Positions 1 through 64,000 of a stretch of 64,000 nt of DNA are shown one piece after another. The translations under genes and the position numbers were made by a program. Origin of the DNA: Gemmatimonadota bacterium (GTDB taxonomy: Bacteria > Gemmatimonadota > Gemmatimonadetes > Gemmatimonadales > GWC2-71-9); assembly GCA_036679605.1 (NCBI GenBank), contig JAZDCZ010000407.1, positions 1 through 64,000 of the forward strand, in the 5' to 3' direction. Position 1 is the stretch's first letter. The number at the start of each line of letters is the position of its first letter. The notes below the pieces were generated by a model. It saw nothing but the letters and a program-made list of their open reading frames with translations, searched no databases and was not told the DNA's origin.

Positions 1-109
1 CAATGATACTGTACGAACCATTTTCACAAATTATTCTATCTGAAAGGAAATTGTGGGGGTTCGCTTTCCCCCACCGGCACTAGGCCGGTGGTACCCCCGT
101 TCACACTTT
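1..109 (-). mobile_element. tnpB: Left end and tnpB start of an IS200/IS605-family element (copy 1; the rest is outside the window)
   Basis: The reverse strand reads AAAGTGTGAACGGGGGTACCACCGGCCTAGTGCCGGTGG...GTGAAAATGGTTCGTACAGTATCATTG, matching the left ends and tnpB starts at 40821-40930 and 43651-43760. It has a subterminal hairpin and a GTG start at 27. Confidence 0.85.
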
Positions 110-164
110 ATGGAATTGCTTGTGCGGTACACTACGAGACCGCAAGGATGTTTGGGGAGGGTAT

Positions 165-446
165 ATGAGACTTATGAAGGACAACGCTATTTCTTTGGCC
201 AAGGCTGAGCGGAAGGATTTCTTCGCCGTGTACAGCCCGAGTGAGAAGGATGTGGATTCTATGGATCGGGTCGAGATAGTCGATCCGGAGGAAGCGTCTT
301 GGGTAAAGTTCGCCTTTGAGTCCAAAATAGACGAGTCGTCCGGTGTCCAGAAGCAGGTGCTGTCCCGCGCCGCCGTAGTGCTGGGCGAGTTGTGTCGCCG
401 ACTCCGTGATGATTCGCGGCAGGATTCGGAGACCGCAGGTGGCTGA
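165..446 (+). CDS. Hypothetical protein
   Basis: GGAGG upstream; the ATG overlaps an upstream TGA (ATGA); its stop overlaps the next gene's start region. Confidence 0.5.
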   Translation: MRLMKDNAISLAKAERKDFFAVYSPSEKDVDSMDRVEIVDPEEASWVKFAFESKIDESSGVQKQVLSRAAVVLGELCRRLRDDSRQDSETAGG

Positions 447-1485
447 TAGGGTTATAGTCGCGGGCGTCCATCGCGCGAACATTCGGGTGGAGTCGATGAC
501 TGTCCGACAGATGTGCGGCAGAGCTGGTCGTCCTAAAATAGTGGATGGCAAGGTGGCACTTTCCCGCGGGGATGCGTATGTACTCCTGCCGGAGGCGGAA
601 TTCAATGCCCTGCGAGAGGAATATGGCCGGGTCGAACCTGTGGTTAGCAGACTAAATGGCGTCCGCCCTTTGGCCTTCCATGTGGTCAGCGAGATAGTGC
701 AGGGCCGTGTCGTGGATTCGTCATCATTCGCCGACTGGCATTCTAGGAGTCTCGCGCATGCGCAAGGCCAGACGCTTGAGCGATCCCAGATAGAGGATGT
801 GTTCTCCGCGCTCGTGCGCCTCAAGGCGATTGAGACATCGGACGACGGCGAGACATTCGTTGCCACGAAACTGGGGAAATTGGCGTACGCTATGTATTTT
901 TCGCCTTGGCAGGTGTGTGGTTGGTTTCTAAATTTCATGAGGTTGTTCAAGGATAAGCATAAGGTTGACGGCGTGTCCGTGTCATGGGCGCTGTGCAATA
1001 CACGCGAGTACGCCGAGGGCATGTCCGGTGCTGGGGACAGTGCGGAGCATGTGACCGCCTTCCGCAGTGCGTGTACCAAAAAAGGCCTTCGGATCGAGAA
1101 GTCCCCAGCGGTGGTGGGTACGGCCTACCGCGCTTTGATGGACGGCAAACGGCTTCCTGGCTTGGAGGGCGTGCAAGGGCAGTTGCTCGCCGACATCGAC
1201 AGGGTCACCACCACACTCGCGCTTATGGAGAAGATGTGCGCCCCCTCGTGGTCGTACGGCAGATGGTCTGATCTCGGTGCCATGATCCGGTACGGACTGC
1301 CTCCAGCGATGGCATCGCTTACTAGGCTCGACGGTGTCGGAGGCAAGCGGGCTAGGATACTGTGGTCGTGCGGCGTACGGAGTCCGAAGGAGCTGCTTTC
1401 GCGACCAGAACTGCATGACAAGCTGCGTGGACAAATCGGCGCGAAAGTCTTCGACACTATCCTTCGCTCGGCGAGGGGGAGTTAG
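439..1485 (+). CDS. C-terminal half of a Ski2/Hel308-like SF2 helicase (end of motif V, motif VI, winged-helix/ratchet region, HhH)
   Basis: ADRVIVAG...QMCGRAGRP; ATKLGKLAYAMYFSP; LTRLDGVGGKRARILW. No Walker A or DExH motif. GTG at 439 has GGAG 7 nt upstream. Confidence 0.8.
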   Translation: MADRVIVAGVHRANIRVESMTVRQMCGRAGRPKIVDGKVALSRGDAYVLLPEAEFNALREEYGRVEPVVSRLNGVRPLAFHVVSEIVQGRVVDSSSFADWHSRSLAHAQGQTLERSQIEDVFSALVRLKAIETSDDGETFVATKLGKLAYAMYFSPWQVCGWFLNFMRLFKDKHKVDGVSVSWALCNTREYAEGMSGAGDSAEHVTAFRSACTKKGLRIEKSPAVVGTAYRALMDGKRLPGLEGVQGQLLADIDRVTTTLALMEKMCAPSWSYGRWSDLGAMIRYGLPPAMASLTRLDGVGGKRARILWSCGVRSPKELLSRPELHDKLRGQIGAKVFDTILRSARGS

Positions 1486-2738
1486 TCGGATATGCCGAGG
1501 CGGTACTCCGTTGCCTGCGATACCCTCTCTATGGCGACGAGATATGCCGCCTCCCGCAGCTTTGTGCAATCCCTACCGCTGGCCACCCAAGTCGCGTCGA
1601 AGGCTCGCTGCATCGCGGAGGCGAGTTCCGAATGCACCCGCGCCTTGTTCCAGCGGAATCCTTGCCTGTTTTGCACCCATTCAAAATAGGAGACAACCAC
1701 GCCCCCTGCGTTTGCTAGTATGTCTGGCACGACTGTTACACCACGATCCTTCAGTGACTCGCTCGCGCTTGCGGTGAGAGGCTCATTGGCGGCCTCGATG
1801 ACCATTTTGGCTCGCACATCGTTGACATTGGAGTCCGTCACAACCCCGCCGAGCGCCGCTGGCACGAGGATGTCCACATCGGCGGCCAGCAACTCCTCCG
1901 CCGATATGCGAAATGACCCAGCCGCAGACAGCAGAGCGTCGGCAATCGGTTCCCTGCGGATCGACGCCTCCATTGCGACGCGCAGGATGTCCGCTGGGAA
2001 CCCTTTGTCACATTGCACCGCGCCCCACTGGTCGCACACGGCGACGATATTCGCCCCGCGATCCTGCGCGGCTAGGGAGAACCATGATCCGACATTGCCG
2101 AACCCTTGCACGGCGACAGTCTTCCCAGGCATGTTCTCCCCCAAGGCGTCGCACATATGTTTCGCCACCATGGCCACGCCTGTTCCGGTGGCCTCCGTCC
2201 TGCCGTATGACCCACCTAGACTGATAGGCTTGCCTGTCACCACTGCTGGGTCGTAGCCCTCAAACTTACCCCATTGGTCGGCGAACCACGCCATGACCTG
2301 TGCGTTCGTACCCATGTCCGGCGCAGGGATGTCCTTCTTGGGCCCGACTGCGGAGCTGAGTTTCCGCGCGAACACCCTAGTCATTCTTTCCAGTTCCGCT
2401 TGGCTCAACTTTGTGGGGTCGCAGGCCACCCCTCCTTTGGCACCGCCGAATGGAATATCGAATAGCGCGGTCTTCCATGTCATAAGGCGGGCGAGGGAAC
2501 ATATTTCCGCTGGGTTCACATCAGGGTGGTAGCGCATACCGCCTTTGTATGGCCCGCGGGAGGCGTTGTGTTGGACGCGGAAGCCGTACGCGATCTCTAA
2601 CTCCCCACTGTCTAGTCGGAACGGTATCTGGACTTGGATTATCCTGTAGGGTGTCTCTAGCAGCGCTGTCATGGATTCAGACAGGCCCAGCTTAGCGGCC
2701 GCGCGGCGCAGCATCGGATCTTGCACTATGTTGAACAT
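1482..2738 (-). CDS. gdhA: Glu/Leu/Phe/Val dehydrogenase (glutamate dehydrogenase)
   Basis: GPYKGGMRYHP, PFGGAKGG, DIPAPDMGT, VQGFGNVG, NAGGVVVSYFEWVQN; AGGAGG before the ATG at 2738. Confidence 0.95.
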   Translation of the reverse strand: MFNIVQDPMLRRAAAKLGLSESMTALLETPYRIIQVQIPFRLDSGELEIAYGFRVQHNASRGPYKGGMRYHPDVNPAEICSLARLMTWKTALFDIPFGGAKGGVACDPTKLSQAELERMTRVFARKLSSAVGPKKDIPAPDMGTNAQVMAWFADQWGKFEGYDPAVVTGKPISLGGSYGRTEATGTGVAMVAKHMCDALGENMPGKTVAVQGFGNVGSWFSLAAQDRGANIVAVCDQWGAVQCDKGFPADILRVAMEASIRREPIADALLSAAGSFRISAEELLAADVDILVPAALGGVVTDSNVNDVRAKMVIEAANEPLTASASESLKDRGVTVVPDILANAGGVVVSYFEWVQNRQGFRWNKARVHSELASAMQRAFDATWVASGRDCTKLREAAYLVAIERVSQATEYRLGISD

Positions 2739-2813
2739 AGGTGGCCTCCTTGCCCCCTCGGCGGGTCGTGTAAACAAAATAAGAAAGGCAAAGGTGTGCA
2801 GAGATGCAGTGGT

Positions 2814-2853
2814 AAAAAATAGGTCGGCTGGTGCTATGTAACACCAGCCGACC
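2814..2853 (-). terminator. Intrinsic terminator after flp
   Basis: Perfect 12-bp stem GGTCGGCTGGTG/CACCAGCCGACC followed by a T-tract on the minus strand. Confidence 0.8.
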
Positions 2854-2863
2854 AAAGTCAGAC

Positions 2864-3043
2864 TTAGAGGCCGTCGATGTTCGTCTTAACATCTGCAAAT
2901 ACGGTATTCACAGACTGGCCTAGTGCGCCAACCGTAGCGATGCAGGCCACGATAATGAGCGCGAGCATAACGGCATACTCTGTTGCCGTTGGGCCATCTT
3001 CAGATTTCAGGAAACGCTTGGCTGTGTTCAAAAACGAATTCAT
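2864..3043 (-). CDS. flp: Flp/Fap type IVb pilin (59 aa; not in the ORF track)
   Basis: MNSFLNTAKRFLKSEDG|PTATEYAVMLALIIVACIATVGALGQSVNTVFADVKTNIDGL; G|xxxxEY prepilin motif; AAAGGAG RBS. Confidence 0.92.
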   Translation of the reverse strand: MNSFLNTAKRFLKSEDGPTATEYAVMLALIIVACIATVGALGQSVNTVFADVKTNIDGL

Positions 3044-3316
3044 AAGGAACTCCTTTCATTGGCGGGGCGAAAGTACCCCACAGATTTAACGAAGGTCATG
3101 GCATAGAAGCCCTATACCTTCGGGAAGGCAAACTCTAGCCTCTGGGGGCTGAGCAAAAATCTCTTTGGGGAACGATTTTGCTTTTTGTAACCCATTGGTG
3201 CGTACAATGTAGCAATTCGATCCTCGCACATGAATCATATGATATATTCGTGAGGAGGCAAACCTTGTTCGGTTATCGGCTGAATCGATGAAGTTTTGTC
3301 CCCTCACATAATAGCC

Positions 3317-4036
3317 ATGGCCGTTACTAGGGAAAACGCCGCAGTCGGGGAAGCGATACAGCTTAGGCTGTTCGTGCGCGACAGCCTTGGCACGCTGACT
3401 GACGCCGATGTCGGCCCACTTCGTCTGTTTGACGACGACACGAACGACCTTTTAGAGACCATACCCGCGCCGACTCGCCTCCGTAAAGGGGTATATGAGG
3501 CGGTGACGAATCCGGCGTGGAATGATCAAAGGCGTCGGGTACGGGATGAGTGGCAGGTGACCCCCCAAGGAGCCTCTGATCCAAGTGTTGTATCGCAGTC
3601 ATTCCTAATACCGGATCCAGATGAGTGTCTCGCTTTAGATCATGTGGACGACGGCGTGCCTGTGCGCGTTGGTTCCACCATTGAAGGCGTTGAGAGGGGT
3701 TTGTTTGAACTTCGTGTGACAGAGGACTGCCTGCACGAGAATGTGCCGGCTGGGACGCCCGTGTCCTGCCTAGGCGACAGGCTATTGGACGCCCGTCAGG
3801 ACGCATGCAGGTTTGTGTGCGGCAAAGCGGGGTTTGAGCCATCCTTGGATCCCATCGTCCGAATACATCCCCACACCCCTTGGTGGAACGCCCTGATTCG
3901 TATATTCGATCTCGTGCCATCCACCCGCATCGGTAAAATGTGGCTCCAAGACAGGGTATGCGCCGAGATCGGCGGCCAGCCTGCCGTCGTACTTGTTTTC
4001 CGCTTCGTCGCATGCGACCCCGCTGACTTGGCGTAG
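3317..4036 (+). CDS. Hypothetical protein (possibly virion-associated, beta-rich N-terminus)
   Basis: Long clean ORF; no recognisable motif. Confidence 0.55.
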   Translation: MAVTRENAAVGEAIQLRLFVRDSLGTLTDADVGPLRLFDDDTNDLLETIPAPTRLRKGVYEAVTNPAWNDQRRRVRDEWQVTPQGASDPSVVSQSFLIPDPDECLALDHVDDGVPVRVGSTIEGVERGLFELRVTEDCLHENVPAGTPVSCLGDRLLDARQDACRFVCGKAGFEPSLDPIVRIHPHTPWWNALIRIFDLVPSTRIGKMWLQDRVCAEIGGQPAVVLVFRFVACDPADLA

Positions 4037-4158
4037 CAGTATTACCAGACCAGTGAGATAATCCACCCTTCCTACTTGCGTTCCACCCATACATATCGTA
4101 ATTTTCCCATGGCTCCGACGGCACCGATATCCGGTTGTTTGGTAGAGCCAGTGGAGAC

Positions 4159-5619
4159 ATGAAGATGAAGACTAAGATCGTGTTCGTGGCCATGCTCGCG
4201 CTGTTTACGGCCGGGCAAGCACAGGCTAGCGGGAGGGGACATAAGAAGAACAAGGTTGAGATGTGCCATAAGGGGAACACCATCATGGTGTCCGGCCACT
4301 CCGCCGAGAAGCATCTCCGGCACGGTGATTCCATCGGGTCATGCGCCATGTGCGATCCGCTGATCGACTCGGACGGCACTGTCGTCATCTGCAAGGACGG
4401 CGAGACCAAACACATGAAGCCAAACAAGGCGTGTAGGGAGGTTGCGAAAGGGAAGGTTGAGTTTGGCTTCTGTGATGAATCCGATTCGGTTGGCTCCGAC
4501 GACAGCGATGGCGGTTCTGATTCTGATGGCTCCGACGACAGCACTGATGACGGCTCCGATGACGATGACGATGATTCCAATGCTTTCGTCGATACTGATG
4601 CCGACGGGGTATACGACAGCGCCGATGCCTGCCCTAACACCGTCTCGGGCGATCCTGCGGACGCATCCGGCTGTTCCTGCACCCAACGCGGTGACTGCGA
4701 CGCCGATGGCGACGGAGTTTTTGACCAAGATGACCTTTGCCCTAACACTGTAGGCGATCCTGTGGACGCATCCGGCTGTTCCTGCACCCAACGCGGCGAC
4801 TGCGACGCCGATGGCGACGGGGTGTACGATCAGGATGACGCCTGCCCAAGCACCCCTACTGGCGACATTGTGTACGCGGACGGCTGCACCGTTGTCACCA
4901 TCTCTGCTTTTGCTGGTCCGGACATGTCCGCCCTTCCAGGCGACACTGTGAATGTAGTTGGTCAAGGGTCAGTGTTGACTGGCGGCTATGACTCAGCGAA
5001 TCTAGTGTACACATGGGAGCAAGTGGGCGGTACCCCTGTATGGTTCCAGTTTTCCAGCCCGCCGCTGGCCGTAGATATGACTGGCTCCGGCGCGACCGCC
5101 ACCTTTATGCTGACGGTATCCACCGCAGATGGCTCCGCCACTGCGACTGACCAGTTCACGATCAATGTGAACACCGCCGCCATCATTGTGGCCAGCGCCA
5201 ATTGCGACCCGGTGACGGGACATTGTTATGCTTTGGCCAAGCTTCCGAATGGGGCGAACGACAATCTCCCATGGGACGACGCCAAGGCTAAGGCCAACAA
5301 CATGTATTTCAACGGGATGCGCGGCCATTTGGCCACGGTCACGAGCATCGAGGAAAGACGCGACATCGCTGGCACCGCGAGAAACGCCGTCGCCTTCTTG
5401 GCTGGCACTGATCGGGTGACAGAGGGCGTCTGGATGTGGGCTGATGGCCCGGAAGCCGGACAGCCCATCCAGTATCTCCCTTGGGCCCTCAATGAACCCA
5501 GCAACTCCTACAACTGGAGATGGCCGGAGGGTGAAGATTACCTCGTGCATGAGGCTCGGGGGGAGAACGACGGCCCCGGTAGCGGGTGGTACTATGTCGA
5601 GTTCGAGGCGGGTTGGTAG
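4159..5619 (+). CDS. Secreted Ca-binding adhesin-like protein: signal peptide, Asp/Ser tract, thrombospondin type-3-like repeats, PKD-like domain, C-type lectin domain
   Basis: Signal peptide ending AQA; DxDGDGVxDxxDxCP repeats; AGPD...YTWEQVGG; GHLATVTSIEE...EGVWMWADG...WALNEPSN. Confidence 0.85.
   Translation: MKMKTKIVFVAMLALFTAGQAQASGRGHKKNKVEMCHKGNTIMVSGHSAEKHLRHGDSIGSCAMCDPLIDSDGTVVICKDGETKHMKPNKACREVAKGKVEFGFCDESDSVGSDDSDGGSDSDGSDDSTDDGSDDDDDDSNAFVDTDADGVYDSADACPNTVSGDPADASGCSCTQRGDCDADGDGVFDQDDLCPNTVGDPVDASGCSCTQRGDCDADGDGVYDQDDACPSTPTGDIVYADGCTVVTISAFAGPDMSALPGDTVNVVGQGSVLTGGYDSANLVYTWEQVGGTPVWFQFSSPPLAVDMTGSGATATFMLTVSTADGSATATDQFTINVNTAAIIVASANCDPVTGHCYALAKLPNGANDNLPWDDAKAKANNMYFNGMRGHLATVTSIEERRDIAGTARNAVAFLAGTDRVTEGVWMWADGPEAGQPIQYLPWALNEPSNSYNWRWPEGEDYLVHEARGENDGPGSGWYYVEFEAGW
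4632..4821 (+). repeat. Two near-identical direct repeats (about 108-bp period) encoding TSP3-like units
   Basis: GGCGATCCTG[C/T]GGACGCATCCGGCTGTTCCTGCACCCAACGCGG[T/C]GACTGCGACGCCGATGGCGACGG occurs twice. Confidence 0.9.
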
Positions 5620-5647
5620 AGACCCAAGACAGGATGGGTAATAAGGA

Positions 5648-5674
5648 GGGCCGCCCCGGAGGGCGGCCCTTTTT
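5648..5674 (+). terminator. Intrinsic terminator
   Basis: GGGCCGCCC-CGGA-GGGCGGCCC-TTTTT. Confidence 0.85.
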
Positions 5675-5693
5675 GTGCATTTATACACAGGAA

Positions 5694-6461
5694 TCACAGC
5701 ATTTCTTGGCCTATACGCCCCCTGCTGCTCAGGAAATACACGCGACTTTCTGCTCCGACAAAGTGCGTAAGTATACTCCTGGCCGTGTCCTCCGACCCGC
5801 CGAATCCCCACCTGAATAGTCCATTCGGCCCCTTCACCTCGTCTAATCCTAACTCCGACTCGTCCGGCGGACACCTTTCCGGACACGGGCTAGGCTTCGT
5901 CCGCTTACCGTTCTCGTCGTGGCACCACAGGATGTCGTGTATGTCCTGATGTGTGCCATTGTGTTCCTTGAAGAACGCGGTGTTACAGACATAGAATGCG
6001 CCACACATTCTCCTGCCACCCTCTATCCTGATGTCGGAGCCAAGTCTCTTCCGGACAAGCGTCCCAGTAACGGTTATGTCGAACACGTGCGGATCGCGCC
6101 GTATTCCGAACATTACCGCGTCTGGGTACCTCGCCACGCACTCCTCGACATAGTTGAACCAGCCCTCGCCGAGGTCTGTGTCCGCGTCGGTCTTGATGAA
6201 CCAGTCGCCCGACGCCAGCGTGTTGAGGCTCCTGGTGCAGTGCAGGATGTGGGTCAGGTAGTCCCAGCCAGGGGCGTGATCCGGCTTGTGTACGAAGTCG
6301 AAGTTAGGCTTTAATTCCTCGATCTCCATGTCGGTCAGGAAGGCCGACCCCAAGTGGACGCGTCCGTGCGGGTGCATCCTCGGCAGGAGCATCTTCATGC
6401 GGTGAAAATGTTGGGATCCACCGTTGATGAATATGTCTATACGGTCCTTGGAGAGTCCCAT
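5694..6461 (-). CDS. Putative GT-A-fold glycosyltransferase
   Basis: DWFIKTDADT (DxD motif); late SED motif; glycan-gene context. Confidence 0.6.
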   Translation of the reverse strand: MGLSKDRIDIFINGGSQHFHRMKMLLPRMHPHGRVHLGSAFLTDMEIEELKPNFDFVHKPDHAPGWDYLTHILHCTRSLNTLASGDWFIKTDADTDLGEGWFNYVEECVARYPDAVMFGIRRDPHVFDITVTGTLVRKRLGSDIRIEGGRRMCGAFYVCNTAFFKEHNGTHQDIHDILWCHDENGKRTKPSPCPERCPPDESELGLDEVKGPNGLFRWGFGGSEDTARSILTHFVGAESRVYFLSSRGRIGQEML

Positions 6462-6528
6462 TGTAGCAGTGTGCTGTGGGAAAAAGTTTATAGGGTCTTG
6501 CTGATCTAGTATCAACCAAGGGGGATGA

Positions 6529-7479
6529 ATGGCCATAGACATGTGTACAACCGTGAGCTGCGAGGCGGACATCCTGTGTCTTAACGCGCTTCTTTATTCG
6601 TTGCATAAGTTCGGAGAGCTAAGGTCGCTGAACCTTCTTGTGTCCGTGAACTCGTCGGATGCCAAGTGTGAGGAGTCGCTCCGGGATATGTGCGGTACCC
6701 ATGGCATCAGGTCTCTGTATACCGACAGGTTCCCACGGAAGACTGGGGATCCGGCTTGGCAGCACGGGCTGTCCCTGAACAGGTTGGTAAACAAGACCAC
6801 GACGGATCATGTGCTTTTCATAGACCCAGACATCATCGTCACATCTCGTAGGTTGTGGTCATATTGTATGGAGGAGATACAGGACAAATTCATGGTCGGG
6901 ACGCCCTACCATGACGCGCAGGCGCGCATAGTGTGGCAAGGCACCTTTCCGAACATCTGGCTGGCAATAGTGGATGGTCTTGTATTGAGGGAGTCCGGGC
7001 TGGACATGCGCCCCGGCTCGAAGCACCTTTGTCCGGAAGGGTGGATGACGGACGAAGAGTTCAGGAGATATTATTTATCCGTTGGAGGGCAGGAGACGCC
7101 GCCGCAGGCTTGGACACTCAGAAGGAAGTCAGGTGGCGCATTGAGGGACACCGGATGGGAGCTGGCCGGACACGCCTATAAGCGCAATTTGGCGCATCGC
7201 AGCCTTGAGTATTTCGCGGGCGGACTGAGTCGCAAGAATCGCGGCAGGAGTCTTGGCCACTCCATTGAACAATGGCTATTGCAATCCAACAGCGCGAAAA
7301 GAGGAACACATGTTTCGATAGCCAGAAAATTGCGAGAGATAAGTCCGTTGGAGTTTTGTTTTCATGACACTAAGGAAATATGTTGCCTTCATTTACTGCA
7401 TGCCACAACTAAGCCTGACCGAGCCAAGGCTTGGATAGAGATCGCAAAACACATTGTAGATTTATGTTACCAGATGTAA
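6529..7479 (+). CDS. Putative GT2-like glycosyltransferase (paralog of 11882-12754)
   Basis: QHGLSLN...HVLFIDPDII; shares CLxxLLYSLxKF, F[ML]VGTPY and LDMRP blocks with its paralog. Confidence 0.7.
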   Translation: MAIDMCTTVSCEADILCLNALLYSLHKFGELRSLNLLVSVNSSDAKCEESLRDMCGTHGIRSLYTDRFPRKTGDPAWQHGLSLNRLVNKTTTDHVLFIDPDIIVTSRRLWSYCMEEIQDKFMVGTPYHDAQARIVWQGTFPNIWLAIVDGLVLRESGLDMRPGSKHLCPEGWMTDEEFRRYYLSVGGQETPPQAWTLRRKSGGALRDTGWELAGHAYKRNLAHRSLEYFAGGLSRKNRGRSLGHSIEQWLLQSNSAKRGTHVSIARKLREISPLEFCFHDTKEICCLHLLHATTKPDRAKAWIEIAKHIVDLCYQM

Positions 7480-8002
7480 GTCCTAGGTTTCGCGCGTCTG
7501 TGGCCTAGCTGGAACACTTCCGTGTGCCGACATATCTGACGAAGCCTGCCCAGCTAGAATCCGAGCGGCGCAATGTCGAGAATCTAGGCGTCCAAGGAGC
7601 GATCCAGACCTCCGTCTTGAATGTATGCCACCTTCCTGTGCCTTTTGATACGCTGATATTTGATGCCTGCCCCGTCGCATGTGAGCAGGTACTGGCCTGT
7701 GTTCGGCTCTCGGACTCTCGGACTTTAGATCAGTTGGTTTTTGATGAATAAGCGCCGCAACTAAGTCAGTAAATATCTCATACGCTCAGTCAATACACTT
7801 CGCAAGGCGGTACTCGGTGATTGGCAGTCTGTTTTCTCACTGCCCTCTGCCTGCTAACGGACTGATAAAGTTCTTCTCGCAGCATTACATGCGGTCAAAA
7901 TATACCGCTGCGGGAAATCCTACTTTTTGGCACCCCGGGCGGTGTCCAATAAGGAATCACGCACACCGGCTTATAAACTGTTTCCGAATGTAGGAGGTCT
8001 AA

Positions 8003-9115
8003 ATGATCGATTTGTTCAAGGTGCATATGCCGACGGGAATTGACAAGAGGATGTCCGCCACGCTGTCATCTGGTTATGTGACAGAGGGGCCCAAGGTCAG
8101 GGAATTCGAGCAGAGGATGGCGGACTACCTCGGCAACCCGCATGTGGCCGCAGTCAATTCCTGCACGAGCGGGCTAACCCTATCCCTGTTGGCCGCTGAT
8201 GTGGAGCCTGGCGACGAGGTCGTGACGACCCCGATGACTTGTATGGCCGGGAACATTCCCATACACACGCTCGGTGCCAAGATAGTCTGGGCCGACGTGG
8301 ATCCGACTACTGGTAATATAGACCCGGAGTCGGTGGAGCGTGCGATCACCCGGAAGACCAAGGCCATTCTCTATGTCCATTGGGCAGGGCAGCCGGCGGA
8401 CATAGCCCACATTGCTGCGGTCGCCGAGAGGCATGGGTTGAAGGTTATAGAGGACGCAGCCCATGCCCTCGGTGCGGAACACGACGGCCGGAAGGTAGGC
8501 AACCATGGAGATTTCGTCTGCTTCTCATTCCAAGCGATAAAGCACATAACCACGGGGGACGGCGGACTCGTGGCGTTCAATGGCGTCGAGGCGCGGCAAA
8601 ACATGGATCGGCTGGCGAGGATGCGGTGGTACGGCCTCGACAGGAGATTCAACCGATCCGTCACCAAGTGGCACACAGACATAGCCGACATCGGGTTCAA
8701 GATGAACATGAACGACATCGCGGGTACACTCGGCGTGGCGCAGATGGATCATATCGATCGCATCGTCGGCGCGCATAGGGCGAACTCGGAGAGATACGAC
8801 CGCGACCTAGCTAATGTTCAGGGGATCACCCTCTTGCGGAGGAATCCACAGTCCAAAACCGCCGCGTGGATATACACCCTGCTGCTGGACTCTGAACAGG
8901 AGAGGGAACGGTTCGCGGCGCACCTGACTGGCAACGGGGTGGCCTGTAATGTCGTGCATGTGAGGAATGACGAGTATTCCGTGTTTGCGCCGTACCGCGC
9001 GAAGCTTCCTGGCGTGGACGAGTTCTGCTCTAGGATGATCAACATACCCTGCGGATGGTGGCTGTCGGATGACGATCTAGACACGGTGGTGCGGGTCATA
9101 AAGAAGGGATGGTGA
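8003..9115 (+). CDS. DegT/DnrJ/EryC1/StrS sugar aminotransferase
   Basis: VNSCTSGL, IEDAAHALG, FSFQAIKHITTGDGG (PLP lysine). Confidence 0.95.
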   Translation: MIDLFKVHMPTGIDKRMSATLSSGYVTEGPKVREFEQRMADYLGNPHVAAVNSCTSGLTLSLLAADVEPGDEVVTTPMTCMAGNIPIHTLGAKIVWADVDPTTGNIDPESVERAITRKTKAILYVHWAGQPADIAHIAAVAERHGLKVIEDAAHALGAEHDGRKVGNHGDFVCFSFQAIKHITTGDGGLVAFNGVEARQNMDRLARMRWYGLDRRFNRSVTKWHTDIADIGFKMNMNDIAGTLGVAQMDHIDRIVGAHRANSERYDRDLANVQGITLLRRNPQSKTAAWIYTLLLDSEQERERFAAHLTGNGVACNVVHVRNDEYSVFAPYRAKLPGVDEFCSRMINIPCGWWLSDDDLDTVVRVIKKGW

Positions 9116-9537
9116 TGGGAATGGAACTCCGGAGGATTGGCACTAAAGGCGTTGACGGCAAGCCGAACGGGTGGATTACCCCCATTTTCAGGGACTATGA
9201 CGAGTTTTTCAAGGATTACCGTGTTCGGTTTGTCTACGCGTCAGCCGTCGCCCCTAGGGTCAGCAAGGGGCCGCATGTGCACCATAAGCGCCAATGTATG
9301 CTGATCCCGATCTCTGGCAATGTGACGGTCGTCAAAAGGGTGGACGGGGAGTATATGAGGTGCGAGCTGGATGCGGCGAATCCGTCCGTATGTCACATAC
9401 CGACGCATGTTCCGTTCCTCGTGTCGAACGAGTCCGACTCGGAGGCGATCCTCCTGAACTTGGCGGATCACGCTTGGCGACCGGACGATCAGGACTCCCC
9501 TGTCGTGGAGGACTGGAACTGGGAGGAGGGCGAATGA
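9115..9537 (+). CDS. RmlC/FdtA-like cupin (sugar epimerase/isomerase)
   Basis: KGPHVHHKR cupin motif; operon position. Confidence 0.75.
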   Translation: MGMELRRIGTKGVDGKPNGWITPIFRDYDEFFKDYRVRFVYASAVAPRVSKGPHVHHKRQCMLIPISGNVTVVKRVDGEYMRCELDAANPSVCHIPTHVPFLVSNESDSEAILLNLADHAWRPDDQDSPVVEDWNWEEGE

Positions 9538-10499
9538 GATTCGGATCGAACACCAGATGTGTCGTCACTGGCGGCTTGGGGTTCATCGGTAGCCACTTCA
9601 TCGAGAAGGCTCTTTCCTCGGGGTGGCACATCATCAACATCGACAAAGTGACTTACGCATCGCGGGACATCGACTTCGGCGGCAATCCCAAGTACAGGCA
9701 CATCAAGGAGGACATCTCGGAGATCGCCGACCTGCCATTCTGCCACCTGATTGTGAACTTCGCCGCAGAGTCTCATGTGGACAACTCCATAGACGGCTCC
9801 ATGCCTTTCGTGAAGTCCAACTTCCTAGGCGTACACAACCTGCTGGAGATACTCCGCAGGAAGATGCAAGAGAACGCCAGCAAGTCGTGGTCCTACTCGC
9901 CGCCGCTGTTCCTGCAGATATCCACCGACGAGGTCTTCGGCGACATCCTGCACGGCTTCTTCAAGGAGGACGCCCGCTTCAACCCCTCGAATCCCTACTC
10001 GGCCACCAAAGCAGCGGCGGAGATGCTGGTGGTCGCATGGGCGAGGACATATGGGATACCGTACATGCTCACTAGAACCACCAACAACTACGGCCCGCAC
10101 CAGCACCCAGAGAAGCTCGTCCCAATGGCGATCTCAAAGTGCCTCAAGGGCGAGAAACCAATTGTACACGGCTCCGGCGGGTATGTGCGCAACTGGATAC
10201 ATGTGGAGGACAATGTGGACGCCATCATGGCGGTGCTCCAAAAGGGTGAGTTGAACAGTTCCTACCACATCGCCAGTCCGGAGGAGTACACAGTGGTGGA
10301 GATCATCGCCAAGGTGCTCGCGGTGTTCGGCAAGCCATACGATGACTCCACGGTGGATTCCTCGTCGGACAGATCCGGTGCCGACCTTCGGTATGCGTTG
10401 GACACCAGCAGATTGAAGGCGCTTGGGTGGCAGGCCAAGCGGACAATGGACAAGGAACTGCCAAGGATGGTAAAAATCGCTAGGAAGAGTAGGGGGTAA
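9534..10499 (+). CDS. rmlB: dTDP-glucose 4,6-dehydratase-like SDR
   Basis: VTGGLGFIGS, NFAAESHVDNS, ISTDEVFG, YSATK, NNYGPHQHPEK. Confidence 0.9.
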   Translation: MRFGSNTRCVVTGGLGFIGSHFIEKALSSGWHIINIDKVTYASRDIDFGGNPKYRHIKEDISEIADLPFCHLIVNFAAESHVDNSIDGSMPFVKSNFLGVHNLLEILRRKMQENASKSWSYSPPLFLQISTDEVFGDILHGFFKEDARFNPSNPYSATKAAAEMLVVAWARTYGIPYMLTRTTNNYGPHQHPEKLVPMAISKCLKGEKPIVHGSGGYVRNWIHVEDNVDAIMAVLQKGELNSSYHIASPEEYTVVEIIAKVLAVFGKPYDDSTVDSSSDRSGADLRYALDTSRLKALGWQAKRTMDKELPRMVKIARKSRG

Positions 10500-10501
10500 G
10501 C

Positions 10502-11059
10502 ATGGGTAGGAAACACAGACCCAAATGGCACCCGAGAATCGTAGAAGTCGGCGACGGTACATATGGCGCGAATTTGATAACCATACGAGAGTGGCAGCAG
10601 GGTTCGGTGGTGCGCATAGGGAAGTACTGTTCCATAGCTCCTGACATAACTATCCTGCTTGGGGAGAACCACGCCTATGACAGGATAACCACATACCCGT
10701 TTCAGAAGTTGCTGCTGGGTTCCGTGGATGGAGCGAAACCAGACTCGTACACAAATGGAGATGTTGTGATAGGCCATGATGTGTGGTTGGGGATAGGCTC
10801 GACCATAATCAGCGGTATATCCATAGGAAGCGGAGCCATAGTCGCAGCGTATTCGCATGTGGTGAAGGATGTTCCTCCGTATTGTGTTGTTGGCGGTAAT
10901 CCCGCAAGGATCATACGCAAAAGATTCACAGAGGAGGAGATAAACGAGATGCTTGCCTTGAAATGGTGGGATCATGCTGATGTACATAGCATCTCAAAGC
11001 TGCTTATTAGCGGGACAATTCAGGAACTGAAGGCAGCCCTTGCGGAGGCCGGACAATGA
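10502..11059 (+). CDS. CatB/Vat-family hexapeptide O-acetyltransferase
   Basis: IGKYCSIA, TTYPF, GDVVIGHDVWLG, VVKDVPPY..VGGNPA, LKWWD. Confidence 0.92.
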   Translation: MGRKHRPKWHPRIVEVGDGTYGANLITIREWQQGSVVRIGKYCSIAPDITILLGENHAYDRITTYPFQKLLLGSVDGAKPDSYTNGDVVIGHDVWLGIGSTIISGISIGSGAIVAAYSHVVKDVPPYCVVGGNPARIIRKRFTEEEINEMLALKWWDHADVHSISKLLISGTIQELKAALAEAGQ

Positions 11060-11880
11060 GAGTGGTAATTGTGGGATTGGCCAAGTCCGGTACTACGGCA
11101 ATGCTGTACAAAGTTGCAAACTCGTTGAACAATCCCGTGGTACTCATGGAACCAGTACGCCCTTGGAAAGAGCGTAGCTGGCGAAGAAAAAACCGCGTAG
11201 GGCAAGATGCTGTTGCCAAATTGCTTATAGGAAAGTTTGCACCTAACTCGGTAGCTTGGTCGTACGATGATTCAAAGCCTTTGGAGATAACTCCATTAGA
11301 TTACGGTAGTTTTGGTTGTTTTGAGAAGAAGGTTTTTATAGTCCGCGATCCGCAGGACATAATAGTAAGCCATATGTTACATAGAGCACAGTTCTATGTC
11401 GGTAGTGATTCCGGTATACGCAAATATCTGGACTTGTTAATGGAAAAAGAACTAGCCCCGCAATCAAAATCCATTTTGCCGTTAGTACTTCCAGTCTTGG
11501 ATATGGCTTACCTTCAGTATGTGTTTGACGCTGGAATCGCTTTTGTTACGGAGCATACTGATTACTTTATCATCACATACGAGGATTTCATAGCTGGTAA
11601 TTTGGCATCGTTGGAGAGATACTTAGGTGTGAACCTCACTGGTTCCGCCACCGTTGATTCTGAATGGCTTTGCTTGGTGCGCACTAAAAGCAGCGGTAGC
11701 TGGAGGAAATGGTTTTCGCCAGAGGATGTTGCGTTTTTCAAGTCGATGCTCACACCTTACATGTCCGCTTTCGGGTATGACTTGGAAGATTGGGAAGTTG
11801 GAAAAGACGAGTCAATACCGCCATCCGAGGGATCCGAGTATGTCAAACGGTGGCTTGTTGTAGGTAATGCAGCAGGATGA
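11056..11880 (+). CDS. Sulfotransferase-like protein
   Basis: GLAKSGTT (5'-PSB), VRDPQDIIVS, YEDF, RTKSSGSW. Confidence 0.75.
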   Translation: MRVVIVGLAKSGTTAMLYKVANSLNNPVVLMEPVRPWKERSWRRKNRVGQDAVAKLLIGKFAPNSVAWSYDDSKPLEITPLDYGSFGCFEKKVFIVRDPQDIIVSHMLHRAQFYVGSDSGIRKYLDLLMEKELAPQSKSILPLVLPVLDMAYLQYVFDAGIAFVTEHTDYFIITYEDFIAGNLASLERYLGVNLTGSATVDSEWLCLVRTKSSGSWRKWFSPEDVAFFKSMLTPYMSAFGYDLEDWEVGKDESIPPSEGSEYVKRWLVVGNAAG

Positions 11881-11881
11881 G

Positions 11882-12754
11882 TTATCTTTCCACCTCGTAA
11901 CATATATTTACCATACTTCTGCCGCAGGAGAGCCAGCCCCTCAGCGTGTTGGGCCGCACGCGATGCCCCTTGAGATGCATGCAGCATGTTTGTCTGCTGC
12001 TCCTGCTATCCGGCAGGCGGTATCCTGTTGGCCTCAGCATTTTCATCTTGTCCAATATCCGTTTGCCAGTTTCGCGTATGTAGCGCCTGTCCCGGCTCCC
12101 GCGCAGGCGCGGAATACGTTTCTCCATCCATATGAGCATTTCGTCCGTGCCAGCGACCGGGAACGGGATGTAACCCAGCCCGCGGCTCTTCACACGCAGT
12201 CCGAGTCGCCAGGAACAGTCCTTGGGCTTTCTTCCGGACAGTATCCATCTTCCCTTCCTGGAGTGGTAGCGCACTTTTGGGCGCATGTCCAATTCGGCTA
12301 GCCTTAAATTGCCGCCGTCCACGAAGGTACACCATGAGTTCGGTACATCGCCCACCCAAACCTTGTCCGGATGCACATAAGGTGTTCCGACAAGGAATCT
12401 GCCGTCTATGTGGCTTTCGCACCACGGTCTCCAGCGGGAGGATGTTATGATGATGTCCGGATCTAGCAGCACGACATGCTCCGATGTAGTCTTTGATATA
12501 AGCCTGTTCAGCATCTCGCCGTGTTGTAGGTTTCCGGACGGTTCGCCTGTGTGGAAGTTGTCTATGTGCAGCGACCCCATGTCGTATTTCAGGCAGGTGC
12601 GCTCCAACAGCTCGGCTAGGCGCGCATTGCCGGAGTTGTTCGACACTAGGATGTTCACGGACGGCAAATCCGCGAACTTAGAGAGGGAGTAGAGCAGGAT
12701 ATCCAGACACTTTATGTCCCACTCGTTACATGTAGCCACGCACATGTCAGGCAT
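11882..12754 (-). CDS. Putative GT2-like glycosyltransferase (paralog of 6529-7479)
   Basis: QHGEMLN...HVVLLDPDII. Confidence 0.7.
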   Translation of the reverse strand: MPDMCVATCNEWDIKCLDILLYSLSKFADLPSVNILVSNNSGNARLAELLERTCLKYDMGSLHIDNFHTGEPSGNLQHGEMLNRLISKTTSEHVVLLDPDIIITSSRWRPWCESHIDGRFLVGTPYVHPDKVWVGDVPNSWCTFVDGGNLRLAELDMRPKVRYHSRKGRWILSGRKPKDCSWRLGLRVKSRGLGYIPFPVAGTDEMLIWMEKRIPRLRGSRDRRYIRETGKRILDKMKMLRPTGYRLPDSRSSRQTCCMHLKGHRVRPNTLRGWLSCGRSMVNICYEVER

Positions 12755-12836
12755 GTTGCCCTCCTTTGACCGATTCCCGGTGCATATTTCGGGCGCGTAC
12801 TAAAACATAATCTCGATCTTATAACAAAATGGCGCG

Positions 12837-13346
12837 TCAGGTCGTGTTCAGGAGATACATGTTGATGTAGTCTAAGTATTTACCATTGCGGTAGATGGCT
12901 TGGGTGAACCTGCCTTCCTCTTGGAAGTTGTATTTTTTATAGAGACTGATGGCGACTGCATTGGTCTCCAAAACGGACAAATAGGCTCTTCGGCAATTCA
13001 GCACGCCGAACACATAGGCAAGGCATGCCTCAAACATCAATGAACCGAATCCTTTCCCCCTGTGCGACACGGCTATATCCCCGCCGACCATCACACTTCT
13101 GTTGCGAGGGTCGTAGTGATCCAACCGCACGCAGCCTATGATTTCCTCGTCATAATCCAGTACGGCCAACCGCGAGGATGTGGCGGACGCACATATTGAC
13201 TCAAACCATCTCTCCTGCTGTACCTCGTTGACGAGCGTGGTGTCTGTGAGGTTGGCGATTGTCGTCGGGTCGTTGTGTAGCCGCCGCAGGAACTCCAAAT
13301 CGTCCCTCTCGATTGCTCTCAATGATATGGATTTATGCTTGAACAT
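12837..13346 (-). CDS. RimJ/PseH-like GNAT N-acetyltransferase
   Basis: LRAIERDDL, HRGKGFG, LSVLETNAVAISLYKKYNFQEEG. Confidence 0.9.
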   Translation of the reverse strand: MFKHKSISLRAIERDDLEFLRRLHNDPTTIANLTDTTLVNEVQQERWFESICASATSSRLAVLDYDEEIIGCVRLDHYDPRNRSVMVGGDIAVSHRGKGFGSLMFEACLAYVFGVLNCRRAYLSVLETNAVAISLYKKYNFQEEGRFTQAIYRNGKYLDYINMYLLNTT

Positions 13347-13416
13347 TCGGGTCCTCCCAGATTCCCGCTGCCCGGTAAAACAAAAATCATTTCTACCTAT
13401 TATTGTTTGGCTCTGG

Positions 13417-14028
13417 ATGCTGATTGGGATGAGATACGACCCTAGGAAGTATTGGAATGAACGGTATGCGCGGGAGGGAACCTGCACCGTCGGCCGGAGC
13501 GGCATGGACGCCGCAAGGGTCGCCAGTCAGGGGGATATTTTCGCTAGCGCGATTCTGGGCATGTTGCCATTCCGTGCCGCCCGCACGCTCGATTTCGGCT
13601 GCGGTGTGGGCCGTCTGTTCGACGACCTCACGGTGCAGTCTGAGATGTGCCTCGGCGTGGATCTGTGTCAGGAAGCTGTCGCGACGGCCCAGATCAGGCA
13701 TGACAGTCCTTCCTTCTTCCACCTCAAGGCCGACTCCATACCGTTCCCAGATGGGTTTTTTGATTGCACGGTCGCCTGTACTGTGCTACAGCACATCGTG
13801 TCCCCCCCACAGTTTGCCCTTTGGTGCAGGGAGATTGGTCGGGTACTCGCACCGGGTGGATGTATGGTGGTGCTGGACGACAATAGCGTAGGGCGTTCCG
13901 CTGCGCACGTGGAATTTCGCCGCCCGCATGCGGTGGCATCGGCCTTGGGTGTTCTGATCGAAAAGAAGGCTTTGGTGTCCGCCGAGCGAATAAATTCACA
14001 CTGGGTATTCAAGGGGCGGAAGTCATGA
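13417..14028 (+). CDS. Class I SAM-dependent methyltransferase
   Basis: YWNERY, LDFGCGVGR, TVLQHI, RVLAPGG. Confidence 0.9.
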   Translation: MLIGMRYDPRKYWNERYAREGTCTVGRSGMDAARVASQGDIFASAILGMLPFRAARTLDFGCGVGRLFDDLTVQSEMCLGVDLCQEAVATAQIRHDSPSFFHLKADSIPFPDGFFDCTVACTVLQHIVSPPQFALWCREIGRVLAPGGCMVVLDDNSVGRSAAHVEFRRPHAVASALGVLIEKKALVSAERINSHWVFKGRKS

Positions 14029-14558
14029 AGATGATGATAATGGCCGCGATACCAAGGTCGGGCAGCACATGGTTCTGCCGTTCGCTCGCCGGAAAGCCAC
14101 AGGGCGACACTTGGGGCGTTGGCGATCCGCATATCGTGAAGACACATTTCCCCGCCCCTGCCACTCCGCTGCCCGGCGGTTGGTGCGCTGTGTTTATGTT
14201 CGGAGATCCAGTAGCGTCTGTCGTCTCCACCCTGAAGAACCGCAACGAAGGTACGCATTACTGGAACTGCGCCTGTTCCATGCCGTTTGGGTCGGTGGAT
14301 TTGCGCGACGCGGATTGGTTGGGATATGAGAGGATGTTTGACTCCTGGACATCCTTCCCTGGTACACTATGCCTTCGATACGAGACGGCGCACGAGCATG
14401 TCGCGGAGATCACGGCCCACACAGAGAGACAGTTCGACTTTCTGCCTCTCCGCAGGCGGACCGGCAGGGCGTGGCTCAGGGACGTGTCGAGGATCGAGAT
14501 GACATACGCGTCGCTTTGCCGTAAGATCGACGCGGCTCAGGATTGTTGGACGGTCTAG
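14025..14558 (+). CDS. Sulfotransferase-like protein (short)
   Basis: PRSGSTW, VKTH, DPVASVVS, LRYE. Confidence 0.65.
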   Translation: MKMMIMAAIPRSGSTWFCRSLAGKPQGDTWGVGDPHIVKTHFPAPATPLPGGWCAVFMFGDPVASVVSTLKNRNEGTHYWNCACSMPFGSVDLRDADWLGYERMFDSWTSFPGTLCLRYETAHEHVAEITAHTERQFDFLPLRRRTGRAWLRDVSRIEMTYASLCRKIDAAQDCWTV

Positions 14559-14699
14559 GGCACAGTATGACCTCTGAAGGCCTCGGCATTCCGTATGGTC
14601 TGATTCATGTCCCGCAGGGAATGATCGGGAGCCAAGTCGGCAATACTATAATCTCTAGGTTGCCTCATGTAGTATTGTATACGGGATACAGGTGCCGGC

Positions 14700-15284
14700 A
14701 TGCAGTGGTCAGATATAGATGGGTGGTTCAGCGAACAGGACGCAGAGTTTGTATCGGCTCTGTGTCATAAGGTCAGCGGCATGGTATTGGAGATCGGGGT
14801 CTTTAAGGGCCGTTCTACCGCTGTGATGGCTCCGTTGTGCATCGCTAACGGCTGTGACTACCATATTGTGGACAACTTTTGGGGGACCGAGGAGAGAGAT
14901 CCTGCGACCGTGGCGCAGCGATCGGAGAAGGTACTGACTGCGTTCAGACGCAACATGAAATCCCTCGGTCTGTGGGAGGATATCACCGTCCACAAGTCCG
15001 ACAGCTACGCTGCCACGGTGGCGTTCCAGGACGCCTCGCTGGGGATGTGCTTCGTCGATGCCAACCACACATTCGGTGGTTGCGTCCGTGACATTGAGTC
15101 ATGGTGGCCGAAAATTCGACCCGGCGGCGTACTCGCGGGCCATGACTACTCGGACTCGCGCAGGTTCAGTGTATGCAAGGCGGTGGACAGCTTCGCCGCC
15201 ACCACCGGACTCCAAGTCGAGCACGGACGCGCCAAACGTCGGAGCCAGCGACATGTCTGCTGGGCGATCACCAAGCCGGAGTAG
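14700..15284 (+). CDS. Methyltransferase (Methyltransf_24-like)
   Basis: IDGWFS, LEIGVFKGRST, FVDANHTF, PGGVLAGHDY. Confidence 0.9.
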   Translation: MQWSDIDGWFSEQDAEFVSALCHKVSGMVLEIGVFKGRSTAVMAPLCIANGCDYHIVDNFWGTEERDPATVAQRSEKVLTAFRRNMKSLGLWEDITVHKSDSYAATVAFQDASLGMCFVDANHTFGGCVRDIESWWPKIRPGGVLAGHDYSDSRRFSVCKAVDSFAATTGLQVEHGRAKRRSQRHVCWAITKPE

Positions 15285-15578
15285 ATAGAATCTATCAGCG
15301 ACGGTTGCCAAGGCGGTGTCGTCGATGCCGAAGCTTCTCGCCGCAAACGGTCTCCGCGATCTTGCGTCTTGGACGGCACCACAGCGGACATGGACATGAT
15401 ACGCCACTACAGGCCGACGCACAATGTCGTCCGCCACCCGCCCGGCAACGGGGTGCAGTTGACGGGCCACCACGAGATCATGCTACCCCTGCTGCATCAA
15501 CTCCTAGTTTGATTCAGTCTTGGCTTCGTAGGCTGTTGGGTTGGCTTTCTATAAAGTTTTATTGGGTGATGCCGCTGT

Positions 15579-16049
15579 ATGAGAAACGCGAGACGAGTGG
15601 CTACCAGAATAATGGGCCGATTGAGGCAAGCCGAAAGCGAGGGTGCGAGGCGAGAGAAAGAGATACATGAACTCCAGCAGCAATACAACGCCCCGGCGTA
15701 TGACGATCCCCGCAAGCGGGATGATGAAAACCGTAAGTTGGAAGAGGATTACAAAGCCCCAGCGTATGAGGGTGATCGTGATCAGGAGTGGGAATATGAC
15801 GAGGAGACGGATGATCCGGAATCCGCCGCCGAGGCTCGGTATGGCAACGCTTTACATAATGCGCAAGCGATGCTGGATAAGATTCCTGGCGTGTTCGACT
15901 GGAGCGAACGGTATCCTGAAAGCGCCCACACGATATCAGACTTCCTTATAAGAGCCGCGAAGCCGGGAGCCAGCAAATGGCTGCTGCAACTTGCGCACAA
16001 GTTGGATGCTCTTTACACGGCGCATCGCGACCTAGATAAATTCGCGTAG
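15579..16049 (+). CDS. Hypothetical protein with a basic RRVA-type N-terminus
   Basis: MRNARRVATRIMGRLRQA; internal Y[NK]APAY repeat. Confidence 0.65.
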   Translation: MRNARRVATRIMGRLRQAESEGARREKEIHELQQQYNAPAYDDPRKRDDENRKLEEDYKAPAYEGDRDQEWEYDEETDDPESAAEARYGNALHNAQAMLDKIPGVFDWSERYPESAHTISDFLIRAAKPGASKWLLQLAHKLDALYTAHRDLDKFA

Positions 16050-16106
16050 TGTGCCTGCCGTTTTATGAACTTTTGGGTCCCCGCCCTTTAGAGGAGGAGG
16101 TGCCAC

Positions 16107-16406
16107 ATGGCAATTGACATACCGAGAAGGGACAGGGATCAGGTCAAGGTGGAGGGTGCAGAGCTAGATCAGGTCGTGGAGGTCGCCGAGAATTCTGACG
16201 GCGGCGTGAACAGGGCGGATCATGCGACCGTGGACTCGGCCAGGATCTACGACCACGGCATCAGTGCGCGTGATCACGAGAACATGTCCGCCCAGAGGGT
16301 TATTCGGCAGGATGTGAAGAAGGCTGGTGGATCGCCGGGTTTGGTCACGCCGGATCACAAGAACGAGTCCGGCGGAACTTTGCTGACCGATCCACTCAAT
16401 GGCTAG
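16107..16406 (+). CDS. Hypothetical small protein
   Basis: Strong GGAGGAGG RBS. Confidence 0.7.
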   Translation: MAIDIPRRDRDQVKVEGAELDQVVEVAENSDGGVNRADHATVDSARIYDHGISARDHENMSAQRVIRQDVKKAGGSPGLVTPDHKNESGGTLLTDPLNG

Positions 16407-16614
16407 AGCCTGTGGATTATGACCGCATAGTCAGGCAGGTCGTTGTGGGCATGATGAATCCCCTGCGCGAACGCAGGGACTACGGCGGTAATCAACTCGA
16501 CAAGGGGCGGGGTGCCGCAGGCTGCGATTGTGGGAAGTGTACTGGCGCGCGCGGCTGCGGGTGCTGCAAAAAATGTGGCTGCGGATAGCCGCCCGATAAC
16601 AGGAGGAGTAGGAA

Positions 16615-16971
16615 ATGGCAACCGAAGAGCAAAAGGGCATGGGAAGCAGGCCAGCCATCGTCGTAGGAGCACCACTTTCGGACGAGGGCACAGAGACGCC
16701 AGGAACTGGTGAAGGGAATATCCGAGACGCGGTCGAGAAGACTGCTGACATGGGCATTCAAACGACTGGCCATGCGGGCGACGCGAGTCCCGCTGATGGC
16801 GAAAGGGGCGTGCAACATCAAGATCCGGCTCGTCAGCAATATGAGGCTCAGCAGGGTGAGGATTTCAACAAGAAGGATGTCGTCCGGAATAAGGTGTCTG
16901 GTGGCAAGGCGGAGGGCGGTTTTATCTTTCCGAGTGGCACTGGACAGACTGACTCCTCAACAGCACCGTAA
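16615..16971 (+). CDS. Hypothetical acidic/Gly-rich protein
   Basis: AGGAGGAG RBS; low-complexity composition. Confidence 0.65.
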   Translation: MATEEQKGMGSRPAIVVGAPLSDEGTETPGTGEGNIRDAVEKTADMGIQTTGHAGDASPADGERGVQHQDPARQQYEAQQGEDFNKKDVVRNKVSGGKAEGGFIFPSGTGQTDSSTAP

Positions 16972-17064
16972 GGGAGAACCGTAGGCATAAGGGCGTGTGA
17001 CTTATTGTCAGTTGTCGTCAGGCGTCGTCTGACCGCAGCATTGGCCCGATAAGCAGATACCATT

Positions 17065-18057
17065 ATGAGCCTCTTGACAAAGTTTGCCTCGTTAGTCACC
17101 AGAACCGCTGGCCCTCGGACGCCTAAGCGCCCAGAGACCCTTGAGGAGTTGGTCGGCCAGTCTGGTTTCGTCGAGCAGGTGCAGCTCATCCTCGCAGGTG
17201 TTCGCAAGGGAAAACCTTTAGGACACATTCTTCTAGCAGGCCCCCCCGGCACTGGCAAGACGACGATAGCCGAAGTCATAGCGCACGAGGTCGGTGGTCG
17301 CCTCATAAAGACTGAGGGAAAATCGTTGGATAGTGCGAAGGCCGTGCGAATTTTGTTGGCTGGATTGCGCGACGGCGATATTGTCTTCGTGGACGAGGCT
17401 CACGGGATTCCCCGGAAAGTACAGGATTCCCTGCTTATCCCGCTGGAGTCCAACGAGATGGAAATCAGAACCCAAGCCGGATCGCAAAGGGTGAAGCTAC
17501 CCCGATGGACCATGATTGCTGCTACCACCCTGCCGCAGAAGCTAGATCCGGCGTTCAAGCGCCGCTTTCCCAATAAGTTCATGCTTAAGTTGCTCTCGCC
17601 GGAGGATTTGGTTCCGATAGCGAAGGGGATGGCTGATTCTATGGGCCTTGAATACACCGACGGGGCGATAAGATTGCTCGCTGAGATGGGTCACGGTACG
17701 CCGGGGATCACGAAGAACATGCTTGATAGCGTGGAGAACGCCATGTTCCGCATGCGTGAAACGGGCGAAAAGTCTGACAATGTGATAGACGAGGATGTGG
17801 TCAGGTTCATGCAGAAGAAGACTGGTCGGGATCGCATGGGTTTGGATAGCAACCAGCGAGCCATCCTTGAGACCTTGGCGAACAGCCCGTCTGGGCAACG
17901 GACTTCCCTGAACGCGTTGGCCGACATGACTGGACTGGATCGGAACGCGATCGAGTCCAGCTTTGAACCGTTACTGATTCGTTTCGGCCTCATGCGCCGA
18001 GGCCATGGTGGCCGTGAGATAACCGAGAAGGGCCGCTCCCATCTGGCGATTGCTTAG
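17065..18057 (+). CDS. ruvB: RuvB-like Holliday junction branch-migration AAA+ ATPase
   Basis: RPETLEELVGQ, HILLAGPPGTGKTT, FVDEAH, WTMIAATT, GTPG, DRMGLD, EPLLI..GL.RR..GREIT. Confidence 0.88.
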   Translation: MSLLTKFASLVTRTAGPRTPKRPETLEELVGQSGFVEQVQLILAGVRKGKPLGHILLAGPPGTGKTTIAEVIAHEVGGRLIKTEGKSLDSAKAVRILLAGLRDGDIVFVDEAHGIPRKVQDSLLIPLESNEMEIRTQAGSQRVKLPRWTMIAATTLPQKLDPAFKRRFPNKFMLKLLSPEDLVPIAKGMADSMGLEYTDGAIRLLAEMGHGTPGITKNMLDSVENAMFRMRETGEKSDNVIDEDVVRFMQKKTGRDRMGLDSNQRAILETLANSPSGQRTSLNALADMTGLDRNAIESSFEPLLIRFGLMRRGHGGREITEKGRSHLAIA

Positions 18058-18107
18058 TGATCGTCCAATTTTAAGCCGCGTATGACTTAGATTCCCTAGA
18101 ATGGATC

Positions 18108-18866
18108 ATGTTTTTGCAGATAATAGGCCAACGCCCTACCCCTGGCATGGTTATGGGCATAGACGAAGCTGGCAAAGGGTGCGTGCTGGGCGACCTTGTC
18201 ATAGGTGCCGTACTTTGGAAGGACGAGGAGGCACCAATTGAGGGTCTTCGAGACAGTAAAATGCTTTCCGCCAAACGCCGTGAAAGCCTTTTCAGAGAGT
18301 TGAAGTCCATCTGCTCTTGCGTTACGGTCTCTTTGCATGCCGATGAGATAACCGCTTGTCGGAAATCTTTACTAAAATATATCACGATTGGTGGTAAACG
18401 ACTTCCAATCGGCAATATACTGGATTTGCAGATAGCCGCGACCCGTATGTTGCTGTATCGGTTCATGCCTCGGCGCGCGATCATTGACTGCCCGCACGCC
18501 AACCCGCCGAAGTTCACCAAGCTTGTAGCCCCCTCCGGTGTGGACATCATCGCAGAACACAAGGCTGATCGCCACCACAAAATAGTGTCGGCGGGCAGCA
18601 TTGTGGCCAAGGTCCTGCGTGACAGGAAGCTGAAACGCATAGCTGATTTCTTCGGCGTGGATTTGGGCTGCGGTTACCCTAGCGATGTCAAGACAAGAGC
18701 CTGGCTAGAATCACTGGCAGGCGTGACGAATCTCGACACTAGCCGCGTGGTGCGGTGGAACTGGTCCACATGTCAAGACATACTTGGCTCGAAACGCGTG
18801 GCATCAGAACTCCTGCGAGTTGATTCAGATAGCCTTATTGGGAGACAGTATGTCGAAGAAGAGTAA
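18108..18866 (+). CDS. rnhB: Ribonuclease HII (archaeal/eukaryal-like signature)
   Basis: GIDEAGKG, DSKML, EHKAD..IVSAGSIVAKVLRD, GCGYPSD. Start codon uncertain. Confidence 0.9.
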   Translation: MFLQIIGQRPTPGMVMGIDEAGKGCVLGDLVIGAVLWKDEEAPIEGLRDSKMLSAKRRESLFRELKSICSCVTVSLHADEITACRKSLLKYITIGGKRLPIGNILDLQIAATRMLLYRFMPRRAIIDCPHANPPKFTKLVAPSGVDIIAEHKADRHHKIVSAGSIVAKVLRDRKLKRIADFFGVDLGCGYPSDVKTRAWLESLAGVTNLDTSRVVRWNWSTCQDILGSKRVASELLRVDSDSLIGRQYVEEE

Positions 18867-19281
18867 AGCGAAGAATCCTGACACGACAATGGAAGCCGCT
18901 ACGGACAATTCTGACACAACGAGGGAAACCACTGTGGGCAGGCAGGCTGAAGCCATTTTGAACCGACTCACCGACCTAGAGCAGGCGATGGGGGCGATTT
19001 CGGGAGCCATAGACATATTTGAGTCCCTGCTGGGCTTGTGCCAAAGGGTGGCCGTGAAGTCGCAGCTTGCGGCGTCGGTCGCAGAGAGGTTCGCGACTTG
19101 GCCACCGTTGACTCTCCTGCATTCCGCCGCGTCCGTGCCGCAGCGGGATCTCATGGAGGAGATGGAAAGGATGTCTAGCGAACTGGCTAGGCTAGGCGCG
19201 GAATACAGGTTATTGAAGAGTGAGCAGAGAGATGCGGCCGCGTTCAAGGCCAAGAGAGAGAGGGACACCGATGGCGACTAA
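18850..19281 (+). CDS. Hypothetical coiled-coil protein
   Basis: GGAG RBS; overlaps both neighbours. Confidence 0.6.
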   Translation: MSKKSKAKNPDTTMEAATDNSDTTRETTVGRQAEAILNRLTDLEQAMGAISGAIDIFESLLGLCQRVAVKSQLAASVAERFATWPPLTLLHSAASVPQRDLMEEMERMSSELARLGAEYRLLKSEQRDAAAFKAKRERDTDGD

Positions 19282-20287
19282 GACTCCTATAGTGGAAATA
19301 AAGCCTGGCAACGGCGGGATTACGGTCTTTGCTGAGTGCATTAGCCCGGAAATCCGGAAAACATCCAAGGGTGCCGACTATTTTCAGATGACTCTCCGCG
19401 ACAGGACTGGCAGCATTGGGGTGAGGATATGGACTCCGAGAAAGTTGCCGGACGGCAGTGGATATGTTGAGGACTCCGAGCTGAAGCACGGTGATATAGC
19501 GGTGTTTCAGATCGGGGAGGTGAAGGATTGGAACGGCTACACGCAAGTGACGAAGTTCGACGGTTTCACTGTCATGGATTCGGATGATGAAGGGTACGCC
19601 GAAGCTAAGGAGAAGGTGAGTACGGCTCCGACGAGGAAGGAGCTCGATGTATACTTCGCCCTGATGAAGAAGATGCTGTCGGATATATCGCATCCCGCCC
19701 TACGGAAGATGTGCCTCGCGTTCCTCAAGGAGAGGGAGGAGGACATCCGGAGTTACCCTGGCGCACCCCATGAGAGCGGACACCACGGCTATGATGGTGG
19801 TTACCTTATCCATGTGACAGGTGTCATGCGCCTCGCGAGGTTCCATGCCCAGAAAGTGCTTGATGGCAAGTTCGTGAGTACGGATGTGGTCGTCGCTGGC
19901 GCGTTTTTCCATGATGTCGGGAAGTTCGACACCTATGTTAACCGCAAACTCAAACGCACGCGAGACGGCATCCTGCTCGGCCACATCGTACTCGGCATTC
20001 CAATCCTAACGGCACTGTGCGAGAAGTTCAGCGTCGATAAGGAGACAGCATCGATGCTCCTTCATATACTCATCTCCCACCACGGCAGACGGGAGTTTGG
20101 CTCGCCGGAGAAGCCGATGACAATCGAGGCGGAGATAGTGTGCTGGGCCGACATGGCTGATTCCAAGGTTGAGGGCGTCAAAATGAAGCTCCGCACCGGC
20201 CTCATGCCAGGCGATTGGAAGGGCAATGCTCAATACGGCAACCACACAGCCTATGTTCAGCCGGAGTTCGATGAGGAGGACGAGTAG
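19271..20287 (+). CDS. OB-fold + HD-domain nuclease (YhaM/Cbf1-like)
   Basis: TLRDRTG, HHGYDGG..IH, FHDVGK, LLGHI, LHILISHHG..EFGSP.KPMTIEA. Confidence 0.9.
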   Translation: MATKTPIVEIKPGNGGITVFAECISPEIRKTSKGADYFQMTLRDRTGSIGVRIWTPRKLPDGSGYVEDSELKHGDIAVFQIGEVKDWNGYTQVTKFDGFTVMDSDDEGYAEAKEKVSTAPTRKELDVYFALMKKMLSDISHPALRKMCLAFLKEREEDIRSYPGAPHESGHHGYDGGYLIHVTGVMRLARFHAQKVLDGKFVSTDVVVAGAFFHDVGKFDTYVNRKLKRTRDGILLGHIVLGIPILTALCEKFSVDKETASMLLHILISHHGRREFGSPEKPMTIEAEIVCWADMADSKVEGVKMKLRTGLMPGDWKGNAQYGNHTAYVQPEFDEEDE

Positions 20288-20288
20288 T

Positions 20289-20531
20289 ATGTTGCCTAGG
20301 AACCTTGAAAAAGCATGCCGTAGCGCGGCCAACGCGGCTGTGGACTTTATTGTCGAATTGGCGGCGGAGTATGCTGAGGCTGACAAGGAAGCTGGCATGG
20401 CCGAATTATTAGCCTTGCTGGAGGGGCAGCGGGAGGCTACAGTGGTCGGTGCCAAGGATAGGGCATTCCAAGCCGCCGCCGAGATATTGGATCCGTCGTT
20501 TCAGGATACAGGGGGACAGGATGGCTCGTAA
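20289..20531 (+). CDS. Hypothetical protein
   Basis: Tightly packed in an apparent operon. Confidence 0.55.
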   Translation: MLPRNLEKACRSAANAAVDFIVELAAEYAEADKEAGMAELLALLEGQREATVVGAKDRAFQAAAEILDPSFQDTGGQDGS

Positions 20532-21153
20532 GGCTACTGCCACAGTGACGGAGGACATGACCCTTGTTCAGCGCACGAAAATTGGGAAGTACAATTTCCT
20601 GACATACCGTTATGACGAGCGGGAGTATCATCTTCTTGTCAAGCAGGGTTCGGAGATGGTGCCTCTCGTCAAGTGGTGGTGCGGCTACTCTCCGGACAAG
20701 ACCTTGTTCATAAACGGTGTCATGGAGTTTGTGTGTCAGTCGTGTCCGGGTTCGAGACCATCCAAGGTATATGCCGCCATTGGCGACGAAATCCGCTACA
20801 CGTGCTATAAATATCCTATAGGATCAAAGGTCGCCGTATGTAGTAGTCAGACGGCAGTCAGAGAACTGCAGAAGCTCGCCCCGTCGGACATGGCTCAGGA
20901 ATCGTCCGACGGTTTGGTGGCGCACTTGTACGCGCAGACACCCGCCACTGTGATCGACACGGATTACGCGAGCGATCCGTCCGCTCCCAGTTATATATTG
21001 GAATGGGAGGACGGCTTTCGAGAGCGATTTGATTTCGATTTCGTCGATTCCATGTTCGCCTGCATAAAACGGAGGCGCGCGGCCGCTGGCCAGAGAGCGT
21101 CGGTGCTGGAGAAAACTCCGCCACCCAGCGAGCATGTGGAGTGCAATAAGTGA
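20521..21153 (+). CDS. Hypothetical protein
   Basis: Operon packing; RBS-like purine tract. Confidence 0.6.
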   Translation: MARKATATVTEDMTLVQRTKIGKYNFLTYRYDEREYHLLVKQGSEMVPLVKWWCGYSPDKTLFINGVMEFVCQSCPGSRPSKVYAAIGDEIRYTCYKYPIGSKVAVCSSQTAVRELQKLAPSDMAQESSDGLVAHLYAQTPATVIDTDYASDPSAPSYILEWEDGFRERFDFDFVDSMFACIKRRRAAAGQRASVLEKTPPPSEHVECNK

Positions 21154-22232
21154 ATGTAAAGATTTGGACCTCCGCCGTCATCGGATCGCAGCACAGCTCC
21201 GGTGGAGTGCATCCATACCTGCGGGACGGATCTGAAAAGCCGCCGATACGCAGTGGGGTGACTGCGGAGTTCATTCGTTTCTGTGTTTGGCTTGAGCGGC
21301 AAGGCATACGATCCGTAACAGATCGAGTGTCTAGGGCATCGTCATTTCTCCGGTCGCGTATGCTGGACAACGGAGCAGTGCCGTATGAAATGGATGCAAG
21401 GACACTGTCACCCGTGAAGGAGTGTCCGTACTTGTCGCGCGATTCGATGTTGGCCGCCATGGCTGGACAAGCCTGCGATGACGAGGAGCTCGTCGGTCAC
21501 TCGCTGGACTTTCTTATGTGGTGTCACAACCAACTCCCAGTAGGGAAATTCCTCCCTATGTGGCATAATTTCGAAGCACCACTGTCGAGTATGCCGAGCG
21601 AATGGATGCATCAGCCCACTTGCCACCAATCTCTGATCGCCAGCTTGGAACTCGATGAACTCGTGTGTTCCACTTGGGGTGAAGGTGTGACGGACGACAT
21701 AAGTGCGGTACTTTCAAACGCAATGGGTTCAGTGTCCGCTGGTTTGTTCGACGCGGATCGTTATCGACCGGAGATTCCGCTTCTGCCGCACTTTATTACC
21801 TGCGAGTCGTCCATTGGATATCTTTTAGAGTTAGGCGACACCGATGGTATACACCAAGTAGCCGAGGCAATAACGGTCGGGATCGGCATACTTCTCAGTG
21901 CCGACGGCGCTGGCGACTCCGTACTGGATGGCAGGCTTGTCGGCCACATGCGGCCCAAACTGCTCGCGACAGCATCGCGGGCAGGTCTGGTGGCTAATGC
22001 TGTGCTGGGTCGGGAGATCGTACCCAAATCCAGCATAGAGGCGATGATGGGAATCGTGTCTGCCAGTGTCTTCAAGAGCGGTTTCGCCAAAGGCCTTCCA
22101 CCTGTGAGCAATGATTCGGAGTGGGAGGAGGACGAGATTGCATGCGTCGGTGCATGCATGGTTGCCGCCCAAGTCGAGGCCATGCTTTCCCGCGACAGTT
22201 TGAGTGCGGACGACATACGAATACTCGTGTGA
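21150..22232 (+). CDS. Hypothetical protein (possibly alpha/alpha-toroid)
   Basis: GTGA overlap with the upstream gene; 360-aa ORF. Confidence 0.6.
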   Translation: MNVKIWTSAVIGSQHSSGGVHPYLRDGSEKPPIRSGVTAEFIRFCVWLERQGIRSVTDRVSRASSFLRSRMLDNGAVPYEMDARTLSPVKECPYLSRDSMLAAMAGQACDDEELVGHSLDFLMWCHNQLPVGKFLPMWHNFEAPLSSMPSEWMHQPTCHQSLIASLELDELVCSTWGEGVTDDISAVLSNAMGSVSAGLFDADRYRPEIPLLPHFITCESSIGYLLELGDTDGIHQVAEAITVGIGILLSADGAGDSVLDGRLVGHMRPKLLATASRAGLVANAVLGREIVPKSSIEAMMGIVSASVFKSGFAKGLPPVSNDSEWEEDEIACVGACMVAAQVEAMLSRDSLSADDIRILV

Positions 22233-22248
22233 GAGAGGGGGATTTGGC

Positions 22249-23238
22249 ATGCGTCATGTTCTTTTCATTGCATCGGACGGCTTGGACGCATTGGAGGGCG
22301 ACGCCGTCCTTCAAAAGGCACCGCACTCCAAGTCGATTCGTGTCGTCTGTGCATCGCCCGACGGTCTGACGCCGGACTCCGCCGAACCCATATGTGCGTC
22401 AAATCCGGCGGAGGCGCACCAAGCTTTGAATGGCCTGCCGAGACCCTCTATGGTCGTGGTAGTAGGCAATACCCCCTTAGCCCTTTGGGCGTCCCTTTGG
22501 GCGTCGAGCGAGGGAATACCGGTGATGCATCATCATGCTGGACTCAGGAGCAGCGCAGGCCTGCCAGAGACCAATTTCGCGAACCGCCTTGGCATGGCAC
22601 TTGATGCGACGGCTGACCTTTTGTCCTTCATCGACAGTCGAGATCAGAAGAAGACAATGCATTTTGCCGCATCTGCTACCAAGGTGGTTGGCTGGCCCTC
22701 TATAGAGGCTTGGTCGCGACGACTGCCAAGTTCGGAGATCGGCACTGGAGTCAGCGGCTGTCTTGCTCTCCTTGGCTCGATGTCCTCTGACCAATACGGC
22801 AGGGTCGCGAAGATAATGGATGCCTGTATGTTGGCCTGCAGAAGGTTTCGGGTGTATGCCAGCCCACAGTTCAGGGACATGATTGTCAAGGTCGGGGTTC
22901 CTCTTCCGGATGGCTTTGAACTGCGCGTGCCTGATAATCCGGACGAATTGGCAGAGGGCGTGGCCAAATGTCGCATGCTGGTGACCAATGATGAGAGGCT
23001 CCAATCGCTCAGCGCGGCATCCGGATGCCATACAGTGCTTGTAGGGCAGCCGCCAACCATCAGGTGGCTCACGGATCAGGGCAACAAATATGCCATTCAT
23101 GTGGACATGGGTGCATCTATCGCCGCAGCCACCATATGCCGTTTCTGGGAATCTTTGCCGGATCTTCCGTTCAGCACAGCCGTGGTACCGGATGCATCCG
23201 GTACGATGGCCGCGTGGATGCGACCGTTCATCTTGTGA
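22249..23238 (+). CDS. Divergent UDP-GlcNAc 2-epimerase-like (GT-B) protein
   Basis: VVVVGNT..AL...GIPVMHHHAGLRS...PE..NR resembles WecB V.GDT/IPV.HVEAGLRS/PEE.NR with key residues altered. Confidence 0.6.
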   Translation: MRHVLFIASDGLDALEGDAVLQKAPHSKSIRVVCASPDGLTPDSAEPICASNPAEAHQALNGLPRPSMVVVVGNTPLALWASLWASSEGIPVMHHHAGLRSSAGLPETNFANRLGMALDATADLLSFIDSRDQKKTMHFAASATKVVGWPSIEAWSRRLPSSEIGTGVSGCLALLGSMSSDQYGRVAKIMDACMLACRRFRVYASPQFRDMIVKVGVPLPDGFELRVPDNPDELAEGVAKCRMLVTNDERLQSLSAASGCHTVLVGQPPTIRWLTDQGNKYAIHVDMGASIAAATICRFWESLPDLPFSTAVVPDASGTMAAWMRPFIL

Positions 23239-23709
23239 TTATTTGCATTTCGGTGGGCAGCATCTCGGCGGTGTTGGAAATTTACCCTGTCCGCACCCGC
23301 CAATGAGTCCACCAGCCTCACCCTCAAATCCAGGCGGCCTGAAATCGCTCAGGCATCCCGCTTTGGACCAGACGCGCCATTCCTCGCTTTTCTCGATGAA
23401 TTCGGCTCTCCCGCACGGCACGAGCCAACTTCCCCACCATGACCTAGACGACGCTTCAAGTACGAGCATGTCGCATTCGTCGATGACGCATTCCGTATCC
23501 CTAGTGTTTATCCTACCGACATGTTTGGAGGCGACATAGTGGTAGAACACCTCTTTCGGCTCGTTAGACGGGCAGCAACCGCCGAAGGGGTCGAATGGGT
23601 CGGCGCACACTGTCTCGACGCAGAATACCTTTCCCAGCCAGTCTGGACTCTCTGGTATGTCCCGGACAACTATGAAGTCCCCGATTTTAGCTCTGCACTG
23701 TTTAGGCAT
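23239..23709 (-). CDS. Hypothetical Cys-rich protein
   Basis: GGAGGG RBS; many Cys residues. Confidence 0.6.
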   Translation of the reverse strand: MPKQCRAKIGDFIVVRDIPESPDWLGKVFCVETVCADPFDPFGGCCPSNEPKEVFYHYVASKHVGRINTRDTECVIDECDMLVLEASSRSWWGSWLVPCGRAEFIEKSEEWRVWSKAGCLSDFRPPGFEGEAGGLIGGCGQGKFPTPPRCCPPKCK

Positions 23710-23763
23710 GCTCCCTCCACATTAATGGCCTCCAACCTAAACAACACAAGTCACTAGAACAAC

Positions 23764-23811
23764 GATGAAGCAAGAAGCCTGCTGAGTGCGTCCTATAACC
23801 AAACAAGTAGG
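23764..23811 (+). mobile_element. Orphan remnant of the IS607-type tnpB right end/omegaRNA
   Basis: TGAAGCAAGAAGCCTGCTGAGTGCGTCCTATAACCAA...AAGTAGG closely matches the 3' flank of tnpB at 53786-53840 (minus strand). Confidence 0.75.
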
Positions 23812-23836
23812 CCAGTCAGGTCGCTAGAATAGGATT

Positions 23837-24274
23837 ATGAGAGAGATAGAAACGCTTTACATGCAACTAAAGGAGTCCGTGGACGACGGCGACTTCATCA
23901 CACCAGACAAGGCGAAGGAAATGTTGCGACTTTTGGACGCCGCATTAAGGCAACCGGAGGACGCAGGCGATGGACGGACAGACGAACCCCTTAACCCGTC
24001 TGAGGAGATTGCACACGATGTGTTTGGACTGTGCGACGCGAGTTCGGAGTTCGCGCCGTCTGCCTTCATGTCGATGCTCCGTAGTATCGGCCCTAAAGAT
24101 GTTCAGAGGTTCGCTGGAGCCGTGCGAGAGGTAAGCGACACCTTTGATTTTCTCAAGTTTCAAATTGGTCCATCCGTCGCACCGGATGTTTTCGTGGCCA
24201 TCCCCGGCGATCCTGGTGTGGTGTATTGGATGAGGCTTCGGCAAGTCAAGCAAATTCTGGAGGATAAGGGATGA
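23837..24274 (+). CDS. Hypothetical protein
   Basis: ATGA overlap with ndk. Confidence 0.6.
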   Translation: MREIETLYMQLKESVDDGDFITPDKAKEMLRLLDAALRQPEDAGDGRTDEPLNPSEEIAHDVFGLCDASSEFAPSAFMSMLRSIGPKDVQRFAGAVREVSDTFDFLKFQIGPSVAPDVFVAIPGDPGVVYWMRLRQVKQILEDKG

Positions 24275-24741
24275 GTGACACAATGCTCATGTTCAAGCCG
24301 GACTGTTTCAATTCGGATTCATCGTACAGCTTCCAGGAGATTCTCCGGGATACTATGCGGATCAGTGAATTCGGCCAATCCGTATATGCGTCTAATAATG
24401 GAGAAGGGTGGGCGATGGATCTCGGTGCCAAAGTGCATCTCACCCATAACATGGCTGAGAAGCTGTACGCCGAGCATGTAGACAAGCCGTTCTATGAGGG
24501 GCTCATAACATTTGCGAGCAGCGGCCCTAGCTTTGTGAGTGTTTGGTCCAGTGCCGCCGATGATACTTGGATTTTCGGTCGTGATATCGTGTCGGATATC
24601 AGGGGCAGGTATGGAATGTCTGACCCAAAGCTGGGTCCGGCCAACATTATACACGGCAGCGACGGATTGGAATCTGCGAATCGGGAGGTACAATGGGCGT
24701 TGAGGTGTATAATGTTGCAATGTGCGAGCGAGGAGGAATGA
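24271..24741 (+). CDS. ndk: Nucleoside diphosphate kinase
   Basis: MFKPD, YAEHVDKPFY, SGP, IRG.YG, NIIHGSD..SANRE. Confidence 0.9.
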   Translation: MSDTMLMFKPDCFNSDSSYSFQEILRDTMRISEFGQSVYASNNGEGWAMDLGAKVHLTHNMAEKLYAEHVDKPFYEGLITFASSGPSFVSVWSSAADDTWIFGRDIVSDIRGRYGMSDPKLGPANIIHGSDGLESANREVQWALRCIMLQCASEEE

Positions 24742-24742
24742 T

Positions 24743-25057
24743 ATGTGGGTTGTAAATTTCGTTGTGGTGAGGGATGGTGCACGGAATCCCGATGATGGCT
24801 CTCCGAGATTTGTGGAGACCGTCCCGTTTCAGGTGCCGGACATTGACCAGTCGGTCGTCCATCGTGGCGAGATGTTCGTGGTGGACGATGTGGTATGGGA
24901 CTTGGAGAGGAAGACCATATCCGTCGAGATAGTACCTGCCGATGGTGATTCGCCTATCGCGTCAGTCGAGATAAAGATCGAGGACGACGCGGAGGAACCC
25001 GATGATGATATAGAATCCGGTGACGACACGGAACCCGCCAAGCTGTCTGAAGGTTGA
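24743..25057 (+). CDS. Hypothetical acidic protein
   Basis: GAGGAGG RBS. Confidence 0.6.
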   Translation: MWVVNFVVVRDGARNPDDGSPRFVETVPFQVPDIDQSVVHRGEMFVVDDVVWDLERKTISVEIVPADGDSPIASVEIKIEDDAEEPDDDIESGDDTEPAKLSEG

Positions 25058-25368
25058 TAAAGTGTTCACGCCCCAGCCGACTGGCGGAGCGCCCTATGAT
25101 ACCAAATCAATCCATTCGGAAGGCTAAAGCATGCGCCCGCCGCATAGTCGCGGAGATCGGCACTTGGGAGGTGGCCATACACATGCCGCCCGTGCGAGTC
25201 AGAGTTGAGGCCGCCTTGCGGGAAGAGGCTCAGGCGATCGCCCTGTCCCTTCCGCCGGAGGATTTCGCCGAGGGACTCATCAGACGTCTGCAGCACACAA
25301 GGCCCAAACTTGGCGATATCATTGGCACGCATCAGTTCAGCCGTGTGCCGGAGGGAATCCACGCGTGA
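25054..25368 (+). CDS. Hypothetical protein
   Basis: Overlaps both neighbours; contains ARRIVA. Confidence 0.5.
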   Translation: MIKCSRPSRLAERPMIPNQSIRKAKACARRIVAEIGTWEVAIHMPPVRVRVEAALREEAQAIALSLPPEDFAEGLIRRLQHTRPKLGDIIGTHQFSRVPEGIHA

Positions 25369-26255
25369 GGGATGTGTGTTACATAGGTCCCACCGTCCCC
25401 GACGGCATGTCCACAATGATTCGAGACGGGTTTCGGTGCTTGGACGAGCATTGGGGCGGAAACGCCATCAACTTCCACGCCGACAGGACCGCACCTGGGT
25501 TTTACAGGCGCTGCAAGAAGGCCGATCTCGTACTCGTCGGTACGAACCAAGGCACCAACTGGAGGATGATACGCGACATCGCGAAGGTCCATAACAGGTG
25601 GGCTGTGGTGGATGGGAGCGACTACAGGGATTTCACTGGAATAAAGACCATCGATCCAGGTGAGGCACCGTTGATATTCAAGAGGGAGTATGTGCCTGAG
25701 ATGCATGACCATCTCGGCAATGTCCGCCCGTTGTCATTCTCGGTACTCAGTGGCTGGCGACGCCCTGGACGCATTCCAAAGTTTATTAGCTTCAGTTTTG
25801 CTGGCTGTTGGCACCAGCGCCGGGCAACCTTTCTTCGTCATGTGAAGGAGAACATGGATGATCCGCATTCAATCTTGTCGCCTGGCGGCCTGCATTCGCG
25901 GGAATACTGGAGCCTCTTGGACTCGTCGAGGATAGCCATATCTCTGCGCGGAGCTGGGTGGGATTGCGTACGCACATGGGAAATTCTGTCTAGGCGGAAC
26001 ACACTCCTCATGCTGGAGGACTTCGGTGAGGTGAGGATGATGGATCCGCCATTGGTGGACGGCATGCATTGTGTCATGTTCTCCAGCCCCCGCGAGCTTG
26101 TCGAGAAGCTCAAACACTACACTAAGAATGAGCAGGCCCGCAGGGAGATAGCGAAGGCGGGTCGTATCTTCGCGTTTCAGCACCATTCCACCTTTGCTAG
26201 AGCCAGATATATCCTGCAAGCCTGCTTGGAACACTTCCGGAAACACTCTGATTAG
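25365..26255 (+). CDS. Glycosyltransferase (CgeB/GT1_2-like)
   Basis: IFKRE, SRIAISLRGAGWDCVRTWEI, IAKAG...H..ARARYI. Confidence 0.8.
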   Translation: MRDVCYIGPTVPDGMSTMIRDGFRCLDEHWGGNAINFHADRTAPGFYRRCKKADLVLVGTNQGTNWRMIRDIAKVHNRWAVVDGSDYRDFTGIKTIDPGEAPLIFKREYVPEMHDHLGNVRPLSFSVLSGWRRPGRIPKFISFSFAGCWHQRRATFLRHVKENMDDPHSILSPGGLHSREYWSLLDSSRIAISLRGAGWDCVRTWEILSRRNTLLMLEDFGEVRMMDPPLVDGMHCVMFSSPRELVEKLKHYTKNEQARREIAKAGRIFAFQHHSTFARARYILQACLEHFRKHSD

Positions 26256-26285
26256 CCTTACTATTGTCTTGCTGGCGACGAAGAC

Positions 26286-28523
26286 ATGGAGGAGGTGTAC
26301 GCGTTGTCCGGAGCAGGTAATAATTTCAAGTTGGATTCAGCCGCAGCGCAGGAAGCATTCGGAAGGCTCAACGCCGAGCTTTTCGGCGGGAAACTTCAGC
26401 GTATCCCCATCCGGTTTTCCAACGCCATCAGGAAGGCTGGGACATATAGTGCCAAGGTGTTTTATGAGCAACCGAACGCCTTCATGCGGCGCATGCTCAG
26501 GGACTATAGGGTCAAGGATATTCGCGACCAAGCTATAATTTTGTCGCGGAGAGTGATTTTGACTCAAGAAGCTCTTGACATGGTGATGGCGCATGAGTTG
26601 ATTCATCAATGGCAGACCGAGGAGCTGGGCATATCCGAGGACAATGGCGGCCACGGCGAGACTTTCCACAGCAAGATGGATGAGATCAATGTGGTGAAGG
26701 GCGCTGGGTTCGTAACCGTCACATCCGATACGGTCGCTGGCGGCATGGGTGGGAAGTCTGGGCAGATATACTATGTCGCGATATTCGAGAAGGGCGGTCG
26801 GAAGTTCGGAGGATTCTCCCGCCGCCCGTTCACCGAGGGCATACTTGCCATATTGGAGAAGACCTCCAAGAGACGCGGTATTCCGTACAGGATCATCGCG
26901 ACAACTAGCCACGACGCCCAGAGCCTCTCGGATATGTCTAGGATGAGGCCGAATTCGCGCAGCAGATCGTGGCACATCATACCGGACGAAATCTACGATT
27001 CAATCATATCCGACGAGGTCGTCACAGCGGCTCTGCGGCGAGCCGCGACACGGGTAATATGTGCGGTAGCTCCGCTCCGCGAGGTGGCCATGGATGTCGT
27101 CGCCTCGTCGGGGACGGTGATTGCGTATCACGCGACACTGTCCGGCTCCGACATCCTTGAGGGTGGGTTTAAGAAATCAGACGAGGTCGAAAGAATAGGC
27201 CTCGGTGGCAGTAGCATGGGAGGGAGTGTCTCCTTCACGATCGACTGGGGCGTCGCAAAGGGAATACATAAGTCCTTCGTTATGATGCACTCGCTCGTGA
27301 ACGCCCTTGATCCGCTCGTGGCGATAAAGGAACATCTCGAGTCGCTGGACAGTCGGCTGGCAGGGTCGGTCTTGAAGTTTTGGGAGTCCGCCCACGGCGG
27401 TGACCTAGAGGAGCTACTCGGTGGATGGAAGCCAAAGTCGTATGGTTCGCGAGCCCAAACATACGATCATCTCGTGCAGCAGGGGTTCAAGCCTGTGGAC
27501 GCCGTCGGAGGCGAGGGTCTGGGCGGCCAGGGCGACACACTCTACTATCAATGGCTGGAGCCAGTGACGGACGAGGACACGGAGAGAATGGTATATTCGT
27601 ATGTGAAGGTGTATTTCTACGCGAACGACGAGGAATACAATCCAGTGTTCATGGGTGGTGCTGCGTCCCATTTCAAGGGTATCCCACGCGACGATATAGG
27701 TGTCCTCACGGTTGAGCTGCATATTGATCCATCCAAGAAGCGCAAGAACCACGGCGAGATTCAAATGTCTCCCGGGTACGCCATACTTCCGGCGGAGAGT
27801 GAGTATAGGGTGTCCGACATGTCTATGATCGGCGAGATATTAGATTACGACGCGCATCCCGGTGACGAACCAAAAGTGCATGCGGACGATGTGTCCTTCC
27901 ATTTGGACACCGATACCGAAGACATGGTGAACAGGTTACTTTCGTTGCTCCAACATCACCGCAGCATAATCGACAAAGGCGGCCAGGTGGATGTGCGACA
28001 GGCGATGGCACTCCTCCGGAACACAGATGACATGTGGGGTGTCAGTGGCATAGCTGGGAAGATTCTGGCGGCGACCGGACTAAAGCATGTCAGACGTGCC
28101 TTGGAAAATGCGATCGATTTGCGGCGCAAATCGCAGCCATCGGGTGACGCATCTAAGGCGATAGCAACACTGCCTCTGGATGTCCGAGAGGAGGTGGAGC
28201 GAGCTGCACATTCGGAGAGGTTTGCGGACATCAGTGAAAGGTGGTATGACCGCGACGAGGTGGCATATACCGTTTGGGTGGACAAGTTGGGCGAATTAGG
28301 AATGTCGGAGTCCACTGCGGAATCTGAGATAGACAACTGGATATCCGGTAAACAGTGGGACTACGAGAGTCGGTATGCCGAGGAGATGAAGTGGGTAAAA
28401 ATGGATGTCCCTGGTTTCCGAGAAGAGGACGCTACCGAGTTCTTGGAGCTAGCGATTGGTTTGGAGGAGGCAACGCGCCGCGCCGTAGCCGCAAATCTGC
28501 TTGCGGAGGTGATGTATGGATAG
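26286..28523 (+). CDS. Polyvalent protein: SprT-like Zn metalloprotease + ART-like domain
   Basis: FGRLN.ELFGG.L, HELIH, HGETF; linker ALRRAATRV; IAYHAT..GF...VSFT...ESEYRV. Confidence 0.8.
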   Translation: MEEVYALSGAGNNFKLDSAAAQEAFGRLNAELFGGKLQRIPIRFSNAIRKAGTYSAKVFYEQPNAFMRRMLRDYRVKDIRDQAIILSRRVILTQEALDMVMAHELIHQWQTEELGISEDNGGHGETFHSKMDEINVVKGAGFVTVTSDTVAGGMGGKSGQIYYVAIFEKGGRKFGGFSRRPFTEGILAILEKTSKRRGIPYRIIATTSHDAQSLSDMSRMRPNSRSRSWHIIPDEIYDSIISDEVVTAALRRAATRVICAVAPLREVAMDVVASSGTVIAYHATLSGSDILEGGFKKSDEVERIGLGGSSMGGSVSFTIDWGVAKGIHKSFVMMHSLVNALDPLVAIKEHLESLDSRLAGSVLKFWESAHGGDLEELLGGWKPKSYGSRAQTYDHLVQQGFKPVDAVGGEGLGGQGDTLYYQWLEPVTDEDTERMVYSYVKVYFYANDEEYNPVFMGGAASHFKGIPRDDIGVLTVELHIDPSKKRKNHGEIQMSPGYAILPAESEYRVSDMSMIGEILDYDAHPGDEPKVHADDVSFHLDTDTEDMVNRLLSLLQHHRSIIDKGGQVDVRQAMALLRNTDDMWGVSGIAGKILAATGLKHVRRALENAIDLRRKSQPSGDASKAIATLPLDVREEVERAAHSERFADISERWYDRDEVAYTVWVDKLGELGMSESTAESEIDNWISGKQWDYESRYAEEMKWVKMDVPGFREEDATEFLELAIGLEEATRRAVAANLLAEVMYG

Positions 28524-31500
28524 GCTGCCCCCAATTTTATATCACGCCACGCTGCCCAAGAATGTACAAAACATATTACGCCACGGGTTGATTCCGCAGG
28601 ACGAGTCGTATAACCTCGGTTCGGACGGGATTCACCGCAATCGCGTGTTCCTGTCTAAGTTCGACGATCCGCAATATATGAACCTTTCGGCAGACAAGGT
28701 ATACGACGCAGTGATACTCGCTGTGGACACATTGTATCTCGACCCATCACGGCTGTATCCGGATGATTCGATATATGGTGCGTACTTCAATGACCAACTG
28801 GAGGACACAGATATCGGCGCTATGTTCCCAGACTACTACCGAAGCTGGGGAGCATCTGGTTCCGCAATCGGTTTTGGCGAGTGGATGAACAACCCCGCTA
28901 ACAGCCCTAGTGACGACGACTTAGAAAATATGTTAGCTGGTAGGTTTGGTCTCACCTTGTGGAACTCCGGCGGAATAGACGCGCCGTTTGAACTCGGCGA
29001 GGTTGGATACGAGGGTCGTATACCGCCGGAGGCGATCAATCTCCGCGCTCCAGTGCCTGCGCTGCGCTCCGCCGCCCTGCGCGTCGGTGGGCAGTACTTG
29101 TACCATTCCACACTTGCTGACTATCTTCTGGAGATAGCAGAGGACGGGTTAGATCCATTTTACGGAGGACGGAATTTTCAGGGCGGGCCAAAGGATTCCG
29201 ATGGTTGGGTCGAGGGCAAACTGTTCTTCTCGGACGATCCGCAGAAGGCACTGTACTACGGTGAGAACGCCATGTCGCGAAAGTGGACGGAGAGGAAGAC
29301 TCCTCCTGTACTTCTTCGTGTTACAAAGAGCGCGATCGAGGTGCAGCCGGATCAATACGGTGATTTTTACACGGAAGACTCGGTGCCTGCGTCGATCATA
29401 GAGGTCAAGGCTCCGGTCAGTATGGAGGTCGGCTCCCCCCTAGCTTGGGAACCTCTCACCGAGGAATTGGCAGAGGATGCCAGAAGTCTTTTCTGTGGTG
29501 ATTATCTAGGTCGGGACAAACCTTTATTCCTCGCGCCGGACTTCAGCCCGAAGAAGGCCGCCATTGATGAATATATCGTGGAGTTGACTGACAATGACCA
29601 TGGCGGCGTGACGGCATTCTTGGCAGCCAATAGCGGCGTCGGGCAGGTGGAGGACGCGTACGCCGACATTCACATGGGTATGGCGGAGGAATTTCAAGGT
29701 GATACTCATCCGTACAATTACTTCAGACCGGACGAACCCATCGAGGAGTCTGGGATCGTGGCTGTGTTGACTGGTTTGGAGTTGCCGAAGAGTTTGCGGG
29801 GACGTGGATTTGGTCGTGATATGGTAGATGCCGCAGTCAAGTGGGCGTTCTCCCATGGTGCTGAGGCTGTATACACACACTCATTTGGTGCACCGGGGGA
29901 TTCTGATCCAACGGGCTTCTATGAGAAGCTCGGCTTTGAGACGGTCGACATGGACAACATGGGGAATCCATACATGAGGTTGGAACACTTGCCCGCCAGC
30001 ACTAGCCAATCCAGATCGACACGCACGGCGTCCAAAGAACCAGCTTTCATGCGAGCGCTTTCAAACGCAGCCGCCCTTCCGCCGGACGATGTCACCACCG
30101 CTGCTGTCTCGAAGGTCATGGGCGGCACTCTTGTGCATCAGACGGCAGGGTCACATGGTTCGCCTAGCGAGGACACATCTGAGAAGATCCAGTCGATACT
30201 GGAATCTGGGGTGGATCCGTCGTACTGGGCGAAACAGTGGCCCGGTTCCCCTGGCGAAGGACATCCAAAGGCTGCATACCTCAGTTTGGCTTGGCCATCC
30301 ATACTTAGCGATCCTGTACCTGGCTATGTGGCGGTGGAACCGAAACTCTCGCGTCCTCTAGTACTCTGGTCAGGCGACAGCGAGGGGAACTACACATGGG
30401 GTCCGGCTCTGAACGCCGCCACCGGAAAATCCGGTTCGTCGCTGTCGTCTTTTTTGCGATCCAAAGGATACGATTCGGTAATCACAGTTCGGCGAGATGG
30501 CGAGATCGGCGAGGTGGCATATTTTGGGAAGAAGCCGCTGCCAGCCAGTCTCATCCCTAGTCGCGTTGCTGTGTTGCTTCGTTCGGCATCCGCTATCATC
30601 CATAATGCGGCTGTGGAGGACATCTACAGAGGTGTGAAGACGGTGATTGAAAAGTATGGGGGCAAGGGGCTGTTTGCTAGGTTCTCAGATGTACCTAAGA
30701 TAGGCATACGCCCGTCCACTGAACATCATGACCCGTACGGCGTCTATTTTTATCCGGTGGATTGGTTGGCCGAGAACGCAGGATTCGGCACCACATACAT
30801 CAACCGGACGTACATCACGGTCGCAAAAATCAAGCGAAGCGGTTGGCTCAACCTTGCCACAATCCGCCCTGCCAAGGCTCGCGAATTAGCCGAGAAGGGC
30901 GGTGTACTGGAGGAGTATAAAGCTCGGACAGAGGGCAAAGGGCTCAATCAAGCGAAGGGAGGCAGAGCTGGAAAGAGGTTATGGGACGCTGTGGAGGCGA
31001 AGGTTAAGCCGTTCGAGTCCAAGGCCAACAAGATGGAGTGGAATCGGATATTCGGGCGCATGGGTGTGAAGGCAATCTATGATCCTGGCACCGGATCGGT
31101 GAACTCGGCGGAGCCGTCCCAGATTGTGGTACTTGATCTCTCGCTCATAGAGGTGGTGGATGTCGTCGAGAACCATGAGGATCGCAAGTCAGTGTATCAC
31201 GCCGTCTTGAAAGCCGTGGCCGATGAGATATTGGATGAGGACTGGCGGGTCAGCGGCTCCCATGCCGAGGGCGGCATATCCGCTGCTGGCACGGTCAATG
31301 GCCGTCCGGTAGCAATGAGCGTCATGCCAGCGAAGTCAGGGTTTGAGATGGAGGTGACTCTCTCGTATCATGATCCGTCCGGCAGGAAACATAGAATTGT
31401 GTCGCGGGGACGGATGCCCAACGAGTGGGAGGATGCGCCGGCGGGATATCTGGCGGAGGGACATGCCAAGTCGATTCTACGAAGCCTAGAGGACGCGGTT

Positions 31501-34500
31501 ATTGGCGAATCTGGTGAGGAGGATGCCGAGGATATCCTAGACAGTGCCTTGCGGTCGCTCACTGATCTTCGTCTGCCTGACCTGACGGTCAAGGAGATGA
31601 AGGGCGGCATAGAGTTCTGGAAGAACACTGGTGACGGAAAAATACAAGGGTCATTAAAGGTGGCTCCCGGAGGTCGCCGGGAAATGGAACTTTATGCCGA
31701 AGATTGGCTCCTGTTCGGTGGGGATGACTCAGTGGTCATAGAGATAGGCCCTATGCGGGTGTCTTGGGATGGTGATCCGTCTTCGGCATCGACCGACATG
31801 GCTGCCGAACTGTCTAGGGCCGTCCGAGAGTTACGGGCGATAGGCGACGCAGGGGAGAACAAGGACATCAACATGGACGCCGCCGCTGAGATAGTCCGTA
31901 TGAGGACACTGAGTTGGATGTTTCCGGATGACATTCTCACCGCCGCTGGACAGAAATACGAAAGAATGAAGAGTACCGCGCGGAGTGCGAGTCTTCGCAT
32001 CGCCAAACAACAGTATTGGCACGGGTCGTCGGGCGTCAACATCAGGGAAATCGCCTCCGCAGGGTTTGTGAACCCATGGGTCCCAAAGGGCGAGTCGTGC
32101 AGGGGTTATCAGAAGCCTATGTCCGGACGCACATACGCCACGACGGATCTCAGCTATGCCCTTATTTATGCCCTCGGCGCGGCGATGGTCGGGCAAGAGC
32201 TTCCGAACAACCAAAATTTCGACGGCGAGGGCGGTATTGTATTATTGGAGGCTGGCGGCGATCCGCTGCCGGATGAGGATTGGGTCGGTGAGTTGATTGC
32301 GGAGTGTGAGAGCCGCCGCAGGCGGATGCGGGGCGATCTGAACGCTAGGGGAGGTGATGTACCAGAGTGGAAGGAAAACCTCTACATTGAGATGCGCAGG
32401 CAACTGCCGCCCGAGGTTGTGTCTATGATCGACCGAAAGCCTATCTGGAAGCTTGACGAGATGGCCACGCAGTCCATGATTGGGAAGAATGTGAACAAAT
32501 GGCTCCTCAAGCATGATGGCGCGCTAAAGACGAAACTCGTACATCACTCGCCGCACCATTCCTATGCGGGAACCATGCGGGTGATCAAGGCGTGGGTATT
32601 TAACAAGCGGGAGATAAGCCCTAAGTTGGAGAAGGACGGTTCCAATTTCCTGAAGTTGGCGATGGAGATTCCGGTCGCGAAGGCTGTATCCGCGTCGTTA
32701 TGTTCGTACGATGACTACAAACCCTATTCTTGTTCGCCGAGTGGCGTGTGTATGCCGTCGCGCGTCACACCTGATATTCATGATGCCGTGAGCCGCTTGT
32801 TCGGCGGAAAATGTCCCTGTCCTAGATGTAAATCTGTGGACAGGACTGCGTCATCGGTGGAGGACAAGTGTTGGTCGCACGCGGTCGAGGCCCTCGCGGC
32901 GAATGGGTTTGAGGACATGGATGGCATGTGTTTAGAGGCGTCAGTCGTGCTTTGTGAGAGGCTCCGTGACGAGGGCGTGGACGCGAGATTGGCGCGGCGA
33001 TGGTCGGACGAATACGGTGGACATTGGACGGTCTGCACCTCGGCTGGGGAGTTCGATCCGACAATCGCTTGGTGGGGCGACTCCGCACCAAAGGGAGCCT
33101 CAAAGGGCCAGTTATACGAGGTGACAAATGTCAGTCCGCACGCCGGATGGGAGAAGGACGACTCGGTGGATGAATCCACTGCGTACCGGATCGCGATAGA
33201 AGAGTTGGGTGTGGATGATTTGGAAAATCTGTACGACAACGCCCTAGAGGGGATTCTTTCCCGCAGTGCGCGTCGTGTCGCAATGCCATATCTTCACGAG
33301 CCAAAGTGTCCCTACTGCGGTCACATGGGGCCGCAGGATCCAAAAGTGGAGTTCTGGGAGTCCTTATCGGATGACTATCGCGGTTTCCTAGAGAGGTACT
33401 ATGGCACCGAAGACAGGCTGGAGATAGCGCGTAAGCTAATGTGGGATCGCACGGTACCGACATATTGCGGTAAATGCGGGCAGACATACCTTTTCGAGAA
33501 GTCGGAATCTGATTCGCTTGCCGAGAAGGTTGCTGGGCGTTTTAAGGCATGGCACGGCACGAGCGACATCCTGCTGGACGATATCCACACCGCAGGCGGC
33601 CTGATTGACCCGTACCTCGCCGCGACACTATCGCTGGCGGAGTATTATGCGGGCGTGGCTGCAGAGAATGACGGTGGCTCGCCAATTGTGCTGGAGATCG
33701 ATATCCGTGACAGATCTAGGCTCCGATATGATGGCAACGCCATGGACGAGCCAGTCACGGTTGGCGTGAGCGAGGCCGACAGAGATTTCGAGTGGGGGCG
33801 CGCCGAGAAGGAACACCCTGAGTGGGTGCATGGCGACACTATATCCATACCAGCGGACGAGTGGGAATACTCTTGGCGCGGCGCACATTCGGTGCGGTAC
33901 GACGGCCTGTTGCCGTCGTCCGGCATAAGCAGTACGGCTTGGGAGAGCAGATCGGAGGGCAGCGACTTCGGCAGGGAGGCGTCCGCCACATTGACATTCG
34001 GCGCGTTGCCGCCCGCCGTGCAGACCGACATAACGGACAACATACACGACATGTTCTTCGCCGGGACGGATGTGAGCCGTGAGATATTGCGCGGCGTGCT
34101 GGAGGACATGGACACGCCGTTGCCGGTGCGACGCCTTCCCGTTGCCGACTTGGCTGGGCAGGCACGATCGACGCACTGCGTGTCGGAGACGGTCGTGTCC
34201 ACATTGGCGGACACGCTCCGCCGAGTCGGCGATCTGGATCTAGTACTCACTGATGGCGTCCGTTTCCTCGATGGCGGACACAGGGTGATGGCATACGAGT
34301 CCGAGGGCAAGGGCAGCATCCCGACCGTGGATGTCTCATCCCTGCTGTCTGCGGACTGGGAGTCCGAGTTCCGCGAGGACATTCTAGGACTCGGCAGAGC
34401 CGCGAGACGAATCCTGGCCACCGCAGTCCGGTACTGGCACGGCACCACCGCCGCCGCGATGCGCTCGGCCGAGCGTGACGGGTACCTGCGCCCGCCCGTG

Positions 34501-37500
34501 TACCTGGCCGACTCCCCGGAGGCTGCTAAGGAGTTCGCGGAGATGGCCTCGGACGACGCCTGTGACCGTTCGGTGGTGCTGGAGATCGTACTTCCCGAGG
34601 ACAGGGTTGCCCACCTCCGCGCCGACGCTGGATTTGACGGTGCCCCTGGTAACTTTGTTCTGAATGAGACCGTCCCGCTAGAGTGGATTCCGTGGTATCC
34701 AAATCCAGAAGATTCCGATCCCACTATGGCGTCCGCGCTGTTCTGCGCGGCCGTTAAGGCGACATCGGCGTCTGGGCTGGACTTAGCTGCTATCCGGGAG
34801 TTCTTAGAGTCTAAATGGGCCGCGAGGGGCAGGCCAGAACCTGGCCAGAATTGCATCACCACGGCGTCCTTCCTCTCCAAGCTGATCTCTGGCGCGGAGG
34901 TGCGGGGTGGACAGCCGGAGGGACACAGAAATCTTGTGCGGCATGGACTTGCCACGGATGAGGAATCTCGCTCCGGCGGCGGTTATAAAGATGACGAAGG
35001 TTACCTCTACCCCCACTTATGGGTGGAGTCCAATGGCATGGTATATGACCTGACGGCTGACCAGTTCGGCGGTGATCCGGTCACAGTCGTCCCCTCCGGC
35101 GGGCGGTATGTGCCATCAGAACTGTCCGAGAAGAATACACGCGCCCTCCGAGCGGTAGATGCGGAGACGGACGCTTGGTTGGAGGAATGGATGGCGCAGG
35201 CCAACACAACATCCGCCGCGCTCATTCTCTACCACGGTACCGCTATTCCCGACCTTGACAAGCTGCGTGTCGGCTCCGGGGCGGAACACATGCGCGTCGC
35301 GGGCGTGTACCTCTCCAAGAGCCGTGACGAGGCTGAGAAATACACCAAGGTGGCCGGAGTCAGACACCCTGAGAATATCCTCACGGTCGAAGCTAAACTG
35401 TCCAACCCCGCCACAAGGGACACGCTCGACGGAATGGATCGTCGCTTAGACGGATGGCAGGCACAGGCCGAACTTATCCGCCGTGGGTACGACAGTGTAA
35501 TCGATGATTTGATGGACGAGGTGATCGTGTTTGACCCCGCGAGGTTAAGAATTCTTGGAGACCGCACTGCAGCGACGGTCGACGAGTTCCTCGACCCTGT
35601 CATAGCCTCCACTCCATCGCCGTACCCATCATTGAAATGGGTAAAGAATCAACTCCAATACTGTTCGATGTGGTTGCCGATCCTTGACGCCTACATCATT
35701 GGCAGCGAGGCAAAGGGTACAGCCAGCCCAGATAGTGACTTGGACATCGCCGTGATCATCGGCGATGTGTCGCATTCGACATCGATCAGGTTCAGTGAGG
35801 ACTTCCACAGTGAGCAGATTGAACTCCCAGATTGGCAAGGACGCCAAGTGGATTTCCAGTTTTTCTACCCAGACGACCCTGAAATAAAAGAGTACTCGAA
35901 AATCCCCCTCGCCCCAGACTCCGAGTACACCAACACGACAGAAGCACTCAGGGAGAAGCTTATTCAGCGGGGCATCATCTCTGCGTCCCTCTCTTCGACC
36001 GCCCGAAGTGAGACGGCGACCGCGTACAAGACTCTGGCCACCGCCTTCTCGCGAGCCGCCTCTGCCGTGATCCCGCCGCTGAGCATGAGGGCATACCGCG
36101 CGGAGGGTTCCAGCCGAGGGGTGATGGCGGACGCCATGCTGGGCGGGATATACTTCTTCCCGAGGCGGGATACAGCCGAGCTTTGGGCTGGGGATCGCGG
36201 CACAGTGGTCGGGTGGATGATCGACACGAGCGACGCGGATGTGCAGGATGTGCCGGAGGGGGAGATGATCCGCAGGGACTCGGATGTGATAATCCGCCGC
36301 GACCCAGACGGGAGTGGCGATGTGCTGGAGATAGTGGTGTTTGACGATTCACTAATCCATCCGTTGGATAATCACACACACGCGGCTAGGCAAACATTCG
36401 AGTTGAGTACCCTCGGAGATACGGTCTCGTACGATGATGAGCTATATCACGGTACATCTATCAAGGCGGCCGCAGCGATAGCGAAGCGTGGGTTCAGCGT
36501 CGAGCAGCACGGCGAGATGAGCTGTGGCACCATATCGCTGACGAGGAATCCTGTCGCGGCGCAAATCTTCGCCGGACACGATGGCGTGGTTTTCGAGTTC
36601 GATATATCGCTTCATCGCTTGTTCGTCCTCCCCGAGTTCGTTTACGACGCCATGGGCTGCTACGCGGGAACAGGCATGTGTGGCGATGACTTCGTGCGCA
36701 GGATGTCGGAGAATGCCGACGCACTGAAGCGAATCGGTGCGGTGCCTGAGTCTTGGGATTCGGAGTCTGGGGAGCCGCCGGATTGGTCGGAGTGGAGAGA
36801 CAGCGACATGGACGAGTTCGGCTGGCTGGAGCGGTCGCTGCCCGGTTATGACGGCGTCGTCGTGCCTGGGTTCGACAGCAACCATCCGCGCGCCGAGGCG
36901 GAGATCGCCTTATTCATGCCCGCCACCGCTCGCCTCAAAGAGTCGGTCTCGGCGATGTATGTCGGCGAGAGGGAATACTGGAAGGGCGGCCCAGAAACCG
37001 AGTCCTTGGATGATGGTTGGGATGTCCTCGCCGGAATGGGAACGGACGAAGATGACGAAGAAGGGATGGAGTTGGACGCCGCTCTCTCGAAGGCTGCACG
37101 TGCCCTAGGCGAGCACCTCGGCGACACGGTGACTGCGTACAGAGCGCTCGCCACTGAGCACGCCGAGAAGGTCATGCAAGAGGGCTTCATGGGTCCCCAT
37201 CACGCACACGGTGTCTATTACACCGCCAGCCCAGAGCGGGCTATGTTCTACTCCAGGTTCATGGCGTCGTCCAAACTCCAAGGCGTGATATTCGAGTTGG
37301 AGGCCGACACCAGCCGTTCGACGGCTGATGTGAACGACACCACCGAGTGGCAGTCCAATGAGCTGTACGAGGAGGTCAAGTCGGCTGCGGGCGACATGGT
37401 CGAGACGGTATATAAGAACACTGAAACGCGGTTATGGGACAGCGACGCCGCAAGGTTACTGGAGTCATGGCTCGGCGGACTCACAGTGTCGGAAGGCTAC

Positions 37501-38763
37501 TACGATTCGCCGGAGCAGCACTCCGTGTGGCAGTTGCTCGCGGACGAGACCAAGGGGACGGACAGCGAGATGACGATCTCCGAGGCCAAGGACGCCCTGC
37601 CCCCCGGCAGGTACGGCGGGATGACGGTGCTGGACAGTCGAGGCGTCGCGGGGATCGACGCAGGTGAGATGGATGGTCAGGCCCAAGCGAAGTCCCAGGA
37701 GGGGATACCGGCGGACAGGCTGAAGGCCATATGGATTCCGACGGCCATGCTGCACTCTGCCGGAGTGGATGCCCCGGCTGGGGCGGAGACGATGGAGGAT
37801 TATGTGGATGTCATCCCAGCCAAATTTAACATGGACTACGACATTGACTTCGTCTCCGAGATCGAGAAACAGAGGGACGATGCTAGGGAAACAGGACCAC
37901 CACCAGGACTGGACAAGGAGGCTGAGGAGGTGTGGCATCTCGGAATGGAGGCGGTGGCCGATGAGATGGACTCCATCTTGGACAGGTGGCGGGACGAGGG
38001 TGACTCCACCATGCCAGGTCACATCTACTCGAAGCTTATTACGGGTGAAAGAGTGACCCCAGAGGACCTCGACCGCGAGGAGGGGTTCGTCAGGTATCCA
38101 TTGCCGCAGGGCAGGCTGCTTGTGACGAAGATACTGCGGAAGGCGATCGCGAGGCAGGGTCGGCGACCCGCTGAAGGGAAGGCCGCCCGGAGGGCGGCCT
38201 TGGATGACGATATAACGCACATCCTTCGGCACGCCGCTGATGGCATGGGTTGGAGCGAGGAGAGCGATGTTGATCCGGACAGTTTCGTTGACGAGGGGTT
38301 CATGGAGGACGAGAGTGGACACACCTTCTGGGGTTCGCGGGGAAGTGGGCTGCTTTTTGTGCGCAGCCATCCAGATCACGGTTGGGAATTATTGCTTGTA
38401 AAACGGTCACCAATAGTGGAGGAGCCGAACACATGGGGAACGACTGGTGGCGCGGTGCCGAAGGACGAGAATAACTTGTTCGCCTCTGCCGTGCGGGAGA
38501 CTCGGGAGGAGATAGGCGGTATCCCGCCATATGAGGCGGTCAGACAATATGTGTGGAAGGCTCTCGGCGGCAGCTTCACATACACGACATTCATTTTGGA
38601 ATGCACCGACATGGATTGGATGCCATCCGTATTTAACTGGGAGGCCACAGCCGCCCAATGGGTATCTCTCAAGGAAGCTAAGTCATATGAACTACATTTT
38701 GGTTTGGTGTCTATTTTGAAGGATTTGGGTGAGTCCATATTCCCCGCAACGGAGGATGTATGA
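28516..38763 (+). CDS. 3415-aa polyvalent protein: about 11 ADP-ribosyltransferase-like modules, GNAT, two papain/transglutaminase-like modules, Zn ribbon, ParB-like, minimal nucleotidyltransferase, NUDIX
   Basis: ART-like starts LYHAT, LYHST, LVHQT, FARFS, YWHGS, AWHGT, YWHGT, LYHGT (x2), AYRA (x2), each followed by a [YF]x[STA]-type strand. Other motifs: RGRGFG..FYEKLGF; DGGHRV; C..H.W..D.T; GSEAKG..DSDLD; GG..SAVRETREEIG. Confidence 0.8.
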   Translation: MDRLPPILYHATLPKNVQNILRHGLIPQDESYNLGSDGIHRNRVFLSKFDDPQYMNLSADKVYDAVILAVDTLYLDPSRLYPDDSIYGAYFNDQLEDTDIGAMFPDYYRSWGASGSAIGFGEWMNNPANSPSDDDLENMLAGRFGLTLWNSGGIDAPFELGEVGYEGRIPPEAINLRAPVPALRSAALRVGGQYLYHSTLADYLLEIAEDGLDPFYGGRNFQGGPKDSDGWVEGKLFFSDDPQKALYYGENAMSRKWTERKTPPVLLRVTKSAIEVQPDQYGDFYTEDSVPASIIEVKAPVSMEVGSPLAWEPLTEELAEDARSLFCGDYLGRDKPLFLAPDFSPKKAAIDEYIVELTDNDHGGVTAFLAANSGVGQVEDAYADIHMGMAEEFQGDTHPYNYFRPDEPIEESGIVAVLTGLELPKSLRGRGFGRDMVDAAVKWAFSHGAEAVYTHSFGAPGDSDPTGFYEKLGFETVDMDNMGNPYMRLEHLPASTSQSRSTRTASKEPAFMRALSNAAALPPDDVTTAAVSKVMGGTLVHQTAGSHGSPSEDTSEKIQSILESGVDPSYWAKQWPGSPGEGHPKAAYLSLAWPSILSDPVPGYVAVEPKLSRPLVLWSGDSEGNYTWGPALNAATGKSGSSLSSFLRSKGYDSVITVRRDGEIGEVAYFGKKPLPASLIPSRVAVLLRSASAIIHNAAVEDIYRGVKTVIEKYGGKGLFARFSDVPKIGIRPSTEHHDPYGVYFYPVDWLAENAGFGTTYINRTYITVAKIKRSGWLNLATIRPAKARELAEKGGVLEEYKARTEGKGLNQAKGGRAGKRLWDAVEAKVKPFESKANKMEWNRIFGRMGVKAIYDPGTGSVNSAEPSQIVVLDLSLIEVVDVVENHEDRKSVYHAVLKAVADEILDEDWRVSGSHAEGGISAAGTVNGRPVAMSVMPAKSGFEMEVTLSYHDPSGRKHRIVSRGRMPNEWEDAPAGYLAEGHAKSILRSLEDAVIGESGEEDAEDILDSALRSLTDLRLPDLTVKEMKGGIEFWKNTGDGKIQGSLKVAPGGRREMELYAEDWLLFGGDDSVVIEIGPMRVSWDGDPSSASTDMAAELSRAVRELRAIGDAGENKDINMDAAAEIVRMRTLSWMFPDDILTAAGQKYERMKSTARSASLRIAKQQYWHGSSGVNIREIASAGFVNPWVPKGESCRGYQKPMSGRTYATTDLSYALIYALGAAMVGQELPNNQNFDGEGGIVLLEAGGDPLPDEDWVGELIAECESRRRRMRGDLNARGGDVPEWKENLYIEMRRQLPPEVVSMIDRKPIWKLDEMATQSMIGKNVNKWLLKHDGALKTKLVHHSPHHSYAGTMRVIKAWVFNKREISPKLEKDGSNFLKLAMEIPVAKAVSASLCSYDDYKPYSCSPSGVCMPSRVTPDIHDAVSRLFGGKCPCPRCKSVDRTASSVEDKCWSHAVEALAANGFEDMDGMCLEASVVLCERLRDEGVDARLARRWSDEYGGHWTVCTSAGEFDPTIAWWGDSAPKGASKGQLYEVTNVSPHAGWEKDDSVDESTAYRIAIEELGVDDLENLYDNALEGILSRSARRVAMPYLHEPKCPYCGHMGPQDPKVEFWESLSDDYRGFLERYYGTEDRLEIARKLMWDRTVPTYCGKCGQTYLFEKSESDSLAEKVAGRFKAWHGTSDILLDDIHTAGGLIDPYLAATLSLAEYYAGVAAENDGGSPIVLEIDIRDRSRLRYDGNAMDEPVTVGVSEADRDFEWGRAEKEHPEWVHGDTISIPADEWEYSWRGAHSVRYDGLLPSSGISSTAWESRSEGSDFGREASATLTFGALPPAVQTDITDNIHDMFFAGTDVSREILRGVLEDMDTPLPVRRLPVADLAGQARSTHCVSETVVSTLADTLRRVGDLDLVLTDGVRFLDGGHRVMAYESEGKGSIPTVDVSSLLSADWESEFREDILGLGRAARRILATAVRYWHGTTAAAMRSAERDGYLRPPVYLADSPEAAKEFAEMASDDACDRSVVLEIVLPEDRVAHLRADAGFDGAPGNFVLNETVPLEWIPWYPNPEDSDPTMASALFCAAVKATSASGLDLAAIREFLESKWAARGRPEPGQNCITTASFLSKLISGAEVRGGQPEGHRNLVRHGLATDEESRSGGGYKDDEGYLYPHLWVESNGMVYDLTADQFGGDPVTVVPSGGRYVPSELSEKNTRALRAVDAETDAWLEEWMAQANTTSAALILYHGTAIPDLDKLRVGSGAEHMRVAGVYLSKSRDEAEKYTKVAGVRHPENILTVEAKLSNPATRDTLDGMDRRLDGWQAQAELIRRGYDSVIDDLMDEVIVFDPARLRILGDRTAATVDEFLDPVIASTPSPYPSLKWVKNQLQYCSMWLPILDAYIIGSEAKGTASPDSDLDIAVIIGDVSHSTSIRFSEDFHSEQIELPDWQGRQVDFQFFYPDDPEIKEYSKIPLAPDSEYTNTTEALREKLIQRGIISASLSSTARSETATAYKTLATAFSRAASAVIPPLSMRAYRAEGSSRGVMADAMLGGIYFFPRRDTAELWAGDRGTVVGWMIDTSDADVQDVPEGEMIRRDSDVIIRRDPDGSGDVLEIVVFDDSLIHPLDNHTHAARQTFELSTLGDTVSYDDELYHGTSIKAAAAIAKRGFSVEQHGEMSCGTISLTRNPVAAQIFAGHDGVVFEFDISLHRLFVLPEFVYDAMGCYAGTGMCGDDFVRRMSENADALKRIGAVPESWDSESGEPPDWSEWRDSDMDEFGWLERSLPGYDGVVVPGFDSNHPRAEAEIALFMPATARLKESVSAMYVGEREYWKGGPETESLDDGWDVLAGMGTDEDDEEGMELDAALSKAARALGEHLGDTVTAYRALATEHAEKVMQEGFMGPHHAHGVYYTASPERAMFYSRFMASSKLQGVIFELEADTSRSTADVNDTTEWQSNELYEEVKSAAGDMVETVYKNTETRLWDSDAARLLESWLGGLTVSEGYYDSPEQHSVWQLLADETKGTDSEMTISEAKDALPPGRYGGMTVLDSRGVAGIDAGEMDGQAQAKSQEGIPADRLKAIWIPTAMLHSAGVDAPAGAETMEDYVDVIPAKFNMDYDIDFVSEIEKQRDDARETGPPPGLDKEAEEVWHLGMEAVADEMDSILDRWRDEGDSTMPGHIYSKLITGERVTPEDLDREEGFVRYPLPQGRLLVTKILRKAIARQGRRPAEGKAARRAALDDDITHILRHAADGMGWSEESDVDPDSFVDEGFMEDESGHTFWGSRGSGLLFVRSHPDHGWELLLVKRSPIVEEPNTWGTTGGAVPKDENNLFASAVRETREEIGGIPPYEAVRQYVWKALGGSFTYTTFILECTDMDWMPSVFNWEATAAQWVSLKEAKSYELHFGLVSILKDLGESIFPATEDV

Positions 38764-39485
38764 GCAAATTCATGATGAGTGTTGTGGTGCCTGTCTGGAA
38801 TCAACTACGGTTGTCCGTCCAGCTCTTGAAACATATAGATGCGGATCCAATGCCCGAGCGCGAAGTTATTTGGATCGACAACGGCAGCACGGACGGCACA
38901 CCGGAGTTTTTGGACGGCCTACGAAAGAGGTCGAACCATAGGGTGATTAGTTTTCCGGAGAACCGAGGTTTTGGTGAGGCTATGAACGCTGGTGTTGCCT
39001 TGGCATCGAGCGAGTTTCTGGTGCTGCTTAACAATGATACGGAACCTTCCCCAGGACTCATGAAGGAGTTGGTCGCCTGTCTGCGATCTAATTTGAGATT
39101 TGGGATAGTCATACCGCGAGTGACCCAAGCTGGTTTGCGGGTGAATGTGTTCCCCGTGGCGGATCCAAACAGAGGTCCAGAGATCCTGAAACGGTTCGGA
39201 CAGTACCCTAGCGGTGTGTGTTACGCCATGCGCAAGGAATTCTTTGACGCGCTCGGCGGGTTCGATACTGAGACATACAAGTTAGCAAGCGCCGAGGATG
39301 CAGATTTGTGTTACAAGACATGGGATGCCGGACGGGAGGTAGTGATACATCACGGGTTGTGTCTGAAGCATCTCGGTGCTGGCACTAGCTCAAGGCTTCC
39401 TGACAAGATGTCGATATGGAGGAGGAACGCCAAATTGTTTGAACAGAAATGGAAGCGTATATTTGCTTCAAGGGGTGGTAAATGA
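38760..39485 (+). CDS. GT2 family glycosyltransferase
   Basis: SVVVPVWN, IDNGSTDGT, NRGF, LLNND, GGFD..EDADL. Confidence 0.92.
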   Translation: MSKFMMSVVVPVWNQLRLSVQLLKHIDADPMPEREVIWIDNGSTDGTPEFLDGLRKRSNHRVISFPENRGFGEAMNAGVALASSEFLVLLNNDTEPSPGLMKELVACLRSNLRFGIVIPRVTQAGLRVNVFPVADPNRGPEILKRFGQYPSGVCYAMRKEFFDALGGFDTETYKLASAEDADLCYKTWDAGREVVIHHGLCLKHLGAGTSSRLPDKMSIWRRNAKLFEQKWKRIFASRGGK

Positions 39486-40132
39486 GGGCGATAATGCTAG
39501 GATTAGGGGCGTCGGGCACATCTTATTATGCCGCGCTCGCCGACAGGATGGGGTGGATCACCCCCCGACCGCACAAGGGACACATGCCATTCCCCACGCA
39601 CGAGACGAATCGCGGCAGGGAAATCAACGAGAGGCTGGTAGGCGAGTATGGTCACCATGTGTATGACACCGAGGCCTTCGTACCGCTTGCCCCTGATGCC
39701 ATCGCCTCCGAGGCACAGATGTTTGTCGCGGATATGGATGATGAACACGACCGATGGCTCTTCAAAGATCCACGATCCACCCTCACATTTGATGCCATCT
39801 GGCAACAGTTTAGTTGGGACAGGATTATCTGCGTCTACAGGCATCCGGGCGACACCACGGCATCATTGAAGAAACATCATGTTCGCGGTCCGCTGGCAGA
39901 GGATTCGTCATTAAGGACGCTTTGGACGCAGTGGTCGCAGCTAATGCTGCGTATGCCGGATGCTGAGTTTATACGGTTCCCCGGGGACGAGGCTAAACTC
40001 GCAGCTATTCTCGGGTGCGAACTGCCAATTAATACCGGATTCAGGCCGAGTTTGAACCATGGTGTCTCCGCAGCAATACCTAACTGGGCCTCCGTTGCGT
40101 GGGACGCGATGGAAATCCGTCGGGCTACTTAA
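39482..40132 (+). CDS. Sulfotransferase-like protein
   Basis: GASGTS, WLFKDPR, YRHP....SL. Confidence 0.75.
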   Translation: MRAIMLGLGASGTSYYAALADRMGWITPRPHKGHMPFPTHETNRGREINERLVGEYGHHVYDTEAFVPLAPDAIASEAQMFVADMDDEHDRWLFKDPRSTLTFDAIWQQFSWDRIICVYRHPGDTTASLKKHHVRGPLAEDSSLRTLWTQWSQLMLRMPDAEFIRFPGDEAKLAAILGCELPINTGFRPSLNHGVSAAIPNWASVAWDAMEIRRAT

Positions 40133-40781
40133 GGATATCGGTGCATTTCGTGTTTGAAGGATCCGTAATCACAACCCAACTCTGGTTGTTTGGATGTTTC
40201 CAGCCGATGGGTATGCACGTTAGACCGTGTAGTTCGGCGACTTTCTTCATGTAGCTCAGTGTGTATCGTACGCATCCTGGATATGTCCAAGTGTTACCTG
40301 CGTAGTTCTCGGTTCCATTCACAAATGTGGCTGCGAACACTGATGCTGATGTCATGACCTTTCTGGCCTCGCCCAAACATCTCGCGATTTGTGACATTGC
40401 GGCGTGCGAGAAAATTGACTGCGCGACGATAAAATCAAATGTTTGTCCAAACTCGCTCAGAGTGAATTCTGCATCGTTACTGAACTTCGGTCGTTTGAGA
40501 TCAACCATGTCCTGGCCGATCTCGTGCTTTATGCCGTCCTTTATGAGCCAGCCATTCGGTTCCACGCCGAAATACCGATCTGGCATCAAATATGGGATGA
40601 ACAGTCTCCCAGCTCTCAGAGAGCCGCACCCAATGTCGAGAAGGCTGTGATGTTCCCTCAATCCGAGTTTGGTCAGCAGACTGAATTGCATCGCGGACAC
40701 GATGTCGTACGCTTCCGGCCAGCCGACGAACGCCCTGTAGTGTTTTGAACCAGGACGAAGCCCTTTACCACTGCTGCCCAT
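40125..40781 (-). CDS. Class I SAM-dependent methyltransferase
   Basis: HYRAFVG, LLDIGCGSLRAG, FDFIVAQSIFSH; GGAGG RBS. Confidence 0.9.
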   Translation of the reverse strand: MGSSGKGLRPGSKHYRAFVGWPEAYDIVSAMQFSLLTKLGLREHHSLLDIGCGSLRAGRLFIPYLMPDRYFGVEPNGWLIKDGIKHEIGQDMVDLKRPKFSNDAEFTLSEFGQTFDFIVAQSIFSHAAMSQIARCLGEARKVMTSASVFAATFVNGTENYAGNTWTYPGCVRYTLSYMKKVAELHGLTCIPIGWKHPNNQSWVVITDPSNTKCTDILK

Positions 40782-40820
40782 AGTTGAACCTCCAGTATTC
40801 CAGCGGACGGAACACTTTAT

Positions 40821-42072
40821 GAAGGCGAGTGGGAATACCACCCCCCCTTGTGGGGGTGGATGAAAACGAGCATCTTCCGCAATCCTTTCGATAGAATAAC
40901 ATGTGAAAATGGTTCGTACAGTATCATTGCGTCCAAACCTTCCGAAGGACAGGTTCCTTCCAATGCTCGAGTCCTGCGTCGAAATCTTCGATGAACACAC
41001 CAGATGGGCGACTGAGAACAGGACATACAGCAAACAAAAAGCTCATGAAGCACTCTATCGCAGCATCCGCGAATCCCGCCCGGAGATCCCGTCCGCCATC
41101 CTCCAAGCGACGAGAGATTGCGCTCTTGAAGCATCCAAAAGATGCAATAAGGGCAACAAAGGCGAATGGAAGACGCCTACGAAAAACACTCTCAGTGTCA
41201 GGTATGACCTGCGCACACTCTCTGTACGCGGCAATCTCCTGACCCTGTCCTGCATCGGCAGGCGGTTCAGGATTGTGCTTGACTGCGGAGATGCTCGCAG
41301 CTCGACGCCTGACACGATGGTTTTGCGCATCCCCGAGCATTTCCGGAATGTCGTCCAAAACTGGAAATGCAAAGCTGCCACGCTGAAATACGACAAGCGC
41401 AATGGGTTCAAGCTTCACCTCAACTACGATATGGAAGCCCCTCCTAAGATCACAGGCCGTGGGTTGGGCATCGATCTCGGCATCAGGAATTTCGCCGTCA
41501 CTTCTGACGGCAAAAGGCACCCCGGTCTGCGGACTGCGAAGCGGCGCTACGGCCACAACAGACGCACATTGCAGGCAAAAGGCACCAAGTCCGCCAAAAG
41601 GCGTTTGCGCGCCGTGGCGGGCAAGGAAATGCGGTTCAGCCGCGATGTGAGAGGCAGACGGCTCAACCGAGAAATCGGTAGTTGGCCATGCCTGTTCCTA
41701 GATTCCGTATGTCCGCATTCAGAGCAGCGCTGACTGGTGTACGCAGGCGGGACAGTCACGACCGTCTTGCCTAGTGCATCGGCCTTGTAGGTCAGACAGA
41801 AAAGGAAGGCAGGATGTGTGGTATTTGTTGTCATTCTGACACCAACGCTGCTAAAAACATCCTTTTTGTGCATGAGACCGATGTTAAGCTCCATGCATCA
41901 GTTCCCTGCTCTCCCGCCTCGCGCCGCAAAGCGCCTTGTGGGCAGGCTGCTGTCAATCAGCCGAAATGCAGGACTTGTTACACGCCGATAGCGTGTGACA
42001 TTTCCAGCATTACGATGCGGCAGGCTTTCAGCTTAGCTGCAAGCCACCGGCCTTGTGCTGGTGGTAATTGAC
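40821..42072 (+). mobile_element. IS200/IS605-family tnpB-only element (copy 2); TAM TTTAT; right end ...GGTAATTGAC
   Basis: Subterminal hairpins at both ends. Removing the element restores a stop codon to the flanking macrodomain gene. Confidence 0.88.
40903..42071 (+). pseudogene. tnpB: Rearranged tnpB (RuvC-II region deleted, Zn-finger segment inverted)
   Basis: GIDLG is present but EDL is absent; YKA...YTSQRC..C reads on the minus strand at about 41687-41807; DTNAAKNI resumes on the plus strand. Confidence 0.85.
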
Positions 42073-42593
42073 TTACCATAGCGGTAGATGGATACATTCG
42101 CCCGCGTTTTCGCGGCGAATCGTTCGATCATCGGCAGATATTTGTCCCAGTTGCCGCCCGCCATGCAGCACCCTATGCCCCAAGGGAACGCCACACTGTG
42201 CAGGCTCGGGATGTGCAACATCTTTAGGAGGCAGTTGGCGAACGCCACGCGTCTTGCTTTGAAGCCGTCCTTCGCGCTCTCCGAAAATTTTGGTTTCCCT
42301 GGGTAGAATTGGGCCAGCATGTTGATGATGAATCGCTTGTCCACGCCGTCGCCGCACATAACTATGTCGCCCAGACATCGGCTCGCTGGTGGTTTGCTAC
42401 CGTACATGCGGTCCGAGTATATGTCCGCCCAAGGGTAGCGGTTGAATATATCGGCCGCCAGCCCTGCGGATTGTGTCGTGATGCAGTTGCATTGGTGGCA
42501 GATGTACTTCGCGTCCGTCCCGAACAGGTCGCCGTCGATGATGGTCGGAGTCGTGATGCTACAACCCTTTGCCGAAGAGGGTTTTGATGGCAT
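42033..42593 (-). CDS. Macro domain protein (phage-type ADP-ribose processing); last 12 aa derive from the IS end
   Basis: GDLF, ICHQCNC....AGLA, INM.AQ, AFPWGIGC.MAGGNW. Confidence 0.88.
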   Translation of the reverse strand: MPSKPSSAKGCSITTPTIIDGDLFGTDAKYICHQCNCITTQSAGLAADIFNRYPWADIYSDRMYGSKPPASRCLGDIVMCGDGVDKRFIINMLAQFYPGKPKFSESAKDGFKARRVAFANCLLKMLHIPSLHSVAFPWGIGCCMAGGNWDKYLPMIERFAAKTRANVSIYRYGKSITTSTRPVACS

Positions 42594-43650
42594 CTAGGAT
42601 GTCGTCCTTCGACTCGACCATGGTCGCGACGCATTTTTCCTCGTCTTCAAGGTATTTCTTAAACGCATTCATGAAGTCGCCGCTTCCGTACGCACTCTTG
42701 ACCTGACTATATGCGACTTGGTTCACGATTGGCAGGAAATGTTCTTTTATGAGTTGGCAGGTCTCCTCGCTGTCGGATTCGCTTGAGTTGTCCCCGTCCG
42801 AGAAATAGAACAAATAGATGTTCCAGTCCTGCGGGTTGAATTTGGTTTGTGTGAGTTCCTTGACGACCTTGAACGCACTGCTAATCTTGGTTCCACCATC
42901 TTCTCGGATGTTGTAGAAGGTGTCTCGATCCACCTCTCCAGCGCGGTAGTCGTGCACCACATACCTGCTCTCGATGCCGTCGTAGTTGCGTCGGAGCCAT
43001 GCGTCGATCCAGAATGCTTGCGTCCGGACGATCTCCTTTTGTTCGTTGCCCATCGAACCGGAAACATCCATCATATATATAGCCACGGCGCAGGACTGCG
43101 GGTTCTGTATGGTTGTCCAACTCCGGTATAACTTGTCGTCTCGCTCTATGACCACTGTGGGGTTGTCTGGATTATAATTTCCCTCGATGATATGGCGTTT
43201 CATCGCTTTCCTGAAGGTGCGTTTGAAGTGCCTCAACGATTCTGGGCCTGTGGGACGCAGTCCGCTGTACTTGGCTTTGTCGTCCGTGATGTTCTTCTTG
43301 CCCTTCGGTTCGATGCGCGGAAGCTGGAGCTCCTCGCCCAATATGTCCGCCAATTCCTCGAGGGTTAAATCCACCTCTAAAATGTGTTGGCCAACATTGG
43401 TGCCGCCTGGTCCCATCCCACCATGCCCATCACCCTGCCCATCGCCCGGCTTCGCTTGCCCGTCACCCACGCCACCACTGTTGTCGCCGTATCGGAAACG
43501 TGGAATCTCGATGGACTTGATCGGTATGGAGATCAGTTTTTTGCCTTGCTGGCCAATCATCTCGCCGCTGGAGATGTGTTTCTTGAGATCTTCCCGAACT
43601 TTGCCTTTGACTATCTCACGGAATCTCTTGTGATCCCTTCGGATTTTCAT
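42559..43650 (-). CDS. DUF444/YhbH/YeaH-family vWA-like protein
   Basis: DHKRFREIVKG, ELQLPRIEPK, MMDVSGSM, GGTKISS, WNIYLFYFSDGDN. Confidence 0.9.
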   Translation of the reverse strand: MKIRRDHKRFREIVKGKVREDLKKHISSGEMIGQQGKKLISIPIKSIEIPRFRYGDNSGGVGDGQAKPGDGQGDGHGGMGPGGTNVGQHILEVDLTLEELADILGEELQLPRIEPKGKKNITDDKAKYSGLRPTGPESLRHFKRTFRKAMKRHIIEGNYNPDNPTVVIERDDKLYRSWTTIQNPQSCAVAIYMMDVSGSMGNEQKEIVRTQAFWIDAWLRRNYDGIESRYVVHDYRAGEVDRDTFYNIREDGGTKISSAFKVVKELTQTKFNPQDWNIYLFYFSDGDNSSESDSEETCQLIKEHFLPIVNQVAYSQVKSAYGSGDFMNAFKKYLEDEEKCVATMVESKDDILDAIKTLFGKGL

Positions 43651-44239
43651 AAAGTGTGAGCGGGGACACCACCGGTCTTGTGCCGGTGGAGGAAAGCGAA
43701 CCCCCGCATTCCTCCTTTCGATAGAATGTTGTGTGAAGATGGTTCGTACAGTGTCATTGCGTCCAGACCTTCCGAAGGGTAGGTTCCTCCCCATGTTGGA
43801 GACTTGTGTCGAAATTTTCGACGAACATACCAAGTGGGCTACCGAGAATCGAACATACAGCAAGCAAAAAGCCCATGAGGGACTCTACCGCAGCATCCGC
43901 GAATCCCAGGCCGATGCACTGGGCAAGACGGTCGCGACCGTCTCCCCCGCGTACACCAGCCAGCGATGCTTCGAGTGCGGACACACGGAGTCCAGGAACA
44001 GACGGGGTTCCAGATTCCTCTGCAGGATGTGCGGTGTTTGTCGTCATTCCGATACCAATGCTGCCAAGAACATCCTTTTCGTGCATGAGACAGATGCCAA
44101 ACTGCATGCGTCAATATCCCGTTCTCCCATCTCGCGCCGCAAAGCGCTCGGTGGGCAGGCTGTCGTCAATCAGCCGACGATGCGGCGGGCCAACACGGCC
44201 TAGCTGCAAACCACTGGCCTCGTGCCGGTGGTAATTGAC
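43651..44239 (+). mobile_element. IS200/IS605-family miniature element (copy 3); TAM TTCAT
   Basis: Same ends as copies 1 and 2; removing it rejoins an RBS to the DUF444 ATG. Confidence 0.88.
43733..44203 (+). pseudogene. tnpB: In-frame internally deleted tnpB (N-terminal ~59 aa fused to Zn finger/RuvC-III)
   Basis: ...YRSIRESQ|ADALGKT...YTSQRC..C...DTNAAKNI. Confidence 0.85.
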
Positions 44240-44287
44240 AAGTTTCTGGCTCCCCTTTAGGTATTGCCCTATGGATTATACGCACGG

Positions 44288-44857
44288 TCATTTTGCCAGT
44301 ATCCTTCTCCATGATTCCGGCGTAGCCCCTCTGACCCTCTTGGCGAACATTGGGGACCATCTTGGCTCGAATGGTTCTCGGATCAGCTTCACGCCAGCCT
44401 GACGCGGAGTGCGACCACCTTTCGATACATTGCACCTGAAGCACGCCGCTACGACATTCTCCCAGACCAGCCTGCCCCCCTGTGATTTGGGTATGATATG
44501 ATCCAAGGACAGCTCCGACTCTGGGAATTTCCTTCCGCAATACTGGCATCGGTGTCCATCCCTTTTGCACACGGTGGATTTGTTCAGGTTGACCCTTGAG
44601 TTGCGAAATTTCTGCACAGCGTTGGTCACAACGATCTCTGGGGCGTCGAAGACCGTGTTGGTTGTGTGAACAGGCCTCCCAGCCGGCGTACCACGATCCA
44701 CCCATTGCTCGAATCCATAAGTTGAGAAGTCCGTAGGATCGACGAAAAGGTGTCCCCGTCCGTAGCACATACAGATGGCTCTGAAGGCAGGGACGACATT
44801 TATCGCCCTCCACGCTTGGTCGAGCACGAGACAGGATTTGTTCAGCCAAGAAGGCAT
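44288..44857 (-). CDS. HNH endonuclease (McrA-like)
   Basis: RDGHRCQYCG, LDHIIPKSQGG..WENVVAACFRCN..K. Confidence 0.92.
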   Translation of the reverse strand: MPSWLNKSCLVLDQAWRAINVVPAFRAICMCYGRGHLFVDPTDFSTYGFEQWVDRGTPAGRPVHTTNTVFDAPEIVVTNAVQKFRNSRVNLNKSTVCKRDGHRCQYCGRKFPESELSLDHIIPKSQGGRLVWENVVAACFRCNVSKGGRTPRQAGVKLIREPFEPRWSPMFAKRVRGATPESWRRILAK

Positions 44858-44911
44858 GGGGTTCTCTCATCAGTCAAACACGAACTAGGACTACAATACA
44901 AACGTCATGCC

Positions 44912-45550
44912 CTATGACGAAGTTATAAGCATGAACGCCATCTTCGCGAATCCGGACATCTCGATCCGGTTCGCTGTCCCGTCGCGGTCATAGAGCGATA
45001 GACATGTCTCCAGCACTGGCCTCCAATAGCGCTTAGTGCTGTCCAGGCACAGCAATTCATTTCGCATTTGCGGATGATCCGCCTTCGGTCGGATGAGAGC
45101 CACCCGCCCGCGGTTCCCTAGAATCTCGATCGCCCTCTTGATGCGCCGTCGGTAACCCCGTATCTCCTCGTTGTTCGGGAAGAAATTCCTGTTCAGTCCC
45201 GCTGGATCCACAGGTTTCGGTATCTCGTCGAGGAAGACGGCGACATGGGTCTTTGGCTGCATGAGCGCGGCCCACATATCTGCCTTGATCCTATCCATGC
45301 CGTCTCTCGCGTACGGCGACACACTGGCCTCCTCTTTGCCGTATCCACCTATCATGTCGAGGATGGATTTTGCTTTTGGCCTCCAAATGCGCCGCGCCAC
45401 GGCCTCGAAATCATCCACCGTGCGTTGGAAGCCCCATGCGGCGCACATGCCCCTCTTGCGAGCCTCTGTCACGAAGAGACTTGCGGTTTTACCGCCTAAC
45501 GCCACAACACTACTGCCCGTCGTCATCGTCATTATCCTTCTCGTATCCAT
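44912..45550 (-). CDS. Hypothetical protein
   Basis: Packed in a minus-strand operon. Confidence 0.55.
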   Translation of the reverse strand: MDTRRIMTMTTGSSVVALGGKTASLFVTEARKRGMCAAWGFQRTVDDFEAVARRIWRPKAKSILDMIGGYGKEEASVSPYARDGMDRIKADMWAALMQPKTHVAVFLDEIPKPVDPAGLNRNFFPNNEEIRGYRRRIKRAIEILGNRGRVALIRPKADHPQMRNELLCLDSTKRYWRPVLETCLSLYDRDGTANRIEMSGFAKMAFMLITSS

Positions 45551-46514
45551 TTGGGTTCTCTGCGTGCCACTCTGCCGCCGACCTGACTATGTCCTCTATG
45601 TCGTATCTCGGCTCCCACCCGAGCTCCGTCTGTATTTTGGTAGGGTCGGCATACAATTCCGGCGGATCGCCCGCCCGCCGCCGCGCAGGATTCACTGTGA
45701 TCTCCGAGTGCATCACCCTCCGCACTATGTCGATGATCTCCTTGACAGAGGTACCCCAACCAGTGCCGACATTGAAGCACCTGAACTCGCCCTCCTTTTG
45801 TGATTCGATGGCCGCGATGTGCGCCGTAGCCAAGTCATCGACATGGATATAATCTCTCACCGCCGAGCCGTCTTTCGTCGGATAATCCACCCCAAACACG
45901 CGCACTCGCTCATTCTGATCCAAGGCAGCTCGTACAACCAGCGGGATGAGATGCACCTCTTCGGGATGTGCCTCGCCCAATTCACCGTTCGCCGACGCGC
46001 CTGCCGCGTTGAAGTACCGCAGCGATGTGCTGCCCAGCCCCCACGCCCGGGAACAGTCGTCTAGTATGCGCTCCACCATGAGTTTGCTGCTTCCGTACGG
46101 CGAGATCGGTAGGCACGGCATCTCCTCTGTTATCGGTGTGGCTAGAGGTATGCCGTAGACGGAACAGGACGAGCTGAACACGATCTTTTTCACGCCGGAC
46201 CACGCCATCGCCCTGAGCAGGTTGAGGGTGTTGCCGACATTCTGCACATAGTAGTTGACTGGGTGTTCCAAGCTTTCGTTTACATTGAGCGCGCCAGCGA
46301 AGTGCATGACCCCGTCAATCTTGGTGCGCATGATGTCATCCAACGCTTCCAGATCGGACAGGTCGGCGACGATCAGCTTTGCCCTTCGATCCACTGCCTT
46401 GGCGTGTCCGGTAGACAAATTGTCGTAGACGACAATATCGTACCTGCGGTCGCATAGCATGCGCACGCAGTGTGAACCCACATAACCCGCCCCGCCAGTA
46501 ACCAGAACCCTCAT
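45510..46514 (-). CDS. galE: UDP-glucose 4-epimerase
   Basis: VLVTGGAGYVGSH, MHFA, FSSS, PYGSSK, LRYFNAAGA, DG..VRDYIHV.DLA, RRAGDP. Confidence 0.95.
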   Translation of the reverse strand: MRVLVTGGAGYVGSHCVRMLCDRRYDIVVYDNLSTGHAKAVDRRAKLIVADLSDLEALDDIMRTKIDGVMHFAGALNVNESLEHPVNYYVQNVGNTLNLLRAMAWSGVKKIVFSSSCSVYGIPLATPITEEMPCLPISPYGSSKLMVERILDDCSRAWGLGSTSLRYFNAAGASANGELGEAHPEEVHLIPLVVRAALDQNERVRVFGVDYPTKDGSAVRDYIHVDDLATAHIAAIESQKEGEFRCFNVGTGWGTSVKEIIDIVRRVMHSEITVNPARRRAGDPPELYADPTKIQTELGWEPRYDIEDIVRSAAEWHAENPNGYEKDNDDDDGQ

Positions 46515-46527
46515 GGACATCCCACCT

Positions 46528-47007
46528 CTACTTGTATTCGGTTCCCCAGTCGAAATCAAAGCAATCCCAAGCGCCCCGTTCCTCGTCCGGCTTTGCCGGA
46601 TTGTATTTCTTAGTCACATGATATAGCAGTAGGGCATTTTTGCCGCCGATCGCGACGCCGCCATGCCACATCCCAGCCGGGATGTGGAGTACGCCCGGTC
46701 TGTGCTCGCCGAGGTACACCGCTTTGCCTGAACCGCTAGGTAGAACAATTTTGATGACGGTTTCGCCGTCCGGTGTCCCATTAGCTAGCCGGAGTTCTGT
46801 GACCATTTGCGAGTCCTCAGTGTTAAACAGCCCGATTTTCATATCTCCCGACAGCGGAATCCAGTAATCGTCTTGTAGGGCATGCCTATGCCACGCTTTC
46901 ACCGCGCCCACATACATGGTCGAAGCATTGAATTGTCCAGGCAGCTCCCCCACATGGTCGAGGAGAGACATAGCCGATCGTCCACGGTCGTCTGAGAACA
47001 CATGCAT
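46528..47007 (-). CDS. RmlC-like cupin (dTDP-sugar 3,5-epimerase family)
   Basis: DDRG, VKAWHRH, HIPAGMWHG. Confidence 0.85.
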   Translation of the reverse strand: MHVFSDDRGRSAMSLLDHVGELPGQFNASTMYVGAVKAWHRHALQDDYWIPLSGDMKIGLFNTEDSQMVTELRLANGTPDGETVIKIVLPSGSGKAVYLGEHRPGVLHIPAGMWHGGVAIGGKNALLLYHVTKKYNPAKPDEERGAWDCFDFDWGTEYK

Positions 47008-47050
47008 TGTTTACACCCCCTTCGTATGATTCTAGCCGCTAGAACCAATC

Positions 47051-47659
47051 ATGAGAGCGTTTTGGATTTGGATTGCGATATGCGCACTGAATTTCGTGGC
47101 GGTCGGACTCTTCGACGCGGTCACACAGCCGACGGGTGTATATTATCTCGATTTCACTGGCGGCGCGGTTCGGCTGAACACAATGTATCCTCTTGGGACA
47201 TCGGCGGATCTTCGTGTGCCGCCGTTTGGAGGCAGAACTCAAGCGGTACTCAAGGCCGTCAGGGCCGACTTTGCCCGTTGGCCCGACATCCGGATTGAGA
47301 TCGGCGAGTCACACGACCATTGCGACGGCAATGTCGTGTTTGTGGGCGATTTGAAAGCCACGGGCGGATTGCTTGGCATAGCTGCGGAAGTAGATACAGG
47401 CGATATCTCACATGATGACAGGGCGGTCGTGTTCGCGGCCAGCATTGTATCTAGTCCGTACGGTCTGACGGATGATGAAAAACTTCAAGCTGTGGCCAAT
47501 GTGGTCAGCCATGAGATTGGGCATCTACTCGGCTTCAGTCATGTCGGGTTCAAGGATGATATTATGGTGCAGGGTTTTTTCAAGGTCGATCAGGCTTTTC
47601 TTCTCCACCAACAGTCGTATGTCGATAGGAGATCCCTTTGGCTGGCATGTACGAGATAG
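47051..47659 (+). CDS. Secreted matrixin-like metalloprotease
   Basis: Signal/TM segment; HEIGHLLGFSH..DIM. Confidence 0.8.
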   Translation: MRAFWIWIAICALNFVAVGLFDAVTQPTGVYYLDFTGGAVRLNTMYPLGTSADLRVPPFGGRTQAVLKAVRADFARWPDIRIEIGESHDHCDGNVVFVGDLKATGGLLGIAAEVDTGDISHDDRAVVFAASIVSSPYGLTDDEKLQAVANVVSHEIGHLLGFSHVGFKDDIMVQGFFKVDQAFLLHQQSYVDRRSLWLACTR

Positions 47660-48375
47660 TCAGGCGGCGATACGCTGGTCAAATGGTGGACTTGATCCGC
47701 ATATCTGCGGATGTCTGGAGAGAGGCTCTGAAGGAGGACAAGTCTAGGCAAGGGTGGCACGGCCCGAAGCGTAAGACTAACCACTGGCTGGGGAAGCAGG
47801 AGCAGGTACTCGGGAACGGCGCGGAGATAATGGCTCGGATGTACCTTGAATCTCTGGGTGTCCGTGATTGGAGAGCCGCTCCTCTCTTCAACGATAAGTT
47901 CCACAAGCCACTGGAGCAGGGTGGATCTCCGGATTGGGACTTGGAGTTCCTTCCGCACGATGGAGAGGATTTTCCCATCGATGTAAAGGCTACCGGATGC
48001 GGACCACGGCCAAAGTGGGTTATGCGCGTCAAAGAGGAGGAATACAAACCACATCCGCGCCTCGTGTTTTTCGCCACATTGATGATCTCATTGCGCGACC
48101 CGACGCTCGGCGTGCAGGGCTGTGGTTACATACGGAGATTGCCTGGATACATGCTTCCGTTCCATTACATTGAGAACAAGTTTGTCGAGACCGTTCCGCC
48201 TGTCCCGGTGGAGGAACCGTTCGCGCCGCACAAGGCATGTCGCGTATTCCCGTTCCCTGGCTTCGTCCATTCCGCGATGGTCACCGGAAAGACAACCCTT
48301 GGTCCCCCGCTGAAGCTGCTCACTAAAAAATCCTTGCTTCGCATGTTTGGGAGGTCTATAATCAGACAGTCATGA
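47647..48375 (+). CDS. Hypothetical protein, possible PD-(D/E)xK nuclease
   Basis: G..AE...D...IDVK pattern. Confidence 0.5.
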   Translation: MYEIVRRRYAGQMVDLIRISADVWREALKEDKSRQGWHGPKRKTNHWLGKQEQVLGNGAEIMARMYLESLGVRDWRAAPLFNDKFHKPLEQGGSPDWDLEFLPHDGEDFPIDVKATGCGPRPKWVMRVKEEEYKPHPRLVFFATLMISLRDPTLGVQGCGYIRRLPGYMLPFHYIENKFVETVPPVPVEEPFAPHKACRVFPFPGFVHSAMVTGKTTLGPPLKLLTKKSLLRMFGRSIIRQS

Positions 48376-48384
48376 TGCACCGCC

Positions 48385-48966
48385 ATGAAAGGTAACCAGA
48401 GCAGACAACCAGAACCCTCCCACCGGGTGAATGAGCGCATACGGGTTTCCCCCGTCATGCTCATCGCCTCCGATGGGAATAAATTAGGCGTCACCTCGAC
48501 CTCGACGGCTATGGAAATGGCTAGGGATGAGGGTCTGGATCTCGTCGAGATTGTCCCCACCGCCCGACCGCCCGTGTGCCGGATAATGGATTTTGGTAAG
48601 TTTCGGTATGACAAGGGCAAATCCAAGAAGTCCCAGAAGAAACAAGCACAGCTCAAAGAGGTACGGCTGAGGCCGAAGACAGATGTGGCCGACAAGGCTA
48701 GGGTGGTGGGCAAGGCTAGGAAATTCCTTGTGGCGGGTCATCCGGTTCAGTTCACCATGCTGTTCCGTGGTAGGGAAAACGCATTCAAGGCTGATGGCAT
48801 GCGGGCGATGTCTGATATCGCCGCCACTTTGGACGATGTCGGACAGCTAGACAGGCCTCCGACCCCCGCTGGTCGCAGAGCCACGATGGTTATATCGCCG
48901 CGCAAACAGACGAAATCGCCCGTGATCCGGAAAAACCCGCCTGCTTCTCCCCAAGAGTCGCAATAG
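48385..48966 (+). CDS. infC: Translation initiation factor IF-3
   Basis: RVNERIR, GLDLVEIVP.ARPPVCRIMDFGKFRY, LKEVRLRP, FRGRE. Confidence 0.95.
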   Translation: MKGNQSRQPEPSHRVNERIRVSPVMLIASDGNKLGVTSTSTAMEMARDEGLDLVEIVPTARPPVCRIMDFGKFRYDKGKSKKSQKKQAQLKEVRLRPKTDVADKARVVGKARKFLVAGHPVQFTMLFRGRENAFKADGMRAMSDIAATLDDVGQLDRPPTPAGRRATMVISPRKQTKSPVIRKNPPASPQESQ

Positions 48967-49052
48967 TCTTTGATTCCGTAGGCGAACCGCTGCTCGACTA
49001 TATATCTGTGTGAGGGGTAGCCTCCCTGAAAACGAAGCATAGGAGAACCGAA

Positions 49053-49448
49053 ATGTTCGATCGACCGACCGTGAAAAAGACTCGTGACAAGATTCAGGCC
49101 GTCTTGGACATCCTGTCCAAGGAACTGGGATGCCAAATCAAGGTCGGCCGCGCGTCCTTCGCCCGCGATGGCTCCAATTGCACCTTCAAGGTGGAGTGTG
49201 CCATCATGTCTGCCGACGGTACGGTGGAGACGAAGGAGGTGACGGCTTTTCGCAAGATGGCGTCGTTGTATGGCCTGTCGCCGAACGATCTCGGAAAGGT
49301 ATTCACCAACGCTGGCGAAAAGTTCACTATTAGCGGACTCAAACCGAAGGCAAATAAATATCCGATTCTGGCGACGCGGTCGGATGGCAAGGGCTTCAAG
49401 TTCCCTGTGGACATGGTGAAGTTGGCTCTCGCCGCAGCAGCGGCGTAA
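49053..49448 (+). CDS. Phage-type hypothetical protein
   Basis: AGGAG RBS; GL.P.DLGK.F...I.GLKP...KYPI. Confidence 0.7.
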   Translation: MFDRPTVKKTRDKIQAVLDILSKELGCQIKVGRASFARDGSNCTFKVECAIMSADGTVETKEVTAFRKMASLYGLSPNDLGKVFTNAGEKFTISGLKPKANKYPILATRSDGKGFKFPVDMVKLALAAAAA

Positions 49449-49745
49449 TGTCTGTTACAGGAGGCTGAAAATGGGAATCGGAGCAGTATTGTGCATTTGG
49501 GTGGCTTTCATCGTGGTTGTGTTGGCCATCGGCAGGGGGTTCGGCGACACCCTAAAACGGCAGCCCTTGGATCGCGTGGAGGAACGGAAAAATGGCTAGT
49601 GCGCCTTGGGCAAGATATTTGGATGATTTGGATGATTTTCCTGCGCGGGCTGGGTATAATAAGGTTGTGATGTGTGTGTCCGGCGCGAACCGGACGGGAT
49701 TCGGCGTCCGGGTGTACCGGGCAGCACTAAAAAGGAGGAAAAGGT

Positions 49746-49961
49746 ATGTTTAAGATGTTGAAGCGGAGCAAGGGTTTTGTGTTTGGTATTCTTACGACTG
49801 TGGCGGTCGTTTTCGCGGCCATCCATTTCGGGTTCGTTAAGGTTGATCTCACGGTCACCGAGAAGGGCCAGACAGCCATTGATCGAGGTTCGGCCTTGAT
49901 CGACACGGCGGTTGAGGGCACCACAGGTCTCTTCGGGGACGACAATAAAACCAACGACTAG
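49746..49961 (+). CDS. Small single-TM protein
   Basis: AAGGAGG RBS; hydrophobic helix; its own -10 (TATAAT 49655-49660) and terminator. Confidence 0.7.
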   Translation: MFKMLKRSKGFVFGILTTVAVVFAAIHFGFVKVDLTVTEKGQTAIDRGSALIDTAVEGTTGLFGDDNKTND

Positions 49962-49980
49962 ACCGCGAGCGGATTTGGAA

Positions 49981-50013
49981 AGGGCACCCTGGTTTCGGGG
50001 TGCCTTTTTTTTT
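49981..50013 (+). terminator. Intrinsic terminator
   Basis: GGCACCCTG-GTTT-CGGGGTGCC-T9. Confidence 0.85.
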
Positions 50014-50014
50014 G

Positions 50015-50089
50015 GGGAGTGTAGCTTAGTCTGGTTAAAGCAGTCGACTCATAATCGACCGATCGTGGGTTCGAATCCCACCGCTCCCA
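50015..50089 (+). tRNA. tRNA with CAT anticodon, probably Ile2 (lysidine type)
   Basis: Full cloverleaf; GTCGA-CTCATAA-TCGAC resembles bacterial Ile2 anticodon arms; no encoded CCA. Confidence 0.85.
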
Positions 50090-50138
50090 TAGAGCAATGT
50101 CCCACGCAACTCGCTGAATTGCCGACGAGGAACTCATC

Positions 50139-50591
50139 ATGAGCAGAAGCACACAATTCGTAGGGATGACCGCTGCGGGCGTGGCGTTCACGGAAACTTT
50201 GGAATTGACAGGCCGATATGTTGGGGCGCACGGAATCGCCTCTGAAGATATCGAACTCGGCTTGTGGTGCGACTCCGACGGCAACAAATACCGAGAGGTC
50301 TCACAAATCATTTCTTGGTCGTCTGGTCCGTGCATATTCACTTGTTTGGAGGTTCGATGGGCTAACGAAGAATCTCCAGCCACATCATCGGAGGATGCAC
50401 TAGAACAGGTCCGGGCGCGTCTGAGGGAGACTGCAAATGGAGATGGAGCCGATATTAATGCGACCACCGCCCTTGATATGCTTACCTTATTGGATGTTTG
50501 TCCGTATACATTACTTTTCGAGTGGACACTCGACCCTTCGCTCGAGGACGATACAGAGTGGGATTATGACCGTGGAGCGTACTGGGTTTGA
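50139..50591 (+). CDS. Hypothetical protein
   Basis: GAGG RBS. Confidence 0.6.
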   Translation: MSRSTQFVGMTAAGVAFTETLELTGRYVGAHGIASEDIELGLWCDSDGNKYREVSQIISWSSGPCIFTCLEVRWANEESPATSSEDALEQVRARLRETANGDGADINATTALDMLTLLDVCPYTLLFEWTLDPSLEDDTEWDYDRGAYWV

Positions 50592-50620
50592 TTTGCTGAC
50601 ATTCATCGCCTAATATAGGC

Positions 50621-51313
50621 ATGAATCGATTAATTGTAATGTTGTCATTGTGCCTCTCTGTACTTTTACATGGTTGTGGAACCGAAAGTCTCCGATCGTT
50701 TGCCTACCTCAGCAACACAGTGGTGTTGGATTGGACTGGTGGCGATAGCCCTCTTTGGGATGGCAGTCTACCCCCCATTGACCTCGCAGAATTCAAGTTA
50801 GATTGGCCCGATGAGAGGACACTGGCGGATGTAGAAGGTTTTAAGGAGATGGTACGTGCGGAGGTCGAGAATGTTCTGAATGGCTCTGGGTTGCATATGA
50901 CCATCGAGGGTGGCGAACAGCGACTCGGCATCACCGTGGTTCACTTCTCGCAGGTGACTGATCCCAAGAACCCAGCATCGCTGGGTCGGGGCCACTTTGA
51001 CATATGTAATGTCAGTGATCAGGACTACTCCATCATATATGCAGCAAAGTTTTTGGAAGGGCGGAGACTGGACGAGGCTGAGTGGGTGCGATTCTTCGCG
51101 AATGTAGCCGCGCACGAGATAGCCCACAACATCGGCTTCGACCATGTGGAACCCGGAGATGTGCCAGAGTCTGAGTTCACGGAGCTGATGCTCGTTGGGC
51201 AGACAACCTCGCAAAGGGTATCGGCGCAGAGAATAATCGTGGAACAGGACACATGCGCCCTGTTCGCCGCGAAGGCACAGTCGGATCGGCGTGGGCGATC
51301 GACACTTCCGTAG
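50621..51313 (+). CDS. Lipoprotein zinc metalloprotease
   Basis: Lipobox LHGC; HEIAHNIGFDH..ELM. Confidence 0.8.
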   Translation: MNRLIVMLSLCLSVLLHGCGTESLRSFAYLSNTVVLDWTGGDSPLWDGSLPPIDLAEFKLDWPDERTLADVEGFKEMVRAEVENVLNGSGLHMTIEGGEQRLGITVVHFSQVTDPKNPASLGRGHFDICNVSDQDYSIIYAAKFLEGRRLDEAEWVRFFANVAAHEIAHNIGFDHVEPGDVPESEFTELMLVGQTTSQRVSAQRIIVEQDTCALFAAKAQSDRRGRSTLP

Positions 51314-51324
51314 ATAGGGAACAC

Positions 51325-51819
51325 ATGAAGCGCAGGCACCCGAGGCAGATTGTATCTCACACCGAACTCCGTCCAGGCGACAAATACGCATGGATCCGAG
51401 TAGAACACAACTGTGCCGCGCAGAAGACGACAGTCCGTTGCGAAAAGACGACATTCGTGGCCGCCTTGGCTGATGGCAAACTCGCCTCTGCCGCGGCTGC
51501 CATCATTCGCCACCCAGCTATCGACGGGGAGATGAGACTCACCACACACTGCATATGGGACGAGGTTGTACTTTCGCTTTGGACTCCCGACGGCACTTAT
51601 GTTGACACTTTCTCCGATTTTTTCGGGGATAGTATGGCTCCTTGGATACACCAGTTCATCGTCCCGTTGGGGGACTGGGACGCCGATCCGCGCGTACATG
51701 TGATTGATTGGATCAATCCGGACGATGTTTGTGAGGCCGCATTCACATGGGCCGAAGAAGAGGCGGAATTAAGGCATCGGAGGGATGTCGCTATGCGCCG
51801 AGCGCTCGGTTTTGAATAG
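51325..51819 (+). CDS. Hypothetical protein
   Basis: ORF with a purine-rich RBS. Confidence 0.55.
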   Translation: MKRRHPRQIVSHTELRPGDKYAWIRVEHNCAAQKTTVRCEKTTFVAALADGKLASAAAAIIRHPAIDGEMRLTTHCIWDEVVLSLWTPDGTYVDTFSDFFGDSMAPWIHQFIVPLGDWDADPRVHVIDWINPDDVCEAAFTWAEEEAELRHRRDVAMRRALGFE

Positions 51820-52020
51820 TTCGCATGCTGTCCAGGGTGGAGGAAAAACGCCAGAGGCACAGTCGCGAGCGCCGCCGGACGCACGAAGCTGTCGGCTGCC
51901 CAATGAATTGAGTGATGGCTCCTGCCCGAAACATACTGGTACCTCGTGATCGAGAGGTCTCAAATAACCATTTAGCCGCTAACAATAATTGCTAACAAAA
52001 TGTTGGCTGGAGTCAATTAT

Positions 52021-52112
52021 TGGCACAGCCGGGAATCGAACCCGGTAGCAGAGTAATGTATCTCCACAAGCCGAGACCGCCAGAAGACAGAAGACGGGCT
52101 TTTTCCTGCACC
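52021..52112 (-). ncRNA. tRNA-like RNA lacking a canonical D arm
   Basis: Acceptor stem GGTGCAG/CTGTGCC-A; perfect T arm CCGGG-TTCGATT-CCCGG; TATAAT 5 nt upstream. Confidence 0.55.
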
Positions 52113-52802
52113 AGTTGATTATACATGAGGACACCCAGGCCAGCTCGCACCAGGCCATTTCGATTTTGAGAGCCTGACGCCACGCGGCTTTCTCCGAATG
52201 TTTCCAGTACCGCCGATTGGGCACCTACTCTGGATAGCAGGCTGAAAGGATTGTCTATCCCAGAGAGAAAGGGATAGAATATCGCGCCGAGTACTCGACT
52301 TCCCACCGCTCGAACGGCTGACGGCCCAGCAATATGCTGGGTGTTAGACACCTAAATATACAATCCAATTGGCGGTGGGTCAAGCCAATGTCCTGAATCA
52401 CACTTATCGGAGGTTGGCGAGAGCCGAACTGTCAAGGATTACTTGACTGTCGAACCGGCAACCAAGTCTAGTCCCAAACTCATGACTCGACTTCCGCGTG
52501 GATGTGCTTTCACTCAAGAACACTTATGGGACCGCATGCGTGGTGTTTTGATAGACCTGACAAGCTTATAGGTGGTTATCTAACTGTTGGATGGTCAGGT
52601 CAGTTATCTGCTGAAGAGGGACGCCCCCAGAGGGGGCGGCCAATGACGGTTCTCTCGTCAGGCGGCTGTTCGCCCACCTTTATGCGGACATAGGATGCGC
52701 CCGCCCGCCCAGTGAGTCCGAGATGGCCTTGTGAGTTTCAGCGTCCCATTTGGGCGTATCTCATGTTGTTTACAAGGAACCGTTAGCAGTAAGGAGGCCA
52801 TT

Positions 52803-53300
52803 ATGCCAAATGAGATAGAGGTATACGCAAGAAAACATCGGAGGCTACACCCGGAGTTAGTAAAGGCTCTGGCACCATTCTTCAAGGAATATAAATGGAA
52901 CCCGTCCAAGGCTAAGGTACGCATCGTGAGTCCTTATTGGGGTAAACTAAGCGGGCGAGGTCAGCCGACAGCCGTGTTTGTAGTGAAGGGAATCATCTTT
53001 GTAATGCGCGGGGCGATAAACGCCAAAGGTCGTGTGCGAGGCAACAATTGGAATCTGGCCTCTAAGGTGGGATTTGCCACCTTTGCGCATGAGGTATTCC
53101 ACACATATCAGAACGACAGGGATGGGTTTTCCAAGTTCCTGATCAGCCTGTTCTCTGGGATATGGAAGTCCATCACCCGTAGTAAGAAGACATATGACCA
53201 CAAATTTTTCGACTTTGAGCAGGAGGCAATCGCATTCCAGAAGAAGGTCATGTCCACAGTAAAATTGAAGGACATAAGCATGTTCAGCAACATGCGTTAG
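52803..53300 (+). CDS. Basic protein with HExxH (DUF4157/zincin-like)
   Basis: AAGGAGG RBS; FAHEVFHTYQ...FEQEA. Confidence 0.7.
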   Translation: MPNEIEVYARKHRRLHPELVKALAPFFKEYKWNPSKAKVRIVSPYWGKLSGRGQPTAVFVVKGIIFVMRGAINAKGRVRGNNWNLASKVGFATFAHEVFHTYQNDRDGFSKFLISLFSGIWKSITRSKKTYDHKFFDFEQEAIAFQKKVMSTVKLKDISMFSNMR

Positions 53301-53335
53301 TAGAGACTTGTAGAGACCTCTTATATGGAGATATA

Positions 53336-53665
53336 ATGAAAAGCGCAAAGAGCATCGCCATAATTTTGTCCATTTTACTCCCTCTCTCACCGTCGCTAGT
53401 TTGGGCACAGCATGTATCGGACTCGCCTGTCAACTTGTCTGATTCCCAGTCCTTCGATATGCCGTTGACATCGATGCTGTCACATGCAGAAATCACCAGT
53501 GCGCGGCGGAGGGTGGCGAACGCAGTCTCTGTCGAGAAGTTCATCGACGGAGTCAAGACTGCATTTTTTATAGCGCTTGCCGCATATAGTGCATCCGCGT
53601 CGCGAGCGGGTTCGACGACGAACACACGGTTTATTTTTGCTCCATCAGCACCTGCTACACCCTAG
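53336..53665 (+). CDS. Hypothetical exported protein
   Basis: GGAG RBS; signal peptide-like N-terminus. Confidence 0.5.
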   Translation: MKSAKSIAIILSILLPLSPSLVWAQHVSDSPVNLSDSQSFDMPLTSMLSHAEITSARRRVANAVSVEKFIDGVKTAFFIALAAYSASASRAGSTTNTRFIFAPSAPATP

Positions 53666-53785
53666 CGACCGCTTTGGTGTTCCGCGTAGAATTGGTTTCA
53701 GTCAAGAAAAACAGTATATCCTACACGGAGACGGCCTAACCTTGCAGCAGCCTAGCCAAATAAATGGCTCAGATGTTCTAACTGG

Positions 53786-53865
53786 CCTACTTTAGTGCGC
53801 TTGGTTATAGGACGCACTAAGCGGGCTTCCTGCTTCAGCGAGGCGCCGTAGATGGGTTTCCCCTG
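53786..53865 (-). ncRNA. Putative omegaRNA scaffold/right end of the IS607-type element
   Basis: TGAAGCAGGAAG...TAGTGCG/CGCACTA hairpin...AAGTAGG; conserved in three other remnants. Confidence 0.6.
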
Positions 53866-55029
53866 TCACGGACGGGCCAGAGCCTTCCTCTTCACAGGCG
53901 TTTTGAGCCGGGTTGTACCCGACTTTGGTCCCCCGTCGTTCACGGGTACCAGATTCAACAGATTCATCGCCGCGTTCAAGTCCCGATCCATCTCAAGTCT
54001 GCAGGCATGACAATGGAACACGCGCTCACTGAGCTTCAGCTCGGCGCGCACTGCTCCACAGTCGCTGCATGTCTTGCTGGACGGGAAGAACCTGTCCACG
54101 ATCACGAGTTTGGTTCCGTAGATCAGGCACTTGTACTCCATCTGTCTCCTGAACTCGTACCAGCCCATGTCGGCGATGCTTCTGGCCATCCTGTGATTGC
54201 GCATCATTCCGCTGACGGACAGGTCTTCGATCACCACCGCTTGGTTCTCGCGGCATAATTTGGTGGTCAGCCTGTGTAATGTGTCCTTACGGATGTTCCT
54301 GATGTGCTTGTGCAGCTTGGCCAGTCGTCTCCTAGACTTCTCCCTGTTCTTCGATCCTTTCTTCTTCCTCGAATGTTGCCTGGAACAGCGTTGCAGCTTC
54401 TTCAACGACTTCTTCAGTGGCTTCGGCCCCTCAATCTTCTCTCCAGTCGAAAGCGTCGCCAGCGTCGTGATGCCGAGATCCACTCCGACTTCGCCGTCGG
54501 CTGTCCTCTCCTTCCTGTAGTTATCACCGACATCCACCTGCACGGAGAGCATCCACCTGTCGCCGTCTCTGCGGATTGTCGCACCCATAACCTTGCCAAC
54601 GTATCTCAGCTCCTCGTGCATCCTGATTGGTCCCAGCTTGAACTTGTCAGGCCCGAGGTGTAGGGTCTTGCCATTGAACTCCATCTCCCTGTGGCAGACA
54701 TAGAAGCTCTCCGGGCTGCGGTGCTTTGCACGGAATTTCGGGTGCCTCGCCTTCTTGCGGAAGAACGCGGAGTAGGACTTCTGGAGCTGAATCCACGGAT
54801 ATGCGTAGACATAGTTCGACACTTCACCCATCCACGGGAACATCTCCTTCCGGGTCGCGTTGAACTCCTGCCTGAGCTTCCCGGGGTTCGCCTTGCCATC
54901 CTTCTTGTATGCCGCTTTCCACATCGCCAGGGCGTTGTTGTACGCGAACCGTGCCGTTCCGGCGGCGCGTGCGAAGTACTCGTACTGCCGTTTGTTCGGG
55001 TTCAAGGCTATGGAATGGGCCAGAATCAC
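53866..55029 (-). CDS. tnpB: Intact TnpB RNA-guided nuclease (IS607-type N-terminus); no adjacent tnpA
   Basis: GTARFAYN, GVDLG, VIEDL, FPSSKTCSDCG, DRDLNAAMN. Confidence 0.95.
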   Translation of the reverse strand: MILAHSIALNPNKRQYEYFARAAGTARFAYNNALAMWKAAYKKDGKANPGKLRQEFNATRKEMFPWMGEVSNYVYAYPWIQLQKSYSAFFRKKARHPKFRAKHRSPESFYVCHREMEFNGKTLHLGPDKFKLGPIRMHEELRYVGKVMGATIRRDGDRWMLSVQVDVGDNYRKERTADGEVGVDLGITTLATLSTGEKIEGPKPLKKSLKKLQRCSRQHSRKKKGSKNREKSRRRLAKLHKHIRNIRKDTLHRLTTKLCRENQAVVIEDLSVSGMMRNHRMARSIADMGWYEFRRQMEYKCLIYGTKLVIVDRFFPSSKTCSDCGAVRAELKLSERVFHCHACRLEMDRDLNAAMNLLNLVPVNDGGPKSGTTRLKTPVKRKALARP

Positions 55030-55152
55030 TCTTTATTCTAGCCGATGCGCCCGATAACAGCCTGAAATTTGCCTTTTGGCCGAATGAATGCTATGCTTTC
55101 CATAGCGGATTTGATGATATTCGCTATTTGTGATTTGGGTCAGGAGACAGCC

Positions 55153-56355
55153 ATGAAGATAATGCTTATGTTGATGATGTTGATGATGTCGTGTACGGTT
55201 TTTGCAGAGCCGCCATCGGAGGTGCAGAGGGATACCAAGTCTGTTCTGACTGCTTATAGCCGCATGTTTGGGCAGTCCTCAGTGCCGCTCGATCCTAAGC
55301 TGATTCGGGTCTACGCCGGAGGAACTGCCGATTGGAAGACCGAAAATGATGTGACCATATTCATTGTTGGGAAAACCGTGTTCGTCGTTGCTGCGAGATG
55401 GGTTAAAGGCAAGGGGATCACGGTGGCTCCTGTCTGCGGTAGAGAGAATATCATCAAGTTGGCTGACAGCCTTGCCAAGCCTCCTATCATGCCCGATATT
55501 GAGTGGATCAATAAGCACGCCGACGGTAGGTTGGATCTGCTCATACGGATGACATCCGTATCATCTTTGGATTCACAACTGAGAATCTTTCGGAACTTGA
55601 ATGCCACCGACTTGAATGCCACCGACGACCATGATGTTCATATTGAGATAGCCAGCAAAATCGGGAACATAGGAAAAATCAGCATGGCCATCTCACTTGG
55701 AACAGCCAAGGCGATGTCAAATGCGATCCGGCACTACATTCCATTGTCAGGCGGTGTTCTGGAGGTCAACAGCGAGCTGCTGACATCCGCACGCACCAAA
55801 GTTGCAGGACTTCTTGACGATGCGAAAAAGCTACGGGAGCAAGGGGAACGCAACGACGCTTTGAAGGTGCTGATTACCGCCACCGCAATAATAGATGAAG
55901 CTCAACAATCAGTTCCCAAGGGGGTTTCGCTCAGTTTGTCGAATCAGAAAAAACTCCTTGGACTAGAATTCGCGGCCTGCGTGCTTCACATCGGGCTAGG
56001 GCTTACGGAGGCCGACAAGGCGACAGACGAGGTCGCGGGGATCAACGCTGTCAGACAAATTGTAAACGAATGGGGCAGAGAAAAATGGTTGACCAGTCCA
56101 ACTGGTGGCCTCAGCACTTTCCTCAAGACCCTTCGTGAGCAGTATGTTCTGAAAGACGGCGATCCAGGTGCCGCTAATGCACAGATACAGAGACGGTTTT
56201 TCTTCGCCAGTAAAGAAGTAAAGCGGTTGAAGAAACTGGAGAAGAACCGAAAGAAGGCATATAAAGGGCGCAATGTCCACGGCAAGTTTATACCTCTGCG
56301 CGATCCTTGGGTTGATATTCCACTGGCTACCTTGGAGTCCCGCAATGGCGGATAA
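55153..56355 (+). CDS. Hypothetical secreted protein
   Basis: AGGAG RBS; signal peptide. Confidence 0.65.
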   Translation: MKIMLMLMMLMMSCTVFAEPPSEVQRDTKSVLTAYSRMFGQSSVPLDPKLIRVYAGGTADWKTENDVTIFIVGKTVFVVAARWVKGKGITVAPVCGRENIIKLADSLAKPPIMPDIEWINKHADGRLDLLIRMTSVSSLDSQLRIFRNLNATDLNATDDHDVHIEIASKIGNIGKISMAISLGTAKAMSNAIRHYIPLSGGVLEVNSELLTSARTKVAGLLDDAKKLREQGERNDALKVLITATAIIDEAQQSVPKGVSLSLSNQKKLLGLEFAACVLHIGLGLTEADKATDEVAGINAVRQIVNEWGREKWLTSPTGGLSTFLKTLREQYVLKDGDPGAANAQIQRRFFFASKEVKRLKKLEKNRKKAYKGRNVHGKFIPLRDPWVDIPLATLESRNGG

Positions 56356-56887
56356 CGCGCATCCTAGGGAGATTACCGTGATTGGATTGTGGAAATCATA
56401 CGCGGCGCACAGGAAGGTTTTTGCCCTGCGAAGGCGAGACCTTGATTTTTTCACAATGCGCGCCCACGGAATCTTCGGGGTTTTCGGATACATCGCGACG
56501 GCGCTGGCGGCAACGTTCTGCCTGATTCTCGGCGGACAGTGGTTCTGGTCCATGCCGTGGTCGCTCATCGCCGTGGAGTTCGTCATGATCTCGGTCGCAA
56601 TCCTAGGCTTCGGCGTGGCTGGCTTGGACACTTGGGGTCGGCTGGATGATATGTGGCGAATGAAGCACGATCCTGTTTTTCGCCGAAAGCAGGAGGAATG
56701 GCATCGGGAACTCGCCAAATGGCTGGGTGAGACCGAGTGGATGGTTGACGCGACCCACGAGATCAACGAACTGGCGGCATCATGCCGCGAGGGCGCGGAT
56801 GGCGTCAAGCGCGGGCGGGAGCGTAGCCCCGACGGAGGCGAGTCCGGCCCGAAGCTGCGGGTCGTGGGCATATCCGATGTCACGTAG
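56345..56887 (+). CDS. Hypothetical membrane protein
   Basis: Two hydrophobic helices; GGAG RBS. Confidence 0.6.
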   Translation: MADNAHPREITVIGLWKSYAAHRKVFALRRRDLDFFTMRAHGIFGVFGYIATALAATFCLILGGQWFWSMPWSLIAVEFVMISVAILGFGVAGLDTWGRLDDMWRMKHDPVFRRKQEEWHRELAKWLGETEWMVDATHEINELAASCREGADGVKRGRERSPDGGESGPKLRVVGISDVT

Positions 56888-57217
56888 CGGCGACAGGAAA
56901 TCCTTGAAATACTCGATCACATTGCCCGTCCCGACCTCCACAGGCCGTACCTTGGGTATGCGGCCTGCGGAAATTGCTCGACCAGCGTGCTTGATGGCGG
57001 CCAGCGCGATTTTCTTGAGGTGATCTGCGGTCAGCATGTCCTTCTGAACGGCGGGCAACGCCTTCACTGCCTTTTCAAGATCGTTCAGCCTGTCCCACGC
57101 GGCTTTTTCATCGGGTTTCAGTTTTAGACCCCGCCCGCGCATCCAGTCCTTTACGCCTGCCTCCACGACATCTCTGACGATTGTCTCCATGTCCAGCGAT
57201 GCCATTGTTTCCCTCAT
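56780..57217 (-). CDS. Hypothetical protein (3' end overlaps the convergent gene; may be truncated)
   Basis: Plausible coding composition over the first ~110 aa. Confidence 0.45.
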   Translation of the reverse strand: MRETMASLDMETIVRDVVEAGVKDWMRGRGLKLKPDEKAAWDRLNDLEKAVKALPAVQKDMLTADHLKKIALAAIKHAGRAISAGRIPKVRPVEVGTGNVIEYFKDFLSPLRDIGYAHDPQLRAGLASVGATLPPALDAIRALAA

Positions 57218-57251
57218 AATACGTCAGGATTAGGAAAAACAAGATAAGCTG

Positions 57252-58151
57252 TTAGCTACAGATGTGGTACTTGTTCTGCCACGCGATGTACAGGTTCAGG
57301 TGATCCTGCAACCGCGTCGCCAGCTTCGAGATGCACCATGTTTTGCGTCGCAACCGCGCGATGTCCGCACGCATCTTGGCGCAGGTGTGGTTGATGCGGA
57401 ACAGCGGGTCGAAGCCACCGTCGCAGCCGTCCCGACGACCGCTGGACACATATGTCCTGTGCTTCGCACTTGGCACAATTGTAGCAATAAGCCTGCGGTA
57501 GTGGTTCAGCTCGTCCGTGGCGATGGTCGCGCCAGGCTTCGCGCACACGGCCACAGATTCCAACACTTCCCGACGGATTCTCGTGCGCTCGTCGGCACGC
57601 TTCCCGTAGCGGCGCTCGCTGTCGGCCTTCCTGTGCTTGCAGGTGATCGTCCCGACGCGGGCGTCGATGATCTGCCCAGTGCTGGCACGGACAGCCAAGG
57701 CGATCATCAGCGGCTTCAATTTCGTGTGTTCCACGGATTCCATGTCGTCGAACTGGACGAACGAGGTCTCCATGTCGCCGCCTCGCAGCGCCTCCGCATG
57801 CGCATCCGCCGCACGGGATGCCAGCCAACGGAACTTGCGTTCGACGGTTCTCCTTGCGATTCCAGCGACATCTGCGGTTCGGCGCTGTGTCATGCTGTTC
57901 GGCATGCTGTGTTCCACCTGCCTGTTCACATGCGGCTTGTGCTGTCCGGCGGTTGGGGTTCCTGTGCGGCTGTTGAAGCACTTGCCGCAGGCGCGGCAGG
58001 AGTATCGCGGCACGGCGCGGTGGTCGTGCTTCGTCCTGTAGTACCCGCGCTTGATCCAGAAGCGGTTTGAGCCGTAAAGCCGTTCGGAACCGTTCGATCC
58101 GTCGCGGAAGCGGCACTTCTGGTTCGGGCATTTGGTGGGCTTGGTGAACAT
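57252..58151 (-). mobile_element. IS1-like DDE transposase (Zn ribbon + HTH + RNase H fold); ends not identified
   Basis: CPN..C, RYSCRACGKCF, VQFDDME, IATDE, LRRKTWCISK. Confidence 0.75.
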
Positions 58152-58451
58152 CAATTCAAGTATACGATATCCTGTCGCAAGATGGATGACCTTCGGGCGA
58201 CGGAAGGCAGCGATGTCTGGGTGCGGTAATAACCGTGAACCCGCCCACCACGGCTGCAAATAGCGGTTTACAGCCCCATAACCAAGCGCACTAAAATATG
58301 GCACTTACATCAGATGTTTTGTAGCCGCTGCTCTTTGTTGTGGGTCTGCAAGGCGTCACCGGCACGAATGTCGTGTGAAAATGGTTCGTACAGTGCCGCA
58401 ATCCTTCTTTCGATAGATGTCGCTACGCGAGCGCTCGGCTTTGAATAGTCC

Positions 58452-59290
58452 TTATTTCCACATCCCTTTCATGTCGTACCACTCGATTCGCAAATTATTG
58501 GCATACGGCCCAGAGGTTGGAGACCACCCATTCAGCGGCGTCCTCAAAGTCTTTCGCGGGGGCATCCTCATGGTACAAGTCCGGATCGGCACCGAACACC
58601 ACCCTGCCAGAGGCGTCCTGCACATGCCAACCATCATCACTGCCGTTCCACAGGATGAATATCCTGTCCGGCGGAATCTCGGGGCTGGCCGCACAACCGG
58701 ACGGTGCGTGAGAGTATTCTCCGACCCCAGAATATGACTTGGCTCTCCTCGTCCCCGTAGTGGTACGCCTCGACGCCGCCGACCCAGAAGACCACGGCGT
58801 GCTTCCCGTACTTCGGATCGGCGTCGAAGTATCCGGATGCGGCGTTCCTCGCGTCCCTGGAACCGACGACGAACGCGAAGTTGTAGCCAGGGCCGCGTTT
58901 CCTAACATTGTCAGTGAAATGCGTCGTCAGTCCGAGTCCCTCGGTGCCGTCCCATCCGTACTTGAACCCGTTCTCCGCGATGTCATCCGGATCGTCCGTG
59001 AAATGCACGAGCCATGTCGGCCTGACAAGGCGGCTGTATTCCATGTGCTCGTAGACTGGCCGATCCAAGCTACTGGGGAGCCGCGACTCCTCGATGTGTC
59101 TCCTGAATTCCTCAATCCTGCCCGCCGTCGCGGAATCCACCCACTCGTACAGTTTGTCGTAGTCCGGCAGTCCGTCCTCGTCGCGCCAGTCGCCGGATTC
59201 CTCGCTCTCCAGCCAATCCGCGAGTTCCTCGGCGTAGTCATTCGGGTCGAAGCCGGACTCGAGGTACCGCTTCAGGTAACCCTGCTCCAC
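58452..59290 (-). pseudogene. Stand-alone ART-like module, frameshifted by an ~40-nt insertion
   Basis: WLVHFTD..IAENGF...YNFAF...DEESQVIFWG; the reading continues in another frame as PEIPPDRIF... Confidence 0.55.
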
Positions 59291-59411
59291 ATGCTATCTA
59301 AGGTGGAGGAGAAGCGCAAGAGGCTCCGACGCGATCGAGCTAAAGCCGCCGGACGCACGAAACTGTCGGCTCCCCAGTGAATTATGGTTGAGTTGATGCC
59401 CACGCCCGAAT

Positions 59412-59440
59412 TTGACATTATCGCCCGATGGATGTATAAT
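59412..59440 (+). promoter_or_regulatory. Perfect sigma70 consensus promoter
   Basis: TTGACA-N17-TATAAT. Confidence 0.85.
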
Positions 59441-59527
59441 ACATCACGAGGTGCAATCCGTACCGGTATGTTTCCGCCAGTGCGAGAGACATGCCTTTCC
59501 GGTCAGCTCGTGCAAAAGGAGGCTCAT

Positions 59528-59827
59528 ATGGCGAAACAGAGGCAGTCTGTACAGAAGAGGATACGTGAGCAGAAGAAACGGGAACGGGAGCAACGGAAAC
59601 ATGCGAAGGCCACCGCGAAGGCGGAACGCCGTAAGGGCAGCAATGCGATGACCGAGGCGGAGTACGACAGGGCTATGATTCGTATCAAGGAACTCATGGA
59701 CACAGATGCCAAGAAGGATTCCCCAGAGGGGGAGGAGTTGGATCTTCTATCCACCCGTGTCGAGGGGTACGAGAGAGAACATAACCATCTAGGCGATGGA
59801 CAAGGCGAACTCGGCGCGATAGAGTAG
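59528..59827 (+). CDS. Basic helix fused to a HigA-antitoxin N-terminal-like domain (no HTH)
   Basis: AAGGAGG RBS; TEAEYDRAMIRIKELMD...SPEGEELDLLSTRVEGYEREH. Confidence 0.7.
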   Translation: MAKQRQSVQKRIREQKKREREQRKHAKATAKAERRKGSNAMTEAEYDRAMIRIKELMDTDAKKDSPEGEELDLLSTRVEGYEREHNHLGDGQGELGAIE

Positions 59828-59922
59828 TACCGGAGAACCAAGCGATGCACATGTCACACAAAATTGGAGGGCGTCAGGCCGTAATCAGCCAGTCTTAGTT
59901 ACTCAAGACAAAGGAGGTTGAC

Positions 59923-60303
59923 ATGGCAAACGAGCGCCGAGACCCGAAGAGGGAGAAACTCCGAGACCTGCGACGCATGGACACAGGGCGCCTCTCGGGC
60001 ATCTTCTTCAAGCGCCACCCAGAACACGACTGGAGGAACTTCAAATTCCTCCTAGGGACTTCTTGGGAGGATCGTCGCATGCGCTGGCGTGAGTCCGACC
60101 GCGTCGGGGATGAGTGGATTCTTCGTGCTGTCGGTCCCGGTCGCTCGCGATACTCATGCGGAGTACCGCCTGCGTCGTTCCGCCGCGGACTTAACAGGAA
60201 ACGCCGCGCCCAGATGAAGCAGGCCATGAGTAAACAGCTATGCGACGGGGATGATGTGACAAATCCCCGCCCCCACCGCAATGTCCGCTGGGAGTGGTGG
60301 TAG
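59923..60303 (+). CDS. Hypothetical Arg-rich protein
   Basis: AAGGAGG RBS. Confidence 0.65.
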   Translation: MANERRDPKREKLRDLRRMDTGRLSGIFFKRHPEHDWRNFKFLLGTSWEDRRMRWRESDRVGDEWILRAVGPGRSRYSCGVPPASFRRGLNRKRRAQMKQAMSKQLCDGDDVTNPRPHRNVRWEWW

Positions 60304-60358
60304 GGACTGGCCGTAGCGGTCGGTGTTCGATTTGCGATAACATCGAGTGGCAAGCTGA

Positions 60359-60629
60359 GGAGCAGTGCGCGCCGAGTTGAAGCTCAGCGAGCGCGTGTTC
60401 CATTGTCAAGCCTGCGCGGCGATGAATCTGGAGAATTTGCTGGCCGAGCTGTTCGACGTCTGTGGAGAGGAAGGCTCTGGCCGTCCGTGACGGGGTAAAC
60501 CCCGCTGCGGCCGAAGCAGGAGCCTACGAAATGTCGGCATTCGGTTGTACAAGATGGGAAAAGACTAGAATCCCGACAAAAATCCCGACAAAGTGCTGGG
60601 ATTCCTATAACCAAACACACTCAAGTAGG
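60359..60629 (+). pseudogene. tnpB: Deleted 3' remnant of the IS607-type tnpB with its right end
   Basis: GAGCAGTGCGCGCCGAG[T/C]TGAAGCTCAG...TTCCATTGTCA, GAGGAAGGCTCTGG, and CCTATAACCAA..AAGTAGG all match 53786-54060. Confidence 0.85.
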
Positions 60630-60647
60630 AGAGTTATGGCGGGCAAA

Positions 60648-60719
60648 AGCTGCTGGTCGGAGTCGAACCCACAATTCGGACTTACAAAATCCGCGTGTTA
60701 CCGTTGACACTACAGCAGC
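60648..60719 (-). tRNA. tRNA-Thr(TGT)
   Basis: Cloverleaf; loop TTTGTAA; one T-stem mismatch. Confidence 0.8.
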
Positions 60720-60723
60720 AGAA

Positions 60724-60795
60724 TCGTGGCACTCGGATTCGAACCGGGAACCTCAGCTTTATGAGAGCCGCGCTCTTCCAATGAGCTATGCCACG
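60724..60795 (-). tRNA. tRNA-Met(CAT), non-initiator
   Basis: Cloverleaf; loop CTCATAA; C1-G72 is paired. Confidence 0.85.
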
Positions 60796-60798
60796 TAA

Positions 60799-60870
60799 CT
60801 TACCGGACGGGAGTCGAACCCGCGACAATTCGCTTAACAGGCGAATGCTCTGCCACTGAGCTACCGGCAA
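60799..60870 (-). tRNA. tRNA-Asn(GTT)
   Basis: Cloverleaf; loop CTGTTAA; G73. Confidence 0.9.
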
Positions 60871-60873
60871 GAC

Positions 60874-60946
60874 CTGCAGGGGTGGGAATCGAACCCACAA
60901 TGACCGCATTAACAGTGCGGCGCTCTACCAGTTGAGCTACCCTGCA
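60874..60946 (-). tRNA. tRNA-Asn(GTT), second divergent copy
   Basis: Cloverleaf; loop CTGTTAA; G73. Confidence 0.9.
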
Positions 60947-60952
60947 ATAACA

Positions 60953-61013
60953 AGCTGGCCCGGGAATCGAACCCGGAATATCCACTCGCTCTACCAGATT
61001 GAGCTAGGCCAGC
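60953..61013 (-). pseudogene. tRNA pseudogene with the anticodon arm deleted (Thr-like acceptor)
   Basis: Acceptor, D and T arms are intact; only 11 nt lie between the D and T arms. Confidence 0.75.
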
Positions 61014-61029
61014 AGTTCCCTTCCTTCAA

Positions 61030-61103
61030 AGTCGCCACCGGGATTTGAACCCGGACCGCCTGGGTGGAAGCCAGGTATGCTATCCGTTAAACACCACGGC
61101 GAC
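61030..61103 (-). tRNA. tRNA-Gly(TCC)
   Basis: Cloverleaf; loop CTTCCAC; U73. Confidence 0.85.
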
Positions 61104-61114
61104 GCAGTAAAAAA

Positions 61115-61188
61115 AGTCGCTGGCGGGATTCGAACCCGGCACCTCCTCGATGGCAACGAGATGTGCTACCGTTAAACACCACAACGAC
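61115..61188 (-). tRNA. tRNA-Gly(GCC)
   Basis: Cloverleaf; loop TTGCCAT; U73. Confidence 0.85.
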
Positions 61189-61234
61189 AATTTGGCTTCT
61201 CCTCTGCCTCCTGTTTCATCAGATCACCCCCTGC

Positions 61235-61296
61235 ACTCAAACCTCCGCCCTTCGGCTTCGCAAGCCGACGCTCTGATCCAATTGAGCTACATGGAC
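61235..61296 (-). pseudogene. tRNA-Arg(GCG), truncated after the T loop
   Basis: D arm and TCGGC-TTGCGAA-GCCGA are intact; the 3' T strand and acceptor strand are missing. Confidence 0.75.
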
Positions 61297-61305
61297 TCAT
61301 CCAAA

Positions 61306-61373
61306 AGCCACCGGAGGGAATCGAACCCCCGCCATCTCCTTACGAAAGAGACAGGTTACCACTACACGGTGGC
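61306..61373 (-). tRNA. tRNA-Thr(CGT) with a D-stem deletion (probable pseudogene)
   Basis: Acceptor and T arm intact; loop TTCGTAA; 5' D strand missing. Confidence 0.7.
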
Positions 61374-61443
61374 AAAATGGGTCTGGGATCAATTTGGGTT
61401 ACCCCCATAAGCGTAAAAGCCCGCCGGCTATCCCAGACCCAAA

Positions 61444-61513
61444 AGCCGCCGACGGGAGTCGAACCCGCGATCTCTTTTTTACCGAAAAAGTCTTCCAACT
61501 GAGCTACAGCGGC
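61444..61513 (-). tRNA. tRNA-Thr(GGT) with an ~3-nt D-stem deletion (probable pseudogene)
   Basis: CTTTT-TCGGTAA-AAAAG; GAGC shortened to GA. Confidence 0.7.
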
Positions 61514-61522
61514 GTACCAACG

Positions 61523-61556
61523 AAAAAAGCCCCGAAGACTTTCGTCTCCGGGGCTT
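61523..61556 (-). terminator. Attenuator terminator upstream of the tRNA array
   Basis: AAGCCCCGGAGAC-GAAA-GTCTTCGGGGCTT-TTTT. Confidence 0.85.
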
Positions 61557-61581
61557 CGCAAATTCAGTTCAATGCGAAAGC

Positions 61582-61668
61582 TTAGCCGAGGACGCACCTC
61601 CGTCCGCGCGTACCATTATTGGTTGTCCCGGCCATGTCGTTACGGAATGTAGATGCGCTCGTTTGCAT
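61582..61668 (-). CDS. Putative leader peptide MQTSASTFRNDMAGTTNNGTRGRRCVLG
   Basis: Lies between the promoter and terminator; its stop codon falls inside the antiterminator strand. Alternative ATGs at 61680 and 61635. Confidence 0.65.
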   Translation of the reverse strand: MQTSASTFRNDMAGTTNNGTRGRRCVLG

Positions 61669-61684
61669 AACTTTCACCATTTCC

Positions 61685-61713
61685 AGTGTATCGCGCCACC
61701 GAGCCATAGTCAA
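61685..61713 (-). promoter_or_regulatory. sigma70-type promoter of the leader/tRNA array
   Basis: TTGACT-N17-TACACT. Confidence 0.75.
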
Positions 61714-61859
61714 ACGGAAATTTTTGTCTACCACATGGCGACCGTACATACCAGTGTCAGGAATAGTATCCAGAGTCCTCTCTTCAGGCCTTCCGAATCC
61801 GTACCTAAAATGTTCAAAAGCCTGCCCATGCCGAATTATAGGCTTGCCAAGCCGCCGAA

Positions 61860-63758
61860 TCAATGTACTTCAAACTCTGCGTCTATGACATCGTCCTTTT
61901 CCGGCGGATCATTATCACCCCCTTCTTGGCCATCATCGACCGTCGCTCTTTGTGTTGCCTCGTATATCGCCTTGCCCATCTCCTGCGCGTCGCACATGAG
62001 CGAATCTCTAGCCTTCTCGATGGCGACCGTGTCGTCGCCTTTCAGAGTATCCCGTAGGGAAGACACGCTGGATTCGATCTTGGATCTTGTCTCTGCCTGT
62101 ACTTTGTCCCCGAACTCCTCAAGCTGTTTCTCCGTCTGAAATGCCAGTGCGTCTGCCTGATTTCGAAGCGCGACCAGCTCAGCCTTCTTTTTGTCGTCGT
62201 CGGCGAAGGCCTCTGCGTCCCGTTTCATGCGTTCGATTTCATCTTTGCTAATCCCACCGCCGTCCTCTATCCTGATGGACTGCTCTTTTCCGGTGGCCTT
62301 GTCCTTGGCGGACACGCTGATGATCCCGTTTCTGTCGATGTCGAATGCCACATCAATTTGTGGTACGCCACGTGGGGCAGACGCTATGCCGGAGAGGTTG
62401 AATCTGCCGAGCGTGCGGTTGTCGGTCGCCATCGGGCGATCGCCCTGTAGCACATGCACTGTGACTTCCGTCTGACCATCTGCTGCGGTGGAGAATGTCT
62501 CCGACTTGGATGTCGGGATGGTCGTGTTGGCGTCGATGAGCTTGGTGGTTACGCCGCCAAGGGTCTCCAACCCCAAAGCGAGCGGCGTGATGTCGAGCAG
62601 GACGATGTCGTCCTTGTCGCCGGACAGTATAGCTCCTTGGATTGCCGCGCCGATAGCTACCACCTCATCGGGGTTGACACCCTTGCTCGGCTCCTTGCCG
62701 AACAGTTCGTGGCATAGTTCCCGCACGGCTGGTATCCTAGTCGATCCGCCGACCAGTACTACCTCGTCGATGTCCTTTGCGGTCAGTTTGGCACCAGAGA
62801 GCGCGTCAGCGACTGGCTTTCGGCATCTGCTGGTCAGTTTGGAGGTGATTTGCTCAAACTTGCTCCGATTGATGGTTTCTTGTAGATGTTTGGGACCAGT
62901 GTCGGTGGCGGTGATGTACGGCAGATTCACGGTAGACTCCACTGCGGTGGACAGTTCACACTTCGCCTTCTCGGCTGCCTCCCTAAGCCTCTGCCGAGAC
63001 GCTGGATCTGTCAAGATGTCCACCCCCTCCTGCTTGCGGAATCCCTTGGCCAAGTGCGCGACTAACGCCTCGTCGTAGTCGTCGCCGCCGAGATGGCCGT
63101 CGCCGCTGGTACTCAAGACTTCAAAGGTGCCGACATCTGGGTCGATTTCCAGAATGGACACATCGAAGGTACCCCCGCCAAGGTCAAACACCGCGATTCG
63201 CTGCTCCTTTTTTTTGTCGAGTCCATAGGCAAGTGCGGCTGCCGTCGGTTCATTGATGATGCGCTCGACCTTTAGGCCAGCGATCTCCCCAGCGTCCTTG
63301 GTGGCTTTTCGCTGCGCGTCGTTGAAGTATGCGGGGACCGTGATGACTGCCCGCTCAACCTTCTCGCCGAGATAGGCTTCTGCGGTGTTTTTTAGGTCCT
63401 GCAGGATCATGGCACTGATCTCCGCCGGCCCGTATTCCTTGTCTTGAATCTTTATCTTGACTGGGTTCTTGCCTTTGCTGCTGATGACTTTATAGGCAAC
63501 GCCCTTGTCTGCTTCGGACACTTCGCTGCCCCGCCGCCCCATGAACCGTTTGATTGAATGTACTGTGTTCTCGGCGTTTGTGATCTGCTGGTGATGGGCT
63601 GTTTTCCCCACTAGGCGTTCACCCTTGGCCGTTATGCCGACCACGGACGGTGTAGTGCGTGAACCCTGTTCATTCGTCAGCACCTTGGCCACATCGCCCT
63701 CCATCACCGCCACAACCGAGTTTGTCGTTCCCAGATCGATACCTATGATTTTTGTCAT
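61860..63758 (-). CDS. dnaK: Chaperone DnaK (Hsp70)
   Basis: [53 protein letters not shown]. Confidence 0.98.
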
Positions 63759-63808
63759 GTCGTGCTCCTTGTGAAAAAGTGTCCTCTATCCTTACTATAC
63801 CCGTAACA

Positions 63809-63823
63809 GCAAGTCATGTGCCA
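63809..63823 (-). promoter_or_regulatory. sigma54 (-24/-12) promoter of dnaK
   Basis: TGGCAC-ATGAC-TTGC; an upstream TGCCA-N3-TGGCA palindrome at 63876-63888. Confidence 0.7.
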
Positions 63824-64000
63824 CGCGAAAACCTACTTCTGTCCGTGTAAACCGCCCCTATTGCCAGTTCCTTGCTGCCAATATGGCACTTGGCAGGCAG
63901 TCCGCTGTTGTTTTCTTTTCGGATTCCGCCATAGTATATGAGACTCTACGGGTTTATGGTCGTGAGGAACGAGGCCGACATCGTCTCTGAGTCCATCACA

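What the first reader, a model, noticed from the sequence alone, without database searches (positions are those of the whole stretch)
60648..61713. Codon-matched leader-peptide attenuator controlling a backup tRNA array
Seen (minus strand): promoter TTGACT-N17-TACACT, then a 28-codon uORF, then a GC-rich terminator with a U-tract, then 10 tRNA genes. The uORF core reads ATG GCC GGG ACA ACC AAT AAT GGT ACG CGC GGA. Apart from GCC, every codon is read by a tRNA in the array: Thr TGT/GGT/CGT, Asn GTT x2, Gly TCC/GCC, Arg GCG, Met CAT. The RNA also shows classical attenuation geometry. A GGACG/CGTCC hairpin competes with an antiterminator (GTCCTCGG with CCGGAGAC, plus GCTTTCGCA with TGCGAAGC) that would sequester the terminator's 5' strand, and the uORF stop lies in the antiterminator strand. 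Established: this is trp/thr/ilv-type ribosome-mediated attenuation, normally found on amino-acid biosynthesis operons. Inference: here it senses loss of specific tRNAs (for example cleavage by anticodon nucleases or toxins) and expresses replacements. I am not aware of this being described for tRNA arrays.
Basis: partly seen in the sequence, partly recalled or inferred. Interest (0 to 1): 0.92.

Follow-up and report, generated by a model that had tools for sequence, protein, structure and literature searches.

The report
Leader-peptide attenuators gating phage tRNA arrays
A giant-phage-like DNA places a tiny test gene, written in the codons that a block of its tRNA genes can read, in front of a switchable transcription stop, so it probably makes those tRNAs only when ribosomes read these codons slowly, a control known for amino-acid genes but not found described for tRNA genes.

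Summary
The promoter, 28-codon leader, terminator/antiterminator and tRNA block are real, but only 6 of the 10 tRNA-derived genes look intact. The DNA is a 155-kb jumbo-phage-like contig, not the binned chromosome. The same contig carries three more tRNA blocks, each behind its own promoter and leader; two share this terminator at the same spacing. Each leader is enriched only for its own block's amino acids (p 1e-4 to 9e-4; all 12 cross-pairs p>=0.05). Folding models switch off the antiterminator once the ribosome passes the matched codons, as E. coli thrL does in the same model. Across 14 other viral or metagenome loci, leader and tRNA content co-vary (11 of 200,000 permutations). Cultured Stenotrophomonas phage Moby has the same layout. 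The leaders sample many synonymous codons (p=0.003), which suits sensing tRNA supply rather than amino acids. Translation and termination were not observed; nuclease sensing is inference. Against: this copy's antiterminator is imperfect, block D has no terminator, and half of the outside loci do not match. Ten literature searches found no description. This scan noted the same layout earlier in at least 7 other genomes.

The parts
61685..61713 (-). sigma70-type promoter, TTGACT-N17-TACACT
   Evidence: similar promoters precede blocks B, C and D
61582..61668 (-). 28-codon leader ORF MQTSASTFRNDMAGTTNNGTRGRRCVLG* (in-frame ATG at 61680 gives 32 codons)
   Evidence: enrichment is in this frame only (17 of 27; other five frames 7-11 of 27)
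61603..61635 (-). control codons M12-G22; modelled sensitive window N18-R21 (AAT GGT ACG CGC)
   Evidence: antiterminator probability 0.42-0.76 for a stall at codons 18-21, at most 0.07 elsewhere
61585..61632 (-). protector (1:2) helix: GCCGGGAC 61632-61625 with GTCCTCGGC 61593-61585, enclosing GGACG/CGTCC
   Evidence: z -1.6, 11 of 200 shuffles
61544..61593 (-). antiterminator (2:3): GTCCTCGG with CCGGAGAC plus GCTTTCGCA with TGCGAAGC
   Evidence: -17.9 kcal/mol; alone not better than shuffles (21 of 200; 28 of 200)
61523..61554 (-). intrinsic terminator (3:4) with U6 tract, starting 27 nt after the stop codon
   Evidence: this terminator type occurs 3 times on the 155-kb contig, before blocks A, B and C
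61444..61513 (-). tRNA-Thr(GGT), D-arm deletion (ARAGORN calls Tyr)
   Evidence: Rfam 39.5 bits
61378..61440 (-). tRNA-like remnant with an 11-bp closing stem ending CCA; identity unknown
   Evidence: z -4.3
61306..61373 (-). tRNA-Thr(CGT), shortened D arm
61232..61296 (-). tRNA-Arg(GCG) fragment, 3' part lost
   Evidence: (24.9 bits)
61115..61188 (-). tRNA-Gly(GCC), unusual acceptor stem (U2-A71)
   Evidence: (43.7 bits)
61030..61103 (-). tRNA-Gly(TCC), same unusual acceptor stem
   Evidence: (36.8 bits)
60953..61013 (-). tRNA remnant without anticodon arm
60873..60947 (-). tRNA-Asn(GTT)
   Evidence: 70.7 bits
60798..60871 (-). tRNA-Asn(GTT)
   Evidence: 66.4 bits
60724..60795 (-). tRNA-Met(CAT), elongator-like
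   Evidence: 60.4 bits
60648..60719 (-). tRNA-Thr(TGT), one T-stem mismatch
   Evidence: (52.6 bits)

Best explanation
A ribosome-mediated transcription attenuator gates a tRNA block of a jumbo-phage-like element. Shown in sequence: promoter, short ORF, competing hairpins, terminator, tRNAs directly behind. Inferred: RNA polymerase starts at the promoter and a ribosome translates the leader. If Thr, Asn, Gly, Met and Arg codons are read quickly, the ribosome reaches the last codons, covers the antiterminator's 5' strand, and the terminator stops transcription 9 nt before the first tRNA. If the ribosome waits at the matched codons, the antiterminator forms and the tRNAs for those codons are made, which closes a negative feedback loop on tRNA supply. 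The element splits its tRNAs into at least four codon-group modules with one leader each. The trigger is most likely shortage of functional tRNA (host nucleases, host tRNA decay or phage demand); starvation for the amino acid would trip the same switch.
For: (1) Contig C343 has four tRNA blocks, each behind a promoter and a 20-29-codon ORF: B Glu/Ala/Gln, C Leu/Trp/Tyr/Pro, D Lys/Arg. Own-block matches: A 17 of 27 (7.3 expected), B 10 of 20 (3.5), C 10 of 19 (3.3), D 10 of 28 (3.1), p 1e-4 to 9e-4; all 12 cross-pairs p>=0.05; the true pairing is best of 24 in all 6 scoring modes; B+C+D alone combine to p=8e-8. Enrichment is highest in the reading frame in all four. (2) A, B and C share the stop-hairpin-terminator core (78% mean column identity) with gaps of 27, 27 and 26 nt; GGAGAC becomes GGTGAC in C, and both partners change with it (GTCACC, GTCATC). 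(3) Modelled antiterminator probability falls from 0.4-1.0 to near 0 about 6-7 codons before the stop in A, B and C, as for E. coli thrL in the same script; shuffles reach the observed value in 0 of 200 (B), 8 of 200 (C), 0 of 200 (thrL). (4) In 14 other viral or metagenome loci the own-array fraction is 0.247 against 0.162 (11 of 200,000 permutations). Two more leaders came from a search by neighbouring protein, not by terminator. Phage Moby has a leader whose codons 2-19 name 14 of the 15 amino acids of the block behind its terminator (0 of 3815 windows of local ORFs do so). (5) The four leaders use 35 distinct synonymous codons against 29.0 expected (p=0.003), whereas E. coli thrL uses ACC in 7 of 8 and leuL CTA in 4 of 5. 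(6) The contig encodes a Pnk/phosphoesterase/RNA-ligase protein, TROVE/Ro60 and a 2H phosphoesterase, which by family knowledge act in RNA repair and conflict.
Against: No translation, transcript end or induction was observed. Block A's own antiterminator is imperfect and is reached by 21 of 200 shuffles (trpL 53, hisL 12 of 200 in the same test); the model makes only codons 18-21 sensitive. Four of A's ten genes are damaged, and both Gly tRNAs have unusual acceptor stems, so their charging is unknown. Block D has a matched leader but no U-tract terminator. Untranslated B and C keep the antiterminator in the model (0.74, 0.78; thrL 0.88). The single tRNA-CAT at 50015 sits directly behind a terminator without a matched leader. 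Of the 14 outside loci, 7 rank 4th or worse for their own array, and 9 more of the 23 had no qualifying ORF; G+C differences between phages were not controlled. In bacterial genomes 3 of 10 loci had an ORF and the test was not significant. Four of 6 cultured phages show no such unit. No close homologue of leader A was found, so its conservation is untested.
Confidence: 0.8

Rival explanations
1. The attenuator is real but reads amino-acid starvation or a general slowing of translation, not loss of particular tRNAs; the tRNA block is then a general stress or timing output.
For: Any stall at these codons trips the switch (established mechanism; PMC1183508, abstract and section 10 read). The match is stronger by amino acid than by strict anticodon pairing (A: p=1e-4 against 6e-3). 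Leaders hold codons with no intact reader in their block (CAG in B; CGT, CGC, CGA in D).
Against: Extra tRNA does not relieve amino-acid shortage (inference). Each module matches only its own block, which a general sensor would not need. Synonymous codons are spread out (p=0.003) and lean to A-ending codons (16 against 9.7, p=0.02), unlike thrL and leuL. Unmatched codons often correspond to tRNA remnants in the same block.
Confidence: 0.12
2. A relic: the circuit once worked, but this copy is decaying and is now mostly off or leaky regardless of translation.
For: 4 of 10 genes damaged plus a further remnant; mismatch in A's antiterminator; remnants in blocks B, C and D; D without terminator.
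Against: Promoter, SD-like site, open frame, spacing and terminator are all intact in A, B and C, and six tRNAs of A score above the Rfam cut-off with full arms.
Confidence: 0.1
3. The terminator is an ordinary insulator or is bypassed by a phage antitermination protein; the short ORFs are chance.
For: The contig encodes a NusG-family protein and a sigma-70 region-4 protein. The tRNA at 50015 follows a terminator with no matched leader. Several outside loci are 3' ends of ordinary genes.
Against: Does not explain the 4 x 4 specificity, the frame specificity, the fixed 26-27 nt spacing or the two-way compensatory change.
Confidence: 0.05
4. A T-box-like RNA in which uncharged tRNA pairs directly with the codons, without a ribosome.
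For: Codons complementary to anticodons lie upstream of a terminator/antiterminator pair.
Against: No T-box match in Rfam at the cut-off or down to E=1 over the four units. The codons form a run in one open frame with start and stop.
Confidence: 0.02

Closest known systems
Leader-peptide transcription attenuators of enterobacterial amino-acid operons (thrL, ilvL, leuL, hisL, trpL; multivalent thr and ilvGMEDA closest)
   Same: Short ORF with clustered control codons, antiterminator overlapping the end of the ORF, GC-rich terminator with U tract. Stop-to-terminator gap 26-27 nt against 24 in thrL, leuL and ilvL; same stall profile as thrL in one folding script.
   Different: The controlled genes are tRNAs, not enzymes. 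Three to five amino acids per leader, spread over synonymous codons, while thrL and leuL repeat one codon. Several modules divide the genetic code within one phage-like genome.
Leader peptides before aminoacyl-tRNA synthetase genes (His leader before Bacillus hisS paralogues, PMC2965389 passages read; pheM-pheST recalled)
   Same: Attenuation tunes a part of the translation machinery to the supply of charged tRNA.
   Different: The output is the charging enzyme, one amino acid, chromosomal; here it is the tRNA set itself.
Anabaena trn operon repressed by TrcR (PMC10272220, passages read)
   Same: An accessory tRNA array on an extrachromosomal element, silent until translation is stressed.
   Different: Controlled by a DNA-binding repressor at initiation, one signal for 26 tRNAs; the text has no occurrence of 'attenuat' or 'leader'.
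Phage tRNAs that counter tRNA-cleaving defences (PMC11555353 and PMC10264068 passages read; PMC11464382 PARIS, listing and abstract start only)
   Same: Phage tRNAs replace depleted host tRNAs.
   Different: The passages seen ascribe supply to a strong promoter or to cleavage-resistant anticodon loops; no sensing of depletion is described there.
T-box riboswitches
   Same: tRNA status decides between terminator and antiterminator.
   Different: No T-box fold here; sensing runs through a translated ORF.

Membership tests
Leader-peptide (ribosome-mediated) transcription attenuator | Short ORF between promoter and terminator, enriched in codons linked to the downstream genes | tested here: met
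Leader-peptide (ribosome-mediated) transcription attenuator | Intrinsic terminator with U tract ahead of the first controlled gene | tested here: met
   for A; for B and C; absent in D
Leader-peptide (ribosome-mediated) transcription attenuator | Antiterminator that excludes the terminator and is freed by a stall at the control codons | tested here: met
   (model): clear in B (0 of 200 shuffles) and C (8 of 200), weaker in A (21 of 200); compensatory change
Leader-peptide (ribosome-mediated) transcription attenuator | Protector or pause hairpin (1:2) | tested here: inconclusive
   present in A (11 of 200 shuffles); untranslated B and C keep the antiterminator in the model, as thrL does
Leader-peptide (ribosome-mediated) transcription attenuator | Leader is translated and read-through depends on it | not testable with these tools
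   needs ribosome profiling, 3'-end mapping or reporters
Amino-acid operon attenuators (trp/his/thr/leu/ilv/phe class) | Controls biosynthesis or synthetase genes of the sensed amino acid | tested here: not met
   only tRNA genes follow the terminator
Amino-acid operon attenuators (trp/his/thr/leu/ilv/phe class) | Control codons biased to one starvation-sensitive synonym | tested here: not met
   35 distinct codons against 29.0 expected; E. coli controls; bias described in PMC1183508 section 10
T-box riboswitch | Stem I with specifier loop and T-box antiterminator bulge | tested here: not met
   no Rfam T-box match
Jumbo phage | Capsid, portal or terminase genes | tested here: inconclusive
   none among 43 ORFs scanned with PHROGs or 93 with Pfam, out of about 158 ORFs; only a collagen tail-fibre-like hit; the contig is a fragment
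Jumbo phage | Replicon separate from the chromosome, with viral relatives | tested here: met
   7 of 7 core genes tested have a second copy in the bin at 27-57% identity and no DNA of 100 bp or more is shared; the neighbour protein has 35 IMG/VR loci, 21 on contigs over 100 kb, and none in genome contigs

The most novel reading that the evidence does not exclude
Large phages widely carry modular, codon-resolved sensors of tRNA depletion: each tRNA block is transcribed only when the ribosome reports that exactly those tRNAs are missing, which lets a phage detect which anticodon nuclease its host has fired and resupply the right tRNAs. The leader sequences would then be a readable record of the tRNA attacks a phage expects, and phage Moby offers a cultured test case.
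Probability: 0.5. Interest if true: 0.92.

Novelty: new variant of a known kind. Interest (0 to 1): 0.82.

Why it matters
Why phages carry tRNAs has been argued for decades (codon compensation against replacement of destroyed host tRNAs; PMC10264068 abstract and passages). A switch that ties each tRNA block to the decoding speed of its own codons makes the question directly testable: whatever induces the block is what the tRNAs are for. It also extends classical attenuation from enzymes to the tRNA pool, as a feedback loop without any protein regulator. This contig gives an internal four-by-four control, and the unit in a cultured phage gives a bench model. The leaders could serve as compact reporters of tRNA depletion.

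Tried and rejected
Relatives of the binned genome: 60 genomes match only single or paired tRNAs; none of the 150 listed matches (39 more not listed) covers the leader (G015 is unpublished and enters only this tally). Strict attenuator pattern: 0 viral loci, 1 genome locus that is an ordinary gene-end terminator. DnaK search in viral contigs found nothing; in plasmids only ordinary dnaK genes. Leader A against cultured phages: no match. Sequencing runs: no RNA holder listed; only contigs could be laid. Equilibrium folding of the whole leader always gives the terminator in A and C, but also in thrL, leuL, hisL and trpL, so I did not count it against the switch. A fixed test at 9 codons before the stop fails for L216, L024, leuL and ilvL, whose switch point lies elsewhere. 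Of 35 loci found by the neighbour protein, 10 hold tRNAs and 3 (2 distinct) show terminator plus leader; L348 with a 10-tRNA cluster does not. The Moby unit is 98.9-100% identical in 16 records, too close to show selection. A relaxed genome-wide tRNA scan was too noisy and its output was cut. A GroEL search added nothing. ARAGORN's Tyr call in block A and SeC call in block B were rejected from the sequence in favour of Thr-GGT and Glu-TTC. A formal pair count on the alignment was not obtained; the compensatory change is read by eye.

Full report
Observation. On the minus strand the window holds TTGACT-N17-TACACT (61713-61685), an ORF of 28 codons from ATG 61668 to TAA 61582 (32 from an in-frame ATG at 61680), a terminator at 61554-61529 with six U, and tRNA sequence from 61513 to 60648. 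The terminator folds far better than shuffles (z -6.0). ARAGORN tRNAs and Rfam 8 above its cut-off. Six look intact (Gly GCC, Gly TCC, Asn x2, Met, Thr TGT). Thr-GGT and Thr-CGT have D-arm deletions, Arg-GCG is truncated (24.9 bits) and one copy lacks the anticodon arm. A public contig is identical over 58000-64000 (it may be the source of this DNA).

What the DNA is. The window is the start of contig C343 (155,416 bp, G+C 0.556, against 0.582 for the bin), an outlier in tetranucleotide use among the large contigs. Its dnaK, infC, nusG, ruvB, rne, ftsH and upp each have another copy in the bin at 27-57% identity, and it shares no stretch of 100 bp with other contigs. It encodes glycosyltransferases, DNA methylases, a 3415-residue polyvalent protein, a Pnk/phosphoesterase/RNA-ligase protein, TROVE/Ro60 and a 2H phosphoesterase. 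A protein 1.4 kb from the array has 76 hits among 295 candidates; a profile of 32 of them found 35 IMG/VR loci, 21 on contigs over 100 kb, and none in genome contigs. No capsid, portal or terminase was found in the ORFs scanned. I read it as a fragment of a jumbo phage or similar giant element; its host is not known.

Internal test. C343 has 24 ARAGORN tRNAs, 23 of them in four blocks. Blocks B (C343 115276, Glu/Ala/Gln), C (131701, Leu/Trp/Tyr/Pro) and D (149584, Lys/Arg) each follow a promoter and a short ORF: MLMIAATREQEQAAEARGVSG*, MMNLTLSPWLLPYLPEEGVT*, MNTQFHLDKRLRPSRPLISGGRRPRRLKR*. Against codon use in 107 contig ORFs, own-block counts are 17 of 27, 10 of 20, 10 of 19 and 10 of 28 (expected 7.3, 3.5, 3.3, 3.1; p 1e-4 to 9e-4). 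All 12 cross-pairs have p>=0.05, and the true pairing is best of 24 in all six scoring modes. Equal-length windows of contig ORFs reach these counts in 0.03-0.7% of cases. With intact tRNAs only, A gives 13 of 27 (p=1e-3; 2.5% of windows); by strict anticodon pairing with intact tRNAs only it falls to p=0.07. The reading frame scores highest of six in all four, though D's reverse frame 1 comes close (9 against 10).

RNA switch. A, B and C share a core from stop codon to U tract (78% mean column identity), with 27, 27 and 26 nt between stop and terminator. This terminator type occurs three times on the contig, always here, and four times in the other 6.5 Mb. Where A and B have GGAGAC, C has GGTGAC, and both its partners change. 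I blocked 15 nt from each A-site codon and folded the transcript up to 5 nt past the terminator loop. The antiterminator holds while the ribosome is on the matched codons and collapses 6-7 codons before the stop: B 1.00 to 0.00, C 0.75-0.88 to 0.00, A 0.42-0.76 (codons 18-21 only) to 0.00. E. coli thrL, fetched as a control, behaves like B. Shuffles reach the observed value in 21 (A), 0 (B) and 8 (C) of 200, against 0 (thrL), 12 (hisL) and 53 (trpL); leuL and ilvL fail this fixed-position test. So A's switch is plausible, but weak taken alone. A's unmatched GCC codon lies in a protector helix. D has no U-tract terminator.

Outside evidence. Scans for a terminator followed by a tRNA plus two loci from the relaxed attenuator pattern gave 89 loci, 57 non-redundant, 33 with a terminator of -10 kcal/mol or better and a tRNA within 100 nt. 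Of the 23 viral or metagenome loci, 14 had a closed 12-60-codon ORF ending 15-45 nt before the terminator. Their own-array fraction was 0.247 against 0.162 (11 of 200,000 permutations); 5 ranked first, 2 second, 7 fourth or worse. L024 and L238 come from one phage, and base composition was not controlled. L216 has five Gln codons, four of them CAG, before a single tRNA-Gln(CTG). Among 10 bacterial-genome loci, 3 had an ORF and the test was not significant. The 35 loci found by protein gave two further leaders, before Trp/Phe and before Ser/Trp/His/Ile/Met/Asn/Arg. Of 6 cultured phages examined, Stenotrophomonas phage Moby (MN095772.1) has an unannotated 27-codon ORF ending 30 nt before an annotated terminator and a 16-tRNA block; codons 2-19 all belong to the block and cover 14 of its 15 amino acids (0 of 3815 local windows reach 14). 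One Paraglaciecola phage was a weak case and four showed nothing. In 13 hand-picked leaders, matched codons fill 103 of 181 positions 7-20 codons before the stop and 23 of 78 of the last six (p=7e-5); the picking favours enrichment, not position.

Which signal. The four leaders spread over synonyms: 35 distinct codons against 29.0 expected (p=0.003); D holds all six Arg and both Lys codons, A all four Gly codons. E. coli thrL uses ACC in 7 of 8 Thr codons and leuL CTA in 4 of 5, though hisL uses both His codons; PMC1183508 (abstract, section 10) explains such bias as tuning to amino-acid starvation. Sampling each isoacceptor suits a check on tRNA supply, and more tRNA would not cure starvation. 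This is inference; any stall would trip the switch.

Comparison and novelty. It works like the thr and ilv attenuators but fails membership of the amino-acid operon class, because it controls tRNA genes. It is not a T-box. The nearest regulated array, the Anabaena trn operon, uses a repressor (PMC10272220, passages). Phage tRNAs that offset defence nucleases are known (PMC11555353 and PMC10264068, passages; PMC11464382, listing), with no sensor in the passages seen. Ten full-text searches (listings and abstract starts read) and term look-ups in PMC2965389, PMC12803027 and PMC6409571 found no attenuator on a tRNA array; subscription journals and preprint supplements were not covered. This scan's own notes report the same layout in at least 7 other genomes, none in this genome or on similar sequence; I used them as leads only and had formed my reading before seeing them.

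Verdict. Observation largely right, gene count overstated. Attenuation of tRNA blocks by codon-matched leaders: about 0.8. Sensing of nuclease-driven tRNA loss as the purpose: about 0.5. A new variant of a known mechanism with a new kind of target; interest 0.82.

Noticed in passing
window 50015-50089 (+): A single tRNA-CAT (Ile2-like by its arms, recalled pattern) starts right behind a strong terminator with ten U that ends a 71-codon membrane-protein gene; there is no codon-matched leader.
   Followed up: partly
G000:C343 149584-149092 (L231): Block D (Lys CTT, Lys TTT, Arg TCT, damaged Arg CCG, Arg CCT) has a leader with all six Arg and both Lys codons but no intrinsic terminator; lost, or Rho-dependent.
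   Followed up: partly
G000:C343 about 115430-115597 (L229): A Gln-like tRNA 5' end and T-arm/3' end are separated by about 130 nt of other sequence: an interrupted or decayed tRNA.
   Followed up: no
window 61378-61440 (-): Stable tRNA-like hairpin ending in CCA inside block A (z -4.3); the contig also encodes TROVE/Ro60, so a Y-RNA-like role is possible but untested.
   Followed up: partly
L359 4750-4900 (MN095772.1, Stenotrophomonas phage Moby): Unannotated 27-codon leader, 10-bp antiterminator helix and terminator before a 16-tRNA block; present in 16 records of related phages.
   Followed up: yes
L293 (Chryseosolibacter histidini contig): A bacterial-genome tRNA array (Asn, Asp, Arg, Lys, Ile, Met, Val, Trp) behind a terminator and a 42-codon ORF with 51% matched residues.
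   Followed up: partly
window 28516-38763 (+): 3415-residue polyvalent protein with GNAT, ADP-ribosyltransferase-like, Tpt1-like, nucleotidyltransferase and NUDIX hits.
   Followed up: no
G000:C343 79820-82081: 753-residue protein joining kinase-like, metallophosphoesterase and T4 Rnl1-type RNA ligase domains: a candidate tRNA repair enzyme.
   Followed up: no
window 53866-55029, 40903-41733, 57252-58304: IS605/TnpB-type genes and a transposase-like ORF without Pfam hit; a similar ORF lies at C343 128600.
   Followed up: no
window 58637-59290 (-): Protein with no Pfam or PHROGs family, with an invariant W-x-x-H-F motif, found on many jumbo-phage contigs and in no genome contig.
   Followed up: partly
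G000 as a whole: The bin is 6.7 Mb while 60 relatives are mostly 2.5-4.5 Mb, so it may hold more foreign contigs than C343.
   Followed up: no
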